Source: Amoebophrya sp. A120 | Taxonomy: Eukaryota; Protista; Dinoflagellata | Length of the DNA: 64,000 bases | Direction of reading: 5' to 3' | Assembly: GCA_905178155.1 (NCBI GenBank) | Contig: CAJINV010000003.1 | Location: 10,411,732 to 10,475,731, forward strand | Shown here: piece by piece, positions 1 to 64,000 of the stretch | Layout: every line of letters starts with the position of its first letter | Numbering within the stretch: the first letter of the stretch is position 1 | Notes under the pieces: generated by a model | What the model was told of the DNA's origin: nothing | The model's input: the letters and a program-made list of their open reading frames with translations, nothing else | Databases searched by the model: none | Translations under genes and position numbers: made by a program

Positions 1-237
1 GGCTTGCCGCCACGCAAACGCGCGCCCAGTGCGGGCGGGGTCCTCGCGCTCGCGCAACGACGGGAACCACGGGCGCCCCATGGCGCTCCGCCTTCGTTCG
101 TTCAGCAAGAAGCGGCGCAGATGCCTGGCCCCGTCCTGCATCAAAAATTTTCTCCCTTGCCCACCCTCTGGCGTTTTTCTTTCCCCCCTGTCCACTCGTT
201 CACCCTCCCACTACGCGACATAAGCTGCAGCCTTGTA
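1..237. mobile_element. Right end of a non-autonomous TIR element (second copy of the 8719-10943 family), apparently in an intron
   Basis: 1-237 aligns closely with 10709-10943; similarity stops at ...CCTTGTA in both copies. Confidence 0.8.
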
Positions 238-291
238 TTTACTTATTGACCTCGGAATGTTGGTAGTTCTGTTCTGGTTATTGTGCCGCAG

Positions 292-707
292 GGAGCTGCC
301 CTGAGAGTGAGACAGCGTGCGAGGTTTTGTGCCTGGCTTCCGATCGAAGCATCTGATTTGTTGAAATTTTTCATCATATCAAGAAGGGACAGCATAATTA
401 CCATCCTTTCAGGTCCAAAGTTTACGATATCAGCAGAAAGACCGAACAGCAACTGACCCCGCAAAGCAGCCCCAACAAACTGAAAGCGACAAAGTTGAAC
501 AAAAAGGGCCCTCAATTCGAAGACGGGTACACGCGGTTGCAAGAAGATCGGCCTCCCATAACCGACGTGATCAATTTGAGGCCGGGCGTCGTTCTGAGCG
601 AAGCTGGACGCAAAATATCCGGTCCGCAGCTGCGGGAGAAGAATATGACGCTGGCAAATTACAAGAAAATGGTGGATGCGGAAAAACCCTATCAGTTCAT
701 TCCCTGA
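292..707 (+). CDS. Last exons (292-323, 413-707) of an uncharacterised protein
   Basis: GT-AG intron 324-412 joins GAALRVRQRAR|SKVYD...PPITDVINLRPGVVLSEAGRKISGP...QFIP* in frame. Confidence 0.55.
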
Positions 708-1719
708 TAGAATTCGGATCTCCACGAAGATATTATCTATCAACGAACCAACTACATCCACAACTTCTACCTCGTCTCCCGGAACATCAAGAAGTTGCTT
801 TTAAAAGTAAAGATCCACCAAGCTGCGGGTGCGGCTTCTCGTTTCGTTCTGGTTTCAACGCCATCTAGCGAACTCAGCTCGTCTCCGCGATGTCACAATT
901 TGTGGTGCCTCCTCCTTCATGTCCTTTCGCCCTATACGCTGGTTGTCCTGCATACAACGGCCTGCGCTGACGCTGTTAGATGTCCGCACTGTAGTGATCT
1001 TACGGACTCGACTTACCACGAGAAATCCGCACAGTCCTGCTTCATCTAGCGTAAGTCTTCACGTGTTGGATCGTGGTGCTTGCGACTAGAACGAAAAGAA
1101 AAGATAGGCCGCGCTTTTCCCGGCAATTTTCACCACGAAGAACAGAGGACAAACGTGCAGAATTTTCGTGATATCATGACGATGAACAAGAACAACAAAC
1201 AACAGTAACGCGTTCGGGGGCGTCGTGGCGCTGCCTGTCATCAAACAGGACGTCAAAAGGGAATGAGGTCACTGCAAGTTTGTGAAGATTTTTACGACTT
1301 CTACGAAGTAACTAATGTGAATGAGAATGCGACTTCGGCAATAGTGACGCTTGGGCTCCGATCAAAGCTTGTTGCTATCAGGAGATGAAGACTGGTGGAG
1401 GACCGGTGCTCATCGTGTCGACTCCTAGTATGGATGCGTTCGTGTCTTTCTCTTTCATCAACGGAAGTAGGCATTTCTAGAAGAAATGCAATTGTCAGTT
1501 AGCATGGCTAAATAGCAAATCAAAGAGAAAAAAGCGGCGGGCCCAAAAGCAAAACAAAGCGCCGGCACGCTCAATGTGCTTCGTTGTATTGGTCGCTTCC
1601 TTTCCGGCGCACCCAATCTGATCGTCCCGGCTCCGAGGTTCCCGATCTGGTCGCCCCGGCTTTGACCTGCCCAATCTGGTCAACCCGGCCCCGAAGGTGC
1701 ATGGATGTGACTCGATGGC

Positions 1720-2105
1720 GTCGGGCAACTTCTGACCGACGGCCGTCGGGCGACTTTCGGCTGTCCGTCGATGGCGTCGGACAACTTTTGAGCCGTCGCG
1801 CGACTTTTGGCTGTCCGACGGCCCTCGGGCGACTTTTGGCCGTCAGCGGGCGTCGGGCGACTTTTGGCCGTCCGACGGCCGCCGGACAACCGAAAGTCGT
1901 CCGACGGCTGAGAAGTTGTCAGACGGGCGGCCGTCGGACGACTTTTGCCTGTTCGACGGCCGTCGGACAACTTCTGAGCCGTTGGACGACTCTCGGCTGT
2001 CCGACGGCCGTCGCGCAATTTCTGAGCCGTCGGGTGACTTTTGGTTGTCCGACGGCGGTCGGGCGACTTTTGGCGGTCCGACGGCCGTCGGACGACTTTT
2101 GTCTC
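1720..2105. repeat. Degenerate tandem array of ~25-bp units built on the palindrome CCGACGGCCGTCGG
   Basis: Repeated CCGACGGCCGTCGGRCGACTTTTGG variants. Confidence 0.85.
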
Positions 2106-2330
2106 AAACTCAAACTAACTGGAGCTTGGGGTTTAGGGCAAAGGCGTGTCCTCACGTCAGAGGGGCGTCCACACCGCCTCCTCCTAGTCGTGTCCCAGTT
2201 CGCGAAAAGATGTAAGCCGTCGTCTGTCTATCGAGGGTTGAGGTAAGAGGCTCCGCCAATCGCCACCTATCTAAAGCTAAAAAGCCCGTCGTGTGCCAGG
2301 TTGCGAACAGATGCAAGCCCGCTCCTGTCT

Positions 2331-5300
2331 ATCGAGGAATTGAGTAAGAGGCAACGCCAATCGCCACCTAATTCCGTCCGTCCGGCCGTATCTCAGAATC
2401 AAACTCGAGCTTCTATCTGAAACTCGAACGTGTATCTCACACTCAAACTGGAGCTTGTCTATCGAGGGTTGAGGTAAGAGGCAACGCCAATCGCCACCTA
2501 ATTCCGTCCGTCCGGCCGTATCTCAGAATCAAACTCGAGCTTCTATCTGAAACTCGAACGTGTATCTCACACTCAAACTGGAGCTTGTCTATCGAGGGTT
2601 GAGGTAAGAGGCAACGCCAATCGCCACCTAATTCCGTCCGTCCGGCCGTATCTCAGAATCAAACTCGAGCTTCTATCTGAAACTCGAACGTGTATCTCAC
2701 ACTCAAACTGGAGCTTGTCTATCGAGGGTTGAGGTAAGAGGCAACGCCAATCGCCACCTAATTCCGTCCGTCCGGCCGTATCTCAGAATCAAACTCGAGC
2801 TTCTATCTGAAACTCGAACGTGTATCTCACACTCAAACTGGAGCTTGTCTATCGAGGGTTGAGGTAAGAGGCAACGCCAATCGCCACCTAATTCCGTCCG
2901 TCCGGCCGTATCTCAGAATCAAACTCGAGCTTCTATCTGAAACTCGAACGTGTATCTCACACTCAAACTGGAGCTTGTCTATCGAGGGTTGAGGTAAGAG
3001 GCAACGCCAATCGCCACCTAATTCCGTCCGTCCGGCCGTATCTCAGAATCAAACTCGAGCTTCTATCTGAAACTCGAACGTGTATCTCACACTCAAACTG
3101 GAGCTTGTCTATCGAGGGTTGAGGTAAGAGGCAACGCCAATCGCCACCTAATTCCGTCCGTCCGGCCGTATCTCAGAATCAAACTCGAGCTTCTATCTGA
3201 AACTCGAACGTGTATCTCACACTCAAACTGGAGCTTGTCTATCGAGGGTTGAGGTAAGAGGCAACGCCAATCGCCACCTAATTCCGTCCGTCCGGCCGTA
3301 TCTCAGAATCAAACTCGAGCTTCTATCTGAAACTCGAACGTGTATCTCACACTCAAACTGGAGCTTGTCTATCGAGGGTTGAGGTAAGAGGCAACGCCAA
3401 TCGCCACCTAATTCCGTCCGTCCGGCCGTATCTCAGAATCAAACTCGAGCTTCTATCTGAAACTCGAACGTGTATCTCACACTCAAACTGGAGCTTGTCT
3501 ATCGAGGGTTGAGGTAAGAGGCAACGCCAATCGCCACCTAATTCCGTCCGTCCGGCCGTATCTCAGAATCAAACTCGAGCTTCTATCTGAAACTCGAACG
3601 TGTATCTCACACTCAAACTGGAGCTTGTCTATCGAGGGTTGAGGTAAGAGGCAACGCCAATCGCCACCTAATTCCGTCCGTCCGGCCGTATCTCAGAATC
3701 AAACTCGAGCTTCTATCTGAAACTCGAACGTGTATCTCACACTCAAACTGGAGCTTGTCTATCGAGGGTTGAGGTAAGAGGCAACGCCAATCGCCACCTA
3801 ATTCCGTCCGTCCGGCCGTATCTCAGAATCAAACTCGAGCTTCTATCTGAAACTCGAACGTGTATCTCACACTCAAACTGGAGCTTGTCTATCGAGGGTT
3901 GAGGTAAGAGGCAACGCCAATCGCCACCTAATTCCGTCCGTCCGGCCGTATCTCAGAATCAAACTCGAGCTTCTATCTGAAACTCGAACGTGTATCTCAC
4001 ACTCAAACTGGAGCTTGTCTATCGAGGGTTGAGGTAAGAGGCAACGCCAATCGCCACCTAATTCCGTCCGTCCGGCCGTATCTCAGAATCAAACTCGAGC
4101 TTCTATCTGAAACTCGAACGTGTATCTCACACTCAAACTGGAGCTTGTCTATCGAGGGTTGAGGTAAGAGGCAACGCCAATCGCCACCTAATTCCGTCCG
4201 TCCGGCCGTATCTCAGAATCAAACTCGAGCTTCTATCTGAAACTCGAACGTGTATCTCACACTCAAACTGGAGCTTGTCTATCGAGGGTTGAGGTAAGAG
4301 GCAACGCCAATCGCCACCTAATTCCGTCCGTCCGGCCGTATCTCAGAATCAAACTCGAGCTTCTATCTGAAACTCGAACGTGTATCTCACACTCAAACTG
4401 GAGCTTGTCTATCGAGGGTTGAGGTAAGAGGCAACGCCAATCGCCACCTAATTCCGTCCGTCCGGCCGTATCTCAGAATCAAACTCGAGCTTCTATCTGA
4501 AACTCGAACGTGTATCTCACACTCAAACTGGAGCTTGTCTATCGAGGGTTGAGGTAAGAGGCAACGCCAATCGCCACCTAATTCCGTCCGTCCGGCCGTA
4601 TCTCAGAATCAAACTCGAGCTTCTATCTGAAACTCGAACGTGTATCTCACACTCAAACTGGAGCTTGTCTATCGAGGGTTGAGGTAAGAGGCAACGCCAA
4701 TCGCCACCTAATTCCGTCCGTCCGGCCGTATCTCAGAATCAAACTCGAGCTTCTATCTGAAACTCGAACGTGTATCTCACACTCAAACTGGAGCTTGTCT
4801 ATCGAGGGTTGAGGTAAGAGGCAACGCCAATCGCCACCTAATTCCGTCCGTCCGGCCGTATCTCAGAATCAAACTCGAGCTTCTATCTGAAACTCGAACG
4901 TGTATCTCACACTCAAACTGGAGCTTGTCTATCGAGGGTTGAGGTAAGAGGCAACGCCAATCGCCACCTAATTCCGTCCGTCCGGCCGTATCTCAGAATC
5001 AAACTCGAGCTTCTATCTGAAACTCGAACGTGTATCTCACACTCAAACTGGAGCTTGTCTATCGAGGGTTGAGGTAAGAGGCAACGCCAATCGCCACCTA
5101 ATTCCGTCCGTCCGGCCGTATCTCAGAATCAAACTCGAGCTTCTATCTGAAACTCGAACGTGTATCTCACACTCAAACTGGAGCTTGTCTATCGAGGGTT
5201 GAGGTAAGAGGCAACGCCAATCGCCACCTAATTCCGTCCGTCCGGCCGTATCTCAGAATCAAACTCGAGCTTCTATCTGAAACTCGAACGTGTATCTCAC

Positions 5301-8300
5301 ACTCAAACTGGAGCTTGTCTATCGAGGGTTGAGGTAAGAGGCAACGCCAATCGCCACCTAATTCCGTCCGTCCGGCCGTATCTCAGAATCAAACTCGAGC
5401 TTCTATCTGAAACTCGAACGTGTATCTCACACTCAAACTGGAGCTTGTCTATCGAGGGTTGAGGTAAGAGGCAACGCCAATCGCCACCTAATTCCGTCCG
5501 TCCGGCCGTATCTCAGAATCAAACTCGAGCTTCTATCTGAAACTCGAACGTGTATCTCACACTCAAACTGGAGCTTGTCTATCGAGGGTTGAGGTAAGAG
5601 GCAACGCCAATCGCCACCTAATTCCGTCCGTCCGGCCGTATCTCAGAATCAAACTCGAGCTTCTATCTGAAACTCGAACGTGTATCTCACACTCAAACTG
5701 GAGCTTGTCTATCGAGGGTTGAGGTAAGAGGCAACGCCAATCGCCACCTAATTCCGTCCGTCCGGCCGTATCTCAGAATCAAACTCGAGCTTCTATCTGA
5801 AACTCGAACGTGTATCTCACACTCAAACTGGAGCTTGTCTATCGAGGGTTGAGGTAAGAGGCAACGCCAATCGCCACCTAATTCCGTCCGTCCGGCCGTA
5901 TCTCAGAATCAAACTCGAGCTTCTATCTGAAACTCGAACGTGTATCTCACACTCAAACTGGAGCTTGTCTATCGAGGGTTGAGGTAAGAGGCAACGCCAA
6001 TCGCCACCTAATTCCGTCCGTCCGGCCGTATCTCAGAATCAAACTCGAGCTTCTATCTGAAACTCGAACGTGTATCTCACACTCAAACTGGAGCTTGTCT
6101 ATCGAGGGTTGAGGTAAGAGGCAACGCCAATCGCCACCTAATTCCGTCCGTCCGGCCGTATCTCAGAATCAAACTCGAGCTTCTATCTGAAACTCGAACG
6201 TGTATCTCACACTCAAACTGGAGCTTGTCTATCGAGGGTTGAGGTAAGAGGCAACGCCAATCGCCACCTAATTCCGTCCGTCCGGCCGTATCTCAGAATC
6301 AAACTCGAGCTTCTATCTGAAACTCGAACGTGTATCTCACACTCAAACTGGAGCTTGTCTATCGAGGGTTGAGGTAAGAGGCAACGCCAATCGCCACCTA
6401 ATTCCGTCCGTCCGGCCGTATCTCAGAATCAAACTCGAGCTTCTATCTGAAACTCGAACGTGTATCTCACACTCAAACTGGAGCTTGTCTATCGAGGGTT
6501 GAGGTAAGAGGCAACGCCAATCGCCACCTAATTCCGTCCGTCCGGCCGTATCTCAGAATCAAACTCGAGCTTCTATCTGAAACTCGAACGTGTATCTCAC
6601 ACTCAAACTGGAGCTTGTCTATCGAGGGTTGAGGTAAGAGGCAACGCCAATCGCCACCTAATTCCGTCCGTCCGGCCGTATCTCAGAATCAAACTCGAGC
6701 TTCTATCTGAAACTCGAACGTGTATCTCACACTCAAACTGGAGCTTGTCTATCGAGGGTTGAGGTAAGAGGCAACGCCAATCGCCACCTAATTCCGTCCG
6801 TCCGGCCGTATCTCAGAATCAAACTCGAGCTTCTATCTGAAACTCGAACGTGTATCTCACACTCAAACTGGAGCTTGTCTATCGAGGGTTGAGGTAAGAG
6901 GCAACGCCAATCGCCACCTAATTCCGTCCGTCCGGCCGTATCTCAGAATCAAACTCGAGCTTCTATCTGAAACTCGAACGTGTATCTCACACTCAAACTG
7001 GAGCTTGTCTATCGAGGGTTGAGGTAAGAGGCAACGCCAATCGCCACCTAATTCCGTCCGTCCGGCCGTATCTCAGAATCAAACTCGAGCTTCTATCTGA
7101 AACTCGAACGTGTATCTCACACTCAAACTGGAGCTTGTCTATCGAGGGTTGAGGTAAGAGGCAACGCCAATCGCCACCTAATTCCGTCCGTCCGGCCGTA
7201 TCTCAGAATCAAACTCGAGCTTCTATCTGAAACTCGAACGTGTATCTCACACTCAAACTGGAGCTTGTCTATCGAGGGTTGAGGTAAGAGGCAACGCCAA
7301 TCGCCACCTAATTCCGTCCGTCCGGCCGTATCTCAGAATCAAACTCGAGCTTCTATCTGAAACTCGAACGTGTATCTCACACTCAAACTGGAGCTTGTCT
7401 ATCGAGGGTTGAGGTAAGAGGCAACGCCAATCGCCACCTAATTCCGTCCGTCCGGCCGTATCTCAGAATCAAACTCGAGCTTCTATCTGAAACTCGAACG
7501 TGTATCTCACACTCAAACTGGAGCTTGTCTATCGAGGGTTGAGGTAAGAGGCAACGCCAATCGCCACCTAATTCCGTCCGTCCGGCCGTATCTCAGAATC
7601 AAACTCGAGCTTCTATCTGAAACTCGAACGTGTATCTCACACTCAAACTGGAGCTTGTCTATCGAGGGTTGAGGTAAGAGGCAACGCCAATCGCCACCTA
7701 ATTCCGTCCGTCCGGCCGTATCTCAGAATCAAACTCGAGCTTCTATCTGAAACTCGAACGTGTATCTCACACTCAAACTGGAGCTTGTCTATCGAGGGTT
7801 GAGGTAAGAGGCAACGCCAATCGCCACCTAATTCCGTCCGTCCGGCCGTATCTCAGAATCAAACTCGAGCTTCTATCTGAAACTCGAACGTGTATCTCAC
7901 ACTCAAACTGGAGCTTGTCTATCGAGGGTTGAGGTAAGAGGCAACGCCAATCGCCACCTAATTCCGTCCGTCCGGCCGTATCTCAGAATCAAACTCGAGC
8001 TTCTATCTGAAACTCGAACGTGTATCTCACACTCAAACTGGAGCTTGTCTATCGAGGGTTGAGGTAAGAGGCAACGCCAATCGCCACCTAATTCCGTCCG
8101 TCCGGCCGTATCTCAGAATCAAACTCGAGCTTCTATCTGAAACTCGAACGTGTATCTCACACTCAAACTGGAGCTTGTCTATCGAGGGTTGAGGTAAGAG
8201 GCAACGCCAATCGCCACCTAATTCCGTCCGTCCGGCCGTATCTCAGAATCAAACTCGAGCTTCTATCTGAAACTCGAACGTGTATCTCACACTCAAACTG

Positions 8301-8608
8301 GAGCTTGTCTATCGAGGGTTGAGGTAAGAGGCAACGCCAATCGCCACCTAATTCCGTCCGTCCGGCCGTATCTCAGAATCAAACTCGAGCTTCTATCTGA
8401 AACTCGAACGTGTATCTCACACTCAAACTGGAGCTTGTCTATCGAGGGTTGAGGTAAGAGGCAACGCCAATCGCCACCTAATTCCGTCCGTCCGGCCGTA
8501 TCTCAGAATCAAACTCGAGCTTCTATCTGAAACTCGAACGTGTATCTCACACTCAAACTGGAGCTTGTCTATCGAGGGTTGAGGTAAGAGGCAACGCCAA
8601 TCGCCACC
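2331..8608. repeat. 130-bp tandem satellite, ~48 copies
   Basis: ATCGAGGGTTGAGGTAAG... recurs every 130 nt from 2461 to 8571 (47 full units with no visible variants), plus a variant first unit at 2331 and a partial last unit. Confidence 0.98.
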
Positions 8609-8871
8609 GATCTAAAGCTAAGCGCTCGCATCTGAAACTCAAACTCGAACTTCGTTTTGAAACTCAAACTCTAAGAACTGACGTTTGCAATCTTTTAATC
8701 CATGGCAATTAATATCTATACAAGAAGTATAACTCCTATTGCTGAGCTGCGGAAGTTAGAACTTTGCAACAGGGAGGAAAATCGCCCACGCCGGAAATTT
8801 TTTCTCAATTTTCAAACTTTCCAAAGCTGTCGCGATTTGCGAGAACGGCCAACGGCCAACGGCCGACGGCC

Positions 8872-9040
8872 AACGGCGAATTGCCCAAGTCCCATCGCAG
8901 ACGGCGAATCGCCCAAATCCCATCGCAGACGGCGAATCGCCCAAGTCCCATCGCAGACGGCGAATCGCCCAAGTCCCATCGCACACGGCGAATCGCCCAA
9001 GTCCCATCGCAAACGGCGAATCGCCCAAGTCCCATCGCAA
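8872..9040. repeat. 28-bp minisatellite (CGCCCAAGTCCCATCGCAGACGGCGAAT), ~6 copies
   Basis: Direct tandem copies visible. Confidence 0.9.
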
Positions 9041-9044
9041 TTCG

Positions 9045-9330
9045 AAATATTTCGCAACTCGAAATTTTTTGCGGCTCAAAATATTTCGCAAGTCCAAATA
9101 TTTTGCGGCTCAAAATATTTCGCAAGTCCAAATATTTTGCGGCTCAAAATATTTTGCATGTCCAAATATTTTGCAAAGCAAAATATTTTGCGACCCAAAA
9201 TATTTTTCGGCCCAAAATATTTCGCGACTAAAATTTTTTTCGGCCGAAAATATTTCGCGACCGAAAATATTTTGCGACCCCAAATATTTTGCAATTCCCG
9301 AAAAATATTTTCCGGCGAAAATATTTTGCA
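9045..9330. repeat. Array of AAATATTT-centred short palindromic units
   Basis: Repeated AAAATATTTYGC variants every ~16-18 nt. Confidence 0.85.
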
Positions 9331-9529
9331 ACAAACCCCCGAAACCCTGCCTCCCCGGTTTTACAGCTTTGAAAGCGAAGAACGCGAGGAGGACGGGGAG
9401 CATCGGGAGAGTGGGAAACACGGGGAACGCGGGAAGCACGGGAAAAGCGGGCGGACAGAACCGGAAAGGCGGGGCAGAAAGCTAACAAAGGGCAAGGAAG
9501 CGGGCGGAGGGCACGGGGAAAACAGGCGC

Positions 9530-9760
9530 GGCGCACGGGGAAAGCGTGCGGGAAGCACGGGGACAGCGGGGGGCACGGGGAAAGAGGGGGGCACGGGGAA
9601 AGCGGGAAACACGGGGAAAGCGGGAAGCACGGGGAAAGCGGGAAGCACGGGGAAAGCGGGAAGCACGGGGAAGGCGGGAAGCACGGGGCGAGTGGAAAGC
9701 ACGGGGAAAGCGGGAAGCACGGGAAAAGCGGGAAGCGCGGGGAAGTAGGCGGGAAGCACG
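9530..9760. repeat. 18-bp G-rich minisatellite (CACGGGGAAAGCGGGAAG)
   Basis: About a dozen tandem variants; the source of the spurious GSTGKA and PAFPVL ORFs. Confidence 0.9.
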
Positions 9761-10015
9761 GGCGGAGGGCGCACAGACGGCGGGAGGCAAGGGGAACGCC
9801 GGCGGCGGCCAAGGAACAGGCGAGCAGCCCAGCTCGCTGCTCAGTCACCACCCTCCCCCGGCGCCCTCCCTCCGTTCGCGAAGATAGGGAAGCCGCGCCG
9901 AAGGCCAACACCAGGCTTGCTGGCGAGCAGCTGCCCACCACCCTCCCCCGGCGCCCTCCCTCTGTTCATGAGGAGACCGGCAGAGGGCGCCACCGTCCGC
10001 CGTCTCTGTCTCGGA

Positions 10016-10604
10016 GGGTGCGCGCGGGGGAAGCAGGGGGGGGGGGCGGAACAGATTGCATGCGAGCTACCGCGGGGGGCGCCATTGTTGTCCGGGGGTG
10101 CTGGGGGAGGGTGGTGGGCCCCTGCGCCTTGGGGGCAATAAATGCCTCGCCCCGGCGCCCGTCCTCCATCCACGCGCGCGGCAGGGGCCCAAGCGAGCCC
10201 CTGTTCTGCAAGGCTGCGCGCGGGAGAGCGCGGGGCGGGTGGGGCACAGAGGCAGGCGGGGCACACAGGCACGCGGCACGAACGGGCCACACCGCAAACG
10301 CACGGGCGGGGCAGGGTGCGCGCGGGGGAAGCAGGGGGGGGGCGGAACAGATTGCATGCGAGCTACCGCGGGGGGCGCCATTGTTGTCCGGGGGTGCTGG
10401 GGGAGGGTGGTGGGCCCCTGCGCCATGGGGGCAATAAATGCCCCGCCCCGGCGCCCGTCCTCCATCCACGCGCGCGGCAGGGGCCCAAGCGAGCCCCTGT
10501 TCTGCAAGGCTGCGCGCGGGAGAGGGGCGGATGGGGCACACAGGCAGGCGGGGCACACAGGCACGCGACACGAACGAGCCACACCGCAAACGCACGGGCG
10601 GGGC
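10016..10604. repeat. ~300-bp tandem duplication
   Basis: 10016-10313 is repeated at 10314-10604 with few differences. Confidence 0.9.
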
Positions 10605-11446
10605 GGCACGCGCCTGCGCCTCGCATGGCGCGCACTGTTCCCCTGCTTCCTTTCCCCGGCCATTGGCGCCCGCCCGCTGCCGCGCTTTGCGTTGTTGCTT
10701 GGGCCTATGGCTTCCGGCAAGGCACACGCGCGCCCAGTGCGGGCGAGGTCCTCGCGCCCGAGCAACAACTGGACCCACGGGCGCCATGGTGCTCCGCCTT
10801 CGTTCCTTCAGCAAGAAGCGGCGCAGATGCCTGGCTCCGCCCTGCTTCAAAAAGTTTTTCCCTTGCCCACCCCATGGCGTTTTTCTTTCCCCCCTGTCCA
10901 CTCGTTCACCCTCCCACTACGCGGCATAAGCTGCGGCCTTGTAAGACTAATGATTCATCATGAAAGCGATGCACTTGCACAGGCAAGTAAAAGTATCCTT
11001 GCTGCTCCGCAAAGTGAGATAGGAAAAATCAAGAGAATGCTGGAGCGATCGCGATTCAACAGAAATATATAAAATGCAAATTGCGAGTCAGGCACTTCGA
11101 ATGGTGGATCACAAACGAAAGAAATAAATCGACGAAATAAAGATAGAGAGAAAACGCGCAACATGGTGTTGGTTGCCGCAAAACCTACCTGAGGCGATGG
11201 AAAAATGAGGGCAAGCAAGAACATGTTGTTTTCTGGCTTTTTTGGTTTCTAAGTCTAAATTGTGCGGTCTAGGTGTAATTCTTGACCACCACTGGTTTGC
11301 ATGTGCATTCTTGTTGCTCCTGATATCGGCCTCCTGCGGCTGCACTCATCTTTGACTTGCTATGTCTTCTGGGAAGACACTGGTGCATCGCGCTAACTTC
11401 AGTCCTTGACCATCCTTAACTGTTTTTCGCAGTTGTGCTGAGAACT

Positions 11447-14400
11447 ATGGTTTCCGGCAGCTATTCATCGAAAAAGGCGGACGATTTCGACACGGTGGAC
11501 CCATATGCGGGTATCCAGCTTGACACTGGCACCGCCGCATTCAGCTTTCCCTTCGACGATCCGAAACTACGCGAAGAGAAAAAACCCGCGCGCGCCCCTG
11601 CGAAGAGTAAACACATCGGTAATAGATTAGTGCCCGTATGTTCATCTTGGTCCTAGTAATTTGTTGACTTTTTGCATTCGGAAGATTGCAGCTCCGCCGC
11701 CGCCAACATCTTTCACTTCTTCGACCACGAAATACTTTGGATGACATTTATTTCAGATGTAAAAAGATCCGATCTGTCTTAGTGTCGGCGTATGTAAAAA
11801 GCGCTACGATTACGTATGGATATGGTCGTGCTACTCATGTGTCAGAGATAAAAATATGCATAAACGAAAACTAGCGGGGAGGTCTTGATCTCGAAATATA
11901 TAAAAAATAATAAGTAAAAATTTCCAGCGGGGGCCGTCGTCTCAAAAACCGGCAATGAAAGTGAAACAGAAGACTCGGAGGACTTCGAAACACTGGAAGC
12001 TTTTCTGAATGCGGGGAAGAAGAAGCAGAGGCCCTCAAGCGGACCGCTGTCGTCAAGTATGTGATAGTGCTCCTCCTAGCCAGCGATCTTCATGTTGCTC
12101 ATGCGCATTTTCATCGTCTGTGATATTTTTTTTTCTGTTCATCTTGCCCGGGCATGGCGTCAATTGTTTCAAGGCTCTATGGTCCTGTGATATTTATTTT
12201 GAGGCGTCCGTCGTTCTCGTTTGTTCACCTGTGATGTCTGTTTATTGTTGGTTCATATTCTTAAACTGCTTGTTGATGTTGTCGATCTTGATACGGGCGT
12301 TTGGATTTCTCATCCTCATGTATGTTCACTTTTGCACGAGCACGACCACAACACAGGTACTGCCGGTCCCGGTATGTAGCCCAAGAAAAAACCCAAAAGC
12401 GTTACAGACAGGACACACTTTTGCGGGTTCTTTAGGAACATGAACATCACAGCATCGCTCTGCATCGCAAGAAGAGAAAACAAAGATCTGGAATGCGGAG
12501 ATCCTCAAGGAAAAGACTCACGAAGCTGGGAGGTATCCCGAGCATAGCGGGCGAGATTGCCTTTCTTGCTTGAAGCATGATTTCTTTTCCGACCTACAGA
12601 GGTGCGTAAGAACCTGTAGCGCTCTTTTCGTTGCAAAGCGTCCTTCGTAGCTCTACGACCGGAAACTCAGATCCTGCGGTATCATGTGCGAAAGTATCAA
12701 TCTTACTTAGTACGTAGAACGAAAACCACTTGCACGATGGATAACCAAGTTTTCTTAGCGTAAGAAATGGAATTGGTATACGCGGACTTACCTCCTTGAG
12801 AAGGGCAGGGCTTGTAGTGCCCGACTGCAATTACTACTACGAGTGGGAGTGCGATACTTTTGCCATGCATCTGCGACGCGAGTTGACAAAACGCTGCGCT
12901 GGTCCCTGGACGGGGAGGTGGATTCGCCTGTTTTGGGCAGAAGTGGGGTAAGAAATATAAATATCAAAGACGATGACCAACAAGAACAAACGGCTTTGCT
13001 TCATAGACTCTTTTCCGTCTTTCTTCGCACAGATCACTTGTCGTATCCATATGACAGAAAGAACTGCAAGTACGAACATGATTTTGGTATAATAACTATA
13101 AACCGCAATCGCAAATGATACAGCTATCACTCGACCCAAAGCAGGTGGCAGCTGCCGCGGCCTCGTCCTTGCCCGCGACGAAACGAAGCAAGGACAGCAG
13201 TGGCAGTAGCGGCAGCGCATCGGGAGAGTCATCGTCTTTCGAGGAGCAGGACGGTGATGTGTTTGGCAAAGTCCAAAATTGGTCTGACTTCAAGCTGAAG
13301 GCCACTGGTTCCAGTGTTGGTGCTGACGAAGGCACCTCGCCTACAATTGCACCGCCAGCCGCCGCGACTTCTAAAATCAGTGACGGTGGCAGGAGCGGAG
13401 CAGCTGATCATGCGACCGTAGCTACAAGAACGAGCCCGCCCAAGGAGGATATCAAAGGTTCGACCGCTGATCAAATCCACACGACGAGCGGAGGCGAGCA
13501 GCAGGAGTCGCGCCAGTTGTACAACAACATCAGTATAATCAGTAAGAGGACGGGGGATACCGATACTCGCTCCGACATCACTTCTATCCCCGTCCTAGTA
13601 GAAAGCGCTTCCGCGCCGCGCCCCGTGACGATCGAATATGAATTAGAAGGCGACGAATATTCGGAGATTTCCGAGGACATCCTTCCGCGGGAGCATTCCC
13701 TGGCCAGCGCCAGCCAATCGTATGTGGACGACTTCGACGAGTACGAAGAGAGCGAGGCGCCCGTGTCCCCCGCCGGCTCCTCATCTTCTGCAGCATTTGC
13801 AGGCGGTGCAGTGTCCTCCAGCAGCAATAAAGCAGAAGCTCGCATGTCCGCGCGCAGTGAGCGTTCGCAAGCGTCGTCGACCGCACGGCAGCATCGCTCC
13901 GGTGAGGGTCGTAGTTCGTCTGCGTCGTCCTCGTCTTCATCCTCTGCGGCAGCTGCGGGCTATGGGAGTGTAGTCAGGATTGAAATCGTAATCGACAAAG
14001 TTGAGATAACTTGTAATGCATGAAATCGATACCAGTGGGCGGCCTAATTTCCAAGCGGTTCCTGACAAATTTCGGTACCGTCTAAATCCAGTCTGTCATG
14101 CAGTTTTTTTAGGGACAGAAGGCGTCTTTTGGCATGCTACTTTAGCAGCTCTACTGCAGACCCCAAACAGGCGGACAGTCGGCCTCGCTTGCCATCCCTG
14201 CACGGTAGGCGCTTCATGTCGTGCAATTTATGCATGAGAAATTATTTCAACTTTGTCGATTTCGACCCTGGCGCTTCCATACGGGCGAGGGCGAAGATAC
14301 TGTCGAGCAGTCCTCGAAGCGGCGGAAGCGGCCGTCTCCACGAGACCGCAGCGGTCTGCTGCGCAAGAGCCAGGGAGCAGACGGAACGACGGGCACTGGC

Positions 14401-15832
14401 GAGAGAGCCGGGACTTCGACTTTTTCCGCGCAGAGCAGTCCGGTCGCATTTGATAAGCACTACGCGTCCACCTCGCCATCGTCATCTGTGTTTGATCACG
14501 CCGACATTTACGTTGGCGGTCGCGGAGACCAGGAGCCTGAGCTTACCAGTATTATGATTGCTTCCGTCGACAAGCAGGCTGCGACATCATCTTCAAAAAT
14601 GCGGTTCGCAAAAGTCGGGGCTGGTACTACCACTGCAGGCGGGTCGTCTTTGTCTTCGTCGGAACGAGACGAAGGTGCTCGCTCAAGAAGACGACACGCC
14701 GACGTACAGATGACGGAATCGCTAAAAACCGAGGGTCACAATACGGCGTCTTCCACCGCGAGCGCAAGCAAACCTGTAAAGCACCGTGCGCGCGAGATCG
14801 CAATCCAAACAGATGGACCAGGAGTCATGGGCGACTCAGGACAACCACAGTACTCGATTGGGGCACCTGGTGGTGCACTTCCGGCGTTTGGTGGAGCTGG
14901 AGCGGCAGCGCCACCGTATGCAGCTGCGCCCCAAGCCGCGCCGCCCTACGTTGCAATGGGATCGCAGCATCATCATCCGTACTACCCCTGTCCACCGCAT
15001 GCGCCGTCGATGCTGGCAGGTGCAGCATCGCCGTTCCTTGGGTATTACCCGCCGCCGTACTATCCGCAGTACGGAGCGTCGCTGGGAGCTTCCTATCAGC
15101 CTCAGTGGACATCAGGATCCAGGACGGTGCCGCTCTCTGAGCACGAGAGCCAGCGCTACAGCCAAATGCGCCGAGACCTCTTCCGGAATGCGCTGCAACA
15201 GGGTAGTACACAGGCGGAAGGTACTTCCACCGAAGAAACGGAAGAGATGTTTTTATTGTCCTGCTGCGTCTCTTGCTCTTCAATCAAGTTTGAGAGGTCT
15301 GCCCTTCTTGAAGAGTCACCTGCCTTGAGCAAGTTTTAATACTTGATCAATGATCAAGGCAGTTTATTGATAGAATGCACAAGATTGGCGATCGTGAGAG
15401 TCATAGTGTACGAATCGGAAAATCCTGACATCTGCATCTGGATATGTTGGATTGAAATGTACACATTCCGAAACCAATAAAAGCGAGGGCTAGTAAGGGC
15501 TCACTTTGATCTACCCAGGCGCAGGCCCGACCGCGCTCTCCCGTACAGCTTCTTGGGCTGAAACGCAGGACGAAGACGGCGTCGCGCACGGCCAGACAAC
15601 CCCGCCGCTTGCTTCGAAATCCAACACGACCTTGAAAGACGAAGAGTTTATGCCTCCGTCACGAATTCCACCAACAACGGTACCGCGCAACTCGGCCGAG
15701 GCGGAAAAGGAAAACGTACTTCCAGCCCGCTCCGAGCACGGTGTAGACCCAGCGCCTGCGAGGGATCCGCTCGGTCCTATGCGTATCCACCGTGATAAAT
15801 GTAATGCAGCCGCACCAGACGTGATACGATAG
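11447..15832 (+). CDS. Multi-exon, low-complexity (Ser/Ala/Pro-rich) uncharacterised protein; exon limits approximate
   Basis: ATG at 11447 (MVSGSYSSKKADDF...); long ORFs 13115-13960 and 14287-15250 join in frame across 13961-14286; probable last exon 15519-15832. Confidence 0.55.
13961..14286 (+). other. Non-canonical IR/DR intron (introner-like)
   Basis: CGGGC duplicated at 13956-60 and 14282-86; ~55-nt inverted repeat TATGGGAGTG.../...CGCTTCCATA; removal gives AAG|EGEDT in frame. Confidence 0.8.
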
Positions 15833-16313
15833 GAGTAGGACTAGGAGTTGTTCTACAGCTACAGCAGGCAGAATGACAGTTATAAAGTCGTGGCGAAAAT
15901 AGAATTACAGGACGTCAACGCCGGCGAAGTACGATGTGATACGGGTGAGTCCACCAACATGCGTATATCAATCGAGGTGGGAAATAAGCCGGGTTGTCAG
16001 TCGAAAGTCGCACAGACTTCATATCGTTCTACATGTGCGGTTGTAAAGAACTGGTGAAGGTCCATAATGCGCACGCCGTTGTTGCAAGCCTTGGAACTGG
16101 TATCAAACTTAAACAAAAAGATCGTGTTCGTCACGAATACTCCTGCGCATTTTTGCAATACAAAACGAAAATTTTCTGTCATGCGTAAAATTGCATGACA
16201 GTCGGGTCGCATTTACTTACCACTTGCGTTTGTCTTTTTGCAATGCACGAAAATCAAAATAATTCAACGATGCCAGAAAAAAATCGGATGCAAACAAACG
16301 AGCAAAACAGGGG

Positions 16314-16722
16314 CTATGACCACGAGCTTTTTTCTTTCCACATTTGGTGGACCAAAACTTCGTTGATCAGTTCAAACTGCTGCGCGCCCAGGCCGCCATT
16401 CACCGCGAGCGGATGCTCAGTTTGCAGAACCGACGCCCTGGCTTCAGATACACTAACTCCGCAGACTAGGAATCGCCACAAGTCCTCCCTCATTTGAAGA
16501 GTATGAGCCAGATTTGATGAAGTGCGCTGGTGCCTCCAGTCGCTCTTCCAGCACATACACCAAGAGAAGTATGCTTACCTTGACATCCCGATCGCCTGCT
16601 CGGAGAGTGCTTAGCTCTCGACACTGCCTCAGCTTCGGCCATGCTTTTCTGATTTTCGAGTCTAGTGACAAACTACTGACTGTGCGCAAGTCTTGCACTT
16701 GGTGCGAGCTCTTGGTGGCCAC
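16314..16722 (-). CDS. Possible terminal exons of a minus-strand gene
   Basis: Two adjacent minus-strand ORFs with an AAG|GTAAGC donor near 16578; no recognisable homology. Confidence 0.25.
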
Positions 16723-16758
16723 GGGCGAATAGTTATAACGTTCCGTATGTCTTCTTTT

Positions 16759-16803
16759 ACAGCATGGCTACATACGTAGTTACTACGTATGTAGCCATGC
16801 TGT
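16759..16803. repeat. Perfect 22-bp-arm palindrome
   Basis: ACAGCATGGCTACATACGTAGT-T-ACTACGTATGTAGCCATGCTGT. Confidence 0.97.
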
Positions 16804-17184
16804 TGTCGGCCGTTTGAGTATGATAATGATTGCTGCAGTGCACCATCAGAAGTGGGCTGTCGCCCGTCGCCTTTCTGTGCGCACCATCAGACGCGCATTA
16901 AATCGCGATGCTTGTAAGTGTGTATAACTCCGCGTTGATCACTAAGCTCGGTGGCGCTTTTGTTTCCGGCCTGCTTTACTGCACACGCAAGAAGCTCGCC
17001 GCTGGGCCTACAAGCTTGGGGCTTAACTCTCCTGTTCGACTTTCTCTCTTCCCATGAGGCGACGGGTCGGGAGATTGTTTTGTTGGGGGTTGAAGATGCT
17101 CCTCAGCGCTTAGGGTTCTTGCATCTTCTGGACACCGAGCGTGAGGGTGGTAGCGCGAAGTGAACCCCGATCGGACTTCCCTTC

Positions 17185-17288
17185 ACTGCTAAAACGGGTG
17201 GTGTTGCGTCGTCCGAGATGCCTGGCTCTCAATGCAATCCAGTGCAAACAATTAACATTCAGGAAGGTTAGGTGGTTACAACAGCAGT
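17185..17288 (+). ncRNA. Candidate structured RNA module, divergent copy A
   Basis: ACTGCT-AAAA-CGGG...AGCAGT multi-stem fold shared with the 20390-20540 and 33546-33695 copies. Confidence 0.4.
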
Positions 17289-18399
17289 TTCTGGCTCGCC
17301 TTGGCAGCTCGTACAGTGCCGAAGAAGCTTGCGCTAAATTGTATTTATGTCGGATTGAAGCACCTACGCTTCCGTGTAAGTATTCATAGTGTCTTGCCGG
17401 CGCCGGTTCGCCTGGGTCATCTTCACTTGCCAGTAACTACGACTTGGAAGTTGCGGCGTCCAGCATCATCTCATGCAAGATCTCGTGCCAAATGCAAAAG
17501 ACGGAGAGTCGAATACGAATTGTGAGGTTTCGCTTTATTTTGCATGAGTACTACAGCTACAAACGAGGGAGGGGGATTTGCGGACTCTCCATACAGACGT
17601 GAAGCGTCTGCTCGCGGAGCAGACCAAGCGACTCAACCGCGCAGCGGGGCGATAGGCAGCTGGTCTTAATTGGCGTGCTTGTATACTACAAATGGTAGTG
17701 TTATATATATTAAGAGAAAAAAGTAGACGACACCGAGTGGACCACGAAGATCACAAGTTTTAATTGTCCTACGGTCTACGACACGTGGAGCAGGAAGATT
17801 TTTTGTTTTCCTTTTTGTTTTTGTCTTTCGCTTCCTCTTCTACAATACATGCAAGAGCCGAAGTGCAGCGCAACATCAAAAACATAAACAATTTATGATA
17901 TACATTTACATCACCTCTTGCTTGCGGTACAAGTTGAAGTTGTTACAGAGAGCAACAAATTCGACAAGAGAAAGCAAAGCTAGACTTTCCTCTTGCGTTC
18001 TCTGGCGATTCCATTTTGATTTGCCGACAATGTCAATGTTGAACAGCTTTGCTTTATTGTTTGGGTTGTGCATCGCGGGAGTCGGCCCGGGGGGCCCTTC
18101 TGATTGCCATTTGGTTGATTCGGCGGCCCGCTGTGTGGCTATCTATCCGCCACGAGCGCAGCGCGTAAGTCATCTCAGTGTCAGAGTAGTCAGAGAGCTG
18201 CAGCTGCCTCAGAGCGGGGGCGGGCAGATTTCTGTAGACGATCAAGTAAGAGCAAAACGAATAAAGGATGCTCACGCTACCGCACTTCGATTTTGATGTT
18301 CGGCACTTGTTCATCACCTGTTATAGTATAGTGCTTTTTAAGCTACCGCTAACCCTATGCGCCAAAAAATGAGTCCGCGTTCACAACTTTTCTCCCTCT

Positions 18400-21300
18400 T
18401 TGCGGCGATTTCGAATCGCAGTGGATAGAAGAACAAGGCGAACGTGCTTCGTGTTCTTTGCCCTTCTCGTCTGCCCGTTCGCGGGCCGGGAGCACGAACA
18501 TGATGCTGATAATTACTACAAACATGAAGAACCCATCAAACAAGAACGGCTCAACATATTAAGTCACTATGCTTACTCCGAAAGCGGGGGTCGTAGGGTC
18601 CGGGTCGCCGGGCCCGTCCAGAACTTGCGCAGTACTTCGCTGCGGATGTTTCGCCTCTGGAATTTCAGAGCCTGTCAGGCACAAGATGGAGTGGTCTTGC
18701 GAAGCTAACAAGTGCTCCCAGTGTCGCACTCCGCGAAACGGAGCCGGGCTGTTGCACTGAGGTCGCCCCGGGGTCGCCCCCAAATGTTATGCGACGCGCC
18801 AACATTTACATTTTGCGCCGGAAGAGGCTTCGGCGTGTCGGCGCCGCGCGCGCCTTCTCCTTGGTAGGTACCCAAACCAGGCCGCGAAGACAGGCCGCAG
18901 GGACCGCCCGGCGGTGGCTTCAATTCCAGAGGCGTTTCGTTGTCTCCCTGCACACTTGTGCACTTCGCGCAAATGAGCTGCTGTGGCAGCGCCATCGCGT
19001 AACGCACGTTACACGGCGGCTCTCTGTTTCACTTGTGCCTGCCCGGCCGTGTCAATAGTGCTCCCCTTGGCGGCCGCTTTAATTTCAGAGGCATGTCCAT
19101 GCCTATATGCACGCTTGCGCACGTTGCAAAAAGCTTGCCACCGCCGTGCCATCGTGTAACGCACGTTACACGACGGCCCTCTGCTTCGCCGCAGCCCCCT
19201 TCGCGTGTGGGGAGCTGTGTGCGAAAAGCCTTGCCGCTTTGGGTTGTAAGGAGGCGCCCTCGTCCTCTCCTCTGGGTAAGGCGCCCGCCAGCTAGCCATA
19301 AGAGGGGCAAGGCGCTGCTGGCTCGCCTGCCGGGCTGCGTCTCTCACTCTTGGTAAGTGAGCAGCGGCCCTCGCCGTCGCCTTCGTGTCAGTCCTGGTTG
19401 GAGGTGGTGCGCGACTGTGCTCACCCTCGCTCGCAGCTGCAAACAGGCGACGGCCCTTCTGTTTTGTTCCTGATGCGCCCCGCCGAGAGGATTTCTTTTT
19501 CTTGTGGCGTGCGGGCCTTGTTCTCCGGGATCCTCGATTTAGTGGCGCGCAGCTACCCGCTCCGACTGGAATTTAACGAAGTTTGCCGGGTGAGTGTGTT
19601 TCCTTTCTTTCTGCCGGACCAATTGAGTTGTAGTTTGTCATGCTCACAACTGTGTGATACCATCAGGATTTCGAACAAGAGCTTACCCCATGCCGACCCG
19701 GCGCCACGGGAAGGCACTGGGATGACTTCATGTGGGGGGCTGGCGAAAACGTACAGGGGCCTTCTCTTTTTTTTTTCCGTTTGGCCAGCGGACAGAGGGC
19801 GGCTGGGGATGCCGGCCGCTCGTTTCCAAATAAAACCAAGGCGACCATCTTCATTGAGTAGACTAATCTACTGAAGCAATAAATAGAAACTTCAAGACCG
19901 CGAAAAAAAAAAAGAAAAGAAAGCAGGAAAAAAAAAGAAAGCGATGACCTGCAGTGCTATCAGAGAAAAAGAAAAGATCCTGAGGAAAAGAAAGAGAAAA
20001 ATCATAAAAAGATGCGCAGAGCTCAGGCACTAAAGTCGCAGGGGTGGGTGGTGTATAAACATAAAAGCGCCACGACCGATAGCACACACAGAAGCGGCAA
20101 GAGAGAAAAAAAGAAATAAACACCATACCTCCCTGCGCAGGTTGATCAAGCAAAGTGTGAAAAGCTTCGGCTATGCACGGCGCTTGGAGGATCTCGTATA
20201 CCTGTTGGGCCCTTGGGCACAGTGGTCAGGCTTCGGCCGGTTGTTAGGTAGTCCTGTTCGACACTAGGCGACCACCGGAGGAGAAGGGGTTGCCTGGTGG
20301 TTGGTCGGGGGTTAGGACGAGTGCCACGGATGAGGAGGTAGTGGCGCTTGTTCTTGAATGCCAGCGGCAAGAGGAGGCGCCAATGGCAAACTCCCACCGG
20401 GTGGCCGGTCACTGCTAAAACGGGCGGTGAAACGTCACCCGGTGTGCGGAAGGGTTTCACTCTTCTGCAGATATTCTTACCTTCAGGATTACGTAGCAGT
20501 ATGCGAGAGGATTTTTCCCGCTCACCTTAAGAAGCGCACACGTCATTCTTTTTCTTGTGGCTTGTGCTGGTTATTTCCATTTGTTCTGCCGCTTCTGATC
20601 TGCCGCTCGGTGGGTGTTCTGCTTCTTTCAGAGCTGCGGTCGGATCTTGGCTTGGTCATCCGCAACTTCTTTGGAGATTCGCCGGTGTGAAGCTTCGTCC
20701 GGAACTTTTTCCACGATTGTCTCAGAACTTGCAAAAAACTTGTTTTGGAACTTGCAAAGTTTTTTTTTTTGGCTTTTCTTTTTTTCTCGTTCCGCGATGG
20801 GATAGCCAATTACAATTTTCCGCCTTTCTTTTTCGGTCTGCGAAACGTTTTTCTGCAAGTTCCGAGACAAGTCTGCGGACAAGTTCCGAGACTAGGTCCG
20901 GAAAAAGTTCCGAAACAAGTGCCGCCGCAAATTTCTGAACAAACCCCAGAGCAAGTAGCCCCGGAACAAGGCCCGGGGCAAAGCTCCTGCGTGTGCAAGG
21001 GCCCCGCGGGCAGGCTTCTGGGGCGCTAGTTTCGGAACAAACTAGCTAGGCCCGCTACATGGCCCATGAGGGTGGTCCGGGCCGTCGCGCCGGCAAGAGT
21101 GTGGCGTCGGTCTGAGGGCGCCGACCTTCGCCACTGCCAGTGGGTCACGTCCTCTGGGAGGGGGCGGTGCTCTGGTGTGATCCTGTTAGAAGGCCTCGCA
21201 GCCCTAAAGGGCGGCCGTCGGACCGCCCAGGGGCGGGGCTTCCGGGACTCTGAAGAAACGGCAACGGGGTTTCATGGCGTCGGAGGCAGCCTGGGTGCTG

Positions 21301-24300
21301 GCTCGGCGCAGCCAACAAGCAAGCTTGTCTCCCCCGCGGCGCCCGGTGTGGATGTGTCGGCCCCTGTCGTCCGGTGGGCCCGCGGAGATTGTTTCTATTT
21401 TGTTGTCATTGCGCGCGCGCCCGAAGCGCTTTGTTTTTATCACATTGGAGCAAACGAAGCCGCGCGCCATCGTGTAACGCGCGTTACGCGACGGCGTTGT
21501 CGTTTCGTCCTGTCGCCTGCTGCGCAGCTGTGGCATGCTTCCGGCTCCTGTAGAAGCACTGTTTCACCACAGAGCGACACTCGCTCTCGCGTCCCCCCTC
21601 TGGCGCAACACCTCAAAGAAAGGCCTCCTTTCATGTCGTGCCGACAGCCGCGAGCACGGGCGCCCGCTCGGCTATAGGGGATGCATGCTGCATCGCGCCC
21701 ATCTTCGGTTGGTGTGCAAGCGTGTTTCCGTAGCGTTTGGTCGTCGCTGGGGTGGTTCGTCTCGGTGGGCTGCTGCCTCGCACCAACATGCAGCCAGCAA
21801 CCACCTGAGCAGAATAAACCGGTGGAAGGCTCCTCCTACTGGGGCTGGGCCCTCGTTGCCTGGCACCCCGGCGCCCTCTCGTATTGCCCCATCCGGGAAT
21901 CGGCCCGACAATTTCTGGGCAAGTTCTGTGCGAGTTCAGCGCCGCATACATCTAGACCCATGCTTTCGGAGTAACACTATGCGAATAGTTGTACTGGAAC
22001 CAACACGACCTTAGCTGCTTTCGCCGTCGCTGCGAAAACCTTTGATCTCCGCCGGAGCCGGCAACCACCGGCATCCACACAACGGGGCGCCGCACCGGTG
22101 CGCTCTTTTGCGCTTCACAACAGCAGGCGTCAGGTGTATGAGGAGCATGTTGTGTCGACTGGTGAGGTCGTTTGTCGTGCTGTTTGGTCCTGATGCGAGA
22201 ACGTATTGGAGCGACGGGAACAAGAGCTTCCTTGTCAGTGGGCTGAGCATCCAGAAAAGCCTCCACCAGAGAGATGCATCTTTCACTTCGGCTTTGGGAA
22301 CTACATCAAGATCAACGTCCAAAACGGGAATTGAGAAGACCTGGAAAAATGTCGTTGCGCAGGAGAAGCAAGAAGTAAAGGATAATGCGCAGGAGCTCTT
22401 AGGGGGGACTGCCGGTGCTTCGAGTGACGACGCTTCGCTGAGTGCTGCCGCGGCAAGAGCCACAGATGCAGCGCTCGTCGAAATAATCGAGGCAAACTCA
22501 AACGAACACCACCACCCTGTGATCGTTACAAACGGCGACCCCCGTTACCGTCCTCGCACGATAACGAGACCAGGACGAAGCCAAAACGAAGCCAATCGGG
22601 CAGCTTTTACAAGGGCCCACCTCTGGCAACGCAAAACGCCGGCAAGTTTTCCCATAGTGGTCGGCCGAGACGTTTACAGGGCCCCCAGCCTCTGGCGTTT
22701 CTGCTGCAAGTAAGCGGGGGCGCCATTTGCGTTGTTCGCTCTGTGGGCTCGGGCGCATCGCCTTAAGCATAGGGAGAAGCCCGCCGGCGACGCAGCGTGC
22801 CGCCGGGCTCAATTTTTGAGCCGCATGGCACTACAGCAAACGCAAAAGGCCCTGGCTGTCGGCGTCGCAGCGCTTTGCGCTTCCCACATGCCCAGGGGGC
22901 GCCGCTTTCGTCTTGCCTGCCTGTGGCTACTATGCGAAGCCCCAGCGCCCCGCGCAGTGCCTGCTATATTCAAATCGTTACGGCCGCACTTTGGCCCAGT
23001 AGATATTTGCACGCGGCCACCCCTTGCCGGCATCGCCGGAAAACCGAAGCCAAAACGAGGCCAAAACGAAGCCAAAGGGCAAAAAAGCCGAGGCCAAAAC
23101 GAAGCCAGAGCGAGGCCAAAACGAGGCCAAAACGAGGCCAGGCAACCGCGTTGCGTGTCTGGAAGGGGAACGCGAAAAGTTTTGGATTTTTGTCGTCGCC
23201 CGGCTCGCGCTGCCGTGCCGCCGTGGAAGCGACACCAAAACGAGGCCCAGACGAGGCCAAAACGAGGCCCCGCGGCCTAATTCTGGGCCTCATCTTTCCG
23301 GCAAAAAGTTGCAAGGCTTGGCCGCATTTTTTTCGGACGGCTTTGGCTTCGTTTTGGCCTGGTTTTGGCTTCGTTTTGGCCTGCGCCCTTTCGGACCGTT
23401 CTGGGCCATTATCTGCAGCAGGGGCATGGGCCCAACTTCCGCAGCAGGCGCGAGGACTTTCTTATTTTGGACAGCGAGCGGCGTCTAGGTGGGGGCACCC
23501 GGTAGACGAGCTCTGGCGTGGTCATTGACTAGCGCGGGCACTATCTTTCTGGTCGCAATCCGATGCGGCTCAAAATTTGGGCCGCGTGGCATGCTGCCCG
23601 CGAATCGATAGCCCCGTGGCCCATGCCCCAGTATGGGCATCAATATGAAGAAAATAATTTAGACTCCGCGGGGCGCGCTAGTCATTCTGAGGCAGTTGCA
23701 GGGACCACGCGCCGGCGGCATGGAGTAGAGCTACACAGCCCCCGGCCGCGACGTTGTCGGCGCCCGCGCGAATGCCAAAAAGCGACAGGCCTGGCCTCGT
23801 TTTGGCTTCGTCCGGGTCTCGTTCTCGGGTCTCGGCGGTAATGGGCGCGCCGTTTGTAAGATCGGCGCGGCCGCGAATGGCGGGAATTCGTCAAATTCGT
23901 CAAATGACACAAGGAACCACGCGGTGGACAGTGTCGCTATGGGTTGTATGTGGGCGATTTTCCAGCTGCAGCTGCTAGCCGCGACTACTAGCGAATAAAA
24001 GCTAGGTTGTTAGCATGCGGATTTTCCTAGTATAGTACAGTTTATGTTGTGATAGTGATGCAAAACATGAAGAAACTGTTTCTTCATGATAACGATCAAA
24101 CAAACAGAAAGCCTACCAAGCCCAAAGTTACTCCATAGTACACTTCTGCATGCAGTTGCGTGGTGTGCTTTTGCAATGACAAAACATAAACACAGACAGT
24201 GGACGCGGAGCACTTTTGCAAATCCGCATAGCAGAAGGAGGCTTCGATTTTTTGTTTGGGCTAGCAGCAGTTCGTTGCTCAAACCACTCACCTCCTCTCT

Positions 24301-26050
24301 CTTATAGACGTCGATAGGAGCGACAACGCAACAGACAAAGTGTTCATGGCTGAAGGCGGGATCCACTGCAAATGTGTGAACGCAGGATTTTCGTCTGCAG
24401 GTGGCCGAGACAAATTCGTTGCGCCAACGTTTGATGCCTACGATCAGGGGTGGTTAAACGGAGGTGATGACTTTTCCGATACGGAATACGGAGTGGGCTA
24501 CGCGTACTTCCCTTTTTTTAAAAGTAGCGTCTCCGTCGGGCGGTTGAAAGTTGTCACTTTGGAATGAGAAACAGTCTACAGGTCGTACAGGATGTAGTAG
24601 TAGTAGTAGGACTACTTAAAGGCACGTAGAATTAGAAAAAAGTAGAACTGGAAACAGAAGTGAGTGTTTCAAAATCTTGAACCGATTTGACCCGCCTGAT
24701 TTTCTTGGAGCACCCTGCATGCGCGATTTTGACAAAACTGAACGAAGAGCTTTCGTTGTTCATCTCACAGGTCTGACTATGGGGGCATCTCAGACTACGG
24801 AGAGTATTGCTTCGCCTGGGAAGATATCCTGTGCAAAAGTATCGCACTCGTATTGCAGTCATGCTTTACAAATCTCTTTCGTAAGGTGAATCAGCATTAC
24901 AAATTTCATTTCTCATGCTGAGTGGTGCATTTGCATACGAGTGCGATAATTTTCCAACTCATAGAAGATATCCTTTGCATACCGATGGCGGTCGTACTCC
25001 TTTGGAGGAATTCAGTTGCAGAATCTGCATCGTAGCAAATCAGCACTGTAAATGCTTATCGTTATCCTCTTACCTTTACATTTACTATACAACGGTGCGG
25101 TGTCTGAGTTGCGGAAATCTGTGTAATATGCAACTTTCCTGCAGCGTGTATACAACGCATCACTACAGGTCAAGCAGAAGCACGGCATCAAAATAAAAGT
25201 AGAAGCTCGCTCCGCCTACTATCGTGTGTACCCAGACTTGGCTTTGATTTCTGGTGGACTTTGCATTGCAATATACGCATTTTTCCATCGTGCGGCCGCC
25301 TACAATAGTTTTGCAATGCAGCGAGGATGAGACCGTTGGTGGTAAATCCGGGGACTTTCCTGAGTGCAATCCAGTAGTGATGACTAGCAGGATATCAAGA
25401 TGAAAACTGCCTCAGCCCAACAAGTTGAAGTTTCGAGAAGTGGTTGCTTTGCAAATTGAGAAACTTGACACGCGGCAGAAACACCTTGTTTGTCTGCCGT
25501 AGCCGTGTGAGCAAATTGCAACGCAGCAGTGGCGCTGCGATGTGAAACAGTGCTGTAGTTCACATTCTCATACTCATGATCGACAAAAAGGCTTTCAGGG
25601 TGGGTCGTAAATATTTCCTATGCCTGGGCTTGGGCTGGGGACTCTCGCCATTTTGATCCAAGACCGAGGTCGTTGATACGTTCAACATGTATGCATTGCA
25701 TATATGATGTCTTGGTCTGGAAGGTTGCAACATCGGAAGCTGTCTTTGGATTCTAAAAAAATAAAAAAAAATCAAGAACAGCGCCCGTATTGCATGACCA
25801 GCAAGAGGCGTTCAGTTTGTGCTACGCGGGGAGCGCATTTCTCACAGGCGGAATAGGCATCAGGATGGAAGCCCTCGAAAAATTTGTGATGCTAGGGTGT
25901 GCGTCGTGGGTCATGCAGAATATGCATGACAAGGCTGGCATCAATCTCGCAGACCCAGACACGTTTGCAGTGGATAACATAACAAACGGACATAAAAGTG
26001 TTTTTGGTCGTGGTGCAGCTTCTTTGACTTTGACAATACACTGCATCAGT
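18400..26050 (+). CDS. Multi-exon uncharacterised protein with an N-terminal hydrophobic segment, interrupted by two large TIR elements; limits uncertain
   Basis: Frame is restored across both elements (LSHYA|NSCTG and HPVIG|AAANGGNSS); further exon-like blocks at ~24400, 24650, 24915 and 25790. Confidence 0.45.
18573..21974. mobile_element. 3.4-kb TTAC...GTAA TIR element with 8-bp TSD, inside an apparent exon
   Basis: TIR TTACTCCGAAAGC/GCTTTCGGAGTAA, extending imperfectly inward; CACTATGC at 18565-72 and 21975-82. Confidence 0.92.
20390..20540 (+). ncRNA. Candidate structured RNA module, copy B (inside the 3.4-kb element)
   Basis: ~150 nt shared with 33546-33695, with stem-preserving substitutions. 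Confidence 0.5.
22526..23859. mobile_element. 1.33-kb TTAC...GTAA TIR element with 5-bp TSD, inside an apparent exon
   Basis: TIR TTACAAACGGCG/CGCCGTTTGTAA; GATCG at 22521-25 and 23860-64; internal GCCAAAACGAG 11-mer arrays in both orientations. Confidence 0.92.
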
Positions 26051-27283
26051 ACAGGAGATGCACAAACAAATTTTTAGAGTATGATTTACATTTTTTTGAT
26101 GTTCGAAGTCGAGCACCTCCGTTTCAGGTCTGGTTCTGTCCTAGTCACAGGGACTGTGTCCAATAAAGTGCCCGTGTTAACATCAGATGCTGGAGGCGCG
26201 CATTTTTGTCGTATTGTGCCATCTAAATAAGAAGATGAACAAGAGCAGTCAGGACCAGGAGATGCTCGGTTGATAGATGTTTTTCGCATGGAACTAACAT
26301 TCACCACCACTATCACGCAGTTGCATCCGGCGATGGCCTCACTTTTTGCTCAGGATAGCATCAGACGCAGTTTGACGAGTTTGGTATAGCACGCTCAGGT
26401 GTTACAATCTCATTTTTTGTACTGTGAATGTCGATGGACAGGTTAACGGGTTTTGTCTTGCATGAACAACAAACAGGACGTCGAACGCGCAAAGCCAAAG
26501 TTTTTCCTTTGTCTTTGTTATGTATAATAATGCTAATTCCAGCGGGCGGCAGCGGCTCAGGTGTTGTTTAAGGACGATTAATAATGCAGAACTCGCCACG
26601 CGCATTCCGATTTGGCAAGGAATATTTGATATTTCAGAGTATGGTGCAGTTTTCATTTTTTGGATGGCACCAAAAAAACAAAATTGAAATTAAAATTTCG
26701 GAAAAATGGAAATCGTATCAGCTGAGATTGTAAAAACTCCTGAGCGAGGTATATTTGGCGGGAACACGACGGTAACCGTCACGGTGACACAGGTGATCAC
26801 CGAGGAGAGGAATACGGTAGAAGTGTCAGGCGGGAAGTCGACAGCATGAAATAAGTAGGATTTGTTTCCAGGGCGTAAAAAATTTATTGCCATCGCAAAA
26901 AGTTTGTGTATGTAAAGTAAAAGCAAATCTATCTCTATCTGTATCCTCACCGAATTCAATTCATTTGGAAGAGAAGGAAGCTCGGCCGGTTGCAGGTTTG
27001 CTTCGGCTCGGAGTAGGAGAGGAGGATGCGCGAGACCTAGCAGAGCCTTGGCCTTGCTTCTTCCGCAGCACATAGCACGAAAATTCCTAGTGACTGTCCT
27101 TCAAACAACATCTCCTACTTCTTATAGTTTAAAATCGGCTTGGAACAAGGTCAAGCTCAGCTTCAGACAAATGCGCCAGCACATCTAGGACCCACGGGCA
27201 ATATATAGCGACATTTCGACGGTTGCGGCGCTGTTGTGCCTCTCTAGCACGTCGTGGATCGTGATACACCTGGGGGCTTCTAG

Positions 27284-29768
27284 GCTAGACTTGCTATGAC
27301 GTCCGGCCCGCCAGGCGTAAAGAGGCTTCTGCTGCTCCAGCTTTATGACTCTCTGGGTGGGACCACATGCCCCGGATGTATGGACGAAGAACGTTTCGCG
27401 CCGCCGCCCATTCTGCTATAAACTATATTTACAACCATAACGGGGGGTCTAGTCACCGGCTCTAGAACTTTCTGCCCGCGGCCTTTCAAAAGATGGAAAA
27501 GAAAGGTCGGCCAGACGGGCAACTGGGCGAGGCTCTTGGGAGCGCTCGCCAATTGAATTGCGCCAGCCATTTGGCCTCTGCGGCGCCGGAGCCGCGCTGT
27601 TTCGTTATGATATCTGTTGACCGATATAACGCGAGCGCACTGGCATCGGTCACACGTGAATCACAGGCGGACTCCTCCCGGCAGCTTTCTGATTTATTGC
27701 TATCCTGAGCAGACGAGTCCCGCCGTGTTCCGCGATAGGCTTTGACTTCGGCGCCGAAGCTGGTTGCTGTACCTTTTAGATGCGAAGCATACCTTTGTGG
27801 GTAACCTTTTGCATGGCGGCACTGCGTAGAGGCAAAAACGCGAAGTCGGAAAATGCTGCTTGAAGTCTTAGGCGAAACGCGATGGCCCTAGCGATTTTAA
27901 AAGTTTTCTTTCGGCCTTTTCCGCTACTCCTGGACAATGAAAACTGACGCTACGACGCCACTGCTCGGGCCGCTCATCTTTTGGGCCACGACCTAACAGT
28001 AACAAAGGCAAAAGAAAGCTTTTAAAAAAATTTTGAAACCACGGAGCAGCAAAACACTAGCGGAACCCAACCGACTCCGCCGCCTGGAGCTTCCAAAAAG
28101 GCGGCCGGACTAAGAGCTTTGTCTTGAATGCTCTTTTCGGGCCCATTCTTTTCGGACTGGAAAAAGCTTGGACTTTTTGGCGTCCGCCATAGTACCGCCG
28201 CGCCAAAGTCAGGGGCGCCCCAGCACCGATGGCATTGATTCTGCTGCCGCCTCTTTGCGTTTTTTATACTCTTCGGCGAGCGCTACTCTTTTCTTGCGAA
28301 AGCAATCCGCCTTGGAAAGTGTCGGGGATTGTAGTGTTGGGCCGGCCACCTCCTCTGCGTGCCAAGTTTCTGACCTGGGAGGTAACAAAGGCTCGCCCGC
28401 CGTTTCTGCTTAGCCGTTGCAGGTTTTCGCAACCCGAGCCGCGCCGGCGCCTCCCATACCATGAGCGAAAAGCTTGCAACACCCAGGAGCCGCGCCTGGC
28501 TCTGCTCCTGGGGAAAACTAGAAGAGAAAAAAAAGCAGCAAGGCGGCAGCACTGCCGTCGGTCACTCCTGAATCGCCACGGTGTGCTGCCGTAGCGACCA
28601 CCCCCGACACAAATGGGTCCAAAACGTTCGCGGATGGCGCCCGGCCCTGTAGGACAAAAGGCGGGCAAGTCTTGGCGGCTTCATGTTGTTGGTTTTCTCT
28701 TGTTTCAAAAGTTTTTGAGAAGTTTCCGCGAAGTTCTGGCGGCTTAGTACAGAGCCCCCGTTATGGTTGTAATATTTGTCGTGTGGCGGTGGCGGTGCTT
28801 CCGCTGAGAAACTTGGGGGCACTACACGCTAAAGATTGTCCCACTTATTGAGATTGACGATTTCCCAACGCCTGACGCTGTCATAAGGAACAACACCGAC
28901 CGGCCGGAATGGTGTTCCAAAAAATGGTGCTACATTAAGGAGGTCACGACGCAGCTTGGGCAGGTCAAACTGTACCCGGAACAGCCGAAGTGCTCGAGTA
29001 TGCAAGCGGAAGGTGGAGCGAGCCTTTCAGCAACGACAAGGGGGCTTGGCTACTACTTTCTTGCAGTTTCAGCAAAAAGATGGGGGCAAAAGTTTGCATG
29101 TTTTTTTGTACCTTTTATAATAAAATTTATTTTGCTTTTGTTCGTCACCGAGCAAGCTGTGCGAGGCAGCGTCTAATCTTGCAAGGGAGTGAACACGTAC
29201 TAAAAGCAAAATACTTGGAGAGACGAAAGAGCCGCGTGAAAACCTGGGCGGGCCCGCAGCTAACAGCGAGGTGCTCGGCCCCCAGGTTGCCTCCGGGCCT
29301 ATCGGCCGTGGTGTCGAGGCTTGGGGCCTTGGCCTGGGTTCCTAACACCTGTTCGTGGTTGGCCGCCACGAGCTCAGCTGGAATCAGGCTCTCTTCCGGG
29401 CTTCTTTGTCCTTGGCTCTGCATGGGGCGCTGCTGGCGTCGGATCCGATCTTTCACCTGTAGCCCCACGCCTGTGGCTCTGGCGATCTTCAGCGGGCCGC
29501 GTGCGGCGCCGCAGCGATCATCCGGCCCGTTGCGACCCATCTTCACTGCAATGCAGCAATTTTCGTCAACAACACACCCCTTCAACGAAAATCGCAGCTT
29601 CACCTTAGACTTCCATAGAAAATTTTGATGATGTGACAGCGCGAGTTGATGGCGAATGGACACTCTACTTCTCCAGGAAATATTGCGAGACGGAAAGTCT
29701 GAATGGCCACCACAACAAAACCCTCCACAATCCAAATAGAACAGACGTGGACTTTACAGAGATGAAAA
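27284..29768 (+). CDS. Exons of a Cys-rich, probably extracellular protein (may belong to a larger gene)
   Basis: GT-AG intron 27393-28808 joins TCPGCMDEE|QTWGHYTLK...RPEWCSKKWCYIK; later exon ...WTLYFSRKYCETE at ~29620-29768. Confidence 0.5.
27429..28772. mobile_element. 1.34-kb TTAC...GTAA TIR element within a canonical intron
   Basis: TIR TTACAACCATAACGGGGG/CCCCCGTTATGGTTGTAA; flanks TATAT/TATTT. Confidence 0.85.
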
Positions 29769-32580
29769 GTATCTTCCCTCTACATACGACGTCGTATGCA
29801 TTGACATTCTGCAATTATACCATGCAAGAGCTGCAAGTCGTGCATTTTCGTACATATAATTCCCATTCGTATTTTTTTGAGTTAATGGGTTCGAACACAA
29901 CAACATAGGTCCTTGTCCCACTGTGTTGTTGCGTTGATGTGCCTCGACGTACATGCCGCGAACACAGTTATCAAGACGAGCTGGAGCAGTAGATGAGCTT
30001 GATGTCATTTATCTCACTGCATCCTGCTCCTTTTTTTACTTTTATCTTTCCTGATGGAGGTTGAACAGAATCGCAGTCACCGCGGTTGTGCTTCTGAAAC
30101 AGAGAAGGTCGTGCGGTGTAGTCAGGGAAGACCTTTCTTGTCTATGGGTGACCTGCACCGGCAAGACAACCTGACGTCAATATCCTGCAAAAAAGTAGCG
30201 CACCGAGACTTCAAACTTACCTTGCTACTGCTTGGTCTTGCGTTTTCCTTCTCACTATTGTGGTTGTGGACCTGTGCGACTCAAATCGATCAAGCGCTTG
30301 CGTCTGTACCCTAGATATTATATAGATACACAGTGTTCACTGTTGGTTCTTCAGATCGTCCATTGTCCTCCTTTTGCATGACAAAAAAGCAGACTCCTGG
30401 CGCACAGGTGTTATGATGTATGAGCATGAGGCGCGCGTGCAGTCGGGTACGCATGACGAAAAAAATAACGCCTCTCTACTTTCTAACTCCGCTACAGAAC
30501 GAACCATGATCGGGTTGAACAGTACCAGGGCGAGGGCCTTTTGGGTCCAGGAGGTGTATCTTCTTCATATATTTTGAAGATCTGGGTGCCCTTTTCCACA
30601 TGATGACCAAATACCTCCACAAATCAAGCAGATGGATATGATCGCGACAAAAGTTACCAGCACCAAGAATGCAACTTTCTGCATCCTCCTGCCCTCCAAC
30701 CTACACGATCACGTGCTCTCAAGAGGCACGACTTTGCGTTTATTCCATGATTGAGGGTTCTATGGAGAATTCCGTCAGGCAATCAACCGGCCATCAGACC
30801 GGCAATAAATAGAGCACAGATATAAGCATTAGAGCAGGGGGTGCTGGGCACCATGTTGATCTCGGGCGTAGGCGACGAAGAGAAACACAAAAGTCAACTA
30901 GAGGTAGAGAGTTAATCTGTGTTCAGAATGTCGGCATCAACTTTTGTTTCCATAGTGAGCCGACTTTTTTCGGGACAAGGCGAAATGAGTCGAAGCCCCC
31001 AACAAGTTTTGTGCGGAAGCAACCAGTGGGGATCAATCGGAGAAGACGAGGCCTTCGCGAAATTGAGGAAGAAGACGAGCACCTCAGCCACCTCGAACAC
31101 ACCGCGGACTCAGCAGATGCAGCGTTTGGATTCGTCCAACAAGCCGAACAAAAATTGTAAGCCTTCCTCGAGAAGCATAGGAGAACCAATCTCATCATCA
31201 TGCACACTATCGTTGGAAGCTAGCGGGAACTTCACATCCGTTGGAAGCTAGCGGCGGGCCACTACCAGACGGGATCTGGCGCGGCGTGGGATTAGGGCGT
31301 GGCGCAATTCTGTTTTGCTCACCGTAAAAATCCTGAAGCTCATCCACTATAGCTATACTTGTCGAAAGAAGAGGGATGAGCTTGAGTTAGAAAGAGAACA
31401 AATCGCTCTCTTCCTTGAAATCGCTAGCGAAGAACACGAGCAGTTGGTGAAGTTCTTGGGATTAGTCGTCCCTCATCGCTTTCCTCCCTATCGAAGGGGA
31501 AGCGATGACTTTTTATTTTTTGTTAAAAGCCAAATAGAAAAGCGAAGACGAAGACCACATGGCGAGCGATATATGTCATACAAGTGCAAGGCGACATCGT
31601 CTTCCTACAATTGCACTGATGATTGATAACTAGAAAGTTTGAAAGTGAAATGCTATTAATACAAACTTTTCGTAAAGTAAGACTCAGCATAAAAATTGCA
31701 AATGTACAAATACGAATACCGAAGAAAAGCGCATTTCTATTTTACATCATCATGAAGCATGTACTTGCCAATAAAGATAGAATTGAAAGTGGAAACGGAG
31801 CTGCAGGCGGCATCATGTCTGTCAATTGCACATTTGTCGCCAGGCCGCAAACCTGAAACCTAGAGCAGTAAAAGTAAAAGAAAGTATGAAGAGAATCTTG
31901 ACTGTGATGCTTCAAGAAAGTGACCAGGTGCAGGTCGTGGAGTTTTTTGCGAAAACAAGTCTCTTGCCAAGCAAGTCCAACAACAATGATAGCAGCATCT
32001 TCTTCAGCCTGTAACAGGTTCAGGAGACGAGGACACTCATCGGATTGAAAGATCCGCCGTCCCGGGAGCAGCAGCCTCCCACCTTTACGCGCAGCAACAT
32101 GCAACGAGGACGTGGGGAGCCCCACTCGCTATAAGTGAAAGAGTGTCAAGGCCTTCTCCGGAACCGGAATGAGCATACCCAACATCCATGCAAATGTCCA
32201 GCACACTAAAACATAAACAGTATATTCATACTTGTTAGCGTTACCTAGTTCGTTGTTGCAAACAAGCTGTTGCAAATTCTCTTCAAAAGCGTGCAGAAGC
32301 CGAAGCGTGTCGTGCTGGCCTGTTCTCTTGAAAAATATGCAAGATAGCAAACTACTTCTCGCTTTCTATGCTGCTGAGATTCTGAAATCACTAGAATCGC
32401 GACACCCTTGCACATATTAAGCACAGTGTGGTAAACGATTCCGCGCTAACTTTAATATCGCTCCGGCGCTTGAAGATTTGCGGTCCTCACGATTTTTTTT
32501 TGTATTGAAAACAACGTAAGTAGAAGTGTCTGCATTTCGTGATCTACTCTAGTACTGAAATTCAAAAGCATAAGCATTGG

Positions 32581-35500
32581 ATGTTTTTTCGCATCACCAA
32601 GATGTTTTTTCGTTTCTTTGTGTCTCATGTGCTTAGGGCGTATGCTCTACCGTTGCCGACTTCCACGGCCACTTCCCGTGGTTCGACGCTCGTATTTCTG
32701 TTGTCGTCCTGCGCAACCTTGCAAACTGCGAACAGCGGATCGCTCGCAATAAAATCTTCTGCTCGGAACAAGGAGAGGCGCTACGAGAATGCGCTCGAAT
32801 GGGATTTTTATCTTGCTTTGTCAAGGACTCGTGATGATGAAGGCGACAAGCAGGAGCAGAAATTGATGTCTGGAAAACAGCTGGAGGCTTTGTCTTCTCA
32901 TATCGATTTTGCATCTCGCAATCCCATACTTTTCATCGGCGGCATGGGAGCAAGTATTATCGAAGCTACGCTGAACAAAACCACGGCTCCGCGAGAGTTT
33001 TGCTGGAAAACAGCGGAGAACTACCGTGTGTGGCTCCCCTACACTGGCCTGCTGCCCGGATTCGCAGACTGCTTCTTGGACAATTTCAAGTTGCATTGGC
33101 GAGATGAGGTGGTAGAAGAAGACACTGAGGATCAAGTTCAAGGCGGAGGCGGACGGATTGCTCGTAGCGACCGCTCCGATACTAATTTGATGCGACAAGA
33201 AAGTAGATCCTCGGCCTCACGAGGCGGACTCGCGCCGTCAATGTTTTCAAAGAAAAGACGGACGTCGTCGTTGGTTCTCGATGAGTCAGAGGTGCAAGCG
33301 TATGCGCTCGGGGACAGGATTGCACCCGGCACCGGCGGTCTCACGGATGGTTTGGTGAAAGGGCTGTGGGAGGATTTGGCCAAAGTTGCTACGGACAGCG
33401 TATGGCGCTCTCAACTCTAACATTGGTCGTTGTTGCAATTGCATATTGATAAAATATTTCTTACGTACTAATAGCGTCTATTTCTATTTGTGGCCGGTCA
33501 CTCGCTAATTTCTTAAGTGCTAAGTGTAAGTGTTTCTAACTCGTCCTACCGGGTGGCCGGTCCAGCTAAAACGGTTGGCGAGACGTCATCTGGTGTGCAG
33601 AAGTGTTCCACACCTCTGCAGATATTCTTACCTTCTTGGATTACGTAGCAGTATGCGGGAGGATTTTTCCCGCTCACCTTAAGAAGTGCGCGCGCAATTC
33701 TATTTCTATTTGTGATGGTGCAAGCTCACGCTTTGCAAAGCCAGCAGAAGAAGAAGAAAAACAAAAAGGGAAGCTGCTTGCGCCTTGAGCATTAGAAGCC
33801 CGGCACGGATATCTATGTTGTTGTGCGAGTGCGCATTGAAGACTTATTATCAACGTAGAGCGAAGTAGCTTTATCATGCAAAGAGAGAAACTAGTACGTA
33901 GTAGAGCCTCCTGTGCCTGTAGTGTAATACATGGCATCAAACGTTGAAGCAGCAATTGTGTAACAGCGACGATGGACGTAACGTCTGAGAATTCTATACC
34001 GTGGCAAGTACGCCAAAGACATCAACCCCAAACAGATTAATCTGCTCACCTACGATTTCCGGAAGTCGCCCACGGAGTGGATACGCGACGGCACTTTTGC
34101 ACGCACGAAGCGGCGAATTGAACTGTATGTAGACACGTACAATGCGGGGAAGGCTGCGGTTCTGGTAACTCTGTCGGAAGGGTCCAACTTCCTGCACCAG
34201 TTTCTTGCGTTGTACGTCGACGCGCAGTGGAAATCGCAGTACGTACGCCATTGGCTTTCCCTATCCGGACCTTTCGGGGGCACGCCGGAGCTGACTCGCA
34301 TGGCCTTCTATCCACAGCCCGTCGATGTGTACCACTTGCCCCAGTTGCTGTTTTACATCAAACTTCGAGAGCTGCGAGACGTGTCGATCACTTTCCCTTC
34401 AACTTTGGTGGGCACTCCAACATACCTGACCGCTACGGAAACTCTGGTTGTCGACCACACCGGCAAGAAGTATACCAAGAATGCTGCGGCCTGCTCAGCT
34501 AGAACAATCTCAATCGGAACAAGAATTTGCCGCGACCCAAATAAAGCCGGCTGCCGCGGACGATGAAGATCATGTTCATCAGCATCATCTTACTTTGTGC
34601 TTACTAGCAAAGAATTTATGAAGCAGCTCTGAAATGCTTACTGTAGGGATGGAAAATGTACAAAAGTTTCATACCTATAAAGTACTAGCGAAAAAGTGAT
34701 TATATATCCAAAAAATGGGCCGCATATTTTCCGGCTTCGAAATATGCGGCCCATTTTTTGGATATATATCCACTTTTTCGCCCATATAGGCACTACTTAA
34801 TAGCACGCGGCCGGCTGCTTTTCTAGCACGGTCCGACCGTGCTAGTGGGGACGCCGAAAAATGCAAAGACTGGTCGCCATGGTGCTCATAACAGTGCCCG
34901 ACCGTGTTAGCTAGTACTTTATAGGTATGAAACATTTTGCAGCTTTCCATCCATAGCTTACTTTCAGAACTAGCGACGCCAGCTTCGCCTGTAAGTGAGC
35001 GCATCGAAGCGCTCAAACGCCACCTCGCCAGTTCTAGACAGCAGATTGATCCAAAAAGAAAGAAGTGCCGGCGGTCCCGGAGTTGATTCTGGGACTCAGA
35101 ATCAGACTCGACCTTGATTTTGAGACGTGTTTCCACGTCAGTGAGGCGACCACACTGCTCTTTTCTAGTCGTGTGCCAGGTTGCGAACAGATGCAAGCCC
35201 GCTCCTGTCTATCGAGGAACTGAGTAAGACGCAACGCTATGCGCCACCTAATTCCGTCCGTCCGTTCTCACGTCAGAGAGGCGACCACATTGCTCCTTCC
35301 TAGTCGTGTGCCAGTCCGCGAAAAGATGTAAGCCCGTGGCTGTCTAGCGAGGGACTGAGTAAGAGGCAACGCCAATCACCACCTAATTCTGTCCGTCCGT
35401 TCTGCAACTCAAACTCAAACTCGTTCGCGATTGTGCAACTCATCAAGCTCGAGTTGTCGTGCTTGATTCTGAAACTCAGACTCAAGCTCGACCTTGATTC

Positions 35501-37273
35501 TGAGGCTCAGACTCAAGCTCGACCTTGTTGATTCATCTAAAACTTAAGCTAAAAACTGACTCAGGAACTGGAGCTGGCGCGTGCATTCTTTTAATCCAGC
35601 AAGGCAATTACTTCTCTACAGTTATGTGTATGGATATCATATAGGTGGATCAAGTCCCGCGCTCGTTGATGATCGTCGCCATTGGCAAGGGACAGCCGTG
35701 CAGGTGTTGCAGTTCAACATAGTGCAAAGGCGCAAAAAATTTTTTGGGTCGTGTTTCCAGATTAGGCTGCGAGTAGGATTAGCCGTCCTCGCCCCCCCCA
35801 GGCTGTTGCGTACGGCGGTAAGGAATCAGAGCGCGAAGATCAGTGCTAGCGAGCAGATAGGCAAGCCCGCGCGCCTGCTGTCAAGCAGCAAGCTTGCGTA
35901 TGGCGGATGGAGAAAGGTGAGCGCAAACTCTGCCAGGCGCGCGGGGCTAGCTTCGCTCCGTGAAGATCGAAAATGTGCGCCGGTTTGCCGGCAGCCGCCG
36001 GAGGAGCGGGAAGCCGATCGGGCGTGGGCCTTCTGCATGTGAGGGGAGTGCGTACGCAGCCCATCCCCAGTGAGGTCTGGGTCTGCGGCATCTACACCCC
36101 GGCAGGAGGTTCGCCGGCGCTTCACCTTCGGGGCTTTGCAAAATGTGCGCCGGTTTGCCGGCGTGCGTCTATGGTTCAGCATGATGTAGCGTGATACTTT
36201 GAGAATGAACACAGGAAGCGCACGGGCACAACGCTCGCGGCCAAAAGTCTGGGACAGGTCGCCGCGCACTCCTGTAAAGATATACAAGCAAGAAGCGAAC
36301 CCCCACAGCGGGAATGTCGTGTCTGTGTGTTTCGGAGGATGTGTTCGGCCTAGTGATGATCTTTATATATCAGCGGGCTGGCTTGGTTTGGCGTGATAAA
36401 GATAAAGACAAAGACAAAGGCTATATCTCGCGCGAAGTTGCACTTGCAGGGCGAATAACCGTACGCGTATAGTATTCATTGACACCCATTACTTTTGCCG
36501 TCCTTGGTTATCTACATCGTTCCAGTCAGATTGTTCTAGTCTATCAACCCATAAACAACCTTGCTGAGGCTTTCCAAGACGCCGGTCAGAACTTCACAGC
36601 GAAACTGCTCAAGATGCAGAAGCGTATTGCTCTTGGCATATGGAATTGGATGAAGTACAGGATTGACACTGCGAGCAAGCGTTTGTGAAGTTGTTTCTGA
36701 TGTTACGGACCACACAGTTTGGTATTCGTTTTGAGATTTCATTTTGTTTGATTTTGTGCTATTCGGAAGTGCGAGAATGAAACTACACAAAAATTCGCAC
36801 GAACAGAGTACTTTTTTGATGCGCTACCGGGTCCAGGCGTTCCGGTGACGTGCGTGTATGGTTCGGGTTTACCCACGCTCGCGAATATGACTTACGGGAA
36901 CGGGTGGGACCAGGAAGGGACCGAGTTCGGCTACGAAAGCGGCGACAGCGTCGTACCGGTACGGTCTTTAATTCGCTGCCACGAGTGGAATGAAATACCG
37001 CGACATCCGTCTGTTGAGCTCGTGGAAGTCCCCCAGGCCTCACACGGCGATACGCTCCGCCGACCAGAAGCGCTCCACGCGTTCAGGGAGATACTTCAGG
37101 CACTTGACAGCTCTGCCGCTGCTCTCCAGGAGCATGATGTAAAAGTACCTGCTGATGTCGTGGACTACAAGGAGCGCGGACCCCGAGGAACAGAACCAGC
37201 AGCAAGAAGCGACATAGAGGGCGCTCACGGGCGAACCGATCATGACGCTGAGGAAGAGTTGTACTACATTTGA
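32581..37273 (+). CDS. LCAT/PLA2G15-family phospholipase/acyltransferase; exons ~32581-33384, 34009-34481, 36559-36623, 36807-37273
   Basis: PILFIGGMGASIIEA, DCFLDNFKL, YDFRKSP, VLVTLSEG (Ser), LSGPFGG, VTCVYG, GDSVVP (Asp), SHGDTL (His). Confidence 0.88.
33546..33695 (+). ncRNA. Candidate structured RNA module, copy C (in LCAT intron 1)
   Basis: Homologous to 20390-20540. Confidence 0.5.
34630..34967. mobile_element. MITE-like foldback with a nested ~42-bp-arm hairpin (34688-34781)
   Basis: Perfect 23-bp IR TTTCATACCTATAAAGTACTAGC; inner IR TATATATCCAAAAAATGGGCCGCATATTT. Confidence 0.8.
35090..35610. repeat. Dispersed relative of the satellite-bearing repeat, with two 135-bp units
   Basis: 35134-35403 matches 2150-2385; the end TTTTAATCCA..GGCAATTA matches 8693-8711. 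Confidence 0.88.
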
Positions 37274-38343
37274 TTAATGATTTTGAGATGCATTACGGAT
37301 GCATTCTTTCCGAGGAACCGGCGCTGGGGCTGGTCTACTTCTGAGTCTTTGGCAATTACCATTGGTAATGGAGCACGGATACAATGTTAAAAGAGAAGAA
37401 GGGCTTCTATAGCGTTTTAATACTAATGCTCAGAATGTACTAACTGTATTGAGATAATTGGATGGCCGTGCGAGCAGCCAAACGGGAAAGAAGCCTCTTT
37501 CTAAGAAACAGTAATAAACTCGGAAACGATGCTTAATTTAAGCATCGTTTCCGAGTTTATATACTGTTTCTTAAGTAGGAGTACGTATAGGTATAGTGTA
37601 CTATAACGACATGCACACGAAGATGAAGAGAGTGTGCGAATTGATGGCTTATATGATGTTAGTGTTGCGTGATGTTGATTGGCATTAATTTGTGTCCTCT
37701 TACTCAACCGAAGTTGCTGTTGGCGCTGCATCAAAAACTGCGACATTCTTTTGCGCACACGGCCAATTGTAGTTCCTTGCTCAACATGGCGGACTTCGTG
37801 GCGATCAATGTGATAAATTGCAATTTTGATTTTCGTGTCTCTCAAGCAGAGCGATTCACTAAATCTTCCAAGTAGCCGTGTTTTTCGATCCGGCGCAGGA
37901 TTATTTGTCTTCGTCGCGGCTTTCGGTTTCGCTGTGTTGAGAAGTGACCGTCGTGCTTGCTATTCGACCGACCCTACTGATGCGATATCGAACCACATGA
38001 AAAGTGGAGTCAAATCATGTGCATGTTATCATTTGCTTGCTCCTCGAAGATTGACCTGAGAGGGTTGCGCGTCGATCGATTTGAGAAATACTCTTGAGTG
38101 TTGCCAGCGCATAGATATATTTCTAAGTGGGTTTCTGTGGGTGCCGCAAGCGTATTCATTCTGTTACGAGCGAAAGCTGCGAGGATGAGGAAGAAAAGTG
38201 AAAGTGATCAAGGTATTGAGTATATGACTGTGCGAATTCTCGCGGCGTGCGCTAAATGCAGTACAAGACGACTACTCATAGTTGCACAGTGAGGTCATTA
38301 CTCATCTTCGAGTAAAAAAAAAAACAAAATAAAGACCACAAGG

Positions 38344-40086
38344 ATGCATCCACGAACTCGTGAGGACCGGCACCTCTTCAAGCACAAGGAAAATGTGGAG
38401 CGTGAGCGCCTGCGCAATCGCACGGGTGGGTACTTCAAGTACGAGGACATTCCTGACGTGATTGCACAGGAAAAATCTTGTCCAGCCCTATCATATAGAA
38501 CAACACACCCAAAGAAATCCTATACGGAAACTGCTCTGCAACTGTAAGCCCAAGCTGCATTTTTTTCCTTCGACGGGAGCAACAGAAACTCAAGCTATCG
38601 AAGAACGTTGGTTCGCTGTAGCATCCCGCGTTTTCATCTGACCACCACATCCTTTTCATAGTACGATTCGCACGTAAAATTGCTGCAAAATGCATTATTT
38701 CGCATAGAATGAGTGTCGATGTCCTTAAGTGCGTCTCTAGATGATTCTAGAGGGACACCAATTTAGAACCAAAACAAGCTGCTTACACGACTATTTTTTC
38801 TGATTTGGGTGTGATTCTGATTTTCTCTTTGAAAGACCTACATTGGTGAAAAGGAGCGGCATGACCGGGCGGTCGCCGAGAAATTTCTGGAGGAACGAAT
38901 GGTCCAGGTAGACCGGCGGAACGACGTGACGGAGCTGCGTTATGAAGTCGTCAGGTGGGAAGTCGCCAAAGTGAAAATAGCATGGGTTCTTGCGGAAGAA
39001 TACGTTTGTCATGAGATAGGCCGCAAGTCGAGGAAAGGTCGCAATGCAGAGAGGCAGATTGTAGGCCAGACGGAGGATCGTCGTTGAGAAAATGTCTGCC
39101 GACTAGTACTAGGAGGACAGAAGTGCACTACACTGTTTTCCGAAACCGTGCGATGTGGACAGATTCACGCTCATTGAAAAGTGTATAGGATTTTGCTCCT
39201 CTTCGCGATCACGCACGGCCTCGAATTTTTTATTTTTACGCAAATGGAATGCAACAGCAGCATGCAGTTGTATTTTATTTTTCAACATTTTGACGATCAC
39301 GATTTACGATTTTCCACCTGCCGCTCCGATATGCAACGCGCACACAATTTGGAGCGGGAGCATGCCCGTTGGGAATATCCAGGAGAAAACTCCCATCCCC
39401 ATCCATTTTCTGCATGGAAAACGCTAGAAGTTATGCACGTTTTGCATGAGAAATTGGATGGGAGAAGTGGGTGTTTTTTTTCCTGGATACGGAAGCGATT
39501 GACCACAAAGACAAAAAGGAATCCGACCGCCAGCGTCGCCTGATCGAGGATCCCCTCATCGGCAAGAAAAACGTTTCCGGTGTCCCCTTCGACATCGTTA
39601 ATCTCGAGTACTTATGTAAATCACCAGAATTCATGTTTCATGAGAATGACAATGAGCAGCTTGTCGAAAAATAGCAGAGCCTTTTGACCACAGACATAAA
39701 GCCATTTTTAGGAGCGTGGTGTGAGGAGACGGAGCATCCGTCAGCGTTGAACTGGACGCTTCGTAAATGTCTCGAATTGACAACAAGAAGTAGATGAAGT
39801 TAATTTTATTTCTCCAAGAGCTTGCCCTTGTCCTTGTGCTTGGAAATGAAATCGAAACCCTTCTAGGTACGAAAACACTTGGGAAGGTCGGAAATTGCGA
39901 CACGATGACGAGATGACGAGATACCGGGGAGACCTGCGAAAAGCCAATCTCGCCTACCGTGGGCACTTGGGTTTTAACCCAATCCTGGGAGAGCAGTCCT
40001 ATCCTTTGCCAAATCCGACCAAACCAGACCCATTCACCGAAGAAAAGCCTGCCGGCTACATTGCGAAAAATTCAGCATTGGGCTAA
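38344..40086 (+). CDS. Small multi-exon coiled-coil-like protein of unknown function, possibly flagellar
   Basis: Exon-like blocks MHPRTREDR..., YIGEKERHDRAVAE...ELR|RSDMQ...RWE|AIDHK...VNLE|YENTWEG...GFNPILGE...*; the first joins are uncertain. Confidence 0.65.
39376..39494 (+). other. 119-nt non-canonical IR/DR intron
   Basis: IR TATCCAGGAGAAAAC/GTTTTTTTTCCTGGATA; flanks GGGAA/CGGAA; join RWE|AIDH; no GT-AG among the sliding positions. Confidence 0.8.
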
Positions 40087-42880
40087 CCGGGCTCGTTTAT
40101 GTTGAGGAGCGTACTTCTATAATATTAATATTTCAGTTTATTATGTGATGAGCTTCTGGACAAATAATATGCTAATCTGTCTCTGCTTGTTCGTGTAATA
40201 AGACTATAGCGAATGTGTGACTCGTCGATATAGATATTGCTATCTGTAGAAGCACCCTCCTCGGTTGCACGCGAACTGTTGTGCATCCCATCTTCAGCCA
40301 GGATTGGAAGTGCGCCCGCGCTTCATTGCACACAGCAATTATGTTTTACTGTTATCCTTCTACCTGATCATCTGTTTCGAGTCAGGAATGAAAACAAAGA
40401 AAAATGCAAACCCATCGCCGTAGCGATGGAACGACGTCGAGGCGAAGCATCGCGAAGATATGTCTCCCCATTCGCATCACAATTCTGTATGCGCGGTTGT
40501 TCAACTTGCAGTCCGAGACGAAAGTAGAAGCTTTTCACGACCAGGACTAATATATAAGTAAGAAAGACAAGGCTGGCAGACCAACGAGGGCATAGTATTT
40601 TTTTTGCAACTAATTTGTCGGAGACTCCTGCCGGGAATATAAAGTAAACAGAAATACTCCCAAGTAGTGCAGCCCAGCGTGATGTAATACTCGAAAAGAA
40701 CGAAAAGACTGCAACTCAACTTCACTCGGCGGCAACAATGTGCTGCTCACTTTCGTCCCAGCAAAGCCAAAGCTTTTCGGCGGCAAAACCTCATGCATTC
40801 AACGAGTAAAAACTGTAACGCACAAGAGCAATGCGCGCCAATTGCAATTGTTGAGTGTGGACGTGCGAGGTAAGGAAGCACCAGCAGGCTGCGACTCGTG
40901 AAGCGGAATAAATCCGGCTAAATAGTCAGAGTCGTGGCGCCTTGCCGATCAATCATTCTTGTTCTTCACGATAAAGAAAATATAGCTACAGGACGACGAC
41001 TATACATGCTACTTCTTAGTGTAGAATATTAACACGAATGTGTAGGAACGAATGCAAGGTCGTACTAGCTAGAGGACACTCCAAGGCGGCAGCGACGAAT
41101 AGAATACATGTAAAAAATCGTCATAGTCTTAAACGCCTCTTGTCTTATAGTGGTGCTGCCGAAACAGAAACAACAACAAGAACACAGTCACTGGAGGTTT
41201 GTGTACTTGTAGCCAGCATCAGAATCAGGACCAGCAGAAGCATTATCACGGATCATCAAGCTCAAAATAAGAAGTTCGCAAATATGTGATACCCATCTCG
41301 TCTAAGGTGGTAAGGTCAAGTTGGAACAAGATCGTGAAGATAGAGATACTTTGACTGTACTCGTATGCACTTTTGGTTTTGGTCCGGATCATTGTAATGC
41401 GACAAAATCCCTCCGGATCAGGTGGTTTCGTACGATCGCCATTTTGCCGATGTAGTGAATCCGAGCCCAGCCTCGGCAGATGGAAGATCGAACGTATGAA
41501 TTGACTAACTAATGTGCAGAGACAGTCGGGCTTGCATTTCTATTGCTATTCAACCACACAATGAAGAACCGAACGCGATCGCGAATCTGAACAATCCAGG
41601 GGTGTGGCACACATTTCGATTCATTTTGTTGTCCTTAGCAAGATTTGCAGGTAGTCAACATTAATTCCAGTTGGACCTTTTCCTTTTCGTTTTCGATTTC
41701 GCTCTTTTTGTTTTTGAAAGAAAAAATATATATAAAGCTACTTCTTCAAAGCCCGATCACTTAGTTGTGCCACGCCAGCTCGCTGTAAGAGTAGGACTCC
41801 ACGCAAGAAAATGACAATGGCATCACATACGACGCGAACGATGAAAGCAAGCCCGTGCAACTCTCTCCCACAACCGGGTGATCTTGGGCTTCTAGTGCGG
41901 TCTCAGGGCAACACGGTGGATCTGATGCGGCTAGAGGTACAAATTTTGACGACTGCGGCATCAGTGGTCGAGCGATCGTGCGGCTTTCATACTGTTTCCA
42001 GAACGACTGCAGCTGCACATCACCCACTTGCGACGAGATTGACAGTATGTCCAGAGCCTGGATTAGCTTACCCCAGCAGACACACTGGGAAACTAAGTAC
42101 ACGAAAAGATGAAGTCGTTGTCGACGCGCTCGTATCAACTGCAAATCTGTCTAGTTCGGGTTAAGTTCTGCACAGTAAATATGTAGTTGATGTTTTGCTG
42201 AGAAAGGTCAAAAAGAGCACCTCACCAAGCCTCGTGTCTCTCAGAAAATTATGTTGATGCGATAGCATCGTATTCGTACTACTTCTATCGTGGATGGTTC
42301 ATCATCCACACATGCAACTTTCCAGGCCCAGACTGCATATTTGCAATTGATAGCGTGGGGGGTGCCTCAAGCGGTATATAAAAGTGCTTCTGTCCGCGGC
42401 CGGTCCGGCGGAGTTGGTGCAGCAACTGGTGCGAGTATCATATTGACAATGCCCCCCCACAAGACCTCCGATCGATCCTCTGTTTGTATTGCAAGAAAGC
42501 TCTCCGCCGCGGTCAATGGAGCATACAATTGAAACGCTCCACCTGGCGCTCGGTCGAGAAGCTAGTGACCCATTTAAAGAGAAAACCGAGTTTGTATGGA
42601 GTGACTGGTGTCGCGACGAAGGCGAGCGTTCTGATCTGGGGGTTTCTTCAACACCTTCACCTAGACAGCAAAGCGGCTCTCATTTTGTATTCGTACTCCG
42701 CCGCAGGTATTGTTTTCTGGCAGCATTTCCTTCGTTCCGATCTGCAAGCAGCCTCGGCCGTGTTTATGTCAGCGCCAAATCGGTCCGCTATTCTAGCGAA
42801 TAGGAATACCACCGACGAAACAAATCAGAGGAGACCGCAAAACAAGTACATAGCGCCCCTTTGACTTTGAGACGCCTTGT

Positions 42881-43580
42881 CCTTTAGATTCTGCTAATTT
42901 TGGGCGCATAAAAAAGGGCTCCGAAAAAGCGCAGACTGCTGGAAGAAAACAAACGCCCCGCATCGGAGGGGCACCATTCTGGCCCCGTTTGAAGACCGCA
43001 AAAGCGGCGCCCCAAGAAGTCGACCATTTGTATCATGTAATGCTGCGAGCTGCGCAAAGCATAGCATGCGCATGTGGCTAAGAGCACAAAAGTAAGGAAT
43101 CAATTAGAACACCAATACCCGCAAGAACCTGACGAATGCTAAGCACTCCGCATGCTATGCAGCCCGATTTCTCGCTTCCAAAGGGACGGCCCAGGTGGGG
43201 CCATAGAATCCGGGGAGGGCAGCTTTTTAGTTCTCTTTCGAACCGGAACCACAAGCGAGCCAAAAGCGAAATGAAAAAGCTTGCGGCTTTTTTATATATT
43301 AATTCTTCGCTTCTTCATCGACCGCCACGCGGGCCGCCGGGAACATCCAGTAAGATGGTATGACGAGCGCAAAAGGGCGGACGTCTACTTTGGCCCGTGA
43401 GGCGCAACGCCGCAAGCGCCGGAACAAAAAAAACACGCTCTGAAATCGTTACCACCTGAGAGGGAAAAGTGGAGGTGGCTTAGCAAAAAAAAGGCGTACA
43501 GCAAGAGCAGGGGGGATTGTTTTTGTTATGCTTATGCCCTTGCTTTCTGATTGTGCTTTACGCGCGCAGAATCTGAAAGG
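42881..43580. mobile_element. Possible IR-bounded insertion
   Basis: CCTTTAGATTCTGC / GCAGAATCTGAAAGG; inner IR GCATAGCATGCG at 43059 and 43149; no clear TSD. Confidence 0.4.
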
Positions 43581-43802
43581 GCTGGGGGCCTGGTTTCTTT
43601 GTTGATGCGTGACCACTTCATCTTGAGGCGGGGCACTTCGTTCAATTTTGGATAGCAAGATGAACAGGCGGTTTCGGCGTCGCAGCTGCAGGACCAAGAT
43701 AAGAATGTTGCGGCTTTCGATTGTTTCGATGGCCTCTCTTGCAACTTTACACTTGACTACGAGCAGACGCAACGCTGCTCCGAACTGGAGCAAATCCCAT
43801 TC

Positions 43803-45710
43803 GTGCCCGGTGTCGGACAGGCATGTCGGCTAACGCAGACTGTTTCCAGATTGCTGGAACTACGAAAGACGCGAAATATAAAACAGCGTCAGCAAGCTTG
43901 TAGTTCTGCTCCTGCCACGATGAAGGCAACAGCTGCGGGATCGTGCCAAGCGGCATCATCTATGTGGACGAGACACTTCGTGATCATCGACTATAAGGAA
44001 TTTGTATGCCTGGCGGAGGATCTGACGACTAGCATCGACGTGCGCGCAGGGCTGCAAACGGCGTTGCCTTTGGACATCGGAAGCGTTACTTTCGAAGACG
44101 ACTCGTTGCCGGTGAGCACCACAATAAGGTTTTGGGACCGTTTTTTCCACAGATGGTCCCGTTCCGGGAAGCCCTGGAGCTTCAGTGCGAGCATTGATCC
44201 GTTTGTGGCGCAGGCCTGTCTCAACCTGCTACTGTTTGTGGATTGGTGCCTGCGGTTCAGTGAGAAGAAAAATGTGCCGGCGCAGTTTCGGCAATGCCTG
44301 GCATCAGACGACTTGGACAATCCTTTAGTTGCACGGGTACGCAACATGTGCATCAAACGTGGAGAAAAGGCTCGTCAAGTAGAGACTTCGCCGTCGCAGC
44401 ACCATCAGCAAAGAAATGCGCAGGGAAAGAGCGCAGCACATGCACAGACGAATGTAAAAGTAGCTGCGGCAGAACACCAGCTTGTCACGGGGATCGCAAC
44501 GGAAGGGATCGGCAGCTCCACATCATCCGCGACATCGCCGACCGCGACCTCCACTGCGGATTCCAACCAGGGGTATGAGAACAATCTCACAGACAGAGCA
44601 AGCTCAGGCACCTCCAAGCGCAGAAAAACCTCACTAGTGTCGTCCGGCGAAAAACAAGGCTCTGACTGCTTACTGCAACAGGCGGATGGACAAGATAGAG
44701 ATACAGATTTGCAGGAGGACGACCTCCAACACGAGGCGCATAATGAGCAGCGTGACAAAAGGGAGCAAGATGTTGAAGACGCTGATGCAGTCGCTGCAAT
44801 GAATGCGATTCGCGAAGGTTTTCGACGCTACGTGGAAAGTCTTGACAAGTATTCCACGAGCGCTAGTATGAATCGTCCATTCCTTGTTTCTGAAGAACGT
44901 GCGCCAGGAGATAGCGAGACGAGCAACGGCACCATTCAGAAAGATCCGCGTCCGCGGCTTCTCGATGCTTGCTGTGGCTCCGGGACTATCACTGCAGTTG
45001 CATCTGCTTCGGGTCGATTTAGCCAAATTATTTCCTGCGACAAAAGCCCGGAATTTCTGGACCGCGCTGCGAAAAATCTGGATTTTGTCGCAGCGGATTC
45101 TTCTCTGCAGCGAAGCGCTCAGTGTGGTGCAGGAGCCACAGCCACCGGTACGACGAGTGCAGGAGCACAATCCGTGCTACTGGCCATGCGCACGAAAGTT
45201 CATTTCGTCGAAAATGATTGGATTGCAGATGCAGAGCATGATGCGGAGAGCGGGGACAAGGAAACCGAAAGGCAAACAAGACAAAATGCGGACGCATCTT
45301 CAATGAACAACGCAACACAACGCGATCAATTGCGAGGAGTCGCATCGACAGGAACGCTGGGTAGAAAGCTTAGGCAAAAGAACGACGTTTTTCTGCCGTC
45401 AAAGCGACTAGGAACGGCAAGTGGTGACGCAGAAAATGGCTTCACGACACAAAGCACACCCCTAGTCGTGATGGCGAATACCCCATGGGGTCGGCGGTTC
45501 GGTGGAGAAGGTGATGCGTGTGGGGTCCTAGAGGGGGTAATTCGGCAATGCGAATCTAATGCGGACCTATTCGGCTTTCTTGTCCCTCCCCGGTCATTGG
45601 AGAGTGCGAAAAAGCTTCTCGACATTCATCTTTGCGTGCCGCTCGGCAAGCCCGCGCTTTTTCTAATCGGAACGGTAAATAAAAAGAGAAAAACCACGAT
45701 GAGTCAATGA
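43803..45710 (+). CDS. Class I SAM-dependent RNA methyltransferase (UPF0020/THUMP-associated type); upstream exons likely from ~41800
   Basis: FSASIDPFVA, LLDACCGSGT (motif I), SCDKSPEFLDRAAKNL, VMANTPWGRR (NPPxG-like). Confidence 0.75.
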   Translation: MPGVGQACRLTQTVSRLLELRKTRNIKQRQQACSSAPATMKATAAGSCQAASSMWTRHFVIIDYKEFVCLAEDLTTSIDVRAGLQTALPLDIGSVTFEDDSLPVSTTIRFWDRFFHRWSRSGKPWSFSASIDPFVAQACLNLLLFVDWCLRFSEKKNVPAQFRQCLASDDLDNPLVARVRNMCIKRGEKARQVETSPSQHHQQRNAQGKSAAHAQTNVKVAAAEHQLVTGIATEGIGSSTSSATSPTATSTADSNQGYENNLTDRASSGTSKRRKTSLVSSGEKQGSDCLLQQADGQDRDTDLQEDDLQHEAHNEQRDKREQDVEDADAVAAMNAIREGFRRYVESLDKYSTSASMNRPFLVSEERAPGDSETSNGTIQKDPRPRLLDACCGSGTITAVASASGRFSQIISCDKSPEFLDRAAKNLDFVAADSSLQRSAQCGAGATATGTTSAGAQSVLLAMRTKVHFVENDWIADAEHDAESGDKETERQTRQNADASSMNNATQRDQLRGVASTGTLGRKLRQKNDVFLPSKRLGTASGDAENGFTTQSTPLVVMANTPWGRRFGGEGDACGVLEGVIRQCESNADLFGFLVPPRSLESAKKLLDIHLCVPLGKPALFLIGTVNKKRKTTMSQ

Positions 45711-47374
45711 ATTGTGAAACGTAGACCGTACCGTTGATGACCTACAATTGGAAAAAAGCCGTCCGCATGGAAGGAAATAAAGAGGCACGGGCACTAGAAA
45801 ACGAAGATTGAATTTAAAATGAATTTGAAAAATGCCAATAGTTGATACGTTCAGGCTAATGCAGCTGCGTAATGCAACATTCTTAATGGGATTAGAAGGA
45901 GGAAGAAGAACCAGACCGGTACGCGTTTGGTTTTTCGTTTTTTGCGTTCTCAATATGTTGTTGAAATGGGAATGGCGGTCACCAAGCTGCAAGTTCATTA
46001 CCGGCAGTGAGGCCATGCTTAATTGGGTACGGTGTGTCGGTCTCAGTCCTCTCGACGCTGCTTGTGCATTCGACCGCACCAGCAGTGGAAAAGCGATTCC
46101 ACCGTGCTCTTCTCCCCACGATTTTGGTACGGGACCGTTGTGCTCTCTCCATGATTTTGAAGATGTGGGGCGTCGATGGCGGTTCGCGCGCAAATTTTTC
46201 GAGAGCACCTGTTTGGCGCCGGCCTCTGCTCTTTCGCATAGATACATATTGATACTTCTCCTCTGGTTTATCAAACGCGTTTCCCCCACCTGTTGGCACT
46301 TCTTTCATGATCATGATCGATAGTGATTAGTTGTCGGTGGTGCGTCTTTTTCCTTTCTTGTTCTACTTCATGATGCAGATGTTTTGTCGTACTTTATGTA
46401 TATAATATTAGATATAATCGGTCCTGCTCTGCAGTCTGCTCGCATAGGAATAGAGTGTTACTGTGCGCTCGTTTCAAGAAGAGCACAGACACATGAAATC
46501 GTCGACCTCTGACACGAACAAGGATCATATAGATTTACATAAATGCTGCAAAACCACAAGACGAGGTTCCTTGCGCCAGAAGATGAGATTGATCAAGATC
46601 AACATGGCCCTGACTCTCATTGCATTTCATGACTTTGCGAATGGGACAGGTATGGATCACATATTCTCGTTCATCTCCACGGCCACCGTCTCAAAGTCTA
46701 AGGCCTTGGGACTCAAAATGAAGAGAATAATTAAGCTCGTAAGTAGATCCTATTTCCCACCTACGATGTTGTGTCGGTGTCTCCTGTCTGTCAAGTAGTA
46801 CTTTAACTTTTATTCGGTCAAAGGCTGTACATTATTTTCGTTGATATTTTGAAGCAACTTTTACTTAGACCCTATAGCTATAGCTATATGCATATGCTCT
46901 TCATCATGTTTCTCATGAATGCCAATTTTTATCAGGTCATGTCTTAGGAAAAAATCTAAACCGTGGAATCCTTCTTGAGTTAGAGTTTAAAAGTTTTCCG
47001 AAAAATTGAAATTCTTGATATTGACCTGAGTGTGTTGGCTACAACGGGCGGCTGTAGTGAGCCCACGTTCTTCAGGATCGGAAGCTTTGTGATGGCAACA
47101 GTTGTACTAGCCATCTGTTTTACTAAGAACAAGACGTGTGTTTTTTCAGCTATCGCTTTCAGAAGTTTTCTGTAAAATTATTAACGAGCGAAATTGTAAA
47201 ATACTTGTACTTGTTCACTTAAGACGCATCAAACGCTGGTCTTTAGATTTGGCATTGTGCAGGATGTAGCCGGCGCTTGTACTATCCTTCCCGCCAGCTG
47301 CAATGGACAGTGCCGGCGATACGTTCCTCCCATTTTTATTGTATGACACCAGTGCTCCCTCGGGCTAAACAAGA

Positions 47375-50300
47375 ATGACAATGGATATGCGAATGTTGCT
47401 GCAGAGGCTGAACCTGGAGTTGGACTGCCCGGAAGACCTGCAGAAGAGCAGTGGATACGATGCGGTTGAAAGCGACGAATTGGCGGAGCGTTTCGACTAT
47501 GCATTCCAAAAGTTGTGCTTGTGTCTTTGCCCTCGTTCTCGTACAACTAATTGCGAGCATGCAACAAGACAGATCAAGTTCTCTCTCTCTCTCTACCTCC
47601 TCTGGCATGAAAAACTGCATTTCTCTTGCTTGTTCTTAAGAACATTGTTTATAAAGCAGGCATAATACATATTTGGAAATTGAATTTGCACGTAGTGGTG
47701 GTGTCGCGGCGATACTTTAATTGCAACGCATAGTCCCGTTTCGCCCTTCCGCTTGCGCACGCTGTTCAGGGAGGTAGACGCGAATGATGACGGTCACTTG
47801 ACGAAGGCGGAATTCTCGAAAATCCTGGCAGTGCTGAGGATCCGCTTCCGCCGGGATCAGCCCGAAAATGTGATTACCGACGTCCCGAATGAGTTGTGGA
47901 CACAATTAGTGGAGCCTTTGCTAGTACTGTTTCCCGGTGCACCAGCTGAAGCTGAAAAAGGTCAAGATGCAGCAGGATCATACGGAGCGAGGCAGCCGCA
48001 TCAACGGGAAGACTCCTGCGGCGGTTCCTCGTTATTGACAAGGACAGCAACGACGGTCGTAACTCACCCTGCGTCAGGGTTTCACTTCCAAGCCTTCCAG
48101 CGTGTCGTGCGCTTGCTGTTTCTGGAAGTCCTTCTGCATGACGACCTGATCGGAGACTTTCAGTTCTTATCAAACAAAAAAACTGGTATGCGTGTAGTAG
48201 CTCTTACTTTGTTGGAGTGGCAAAGCCAACAAACCTCCTGTGCATCTTCACGTTGTTCACGACACTAAATGAAACGACTTGTTATGGTGCATCTGAACCG
48301 CTAGCCCTAGCACATGAAGAAAGAATCACTCCAGGTGAAGATGAAGGAAACGCGATACCAGGATGTCTATCTACGAGGGCAGGCGTAGACACTCTTCTTG
48401 CATGTTCTGGATAAATGCAGAACAGCTTTTTTCTGTGATAGTTTTCGGCGATCGACTACAACGCGGAAACAATACATAGGCGCCGTGTTCTTGACTCTCG
48501 TCTTGTGGTTGAGGGCAATCCCGATCATTTAACAGAAGGCATGATGAAAGACAAGAAGACGACGAAGGACCAAGAAGACGGCGACGAAGGACGCAAGAAC
48601 TGCAACTACAACAGCGCACTGAAGAGAAGTACGCGAGGAGCGGCTCCCCCTCCTCCGAAATTTTTTTCAAGAAAACCTCCGTCATTTTTCCAGCCGGGTG
48701 AATATGTATATGGTGAAGATCCGGCGATCAGAACGACTAGCATGATCAACAGTGATATGCGTTTGAGACCAGCGACGCCGCGGATAACCGCTACTGGAGC
48801 AAGTAGCAAGAGTAAAGGCTCCAACTATAATTTGATTCAGCAGCGCTTCAGCTGTGAGACCATGCGTGACTTCTTGTTGGGCCCACGCGATTCGGACACC
48901 AAGGTTCGGTGGATATCTCTGTCGCACGCGGGAACGGATCCGGGGTGTCGCCTCGCAATGCTGCGACTGGCGGTGAAGTACAATCTTCACCCGTTGGCGG
49001 TCGAATGCGCCCTGTCCCTCCACGAGGAACCCGTGACTGGGCGAGTGATCAAGTATGGTCACAAGCTCCACGATCTCGCAGCTGCCACAAGGAAACCGGG
49101 GTTGAAGAAGACCAACGCCGCATCTTCCCCGCAGCTGCATAAACAACAAGGGCAGGAGCAGGCACCGACGACTTCCTCCTGTTTATGCACTGCCACGCCC
49201 GTGATCCCGTCATCTTTAAAAATGTCTCAGAAATGGCCTCGGGAATGTAAGGCGGAGGCAATTCCCACAACGCCGGCGCCCCTCATTGTGGTTGCAGGGA
49301 AGAGGGGCACACAAGGCGCCGAGCCGGGCCATCGCGAAGCAGCTTCCTCGAGACGCGGCGCCCGCTGCCGTATTTGGCGCATTTTTGTGGCGCGCAATGC
49401 GGGCCGCGGCTGGCGTTGACGTTCGGGCGCCGCCCGTTTGCCCCTTATCCCTTTGCCGGCCTCCCCTTGCATATATGGACGCGAAGTGCCGCAGCGCCAC
49501 ACTTGTGCCGGGCCTATCTGTGCCCGCTTTCGTTTTGTCGCAGGCGCGCCGGCGTCTTGTCCGCAGCCCGGTTCGAAGCATTGCAGGCGCCCCGTCTGCC
49601 CCTGCATTTCCGTCGCCCCGGCGGTTCAGTGCCTGCTCTGACAGGTTGCCTGGGACCTTCAGTGGGGCTGCCTCTGTAAGAAGGCAGTGCGTTGGCCTTG
49701 CCGCTGTTCCTTTCTTTGTTTCTGTGGCAGCCAGGCACGGGCCCGGCCTTGCTTTCTGCGCGGCGGACTGCTATTCTGGCCCTCCTCCCTTGTGGGCGGC
49801 AGGCACGGCCGGCCTCACCCGGGAGGGCAACCAACTGCCGGCCTCCCATTGGTTGGCCGCCTGCCGGCGCCGCTTGGCCACAGCCGGGCGCTTCGTCAGC
49901 CCATTGTCGTGGCGCATTGCTTTCGCACGCGCAGGCGCGCCCCTTGGCGCGGGGGGGATTTTGCCCTGCTTCTCTAGATCACAGGGCCACCGTGTCACGC
50001 GCGTGACACGGGCGGACCCGGCTTCGTTTTTTCTCGTCTCTTGCTGGTCTTGGGTGGTTTGGTGGCAAGCAGTATTGCTTCAGTCAGTTTCCCTCCGCTT
50101 CTACCGCCAAAGCCCAGGGCGCTGCCACGTGTGTGTGTCTATGATTTGCATCCAAGGCAGTCTTGGATCTGGGGTGAAGGCCTGCCTCAGCCCGCGAGCC
50201 CTTCCTGGCTTCTGCCAGCCGGACCGGCCGCCGGCCGACAGTCAGCCAGGCAGGCGCCCCCGCGCGGGCCGTGTTGGCCTTGCTTGGATGCAAGTGCCGG

Positions 50301-53300
50301 CGAAGGCGTTGCAGCGGCTTCTAGGCAAAGCCGAACCGTATGAAGCTAATGGGGCTGTTGAACTCACTGGCGCAGCCACTGGCGCCATGTGTGGCGCCGC
50401 TCCTCTCCCTCGGCACGACTTAGGCGCCCCCTTCACCAATGAGAGCGGCGGCCAGCAGCCGGCTGAAGCAGCAGCCGCCGGAGTTCGCGAGCGCGGCCCC
50501 CAGACCCAGAGTCCGACGATGATGAGCGTTGAGGAGCTTCAGCGCCCCGATTACAGCTGGCCCTTTGTAGATATTGCGTAGAGCAAAACTCTATTTGGCT
50601 TGTGGAGGCCACACGTTGTAAGCTATTTGGCTTGTGGAGGCCACATGTTGTGAATCAGTCAGAATCAGAAACGTCGCGAATGAGAATCAGAATCATGGTG
50701 AATGTGAATCGGGCTACGGTAGTAAAAAGACCGCGAATGAAGCGAAAAAAATTGAAAGGACCGGGCCAAGAAAGTAGGCAAAAAAAAAGGCCAAAGCGAA
50801 GCCACACGCGCTGCCGGGTGCCGCATTTCTGTAAAGGGAGGAAAAACGGCGAGGCCTTCGCATTTTTTTCTTTGGGGAAAAAACCTGAGAGCGTTTGCAT
50901 TTTTTTCCTTCAGGGAAAAACCTAAAAAAGTTCGCGCGATTTTCTTTTACAAAAAAACCAAAAAAGCTGCGCGCGATTTTCTATTACAAAAAAACCAAAA
51001 AAGTTGCGCGCGATTTTCTTTTACAAAAAAACCCAAAAAAGTTGCGCGGGATTCCCCCCTCGAAAAAAACCAAAACCGAAGACGGGCCATTTTCCCTGCC
51101 TTTCCCCGATGGTATGAGGCCGATCAGGCCGGCGATTTTTCACATTTCTGGCCTTTAGAAAATCGCGCGCAGCTTTTTGGGTTTTTTTGTAATAGAAAAT
51201 CGCGCGCAACTTTTTTGGTTTTTTTGTAATAGAAAATCGCGCGCAGCTTTATTGGTTTTTTTCTAAAAGAAAATCGCGCGAACTTTTTTAGGTTTTTCCC
51301 TGAAGGAAAAAAATGCAAACGCTTTCAGGTTTTTTCCTGAAGGAGAAAAATGCAAAAGCCGCGACGACATTTTTTCCCCAATAGCAGAAATGGCGCCACG
51401 ATTTTCCGCGTTTCGGCTTTTTCTGGTGTTGCTTTTTCGCGGGTTTCGCAGTGCCCTTGCTGGTTTTTTTTCAGCTTTTCAGGATGCCCCTCATTCGTCT
51501 CATATATTCGGCAAGAATTGCCGTACGGATCAAGTTCATAACGATCGCCACAGCCACCCGAGAGTGAGGGAATCGATGGCAAATCCGTCCGAGATTGATT
51601 CGATCGATCTCGGGCGCGGGCCGTTGCGCCGTGGCGAACGAGTCAGATCCTGTGAAAAAGGTGCCTTTGCGTGAAGGCTGCAAAGGGTCAAAATTTTCGC
51701 GAAACTGCGAAGGAGATCCGCGGCGCGGCAGTATTGCCGTCCTTTCCGGTGTTATGTTGCAAGGCCGCGGCATTTCCAAAGCAGTTGCGGAGTGATCTAC
51801 AGAGCAGGCCCAGAGCGCCCCTCGCGCGTCTCATATCTCGGATGGATGTTCTGCAGAGCACGCCCAGGCCGATTGCTAAGACTGGGCACGTGAATACTGT
51901 CGGTCGGTCCGACGGAGGGGGGCCGGAATGGTTGGCCGGCGCTTCGGGCAGTTCTTCGGGATTTGGGCGCGGCCAGTGAGCACGCAGCGAACGAAGGGGC
52001 GAAGAACTGTGGCGGGCGGAGAGTCCGGCGCAAGATTGTGCAGGTTTTTGCGGGTAAAGAGCAGGGCTGTGGAAGCCCGGCCGGCCCGGCCGCCGGGCTC
52101 AGGATGTAGAAGCTTCGCGCGCCGCAGCTGTCGCGTGCGACCTTGGCCGGCGACACCTACCGCACTGCGTTGATGGTAGGCGGCCCGGTGTGTGCCTTTG
52201 CAGGGGCAGGCCGCTGGCCCGGCGCGCTAGCTACCTAGCTGGGCACCCGGGGCAAGGCCGCCGATTGGGGGATGTGGGGAGGGTTGGGCCCGGTTTTTCT
52301 TTCTTCAGGGAAATCGTATGGGGGGGAAGAAGCCAGGGCCCCTCTCGGTTTTCCCCAAGGCGACCTGCTTGGCGTGTTTCTTACAAGCGCACAAGCAAAG
52401 GCGCGTCGGCGCGCTGGTTTGTATGTTCGCAGAAAGAAATTAGGAAACACGGCCCGCGCAACAGACGCAGGCCGCGGCGCGTGCTCGGACGGGCGGGCCG
52501 CACTGTGTGGGCCGCGCGCTCGCATGCGCGCCCTGTCAGCCGGCCACCAGCCGTCGCACGGATTGCCAGCCGGCCACCAGCTTTCTTTGCGCGCTGGGCG
52601 ACCACCTTTGTCCTAACCAGCGCGCAACACCCTCCGAGGGGCGCTCCCCGTTTTTCCGAACCGTGGCGCCATCGTGTCACGCGTGTGACGCGAGCGGCAT
52701 GCGCTTCAGTTTCGCAGCGTGGTGGCGTAGGGCGCGCGCCCCGGGGGTTCGCCGGGTCTGTGGTTTTGGGTCTATATCTATTGCCCGCGCCCAATCTTCG
52801 CGCCGGCCGGCGGTCCGCCCATGTAGGTTGTCCAGGACGGCGCAGATAATTCCCGTGGCCCGTCATTCCGTTGCTATGGCGTGCTCATCGTGTCGCGCGT
52901 CAGTGATGTGCGACGTATAAAAGCGACCAAGGCGATGACTCCGATGCGCGGCGATATATGCAAAGTCGGGACATTTCTGAGCAGATTCCTGGAGCATTCC
53001 TGAGGCATTTCCAGACCCCCTCTGATCACGGGCGGTCCGTGAGTAACCTGCTCGCGGTCATGCGCCACCAGTGGCGGAGACCCCGGCCCCCTCAGTGTTG
53101 GCACGACAACAGCACCGACGCCAGCCCCAGCCTTTGACGAAGAGACCCAGGGCGAGCACTGGTTCGTAAATGTGCCACTGTTTCGACTTTCGCGCCGGTC
53201 GGAGGCGGGGCTGCAGGAAGAGCAACAGACCACCGATCTGGATGAGGTTGTGAACCGGCGGTGCTCCGCGAGAGGACGCCAATCGAAAAGCAGCATAACA

Positions 53301-55439
53301 AAATGGAGTGGAGGTAAACGTAAGCAGGCTCGTACCAGCAGAACTAGGGTTCTGAGCGCCACGTCTCGGAGCACGAGCGCTTCCGACACGGACAATTGTG
53401 CGTCTTCTGACAGCTGCGACAGCCACGATGAAGAAGGTCGCGCAGCATATTGCTATCATGGAGATGAAGAGCAAGAGGTGCAGCTGCGCCAACATTATCC
53501 TAGGAAACTGAGGGGAAAAGCAGAAGCACAAGTACATCAACCACGGCGCTTTGTCAATGGCGATCCACCCCCGGGTCGAAGTTTCGTCGGTTATGGGAAC
53601 GCTTTCGATTTTTACCGAAAAGGAAAATGTAAATGTGGATCAGACGAATTCGAGTCTGGACTCGGACGACACGCAGGCGCAGTACGCACGGCGCGGAGAG
53701 GGGCGCCCGCTGAAAAAGAGGGATCCTGTTCTTGGAGTAGGCTTTTCTTGTCCTGTTGTCGTCGCTGGAAAGATCAAAGTAATAGCCACAACCAGTTGCG
53801 CCATCAGCAAGCCCGCTATACGAATTGCGGACATATAGTTCCGGATGATTACCCTTTGCAGATCGAGGTGGAAAGATCCAACCTGGGGCTGTTTATCGCT
53901 GGCAAACCAGACTTCGATACCTTGCTCACGGTTACCACGGATTGGCAACGAACACGCATCCGACCTACATCTACTTTCCTGCAGGCTGCAGGAAGCGTAG
54001 AGGGGAGTAGACTGTCACATGGAAGACCGCATAAGCGTCTAACTGCCAGGAGCCGAGCAAGGAGTGTAACGCAGTGGCGGTGGCAGAGAGGTGCAGGAGA
54101 TACAGAGCCACATCGCGGCCAGCGCAAACATCAAGGAAGACTCTCCCCGCAGAACTCAGTTGGCGAGTCTTTTTACTTCACTTCGCCACTTCTGGCGAAC
54201 GAAACATACTACGATCACGTGATTGGTAAGAAACGGCAGGAGAACAACTGCAATAAGAATAAACGGCAGCAGAGCAACTGCACGTCAGGAAAAAAACCGA
54301 CCCTTCTCTCATCTGCAGATGACGACGTGAAGGCCTACGAAGCTCCAAAAAGGAACAGGAGGGGCCCTGTTGTTCCGCCAGAATGCAAGAATAATATGTA
54401 CTACCACGCTGTCCCTGTCGCGCAGTCGCAGTATAATTTCCGTCCTACCCCCCCTTCCTCGCTGAGGTCGCCCGACCAAGGGCGGTATGCTGAAGATCGG
54501 TCTGCACCATTTTCCAACAATCGCGAATCTGATTTGGCAAGACTGGAAGGAATCGGCGACCCCTTTTCCCGCGTGTCCCTCAATCTGCTCAAGCCGTACT
54601 CGATGGTGCGGCAAGGAAATGTGAGCTGGCTGATCTACTCTATCCTGGATTCTTGCGTCGATATGCTGATACCAATTGGTGAGGCCTTTGAGACGCAACT
54701 GGAGGTGACCTCCTTGCGGCTGTGCGCACTGGAGAATCGACTCCCAATCGTCGAGGTAAAGCGCCTGTTGTTGCTGCAGCGGCACTTAGACTGGTTTCAG
54801 AGTGAGCTGCGTCCCCTCAGTCGCGTGCTGCAGCAACTGATTCGGGAGGAGCAAGAGGGCGTAGCGGGATCGGATGGCGAGCTGCGGCGGTATTTGGAGG
54901 ACGTAGACGACCACCTGGCCGGATTTCTCATGCAACTGGCGGCCCAGAGCCGCCTGTGCACTAGTCTCAAACAGGAACACGAGACGTACCGAGAGAACAA
55001 GGAAAACTCCGTGCTTTTTTTGCTCACCCTGGTCACGGTAGCGTGTCTGCCGATGCAGGCCTGGGCCGACTACTTTGGAATGAACTTTCAGAATGCTGAA
55101 GGGAAGCAAGGAGATCCTTTGCTCGCACTCGGTGGCTACGTATCGACGAGGAGAAAAAGTTTGTCATGATTACCCATGCCCATGTGCAGTTTTGCAATAC
55201 AAAATTGTCGTGCTGATGCGTAAGAATGCACTTTACATCAAGGAAAAGCTATCTGTGATGCCACTAAAGTTGAAGTTGTTGTATTTCATGCAAAACCAGC
55301 GGAATCAATCTGATTCTGAATCAATTGCGACTGCGACGACCTTTTTTTTCTGTTTCCATATGAGGGCGTGCTCGTGTACTGGGTTCTCGTCTTTGTCTGC
55401 ACCGCGGGGCTTCTGCTCGTTGTCGGAACGCGCATGTAG
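47375..55439 (+). CDS. CorA-family Mg2+ transporter with an N-terminal EF-hand; multi-exon
   Basis: EF-hand DANDDGHLTKAEF; VRWISL, KYNLHPLAVECAL, HWFVNVP, LIYSILDSCVD, YLEDVDDHL, TM1 with FGMNF, TM2 exon 55365-55439. Confidence 0.88.
47498..47737 (+). other. 240-nt non-canonical intron (TATGC...GCATA plus 5 nt)
   Basis: Join gives ERFD|VSPFRLRTLF in frame. Confidence 0.65.
49183..53046. mobile_element. 3.86-kb TTAT...GTAA TIR element inside the CorA coding region
   Basis: Imperfect TIR including CGCCCGTGATC/GATCACGGGCG; flanks CCTGT/CCTGC; removal gives TSSC|SRSC in frame. Confidence 0.85.
50810..51410. repeat. Large central inverted repeat within the CorA element
   Basis: Arms ~50875-51045 and ~51157-51340 nearly identical (the same peptide appears on both strands); similarity decays outward. 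Confidence 0.9.
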
Positions 55440-56308
55440 ATGGGAACTGGAACAAGGTAGAGACGAACTCCGCGACCGGTCAAGGCCCCATCATTTCGAT
55501 TGGTGGCACTGAGTCTAGCGACTTCGACTTTCGGCGCTTGTTGATTAATTTCTATTTCATTTTTATTCCTCATCGCGTTCGCGCTTGACGAGATTCGGAT
55601 TAAGAAGGAGAACTATTTTTTTTCCGGCGCCGACTGTTGGATGGACGGAGCTGCGGATTGGGGATGATCGCAGGTTTCTGTATAATCGGTTGCTGCCTTT
55701 CCTCCAGTTGTGGTGCTGGATGTGATTAGTATGAAAGCCACTGAAAAAGGTCTGTAACAAAAGGAAACAAGAAGAAGACGAGGAAAATAGAAATACTCCG
55801 ATGAGTATCAGAGTAGCTGATGTTCTTTGATGCGTCAATGTCAAATAGAAGTATGGCGCAGCTCCCCTTACTTTATTTGGTTTAATACAGATTTTCTGGT
55901 GCGTCAATCCATTCGCCCTGTCAAATATCGCTAATCCTAATTTTTTCACCCTTGCAATGACGAATGAGTCGTCCTTCAGCATCTATTTGTTCATCTTCTG
56001 ATGCTTACATACATCAAATGTTTTATATTTATCTTCCTTGCATGTAGCTGCACGTGACTTTTGGTTTTTTTTTCTGCTTCTTGGATTGTGTGTCGAGCAT
56101 TGGTTGGTTAACTCATCAGTCACAGCTTGCCGCGATGTGATCATCTTTTTGGGGCTCCCATGCGTATTGTCCTCCACGCTGTCGACCCACAAAAATCAAA
56201 AGAAAAATCAAAATGAGTGCAGGAGCACGCGATCGCCTCCCCCTACACTTGCAGTAAAATCAGTTCTTATACCATCCCAATACTAAGTTCGTACGCAAAT
56301 GCAGGATC

Positions 56309-58645
56309 GTGATATTCAAGACATTGAGAATGGTGTGGAAAACAATGACGAATTGGCGTTCCGAGGAAGAAGGAGAAGCATCTTCGCGCGCTAGTAAGTC
56401 TTTCGAGCAAAGAAGAGCCCCATGGGCAGGCCGAGGGCAAACACGAATCGTCTATAATCCTAATCGGACGTCGTGTGGTCACTTTTTTCGCAGCTCAACA
56501 TGGTTGACCCGGCATGACCGGAGGGCGAGTGTCTATTTTCTTCACACATCCGTAGACTATGAGGCGTGGCGTGGACGTTGGAGACCTCCTGGATGCGAGA
56601 ATTATTTTAGGGTCAAGAAAAGACGAGACACGGTGGAGGGGACGGCGGGAAAGCGAAACAAGGACAGAGCTGAGCTACCTCTGGCATCGTCAGCAAGGTC
56701 GAGGAGAAGAGGAAATATTTTTTGGGATCTCCCTGAAATGGAGCCGTGGTTCTTACTTTTGTACTCTATATCTATAATCTTGTGGCTGGCGTTTCGGTTT
56801 CAGTTGGAAGCGCAGGCTGTATCACGACAGCAAGGGCTTTGCGTTTTCGCAGCGACGCCTCCGATACCCGCCACTTTCGCGGAACAAGAGCGGGAACAGC
56901 TCCCGGAGGTACAGAGGGCCGCTCTGTGTGAGCTGAAGAAGGCGATATGGGAGAAGAATCCGGAGTACCTCTTCTACACGCAGAAGGCATTTCCGGCGGC
57001 CGAGCAAGCGGACTTGAGCCGGCGCCCCTACGAGCTTTTTCGTCTCCTTCCAATCGACGTCCCGCCTGAGTTGGTTCCCCACCGGCAGCGGACGTGTGCT
57101 GTTGTCGGCTCCAGTGGCGTTCTTGCAAAGCATCAATTAGGAAAGCACATCGACGCACACGATGTCGTCCTGAGAGTGAACGGCGCCCCTGCCGGCAACC
57201 GCGATCACAGCCAGCATTTGTCTGCACGACCGGTAGCTACATCGGCTGCTGCAAGAAGGAGCACAGAGAAACCACTGTCCAAGGATGTAGAATTGGGTCC
57301 TCTAGAGGACAGCAGCACACAGGACGCGGGCGAGGTCTACTCGGAGCAACTCGCGTCTATTGCCGGCACGCGCACGGACATTCGCCTCGTGAACGGCTGG
57401 CACATCTCGGAAGCAAAGCCCTATGTGTATGGAGTAGAGTCCACGAAGATAGTGGACTGGCCGCGGAAAGAAGTGCATGGAGAGGAGATTCTCCACTGGC
57501 GCAATCGAGACACCGTCGGTGACATCTTGGTCGGTGTTCTCCCGACCTCGGTCTACAAAAACGGGTTCTACGAGGGCGCCGATTTTACAAAATTCTCGTA
57601 CTGGATGAAGTACCTGGGAATCCGTCGCAAGGACATGCGAGACTACGAGTTTGCGTCCGCCTTGGGGCATGTGCGGACGGACCGTACTGACGGGCAGGGT
57701 ACGGGGGGGCCCACCGATACTTTCTGGGAGAGTATGTTGCACCTTGACAAGTTCTCGTCCACACGGCAGCACTTGCTCATTCAGGCTCGCAAGCTGCTGG
57801 AGCGAGATGGGCGGGCGGAAATGAAGAAATCGCACGTATACCGAAAGTTGCAGCGTCTCCGGAAGAAGCTACGGCAGAACTTGAGCACCTGGATTGCGCT
57901 GGCGAAGGAGAGGCGGACTATGTTGATCGCACAAAATAGATTGAACGACACTTGGAGCGAGGAAGCGCTGGTCGGTCCCTGGCTTGACTTGGATAACATA
58001 GAAGAGTTCGAACGTGAGCGAATTGATGAGGAAACCGCAGCAGCCGGTCGTCTTCTCAAGGACGAAAATGAGGCTGAGCAAGACGATACTGACCAGCTCG
58101 TAGATCATATTCATACCCTGTCGTTGCCGAGAGACAATAGACACGGAATAAACAACGTCGACGTGACGAGTGCACGAGACAGCACCAGCAGCAAGATCAA
58201 AGCCACGGAAGCGGTAGATCCTTTAGCAGTGGAGTACGCCCGAGAATACACGGATCTCCAGCCAGACAGCTTGCCATATTACTTGCTCACGCCGAACTTG
58301 CTTACCGGACTACAAAAATTTTTGAACGACTTCAAGCCCTCTGGCCCCAGCACCGGGGCTCTGGGAATCGGGTTGGCTTTGCACCTCTGCAACACCGTAG
58401 ACCTCTACGGCTTCGAGTCCGGCGTCGACGGAATGCAGGAACCGACAGAAGTCAAAGCCCATTATTGGGACGAAGGTATGGATCCTCAGAGGCGCACCGA
58501 GATGCAACAAGCGCACCCGATTCTCAGCGAGGAAAAGCGATGGCAGCAGCTCCGTATTCCCCACCCAGATAACCTACCGGGACTCATGCGCATCCCGGGT
58601 CTTGGCAGATTGGACGCCGCCTCGGAGGACTGTGCGAAAGTATGA
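56309..58645 (+). CDS. Glycosyltransferase family 29 (sialyltransferase-like) type II membrane protein; true start uncertain
   Basis: Sialylmotif L (TCAVVGSSGVL...IDAHDVVLRVNGAP...GTRT), S (PSTGALGIGLALHLCNTVDLYGF), III (HYWD), VS-like (AHPILSEEK); TM WFLLLYSISIILWLAF. Confidence 0.9.
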   Translation: MIFKTLRMVWKTMTNWRSEEEGEASSRASKSFEQRRAPWAGRGQTRIVYNPNRTSCGHFFRSSTWLTRHDRRASVYFLHTSVDYEAWRGRWRPPGCENYFRVKKRRDTVEGTAGKRNKDRAELPLASSARSRRRGNIFWDLPEMEPWFLLLYSISIILWLAFRFQLEAQAVSRQQGLCVFAATPPIPATFAEQEREQLPEVQRAALCELKKAIWEKNPEYLFYTQKAFPAAEQADLSRRPYELFRLLPIDVPPELVPHRQRTCAVVGSSGVLAKHQLGKHIDAHDVVLRVNGAPAGNRDHSQHLSARPVATSAAARRSTEKPLSKDVELGPLEDSSTQDAGEVYSEQLASIAGTRTDIRLVNGWHISEAKPYVYGVESTKIVDWPRKEVHGEEILHWRNRDTVGDILVGVLPTSVYKNGFYEGADFTKFSYWMKYLGIRRKDMRDYEFASALGHVRTDRTDGQGTGGPTDTFWESMLHLDKFSSTRQHLLIQARKLLERDGRAEMKKSHVYRKLQRLRKKLRQNLSTWIALAKERRTMLIAQNRLNDTWSEEALVGPWLDLDNIEEFERERIDEETAAAGRLLKDENEAEQDDTDQLVDHIHTLSLPRDNRHGINNVDVTSARDSTSSKIKATEAVDPLAVEYAREYTDLQPDSLPYYLLTPNLLTGLQKFLNDFKPSGPSTGALGIGLALHLCNTVDLYGFESGVDGMQEPTEVKAHYWDEGMDPQRRTEMQQAHPILSEEKRWQQLRIPHPDNLPGLMRIPGLGRLDAASEDCAKV

Positions 58646-60030
58646 CGTCTTTCTAATCGCGGCCACGCACCTGCTCCTCAGTACGTAGTACGACCACCAC
58701 CGCGTTTTTTCAGCTTTTGTTTGGACAACATCAACTCTGGGTGCGCGGCGGTTCCCAGAAGGGCACGTCGATCCCCTGAACGTGAACGCACACGAGGAAT
58801 ATCATGAGATCCAATAGAATACATTTACATTTTTCCCGAAGAGCGTCACGTAGTCGACATATCAGCTCCAGCTTGCGAGCGACCTCCAGATCGATTGCAG
58901 TTGCACACAAGGCCATTCTTGGCAAGCGCTCAGATCATCGATTTTCGAAGCGTCTCATCGCAGTGCTCGGCCAAAGGTAGGAGCAGATGTGACCATTCTC
59001 TGCAAGTTTTTTTAGTGTCCCGTAATGGTGAATTAAAAGTCTAGAAGAACTACGACCACGGCGCTGTTGGTTCTCACATTCACATAACAGGAGGTAGAGG
59101 TAGAGGCAGAGGTAGAGCAGTGCGGCGCAGAAGTGTACGAATTGTTTTATTGTTTGACTTCTTCCCGATTGTGGACCTGCACCTGCAGCAACATTCTAGA
59201 GAAGTTTTCAACAAGTATGACTAGAAATTGACTACCGTTGCTGGAGGAAGTAAAAGTGAGATTTTATTACTCGAGGAAGTTGAGCAGGAATTCACAAGTG
59301 GTCTGACAGGTGCGTCGTGCAGGCCGCACTAAGTATTTCCGCGGAAGATTGACGGGTTCTTGTTTCAGTTTCTGGTGATCGTATCTCCAGCTAGGTAAAT
59401 GGAAATGATTGAGATTGTATATATATGGTATGAAGATGAACATGCGTGAACGTCGAGAGACCCAGGAGCACGGGGCGCAGTGCAGACCATGTTTCTGCCG
59501 ATTTCGAGGTGTATACAAAGATAAAAATGCTTCGGGCAACGAACCCGACGGTGGCGAGAGTGCTTCACCTTTCCCAGAGCGTAAAAGCCTTCCAGCACTC
59601 TTAATCGAAATGCTGCGGCGATGAAGTCGACGGCACTATAATGATTACCCGAGTGAGAAATTCGTCCAACTGCTTAGAATATCTGTGGGGAGGCTCACGG
59701 GGTCGGGGTCAGCGTGCCTCTTCTCACGCCAGCTGTTTTGGAAAGCCAAGTGCAGACCACTCGTTTTTTTCCCATCACGTCATTCTACCTATTGGGTTTG
59801 CACCTGCCGCGACTTCAAGAGCTACTCACTCACTTAGAAAAAGTTATGCTGACGCATGGTGCTGCTGCAGCTGCTGCAGTAGATGTAGAAGTACGTCGAG
59901 GAGATTTACTAGATTTATTACTAGCTCCGAAGTAGATAGGCATAGGTCTAGTATTGCTGCCGGGGCGCGGTGCGTTTGGGCCTCGGGCTTTTGTGACGAG
60001 CAAAGAGCGCCAACAAAGATAAACACGCTG

Positions 60031-62804
<2,774 letters not shown>

Positions 62805-63139
62805 TGAAACAAGTGAACTGCAACTCCGCCTCCGGTCCCGCACATTTGCCATGCAACATGGCGATAAATAATATATAAATTCCATGGCTCGGAACCTCCC
62901 AATAGAATAGCTCACCGGAAAATTTTAGTTGATTTCACTGGGGAACGATTTTCGTTTCCGGGCACCTGACCGCGTCGGACACAGCTACATCGCCGGGCAA
63001 AGCGGTCCGACTACACCTGCGGAGAAGTTGACGTCCCACCTTTGGGCCGCCCAAAAGTGAAAGCTTGCTAAAGCTTCAGGTTGAAAAACTGAAACCTCGC
63101 TGAGAAGTTGCGGCAGTCGTAGTTTTGGTCGTTTGTCAA

Positions 63140-63960
63140 ACAGTGAAACTTCACTGAGATTTCACTTTTTGAGCGCATTTTTTAAAAGATCTCATTTTGG
63201 GGCCACCCCGCCCAAGCGTGAGATTCCGGAAAAAGTGAAATCTCACTGAGATTTCACTTTCTGCACTGGAGCCCAGTGCGCCATGGAAAGTGAAATTTTT
63301 CAAAAAGTGAAACTCCACTGGAGTTTCACTTTTGGAAAGTGAAACTTTGGAAAAATAAAGTGAAATTTCACTGGAAAGCGAAGTTTTTCAAAAATTGAAG
63401 TTTCACTTTTTGAAGGTCTCATGTTTTAGCCTCCCAAAAGTGAAATTTTTCAGAAAGTGAAATTCCAGTGGAATTTCACTTTTCAAAAGTGAAATTTTGG
63501 AAAAAGTGAAACTCCAGTGGAATTTCACCCCATTTCCCAGTGGCGCACTGGGCCCCAGTGCCGCACTGGAGCCCAGTGCGCCACTGGGAAATGGGGTGAA
63601 ATTCCAGTGGAATTTCACTTTTTGAAAAATTTCACTTTTTGAAAAGTTTCACTTTTAAAAGTGAAATTCCACTGGAATTTCACCCCTTTCCCAGTGGCGC
63701 ACTGGGAAGTGGGTGAAATTCCAGTGGAATTTCACTTTTTGAAAAATTTTACTTTTTGAAAAATTTTACTTTTGGGAGGCTAAAACATGAGACCTTCAAA
63801 AAGTGAAATCTCACCGAGATTTCACTTTTTTTCAGTGCCGCACTGAACAAGGGGTGAAATCTCAGTGAGATTTCACTTTCAGAAAGTGAAACGTCACCGG
63901 GATTTCGCTTTTTTTCAGTGCCGCCCCGAAAAAGGAGTGAAATCTCACTGAGATTTCGCT
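63140..63960. repeat. Array of palindromic GTGAAA..CA(C/G)TG..TTTCAC units forming a nested foldback
   Basis: More than 10 palindromic units; long IR between 63409-63441 and 63768-63800. Confidence 0.9.
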
Positions 63961-64000
63961 GCGTTTTGAATTTCCAGTCGGGCTCCATCCTTCCCTCCCT

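Follow-up and report, generated by a model that had tools for sequence, protein, structure and literature searches.

Stringent LINEs and SINEs are recognised through structured 3′ ends (PMC3747384, PMC11194090), and during target-primed reverse transcription the 3′ untranslated region (UTR) RNA of R2 acts as the template signal (PMC11194090). In Amoebophrya sp. A120, non-LTR retrotransposons are present (PMC7789003, PMC12130899), the repeats are mostly unclassified (PMC7789003), and four introner families, fam3, fam7, fam99, and fam135, are classed as non-LTR (PMC12130899). Here we analysed a 64,000-nt stretch of A120 DNA (the window; contig CAJINV010000003.1, positions 10,411,732 to 10,475,731), in which the original prediction had proposed three copies of an RNA-like module, at 17185, 20411, and 33562. 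Sequence comparison shows that each belongs to the 3′ portion of a dispersed Amoebophrya repeat of ~430–460 nt (Table 1). The element is probably a new, unusually structured SINE-like retroposon, likely spread by reverse transcription.

A repeat family with a conserved RNA fold

We compared seven copies: c1, c2, and c3 in the window, and L001, L002, L003, and L007 from one other assembly. The family comprises two subfamilies with a mutual identity of ~50%. Specifically, c1 is 81% identical to L002 over 445 nt and likewise 81% identical to L007 over 351 nt, while c2 and c3 are 86% identical across 165 nt; a blastn alignment of c1 with c2 has 20 identical positions in 21 nt, and c1 is a genuine, if distant, member of the family. 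The three window copies are related, as first proposed. A search with nhmmer and a covariance model, both profiles having been built from these three copies, returned exactly c1, c2, and c3 in the window. A common 5′ start, CTCCCTGCGC, is present in c2, L002, and L007, each of which has A-rich sequence upstream of it; L002 and L007 are 84% identical inside the element and cannot be aligned upstream of it, where 109 of 200 shuffles do equally well. Only P6, P6a, P7, and the tail are retained in c3.

A pattern scan of metagenomes gave 15 matches, four of which are family members (the L loci); the other 11, scoring at most 17.5 bits on the motif alone, were dropped as chance matches. The pattern scan of prokaryote genomes gave no match, and neither did a first scan of viral contigs; three viral-contig matches from a second scan were dropped, their best score with the RNA model being 4 bits. 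Within the window, the 12-mer with at most two mismatches occurs at chance level (6 found vs 5.9 expected). A description of the element was not found in the literature on Amoebophrya repeats and SINEs, and a search of 12 supplementary files of PMC12130899, out of 14, did not turn up the core 10-mer (long cells searched in part). The REPET and introner consensus libraries may already contain the family, unnamed.

The + strand of the element folds into a multibranch domain of ~260 nt that is kept by compensating changes. In line with the covariation that had been anticipated, double-sided changes are present in 32 of 69 pairs, as compared to 5–11 in slid controls, and 96% of 276 cells are paired, the fold having been scored on the few related sequences from which it was built. 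The consensus energy gives z-scores against column shuffles of −8.2 for five copies, −5.2 for subfamily 1 alone, and −11.4 for L007 and c2, with 0 of 60 shuffles reaching it in each case. Folded as a single sequence, c2 gives a z-score of −7.4 on the + strand vs −2.6 on the − strand, as expected from the strand originally assigned; subfamily-1 copies folded singly do no better than shuffles (z 0.08 for c1; −0.83 and −0.22 for the others). Contig variants outside the fold-building set, which are unphased and counted among the contigs listed (40 of 89 rows), keep five of the seven double-changed pairs of c2's own fold; against the four-copy consensus, two of four double changes hold, and one-sided variants keep pairing in 6 of 12 cases. 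The most conserved block is the apical hairpin P6a, six of whose seven pairs are invariant in the four long copies; because these pairs hardly vary, the P6a helix itself is without covariation support.

The fold retains part of the module originally described and redraws the rest. The quoted motifs lie where they had been placed, including the AAAA linker, and the TGC..GCA stem with differing interiors is recovered, with three of seven pairs double-changed. The module of ~100 nt does not stand alone: it makes up the 3′ half of a more extensive fold within a retroposon. For two of the four stems proposed, the closing stem and the 9-bp stem, better-supported alternatives exist. In particular, AGCAGT of the closing stem ACTGCT/AGCAGT falls in alignment column 126 in c1 vs column 115 in c2 and c3; its best downstream partner forms 6 of 6 pairs in four of the seven copies and 4–5 of 6 in the remaining three, and c2 shows an apparently linked change from G-C to A-U (20243/20497) that instead pairs the closing-stem strand with an upstream partner. 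The 9-bp stem has no double-changed pair among its nine, with a C·A mismatch in c2 and a U·U mismatch in c3, although 96.8% of its cells pair nonetheless; its 3′ strand has a better partner just upstream of the segment first assigned, with four of six pairs double-changed. The fourth stem is absent from the consensus, its 3′ side, CAGGA, instead closing a long-range helix.

The family was described as unrecognised, and Rfam bears this out. Nothing in the window reached the gathering score. With E values of up to 10 allowed, eight matches fell within 16500–21500, none of them over c1 or c2, none fell over c3, and the four L loci gave one weak match (Xist exon 4, E 8.8). Comparison with HDV, hammerhead, twister, group I and II introns, SRP, RNase P/MRP, and telomerase RNA, by Rfam and by eye against their consensus, gave no fit.

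Table 1. Positions in the window of the element copies, their RNA helices, and their flanking features
Feature	Position	Strand	Basis
Copy c1, subfamily 1, 5′ end lacking ~30 nt	16916..17346	+	identity to L002, L007
c1 domain: P1 (closing), P2/P2a, P3 with P4 and P5, P6/P6a, P7	17024..17270	+	fold
Left 16-bp target-site duplication, c2	19493..19508	+	identical to 20546-20561
84-nt exon piece of CCDC81-like HU-domain gene, 5′ end of c2 insertion	19506..19589	+	P0007 codons
Unspliced donor, intron-like then A-rich stretch inside c2 insertion	19590..20127	+	sequence
Copy c2, subfamily 2, shared element complete; 3′ end 20553-20557	20128..20557	+	L002/L007 alignment, contig loose ends
c2 multibranch RNA domain	20241..20500	+	consensus fold, covariation
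P1 (closing), c2	20246-56/20484-94	+	
P2, c2	20259-62/20304-07	+	
P2a, c2	20265-75/20286-96	+	
P3, c2	20308-13/20389-94	+	
P4, c2	20314-21/20347-54	+	
P5, c2	20359-68/20379-88	+	
P6, c2	20397-402/20437-42	+	
P6a, c2	20410-16/20423-29	+	
P7, c2	20445-51/20462-69	+	
Most conserved block, apical hairpin P6a, AAAACG loop	20409..20429	+	also 17183-17203; altered at 33561-33580
CTTACCT, single-stranded linker before P1 3′ strand, subfamily 2 only	20476..20482	+	also 33627-33633
T-rich tail and right target-site duplication, c2	20546..20561	+	repeat search
LCAT-like gene, annotated first intron, c3 in sense orientation	33400..34002	+	tblastn of P0001
Left 16-bp target-site duplication, c3	33477..33492	+	identical to 33699-33714
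Extra c3 5′-junction sequence, opening with short re-copied element piece	33493..33543	+	sequence
Copy c3, subfamily 2, 5′-truncated at P3/P6 boundary	33544..33707	+	86% identity to 20392-20555
T-rich tail and right target-site duplication, c3	33699..33714	+	repeat search

Insertion marks and host sequence

The suggestion that the structured RNA is mobile is borne out more strongly than the original prediction could show. A T-rich 3′ tail is present in six of the seven copies (L001, the seventh, stops at a contig end), four of the seven are 5′-truncated at widely varying start points, and three of the five copies with both junctions visible have a target-site duplication of 15–16 bp overlapping the tail (c2, 16 bp; c3, 16 bp; L007, 15 bp). 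The duplication of L003 is 7 nt only, and none was found for c1, where an exact repeat of at least 9 nt is absent within 6 kb upstream. Taken together, the common 3′ end, variable 5′ truncation, and tail-overlapping duplications are marks of non-LTR retroposition. An exact upstream repeat of at least 14 nt within 1.1 kb was present for 22 of 1047 T-rich windows in 12000–48000, all at the ends of c2 and c3, and for 17 of 1000 random windows in a control. Extra 5′ sequence is present in all copies bearing a duplication, and the L001 5′ junction has short tandem re-copies, comparable to the c3 junction. Self-comparison revealed no terminal repeats.

Mapping of run contigs on c2 placed 83 contigs of the genome-sized run X1, which pile up toward the 3′ end with summed depths of 102 (20174–97), 973 (20366–89), 3444 (20510–33), and 148 (20558–81); such depth does not measure copy number, and many diverged families with a conserved tail in common would pile up equally. 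Loose ends at 20553–57, leading into unrelated flanks, are present in at least 16 X1 contigs and at least 3 X3 contigs. Most copies are apparently reduced to the final 50 nt. Family pieces are also present in contigs of X3, possibly an RNA run. The raw RNA runs X9 and X10, which may not contain the organism, placed no reads on c2.

The c2 insertion shows how such an element could carry off pieces of host pre-mRNA. At its 5′ end, 27 of the 28 codons of the exon piece match P0007, which contains Pfam domains PF14908 and PF18289, and a GTGAGT donor at 19590 directly follows, unspliced. The stretch from there to the element could be either host intron or element leader. The sequence upstream of c2 has a marginal, low-complexity match to that upstream of L002 (score 80 vs a null maximum of 77), and no similarity to that upstream of L007 was found.

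The placement of a copy in an intron holds for c3, which lies inside the first intron of an LCAT-like gene whose exons in the window (32581–33399 and 34003–34491 by tblastn of P0001, the intron being that of the annotation) are each 96–100% identical to A120 protein P0001. The c3 insertion, 33493–33698, is interior to this intron, whose ends lie outside it, unlike an Amoebophrya introner, which would be the whole intron, with direct and inverted repeats at the splice sites.

Proposed mechanism and rival explanations

In our judgement, the element is probably a non-autonomous SINE-like retroposon whose fold and tail would form a binding handle for a non-LTR reverse transcriptase. The element would be transcribed, mostly as a passenger in host transcripts; a LINE-type protein, acting in trans, would bind the folded 3′ region, nick a T-rich site, prime where the tail matches the target, and copy toward the 5′ end. 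Copying would usually end early, often at stable helices, and c3 and L003, which belong to different subfamilies, both begin near the P3/P6 boundary, within ~7 nt. At times, copying may run beyond the element or template-switch into host pre-mRNA, as in c2. Because most copies apparently comprise the last 50 nt only, the large fold may have a role apart from binding the enzyme. The copies and window examined yielded neither a driver element nor a reverse transcriptase, the four main frames of the copies having no reverse transcriptase or endonuclease match. Nor did the copies yield a tRNA, 5S, or 7SL head or a Pol III promoter: ARAGORN found no tRNA gene in the window and the four loci, the A box is present in none of the seven copies, and a B-box pattern is present in one, ~130 nt inside.

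An unlikely reading is an autonomous LINE whose coding part was not sampled and whose 3′ UTR is the element, all copies seen being truncated and the fold acting in cis as in R2. Such a LINE would leave identical insertion marks, R2 3′ UTRs contain covarying helices H1–H5 (PMC11194090), and a lysine-rich open frame ends just before the common start in both c2 and L002, the two loci with the marginal upstream DNA match. However, the similarity of L002 and L007 ends wholly at the same start, the 620 nt upstream of c2 open with a host exon and not with a retroelement frame, and the upstream frames have no Pfam match.

We consider it quite unlikely that a ~400-nt fold closed end to end constitutes an undescribed class of functional RNA (a host RNP RNA or new ribozyme) that has become, or rides on, a retroposon; if true, such a class could touch splicing in this lineage, whose introns are non-canonical and whose U1 is undetected. 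Very unlikely, too, is that the element is a working host non-coding RNA or its descendant, with the copies as retrocopies and, at the extreme, a stand-in for U1. The defined 5′ start and U-rich 3′ end, the fold kept across 50% divergence, and a tentative helix joining the two ends (two of five pairs double-changed) are consistent with a host RNA, but even at E values of up to 10 the copies match no snRNA, SRP, RNase P/MRP, or other Rfam family.

The U1 variant of this reading concerns CTTACCT, which was originally presented as exposed in two copies and complementary to a 5′ splice donor as in U1, with a possible link to splicing. The element resembles U1 snRNA in having a multiway junction and, in subfamily 2, this motif complementary to a donor site. 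Hallmarks of U1 snRNA are ACUUACCU at the RNA 5′ end, the U1-70K loop, the U1A loop, and the Sm site. Unlike in U1, CTTACCT is internal (in c2, ~350 nt into the element) and unconserved, being present in two of the seven copies and broken by insertions in other contigs; exact ACTTACCT, the U1-70K and U1A loops, and the Sm site, searched as exact motifs, are absent from all seven copies on either strand, and there is no Rfam match. Since the motif is internal and confined to two of seven copies, the U1 idea is without support, and the element is unlikely to be the missing U1. U1 went undetected in A25 and A120 (PMC7789003), which favours a stand-in; against one, a U1 is reported for Amoebophrya sp. 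Kv (PMC12005148).

It is highly improbable that the fold is a self-cleaving ribozyme, belonging to a retrozyme- or Penelope-like element, whose cleavage sets the ends. The invariant AAAAC loop, the nearly coincident starts of c3 and L003, the 5′ junctions with re-copied pieces, and the unspliced donor of c2 (Penelope elements retain introns) could be read in its favour. However, no Rfam match to a small self-cleaving ribozyme (hammerhead, HDV-like, twister, twister-sister, pistol, or hatchet) falls over the copies, the hammerhead core CTGANGA is absent from their + strand, no conserved pseudoknot of at least 5 bp was found among unpaired consensus columns, and copy starts differ widely. A decayed coding fragment or DNA-level repeat with covariation as a by-product is scarcely credible: open frames of 124–126 aa are present on either strand and the subfamilies differ at fewer positions in one codon phase than in the others (10 mismatches vs 18 and 19; not significant by our own estimate), but double-sided compensation is far above shuffles, indels between copies shift the frame, codon bias is absent among 37 subfamily-2 variants, no homologues of the frames were found on either strand, and terminal inverted repeats were not seen. 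A coding origin, tested on both strands, is rejected for now.

Comparison with known systems

With the SINE-like retroposon as the preferred reading, one A120 repeat family gains a proposed mechanism and a testable RNA structure, and an attractive but false lead to the missing U1 is removed; the element alone does not settle a long-standing question. The element is unusual as a non-coding retroposon without a Pol III head in which a ten-helix fold is kept across 50% divergence. To our knowledge, the 3′ signals described so far mostly comprise one hairpin or two, or are folds of R2 size that belong to a coding element.

Like A120 introners, the element is mobile and located in introns of the same species (PMC12130899, PMC7789003). 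The duplications listed for fam3, fam7, fam99, and fam135 are 2, 3, or 11 bp or not given (PMC12130899); judged from such descriptions, the element may still be identical with one of these families. Like the Bombyx mori R2 3′ UTR, the element has several covarying helices near its 3′ end and low sequence conservation (PMC11194090), a likeness at the level of description; unlike R2, its targets are dispersed and T-rich instead of 28S rDNA, its duplications are long, and it has no ORF.

The closest systems are stringent SINE/LINE pairs (RTE-related Au-like and Sauria SINEs, L2/UnaSINE, and CR1-tailed SINEs). In contrast to stringent SINEs, the element, whose partner LINE is not known, has no tRNA, 5S, or 7SL head or A box that we could find, and it has a 260-nt multibranch domain in place of one hairpin. 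At 15–16 bp, its duplications equal or exceed the upper limit for RTE (7–15 bp) and fall within the L1 range (7–18 bp; PMC6007223). As in the stringent pairs, 5′ truncation is variable, the structured 3′ end has compensatory changes, the tail is T-rich, and the duplication starts with T and matches the tail (PMC6007223, PMC3747384).

Copies, extent, and junctions of the element

The original prediction described three copies of a ~100-nt module of stems, and the three stretches are present where it placed them, with the sequences it gave. Sequence comparison indicates that the repeat unit is larger than this module. Copies c2 and c3 (subfamily 2) share 86% identity (20392–20555 versus 33544–33707), and c1 (subfamily 1) and c2 have 20 of 21 nt in common. 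A metagenome pattern scan returned 15 loci: four, all from one assembly, are relatives of c1 with 81–96% identity (L001, L002, L003, and L007), and the remaining 11, having the motif match alone, were discarded. Using these four loci, c1 and c2 can be aligned over ~430–460 nt, with a core identity of ~50%. The start point is common to c2, L002, and L007 (20128 in c2) and lies further inside the element in c1, L001, L003, and c3; the T-rich tail is the same in six of the seven copies, L001 stopping at its own contig end.

At 80% likeness, 83 contigs of a genome-sized run aligned to c2, and their summed depth, which is not equivalent to copy number, is 102 near 20180, climbs to 3444 at 20510–33, and drops to 148 past 20557. 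At least 16 contigs (among 12 of the 59 loose-end rows) diverge at 20553–57 into unrelated flanks. Single contigs show depths of 40–50, which points to tens of copies. A second repeated sequence (20590–20745) starts shortly after c2, with other contigs at depth 84–190 and a loose end before 20610.

Exact direct repeats overlapping the tail flank c2 (16 bp, ~1.05 kb apart), c3 (16 bp), and L007 (15 bp); the flanking repeat of L003 is 7 nt, no flanking direct repeat was found at c1, and one junction each is missing for L001 and L002. Among 1047 T-rich windows, such repeats occur only at the c2 and c3 ends; 17 of 1000 random windows carry one. The 5′ junctions contain extra sequence: 620 nt in c2, 57 nt in L007, and ~50 nt in c3, where it opens with a re-copied part of the element; L001 has short tandem re-copies there. 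The first 84 nt of the c2 extra sequence agree with a CCDC81-like A120 protein at 27 of 28 codons and are followed directly by a GTGAGT donor, and we read this as host pre-mRNA co-copied with the element, through read-through or a template switch. At 19485–19508, the 11 nt adjoining the left c2 duplication on its 5′ side also occur 36 nt inside the 3′ end of c2; the similarity between tail and target may extend further here, or the 11 nt may be left over from another copy.

The DNA of the window is of eukaryotic origin. Its LCAT-like gene has 96–100% identity to an Amoebophrya sp. A120 protein over four exons, and c3 lies within the annotated first intron of this gene, away from the intron ends. 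By the annotation this intron is non-canonical: it ends in GT, not AG (33995–34002), and has a short repeat at both ends. The second intron (34492–36553, ~2 kb) contains nested inverted repeats (34644–34955 and 34688–34781), suggestive of an inserted introner or MITE.

Element copies and other features of the window
Feature	Position	Remarks
c1	16916–17346	subfamily 1
c2	20128–20557	subfamily 2
c3	33544–33707	subfamily 2
Tandem array	2196–8600	130-bp unit, ~49 copies, 98% identity; no Rfam match at gathering score
Direct repeat, 237 nt	1–237 and 10709–10943	90% identity; flanks satellite and short-tandem-repeat region 8840–10620; may be ends of one large element
Near-perfect 47-nt palindrome	16757–16804	source of spurious microRNA matches
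Weak twister-sister match	20959–21039	22.7 bits versus gathering score 34, E 0.16, several broken pairs; probably chance
Long inverted-repeat elements, MITE- or foldback-like	50842–51366, 63136–63884, 22521–23863	arms up to 193 nt, 94%
ORF with family 29 glycosyltransferase (sialyltransferase) domain	56309–58645	E 9e-30
CorA transporter	53172–55169	

RNA fold of the + strand

RNAalifold predicted 115 pairs from the four long copies, of which 37 are double-changed. In the 69-pair core of this multibranch fold, 96% of cells are paired and 32 pairs are changed on both sides, versus 5–11 in slid controls; the sequences behind this and the other fold results are few and related, from two subfamilies. 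Relative to column shuffles preserving gap and conservation classes (60 per set), z was −8.2 for five copies, −5.2 for subfamily 1 alone, and −11.4 for L007 with c2, and no shuffle in any of the three sets reached the observed value. For the minus strand, z is also negative (−7.3 and −2.9), with energy and covariation terms weaker than those of the + strand. Folded singly, c2 gives z −7.4 on the + strand and −2.6 on the − strand, and c1, L007, and L002 fold no better than shuffles.

Variants from the other contigs, unphased and numbering at least 31 in the domain (40 of 89 rows), provide a partly independent test. Specifically, in c2's own fold, five of the seven pairs with two-sided changes are still paired, 6 of 12 one-sided changes keep the pairing, and 5 variants are unpaired; in the four-copy consensus, two of four double-changed pairs hold. 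Tentatively, the two ends of the element pair in a short helix and the 5′ part forms a hairpin, with double changes in 3 of the 11 pairs involved; a search of the fold for a conserved pseudoknot found none.

Among the stems first proposed, TGC..GCA stands, with an additional compensated interior at a contig loose end. The 9-bp stem has no double changes, and its 3′ strand has an alternative partner just upstream (4/6 pairs double-changed); since both pairings fit the sequences, a helix switch is possible. For the closing stem, the 3′ strand is unaligned between subfamilies, with imperfect pairing in three of seven copies.

Nature of the element

The element, with the copy anatomy and fold directly observed, has the sequence features expected of a non-LTR retroposon, lacks the Pol III head of a strict SINE, and is not recognizable as an introner. 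It is reasonably likely to be a non-autonomous SINE-like retroposon: it would be transcribed and then copied by target-primed reverse transcription by a driver protein supplied in trans, the copying signal being the tail together with the folded 3′ region. Non-LTR elements are present in A120, according to passages of two reports (PMC7789003; PMC12130899). The element could instead be a LINE 3′ UTR, which is unlikely; the LINE test was negative in the copies seen.

It is still less probable that the copies are retrocopies of host RNA, including a U1 stand-in. The U1 test was negative: the CTTACCT that had suggested a link to splicing is present in two of seven copies, is internal, and is interrupted in other contigs, and the copies contain no other U1 hallmark motif. 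Published analyses did not detect U1 in A25 or A120 (PMC7789003) but report it from Amoebophrya sp. Kv (PMC12005148). A ribozyme element is very improbable; the known-ribozyme test was negative, and c1, c2, and c3 have no Rfam match. Least credible is a coding relic: open frames of 124–126 aa exist on either strand, a search for their homologues found none, and codon bias is absent across 37 variants. Between the subfamilies, one codon phase shows slightly higher conservation, so an old coding origin is possible.

A description of the element was not found in the literature searched, including passages of PMC7789003, PMC12130899, and PMC11453091; repeat libraries may contain the family unnamed. 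Structured 3′ ends serve as the copying signal of R2 and of stringent LINEs and SINEs, according to passages of three papers (PMC3747384, PMC6007223, PMC11194090), and, by analogy, the fold of the SINE-like retroposon proposed here may have the same role.

What the first reader, a model, noticed from the sequence alone, without database searches (positions are those of the whole stretch)
49183..53046. 3.9-kb TIR element acting as an intron in a conserved transporter
CorA motifs lie on both sides (LHPLAVECAL before, HWFVNVP after) and the gene otherwise looks intact. Deleting 49183-53051 joins the frames exactly. This is the strongest case that multi-kb DNA-transposon-like elements are removed by the same rule as the ~120-nt introners, linking introners to their likely parent transposons.
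Basis: partly seen in the sequence, partly recalled or inferred. Interest (0 to 1): 0.8.

Follow-up and report, generated by a model that had tools for sequence, protein, structure and literature searches.

The report
3.9-kb transposon spliced as noncanonical intron
A 3.9-kb repeated, transposon-like insert in a magnesium-transporter gene of a parasitic dinoflagellate is missing exactly from the gene's RNA contigs, at cut sites that skip a normal GT-AG pair a few bases away, so it is likely a long member of an intron class already described in this organism rather than the parent of the short ones.

Summary
Observation confirmed. RNA-type contigs of two runs (one sample) join 49182 to 53052, skipping 3,869 nt (TT..GC); the DNA run carries both junctions and no empty site. 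The deposited Amoebophrya sp. A120 protein already has this join. The insert is a TTA..TAA element (49183-53046) with a 5-bp target duplication (CCTGT/CCTGC), imperfect TIRs, a central 193-bp hairpin and about 5-6 copies by depth. An in-frame GT..AG pair (49181/53043) is not used. Interpretation partly supported. The donor sits one base before TA, as 17 of 19 modelled introns here allow, and element plus one duplication is removed; but the acceptor lies 6 nt past the closing TA, not 4 as in 13 of 19. No transposase was found and no sequence is shared with short introns, so 'parent transposon' is unsupported. Kilobase TIR introners of A120 are catalogued (consensus up to 1.6 kb; Gozashti 2025); this is a longer member. 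The scan noted similar 445- and 1,055-nt introns in other genomes. CorA is real, but the insertion lies in a non-conserved loop. Interest 0.4.

The parts
47375..55439 (+). Gene for a 1,150-aa CorA-family Mg2+ transporter with an N-terminal EF-hand-like motif; five coding exons, four introns
   Evidence: P0001 mapped to the window; all four introns seen as RNA joints; Pfam PF01544 E 1.3e-17; bacterial CorA structures E 1.1e-10, GMN motif present
48445..49182 (+). Exon upstream of the element (contains LHPLAVECAL)
49178..49182 (+). Left copy of the target-site duplication, CCTGT; kept in the RNA
   Evidence: sequence; RNA joint keeps T49182
49181..49182 (+). Canonical GT that, with AG 53042-53043, would give an in-frame intron of 3,863 nt; not used in the contigs
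49183..53051 (+). The intron as removed: 3,869 nt, TT..GC (or TA..CT, one base further right) = element plus right duplication copy
   Evidence: joint 49182->53052 in X3 (depth 10.2) and X4 (5.47); P0001
49183..53046 (.). 3,864-nt TIR element, TTA..TAA, about 5-6 copies by depth, no coding capacity found
   Evidence: X1 depth 125-170 in the arms against 26-27.5 in the flanks; foreign flanks at both ends
49183..49248 (+). Left terminal inverted repeat (11-nt core 49196-49206) and subterminal repeats
52972..53046 (-). Right terminal inverted repeat (core 53024-53034) and subterminal repeats
53047..53051 (+). Right copy of the target-site duplication, CCTGC; removed with the intron
   Evidence: sequence
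50847..51366 (.). Central inverted repeat: 193-nt arms (50847-51039, 51174-51366), 94% complementary, built of 37-nt tandem units, 134-nt spacer
   Evidence: folds as the central hairpin
49988..50010 (.). Palindromic motif (8-nt arms, 4-nt spacer), copy 1; also in another long element of the window
   Evidence: 0 expected in 100 shuffles; the pattern was built from these copies
52670..52692 (.). Palindromic motif, copy 2
53052..55139 (+). Exon downstream of the element (HWFVNVP and the CorA core)
47497..47736 (+). 240-nt non-canonical TIR intron of the same gene (C-TAT..ATA + 4 nt)
   Evidence: RNA joint in X4
48167..48444 (+). 278-nt non-canonical TIR intron of the same gene (T-TAT..ATA + 4 nt)
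   Evidence: RNA joint in X3 and X4
55140..55364 (+). 225-nt GT..AG intron with the same TIR geometry (G-TAT..ATA + 4 nt)
   Evidence: RNA joint in X3 and X4

Best explanation
This is a multi-copy, 3,864-nt TIR element with no detected gene that sits in an exon of the CorA gene of Amoebophrya sp. A120 and is absent, together with one copy of its 5-bp target duplication, from the gene's RNA contigs, likely because the host's relaxed splicing machinery removes it as a long introner. Shown: the exact join, its absence from the DNA run, the unused GT-AG pair, the extra copies, the restored frame. Inferred: insertion by a cut-and-paste transposase encoded elsewhere (TIR plus duplication); the left end supplies the donor (T-TATGC, one base before TA, like 17 of 19 modelled introns, and resembling a GTATG-type donor without its G, a consensus recalled from memory); pairing of the TIRs and the nested fold of the element would bring the two ends together, so that length hardly matters; the acceptor falls at the end of the right duplication copy, which is the position that keeps the frame. 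Inferred and least certain: that the catalyst is the U2-type spliceosome, reported to lack U1 in this organism (Farhat 2021), about 60:40 against a structure-guided non-spliceosomal route.
For:: joint 49182->53052 in 2 of 2 RNA-type contig sets laid (record lengths 768 = 738 + 30 and 663 = 633 + 30), none in DNA run X1, whose contigs cross both junctions at single-copy depth; the same runs lack the gene's other introns, one of them GT..AG; deposited A120 protein has the join; depth ratio 4.7-6.4 in the arms, five foreign flanks shown (2 left, 3 right contigs), 1.6% pooled difference from the majority path, one internally deleted single-copy variant; end duplex beyond 299 of 300 shuffles; whole-intron fold pairs 49196-49206 with 53024-53034 and 49224-49248 with 52994-53016; 17 of 19 introns allow an N-TA donor (2.55 expected; maximum 10 in 200,000 simulations); a second TTA..TAA element (22526-23859, perfect 5-bp duplication) is a 1,339-nt intron in protein model P0002 with the same offsets allowed; no protein family or homologue inside.
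Against: RNA evidence is assembled contigs from one sample, with 30 letters on the short side of the joint, and the runs are only guessed to be RNA by the tool; raw-read run X10 laid nothing. 15 of the 19 introns rest on protein models not checked with reads here, and where several cuts fit the protein I chose the N-TA one. In the predicted fold the outermost TIR bases are not paired with each other; the right end forms a local hairpin over the acceptor. The acceptor offset (6 nt past TA) differs from the short introns (4 nt), so a fixed distance from the stem does not explain it. All four right ends seen begin the flank with C, which leaves the element/duplication boundary uncertain by one base. 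RNA also runs from the element's right arm into the next exon at depth 6.1 and 8.9, against 10.2 and 5.5 for the spliced form: removal may be incomplete, or the arm may hold a promoter. No mobilising transposase was seen (no genome available).
Confidence: 0.75

Rival explanations
1. Same element and same RNA-level removal, but by a non-spliceosomal, structure-guided cut-and-ligate route that reads the terminal stem and the duplicated bases, as proposed for nonconventional introns of euglenids.
For: An in-frame GT..AG pair 2 and 8 nt away is ignored; U1 snRNA was not found in A120 (PMC7789003 section 10); ends pair; terminal dinucleotides vary freely among the modelled introns.
Against: The donor keeps a fixed N-TA register in 17 of 19 introns, including GT..AG ones, which looks like a donor consensus; nearly all spliceosomal proteins and U2, U4, U5, U6 are reported in A120; the 240-nt intron is removed although its duplication has decayed (1 of 5).
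Confidence: 0.3
2. One reading: the element is, or derives directly from, the autonomous parent that mobilises the short introners.
For: Multi-kb size, several near-identical copies and an internally deleted variant, as expected of a deletion series; same 5-bp duplication length as the short introns. A transposase split by introns or lost from this copy could be missed.
Against: No Pfam family in 48 + 8 element frames scanned, no homologue of the 453-codon frame at E 0.1 among 7,988 candidates; termini differ (TTA..TAA against TA..TA); blastn finds no similarity to short introns of the window; RNA from the interior is patchy, depth 2-4.
Confidence: 0.08
3. The element is excised from the DNA (somatic or stage-specific), and the RNA reflects the excised template.
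For: Transposon-like ends; removal of element plus one duplication is what precise excision gives; contigs drop rare variants.
Against: DNA run X1 shows both junctions at single-copy depth and no empty-site joint; RNA contigs also hold element-to-exon sequence; the other introns of the gene follow a related register.
Confidence: 0.04
4. The join is a reverse-transcriptase template switch between the two direct repeats across a folded RNA (a known artefact, recalled from memory).
For: Direct repeats at both ends, strong fold, cDNA-based evidence only.
Against: The joint lies after the mismatched fifth base, with only one shared letter, not inside the 4-nt identity; it is the only continuation of the upstream exon listed in both runs; it is required for an intact CorA frame and shares the donor register of the other introns.
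Confidence: 0.04

Closest known systems
Introner elements (IEs) among non-canonical introns of Amoebophrya A25/A120 (Farhat et al. 2021, PMC7789003; outline, sections 10-12 and 16, passages of methods and of the supplement read)
   Same: Same organism by the label of P0001; non-canonical RNA-supported intron with terminal inverted repeats, 3-5-nt direct repeat at the boundaries, several copies, no transposase.
   Different: 3,869 nt, whereas that analysis was limited to 40-1,000 nt; ends do not fit the A120 consensus (TAT, 7 nt, run of A) nor the A25 one (TTA then two purines); acceptor offset differs from the short introns here.
TIR-type introner families of A120 in Gozashti et al. 2025 (PMC12130899; section 6, passages, all 58 A120 rows of supplementary file 8 read)
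   Same: Non-autonomous TIR introners with mostly non-canonical sites; kilobase families exist (fam86 1,619 bp, fam103 about 1,190 bp, fam38 808 bp with '5-bp TSD, TA/TA termini'; fam200 alignment about 2.5 kb, fam135 18.8 kb).
   Different: No row gives a TIR element length near 3.9 kb (alignment spans of 3.8-4.5 kb belong to families with short consensus); the table has no sequences, so membership in one of the 58 families could not be tested. No LTR- or transposase-like frame found here, unlike the report for fam38.
Nonconventional introns of euglenids and TIR/TSD introns of Fritillaria (review PMC11282704; passages read)
   Same: TIR stem joins non-canonical ends, TSD-like repeats at the junctions, lengths up to several kb in euglenids.
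   Different: Unrelated lineages and end motifs; homology not implied.
Non-autonomous class II (TIR) transposons / foldback-like elements (general knowledge)
   Same: TIRs, subterminal repeats, target duplication, internal deletion variants, large internal inverted tandem array.
   Different: Far larger than a MITE; TTA..TAA ends with a 5-bp duplication were not assigned to a superfamily by any search; removed from RNA without changing the protein frame.

Membership tests
Amoebophrya introner element (Farhat 2021) | RNA-supported intron with non-GT-AG ends | tested here: met
   joint 49182->53052, TT..GC, X3 and X4
Amoebophrya introner element (Farhat 2021) | 8-20-nt inverted repeat between the 5' and 3' ends | tested here: met
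   exact 11-nt core at +14 / -13, imperfect outer part
Amoebophrya introner element (Farhat 2021) | 3-5-nt direct repeat at the exon/intron boundaries | tested here: met
   CCTGT / CCTGC (sequence)
Amoebophrya introner element (Farhat 2021) | Repeated in the genome | tested here: met
   depth ratio 4.7-6.4 in the arms, foreign flanks at both ends; whether other copies are introns was not seen
Amoebophrya introner element (Farhat 2021) | Common A120 end motif (TAT, seven variable bases, run of A); a family trait, not part of the class definition | tested here: not met
   TAT at +2 but no A run; right end reads TTAC on the other strand
Autonomous TIR transposon / parent of short introners | Encodes a transposase | tested here: not met
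   split or highly divergent genes could be missed; the atlas search did not complete
Autonomous TIR transposon / parent of short introners | Shares terminal sequence with short introners | tested here: not met
   window only; genome-wide test not possible
MITE | Short (a few hundred bases), high copy number | tested here: not met
   3,864 nt, about 5-6 copies
Non-autonomous TIR transposon | TIRs, target duplication, dispersed copies, no transposase | tested here: met
Non-autonomous TIR transposon | Empty site in a relative; cognate transposase in the genome | not testable with these tools
   no genome held; no CorA orthologue returned
A120 family 38 (Gozashti 2025) | 5-bp TSD, TA/TA termini, about 808 bp, frames like Copia/Gypsy | tested here: not met
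   5-bp TSD yes; termini TTA/TAA, 3,864 nt, no family hit
U2-type spliceosomal intron | Removal through a branched lariat by U2/U5/U6 | not testable with these tools
   contigs cannot show lariats
CorA/Mrs2 Mg2+ transporter (host gene) | CorA domain with GMN motif before the last membrane helix | tested here: met
   PF01544 64.5 bits over cut-off 27; YFGMNF aligned to IYGMNF of bacterial CorA

The most novel reading that the evidence does not exclude
Amoebophrya A120 splices by a transposon-end code rather than by GT-AG: the donor is fixed one base before the TIR's TA whatever that base is, even when an in-frame GT-AG pair lies 2 and 8 bases away, and the acceptor follows the end of the target duplication (4 nt past TA for TA..TA elements, 6 nt for TTA..TAA elements), independently of length up to at least 3.9 kb. 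The long TTA(C)..(G)TAA elements would be a separate, still active class with a shared internal palindrome and an unknown mobiliser, neutralised on insertion by this code.
Probability: 0.35. Interest if true: 0.7.

Novelty: new member of a known kind. Interest (0 to 1): 0.4.

Why it matters
How Amoebophrya removes tens of thousands of non-canonical introns is stated as open in the genome paper. This locus is a sharp test substrate: the imperfect duplication pins the cut to within one base, a canonical in-frame pair is available and unused, the ends are 3.9 kb apart, and the acceptor offset differs from the short introns of the same gene, so stem-distance, duplication-matching and consensus models predict different products. 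It extends the RNA-supported size range beyond the 1-kb limit of the original analysis. It does not identify the transposase behind the introners, and both the intron (in the deposited gene model) and kilobase TIR introners in this strain are already on record.

Tried and rejected
No whole genome is held for this window, so no genome-wide copy or transposase search. No run on record as RNA was listed as a holder; raw-read RNA run X10 laid 0 reads, which is no test; X5-X9, X11, X12 and X2 were never laid, so read evidence covers only 46500-56400 and the other long elements are untested by reads. A relaxed TIR/TSD scan is at chance level (about 300 hits at this element's score in shuffles), and a stricter one misses this element (10 hits, 3-17 in shuffles): sequence pattern alone does not prove it. 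Metagenome contigs: 0 matches for two element patterns; viral contigs: 0 for the palindrome. Rfam: four hits, all far below gathering score, hairpin artefacts. Longest internal frame: no homologue. No CorA orthologue for an empty-site comparison (one search returned only P0001; proteins of 384-1,224 aa searched). Protein atlas gave no answer. Roy et al. 2023 is not held and may bear on novelty. An 8-bp duplication (5 of 8) and a 4-bp duplication with asymmetric ends were considered; 5 bp is preferred because three other TTA..TAA elements in the window have 4-5 of 5 at the same place, though they were picked partly on that feature. The GT..CT cut at 49181 fits the protein but not the RNA, which keeps T49182. 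LCAT orthologue alignment only confirmed that the model P0007 is sensible.
Full report
1. What is in the sequence. The stretch 49183-53046 begins TTA and ends TAA and is flanked by CCTGT (49178-49182) and CCTGC (53047-53051). Deleting 49183-53051 joins the upstream frame (LHPLAVECAL) to the 708-codon downstream frame (HWFVNVP, CorA core); deleting only the element does not. The TIR is imperfect. Eight of the first 14 bases match, a score that shuffled windows reach about 300 times; there is an exact 11-nt core that occurs only at these two places in the window, followed by subterminal repeats. The arms are GC-rich (0.65 and 0.63 against 0.54-0.55 in the flanking exons) around a central 193-nt inverted repeat of 37-nt units.

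2. Host and gene. The downstream exon finds one protein at E up to 0.001: P0001, 1,150 aa, 100% identical, labelled Amoebophrya sp. A120 by its sources. It maps to five exons and already joins the two sides of the element, so the intron is in the deposited gene model. CorA identity is solid (PF01544; bacterial CorA structures at E 1e-10 with the GMN motif), but the insertion lies in a long unaligned loop; LHPLAVECAL aligns only weakly and HWFVNVP not at all.

3. RNA and DNA reads. Twelve runs were listed, none on record as an RNA holder; four were laid on 46500-56400. X3 and X4 (one sample, guessed RNA) lack the gene's other introns (X4 all three, X3 two of three), one of them GT..AG, and both show the joint 49182->53052, with contig lengths that leave no letters between. 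The joint keeps T49182, so the cut is TT..GC or, one base right, TA..CT. X1 covers introns and intergenic DNA evenly, crosses both junctions at depth 26-27.5 and shows no empty site. X10 laid nothing. Limits: contigs, one sample, 30 letters on the short side, rare variants dropped.

4. It is a repeated element. In X1 the arms have depth 125-170, 4.7-6.4 times the flanks; this copy differs from the majority path at 42 of 2,577 letters, 1.6%. Two left and three right contig ends run into foreign flanks, and a single-copy variant lacks two internal stretches. All right ends shown match through C53047, so the boundary between element and duplication is uncertain by one base.

5. No coding capacity found. 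No Pfam family in the element's frames of 50 aa or more (8 long frames inside the element among the 37; 48 frames); no homologue of the 453-codon frame; Rfam hits are sub-threshold hairpin matches. Blastn against the rest of the window finds only short stretches, the best being a palindrome shared with another long element, and nothing that I could place in a short intron's ends.

6. Is it the same rule? Three protein models give 19 introns of 183-3,869 nt: four read-checked (P0001), 12 from P0002 (unnamed library, 100% identical to window exons) and three from P0007 (A120 label). Seventeen of 19 allow a cut one base before TA (2.55 expected). With that cut, the best stem register leaves a 4-nt tail after the closing TA in 13 of 19 (one of them at noise level, 3 of 16 matches), 6 nt in 2 of 19, which are the two long TTA..TAA elements, and other values in 4. 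Donor register and net result agree; the acceptor offset does not, and the short-intron offsets would frameshift CorA (3,867 nt). For the 15 introns without reads the cut was my choice among those that fit the protein. An in-frame GT..AG pair at 49181/53043 is the nearest of 24 in-frame GT/GC..AG pairs within about 60 nt, and the contigs use none of them.

7. Mechanism. Shown: precise absence from RNA contigs, presence in DNA, extra copies, frame restoration. Inferred: transposition by an enzyme encoded elsewhere; end pairing (duplex -27.8 kcal/mol, 1 of 300 shuffles as low; whole-intron fold joins the ends) would make the 3.9-kb distance irrelevant; the left end supplies a GTATG-like donor lacking its G (consensus recalled); the acceptor follows the right duplication copy. 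I favour the host's U1-less spliceosome (components listed in PMC7789003 section 10) over a non-spliceosomal route about 60:40. Against a simple stem model: the outermost TIR bases are unpaired in the predicted fold, and the acceptor offset varies by element type. DNA excision and a reverse-transcription artefact are each unlikely (section 3; the joint lies beyond the mismatch, not inside the repeat identity).

8. What is known. Farhat 2021 (PMC7789003; outline, sections 10-12, 16, passages of methods and supplement) describes TIR/direct-repeat introners in A120, analysed only 40-1,000-nt introns, and argued against general transposase-mediated mobilisation. Gozashti 2025 (PMC12130899; section 6, passages, supplement files 1, 3, 7, 8 searched, all 58 A120 rows seen) lists kilobase TIR introner families in A120 (up to 1,619 bp consensus; longer alignment spans) and states that autonomous and non-autonomous TIR elements both make introns in several species. 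The review PMC11282704 and Gozashti 2022 (PMC9860276) were read as passages. Four paper searches (listings only for the other hits) showed no description of this element, of a 3.9-kb TIR intron in A120, or of the two acceptor offsets; Roy 2023 is not held, supplementary figures are not visible, and the published family sequences could not be compared. Earlier notes of this scan report similar 445- and 1,055-nt introns in other genomes (unchecked); none for this genome.

9. Verdict. Real, RNA-supported non-canonical intron formed by a multi-copy TIR element with no detected gene: a long new member of the known Amoebophrya introner class, not shown to be a parent of the short introners. Its value is as a discriminating substrate for the open question of how these introns are recognised. 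Interest 0.4.

Noticed in passing
window 52492-53081: RNA contigs run from inside the element's right arm into the next exon (X3 depth 6.1, X4 8.9, the latter with letters of other copies), while no exon-to-element contig at the left junction is listed; downstream exon depth is about 2-3 times the upstream one. Could be an element-borne promoter, a trans-splice acceptor or a stalled second step; a local hairpin is predicted over the acceptor (53037-53057).
   Followed up: partly
window 22526-23859: 1,334-nt TTA..TAA element with a perfect 5-bp duplication and strong TIR stem; protein model P0002 treats element plus duplication (1,339 nt) as an intron. Not checked with reads.
   Followed up: partly
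window 18573-21974: 3,402-nt TTAC..GTAA element with an 8-bp perfect duplication and 13/14 TIR, upstream of the first exon of P0002; carries three copies of the same internal palindrome as the CorA element although the duplication length differs.
   Followed up: partly
window 27429-28772 and 24866-25051: TTAC..GTAA elements (1,344 and 186 nt, 5-bp duplications) nested inside larger introns of model P0002 (2,078 and 503 nt) rather than forming intron boundaries.
   Followed up: partly
window 50259-51019 and 51170-52137: DNA run X1 shows a single-copy variant of the element lacking these two stretches, and one contig that enters the central repeat array at 50945 from foreign sequence; depth over the central array is lower (2-3 copies).
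   Followed up: no
window 55140-55364 and 33400-34002: Introns that start with GT and have the same TIR geometry as the non-canonical ones (G-TAT..ATA + 4 nt), i.e. apparently canonical donors co-opted from the duplication.
   Followed up: partly
window 34484-36557: 2,074-nt non-canonical intron in the LCAT-family gene model P0007, holding a short foldback and a diverged copy of the tandem unit seen at 2280-8610; orthologues exist (P0008, P0009).
   Followed up: partly
window 2280-8610: Long array of near-identical 120-nt units (read by eye), between two copies of a flanking sequence (about 1-240 and 10700-10940).
   Followed up: no
window 60100-64000: Glycerol-kinase-like exons (recognised from memory, no call) separated by 0.6-1.1-kb repeat-rich introns.
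   Followed up: no
window 56258-58645 and 43656-45710: Long single frames: sialyltransferase family GT29 (E 9.5e-30) and a weak methyltransferase match. All genes seen in the window lie on the + strand.
   Followed up: no
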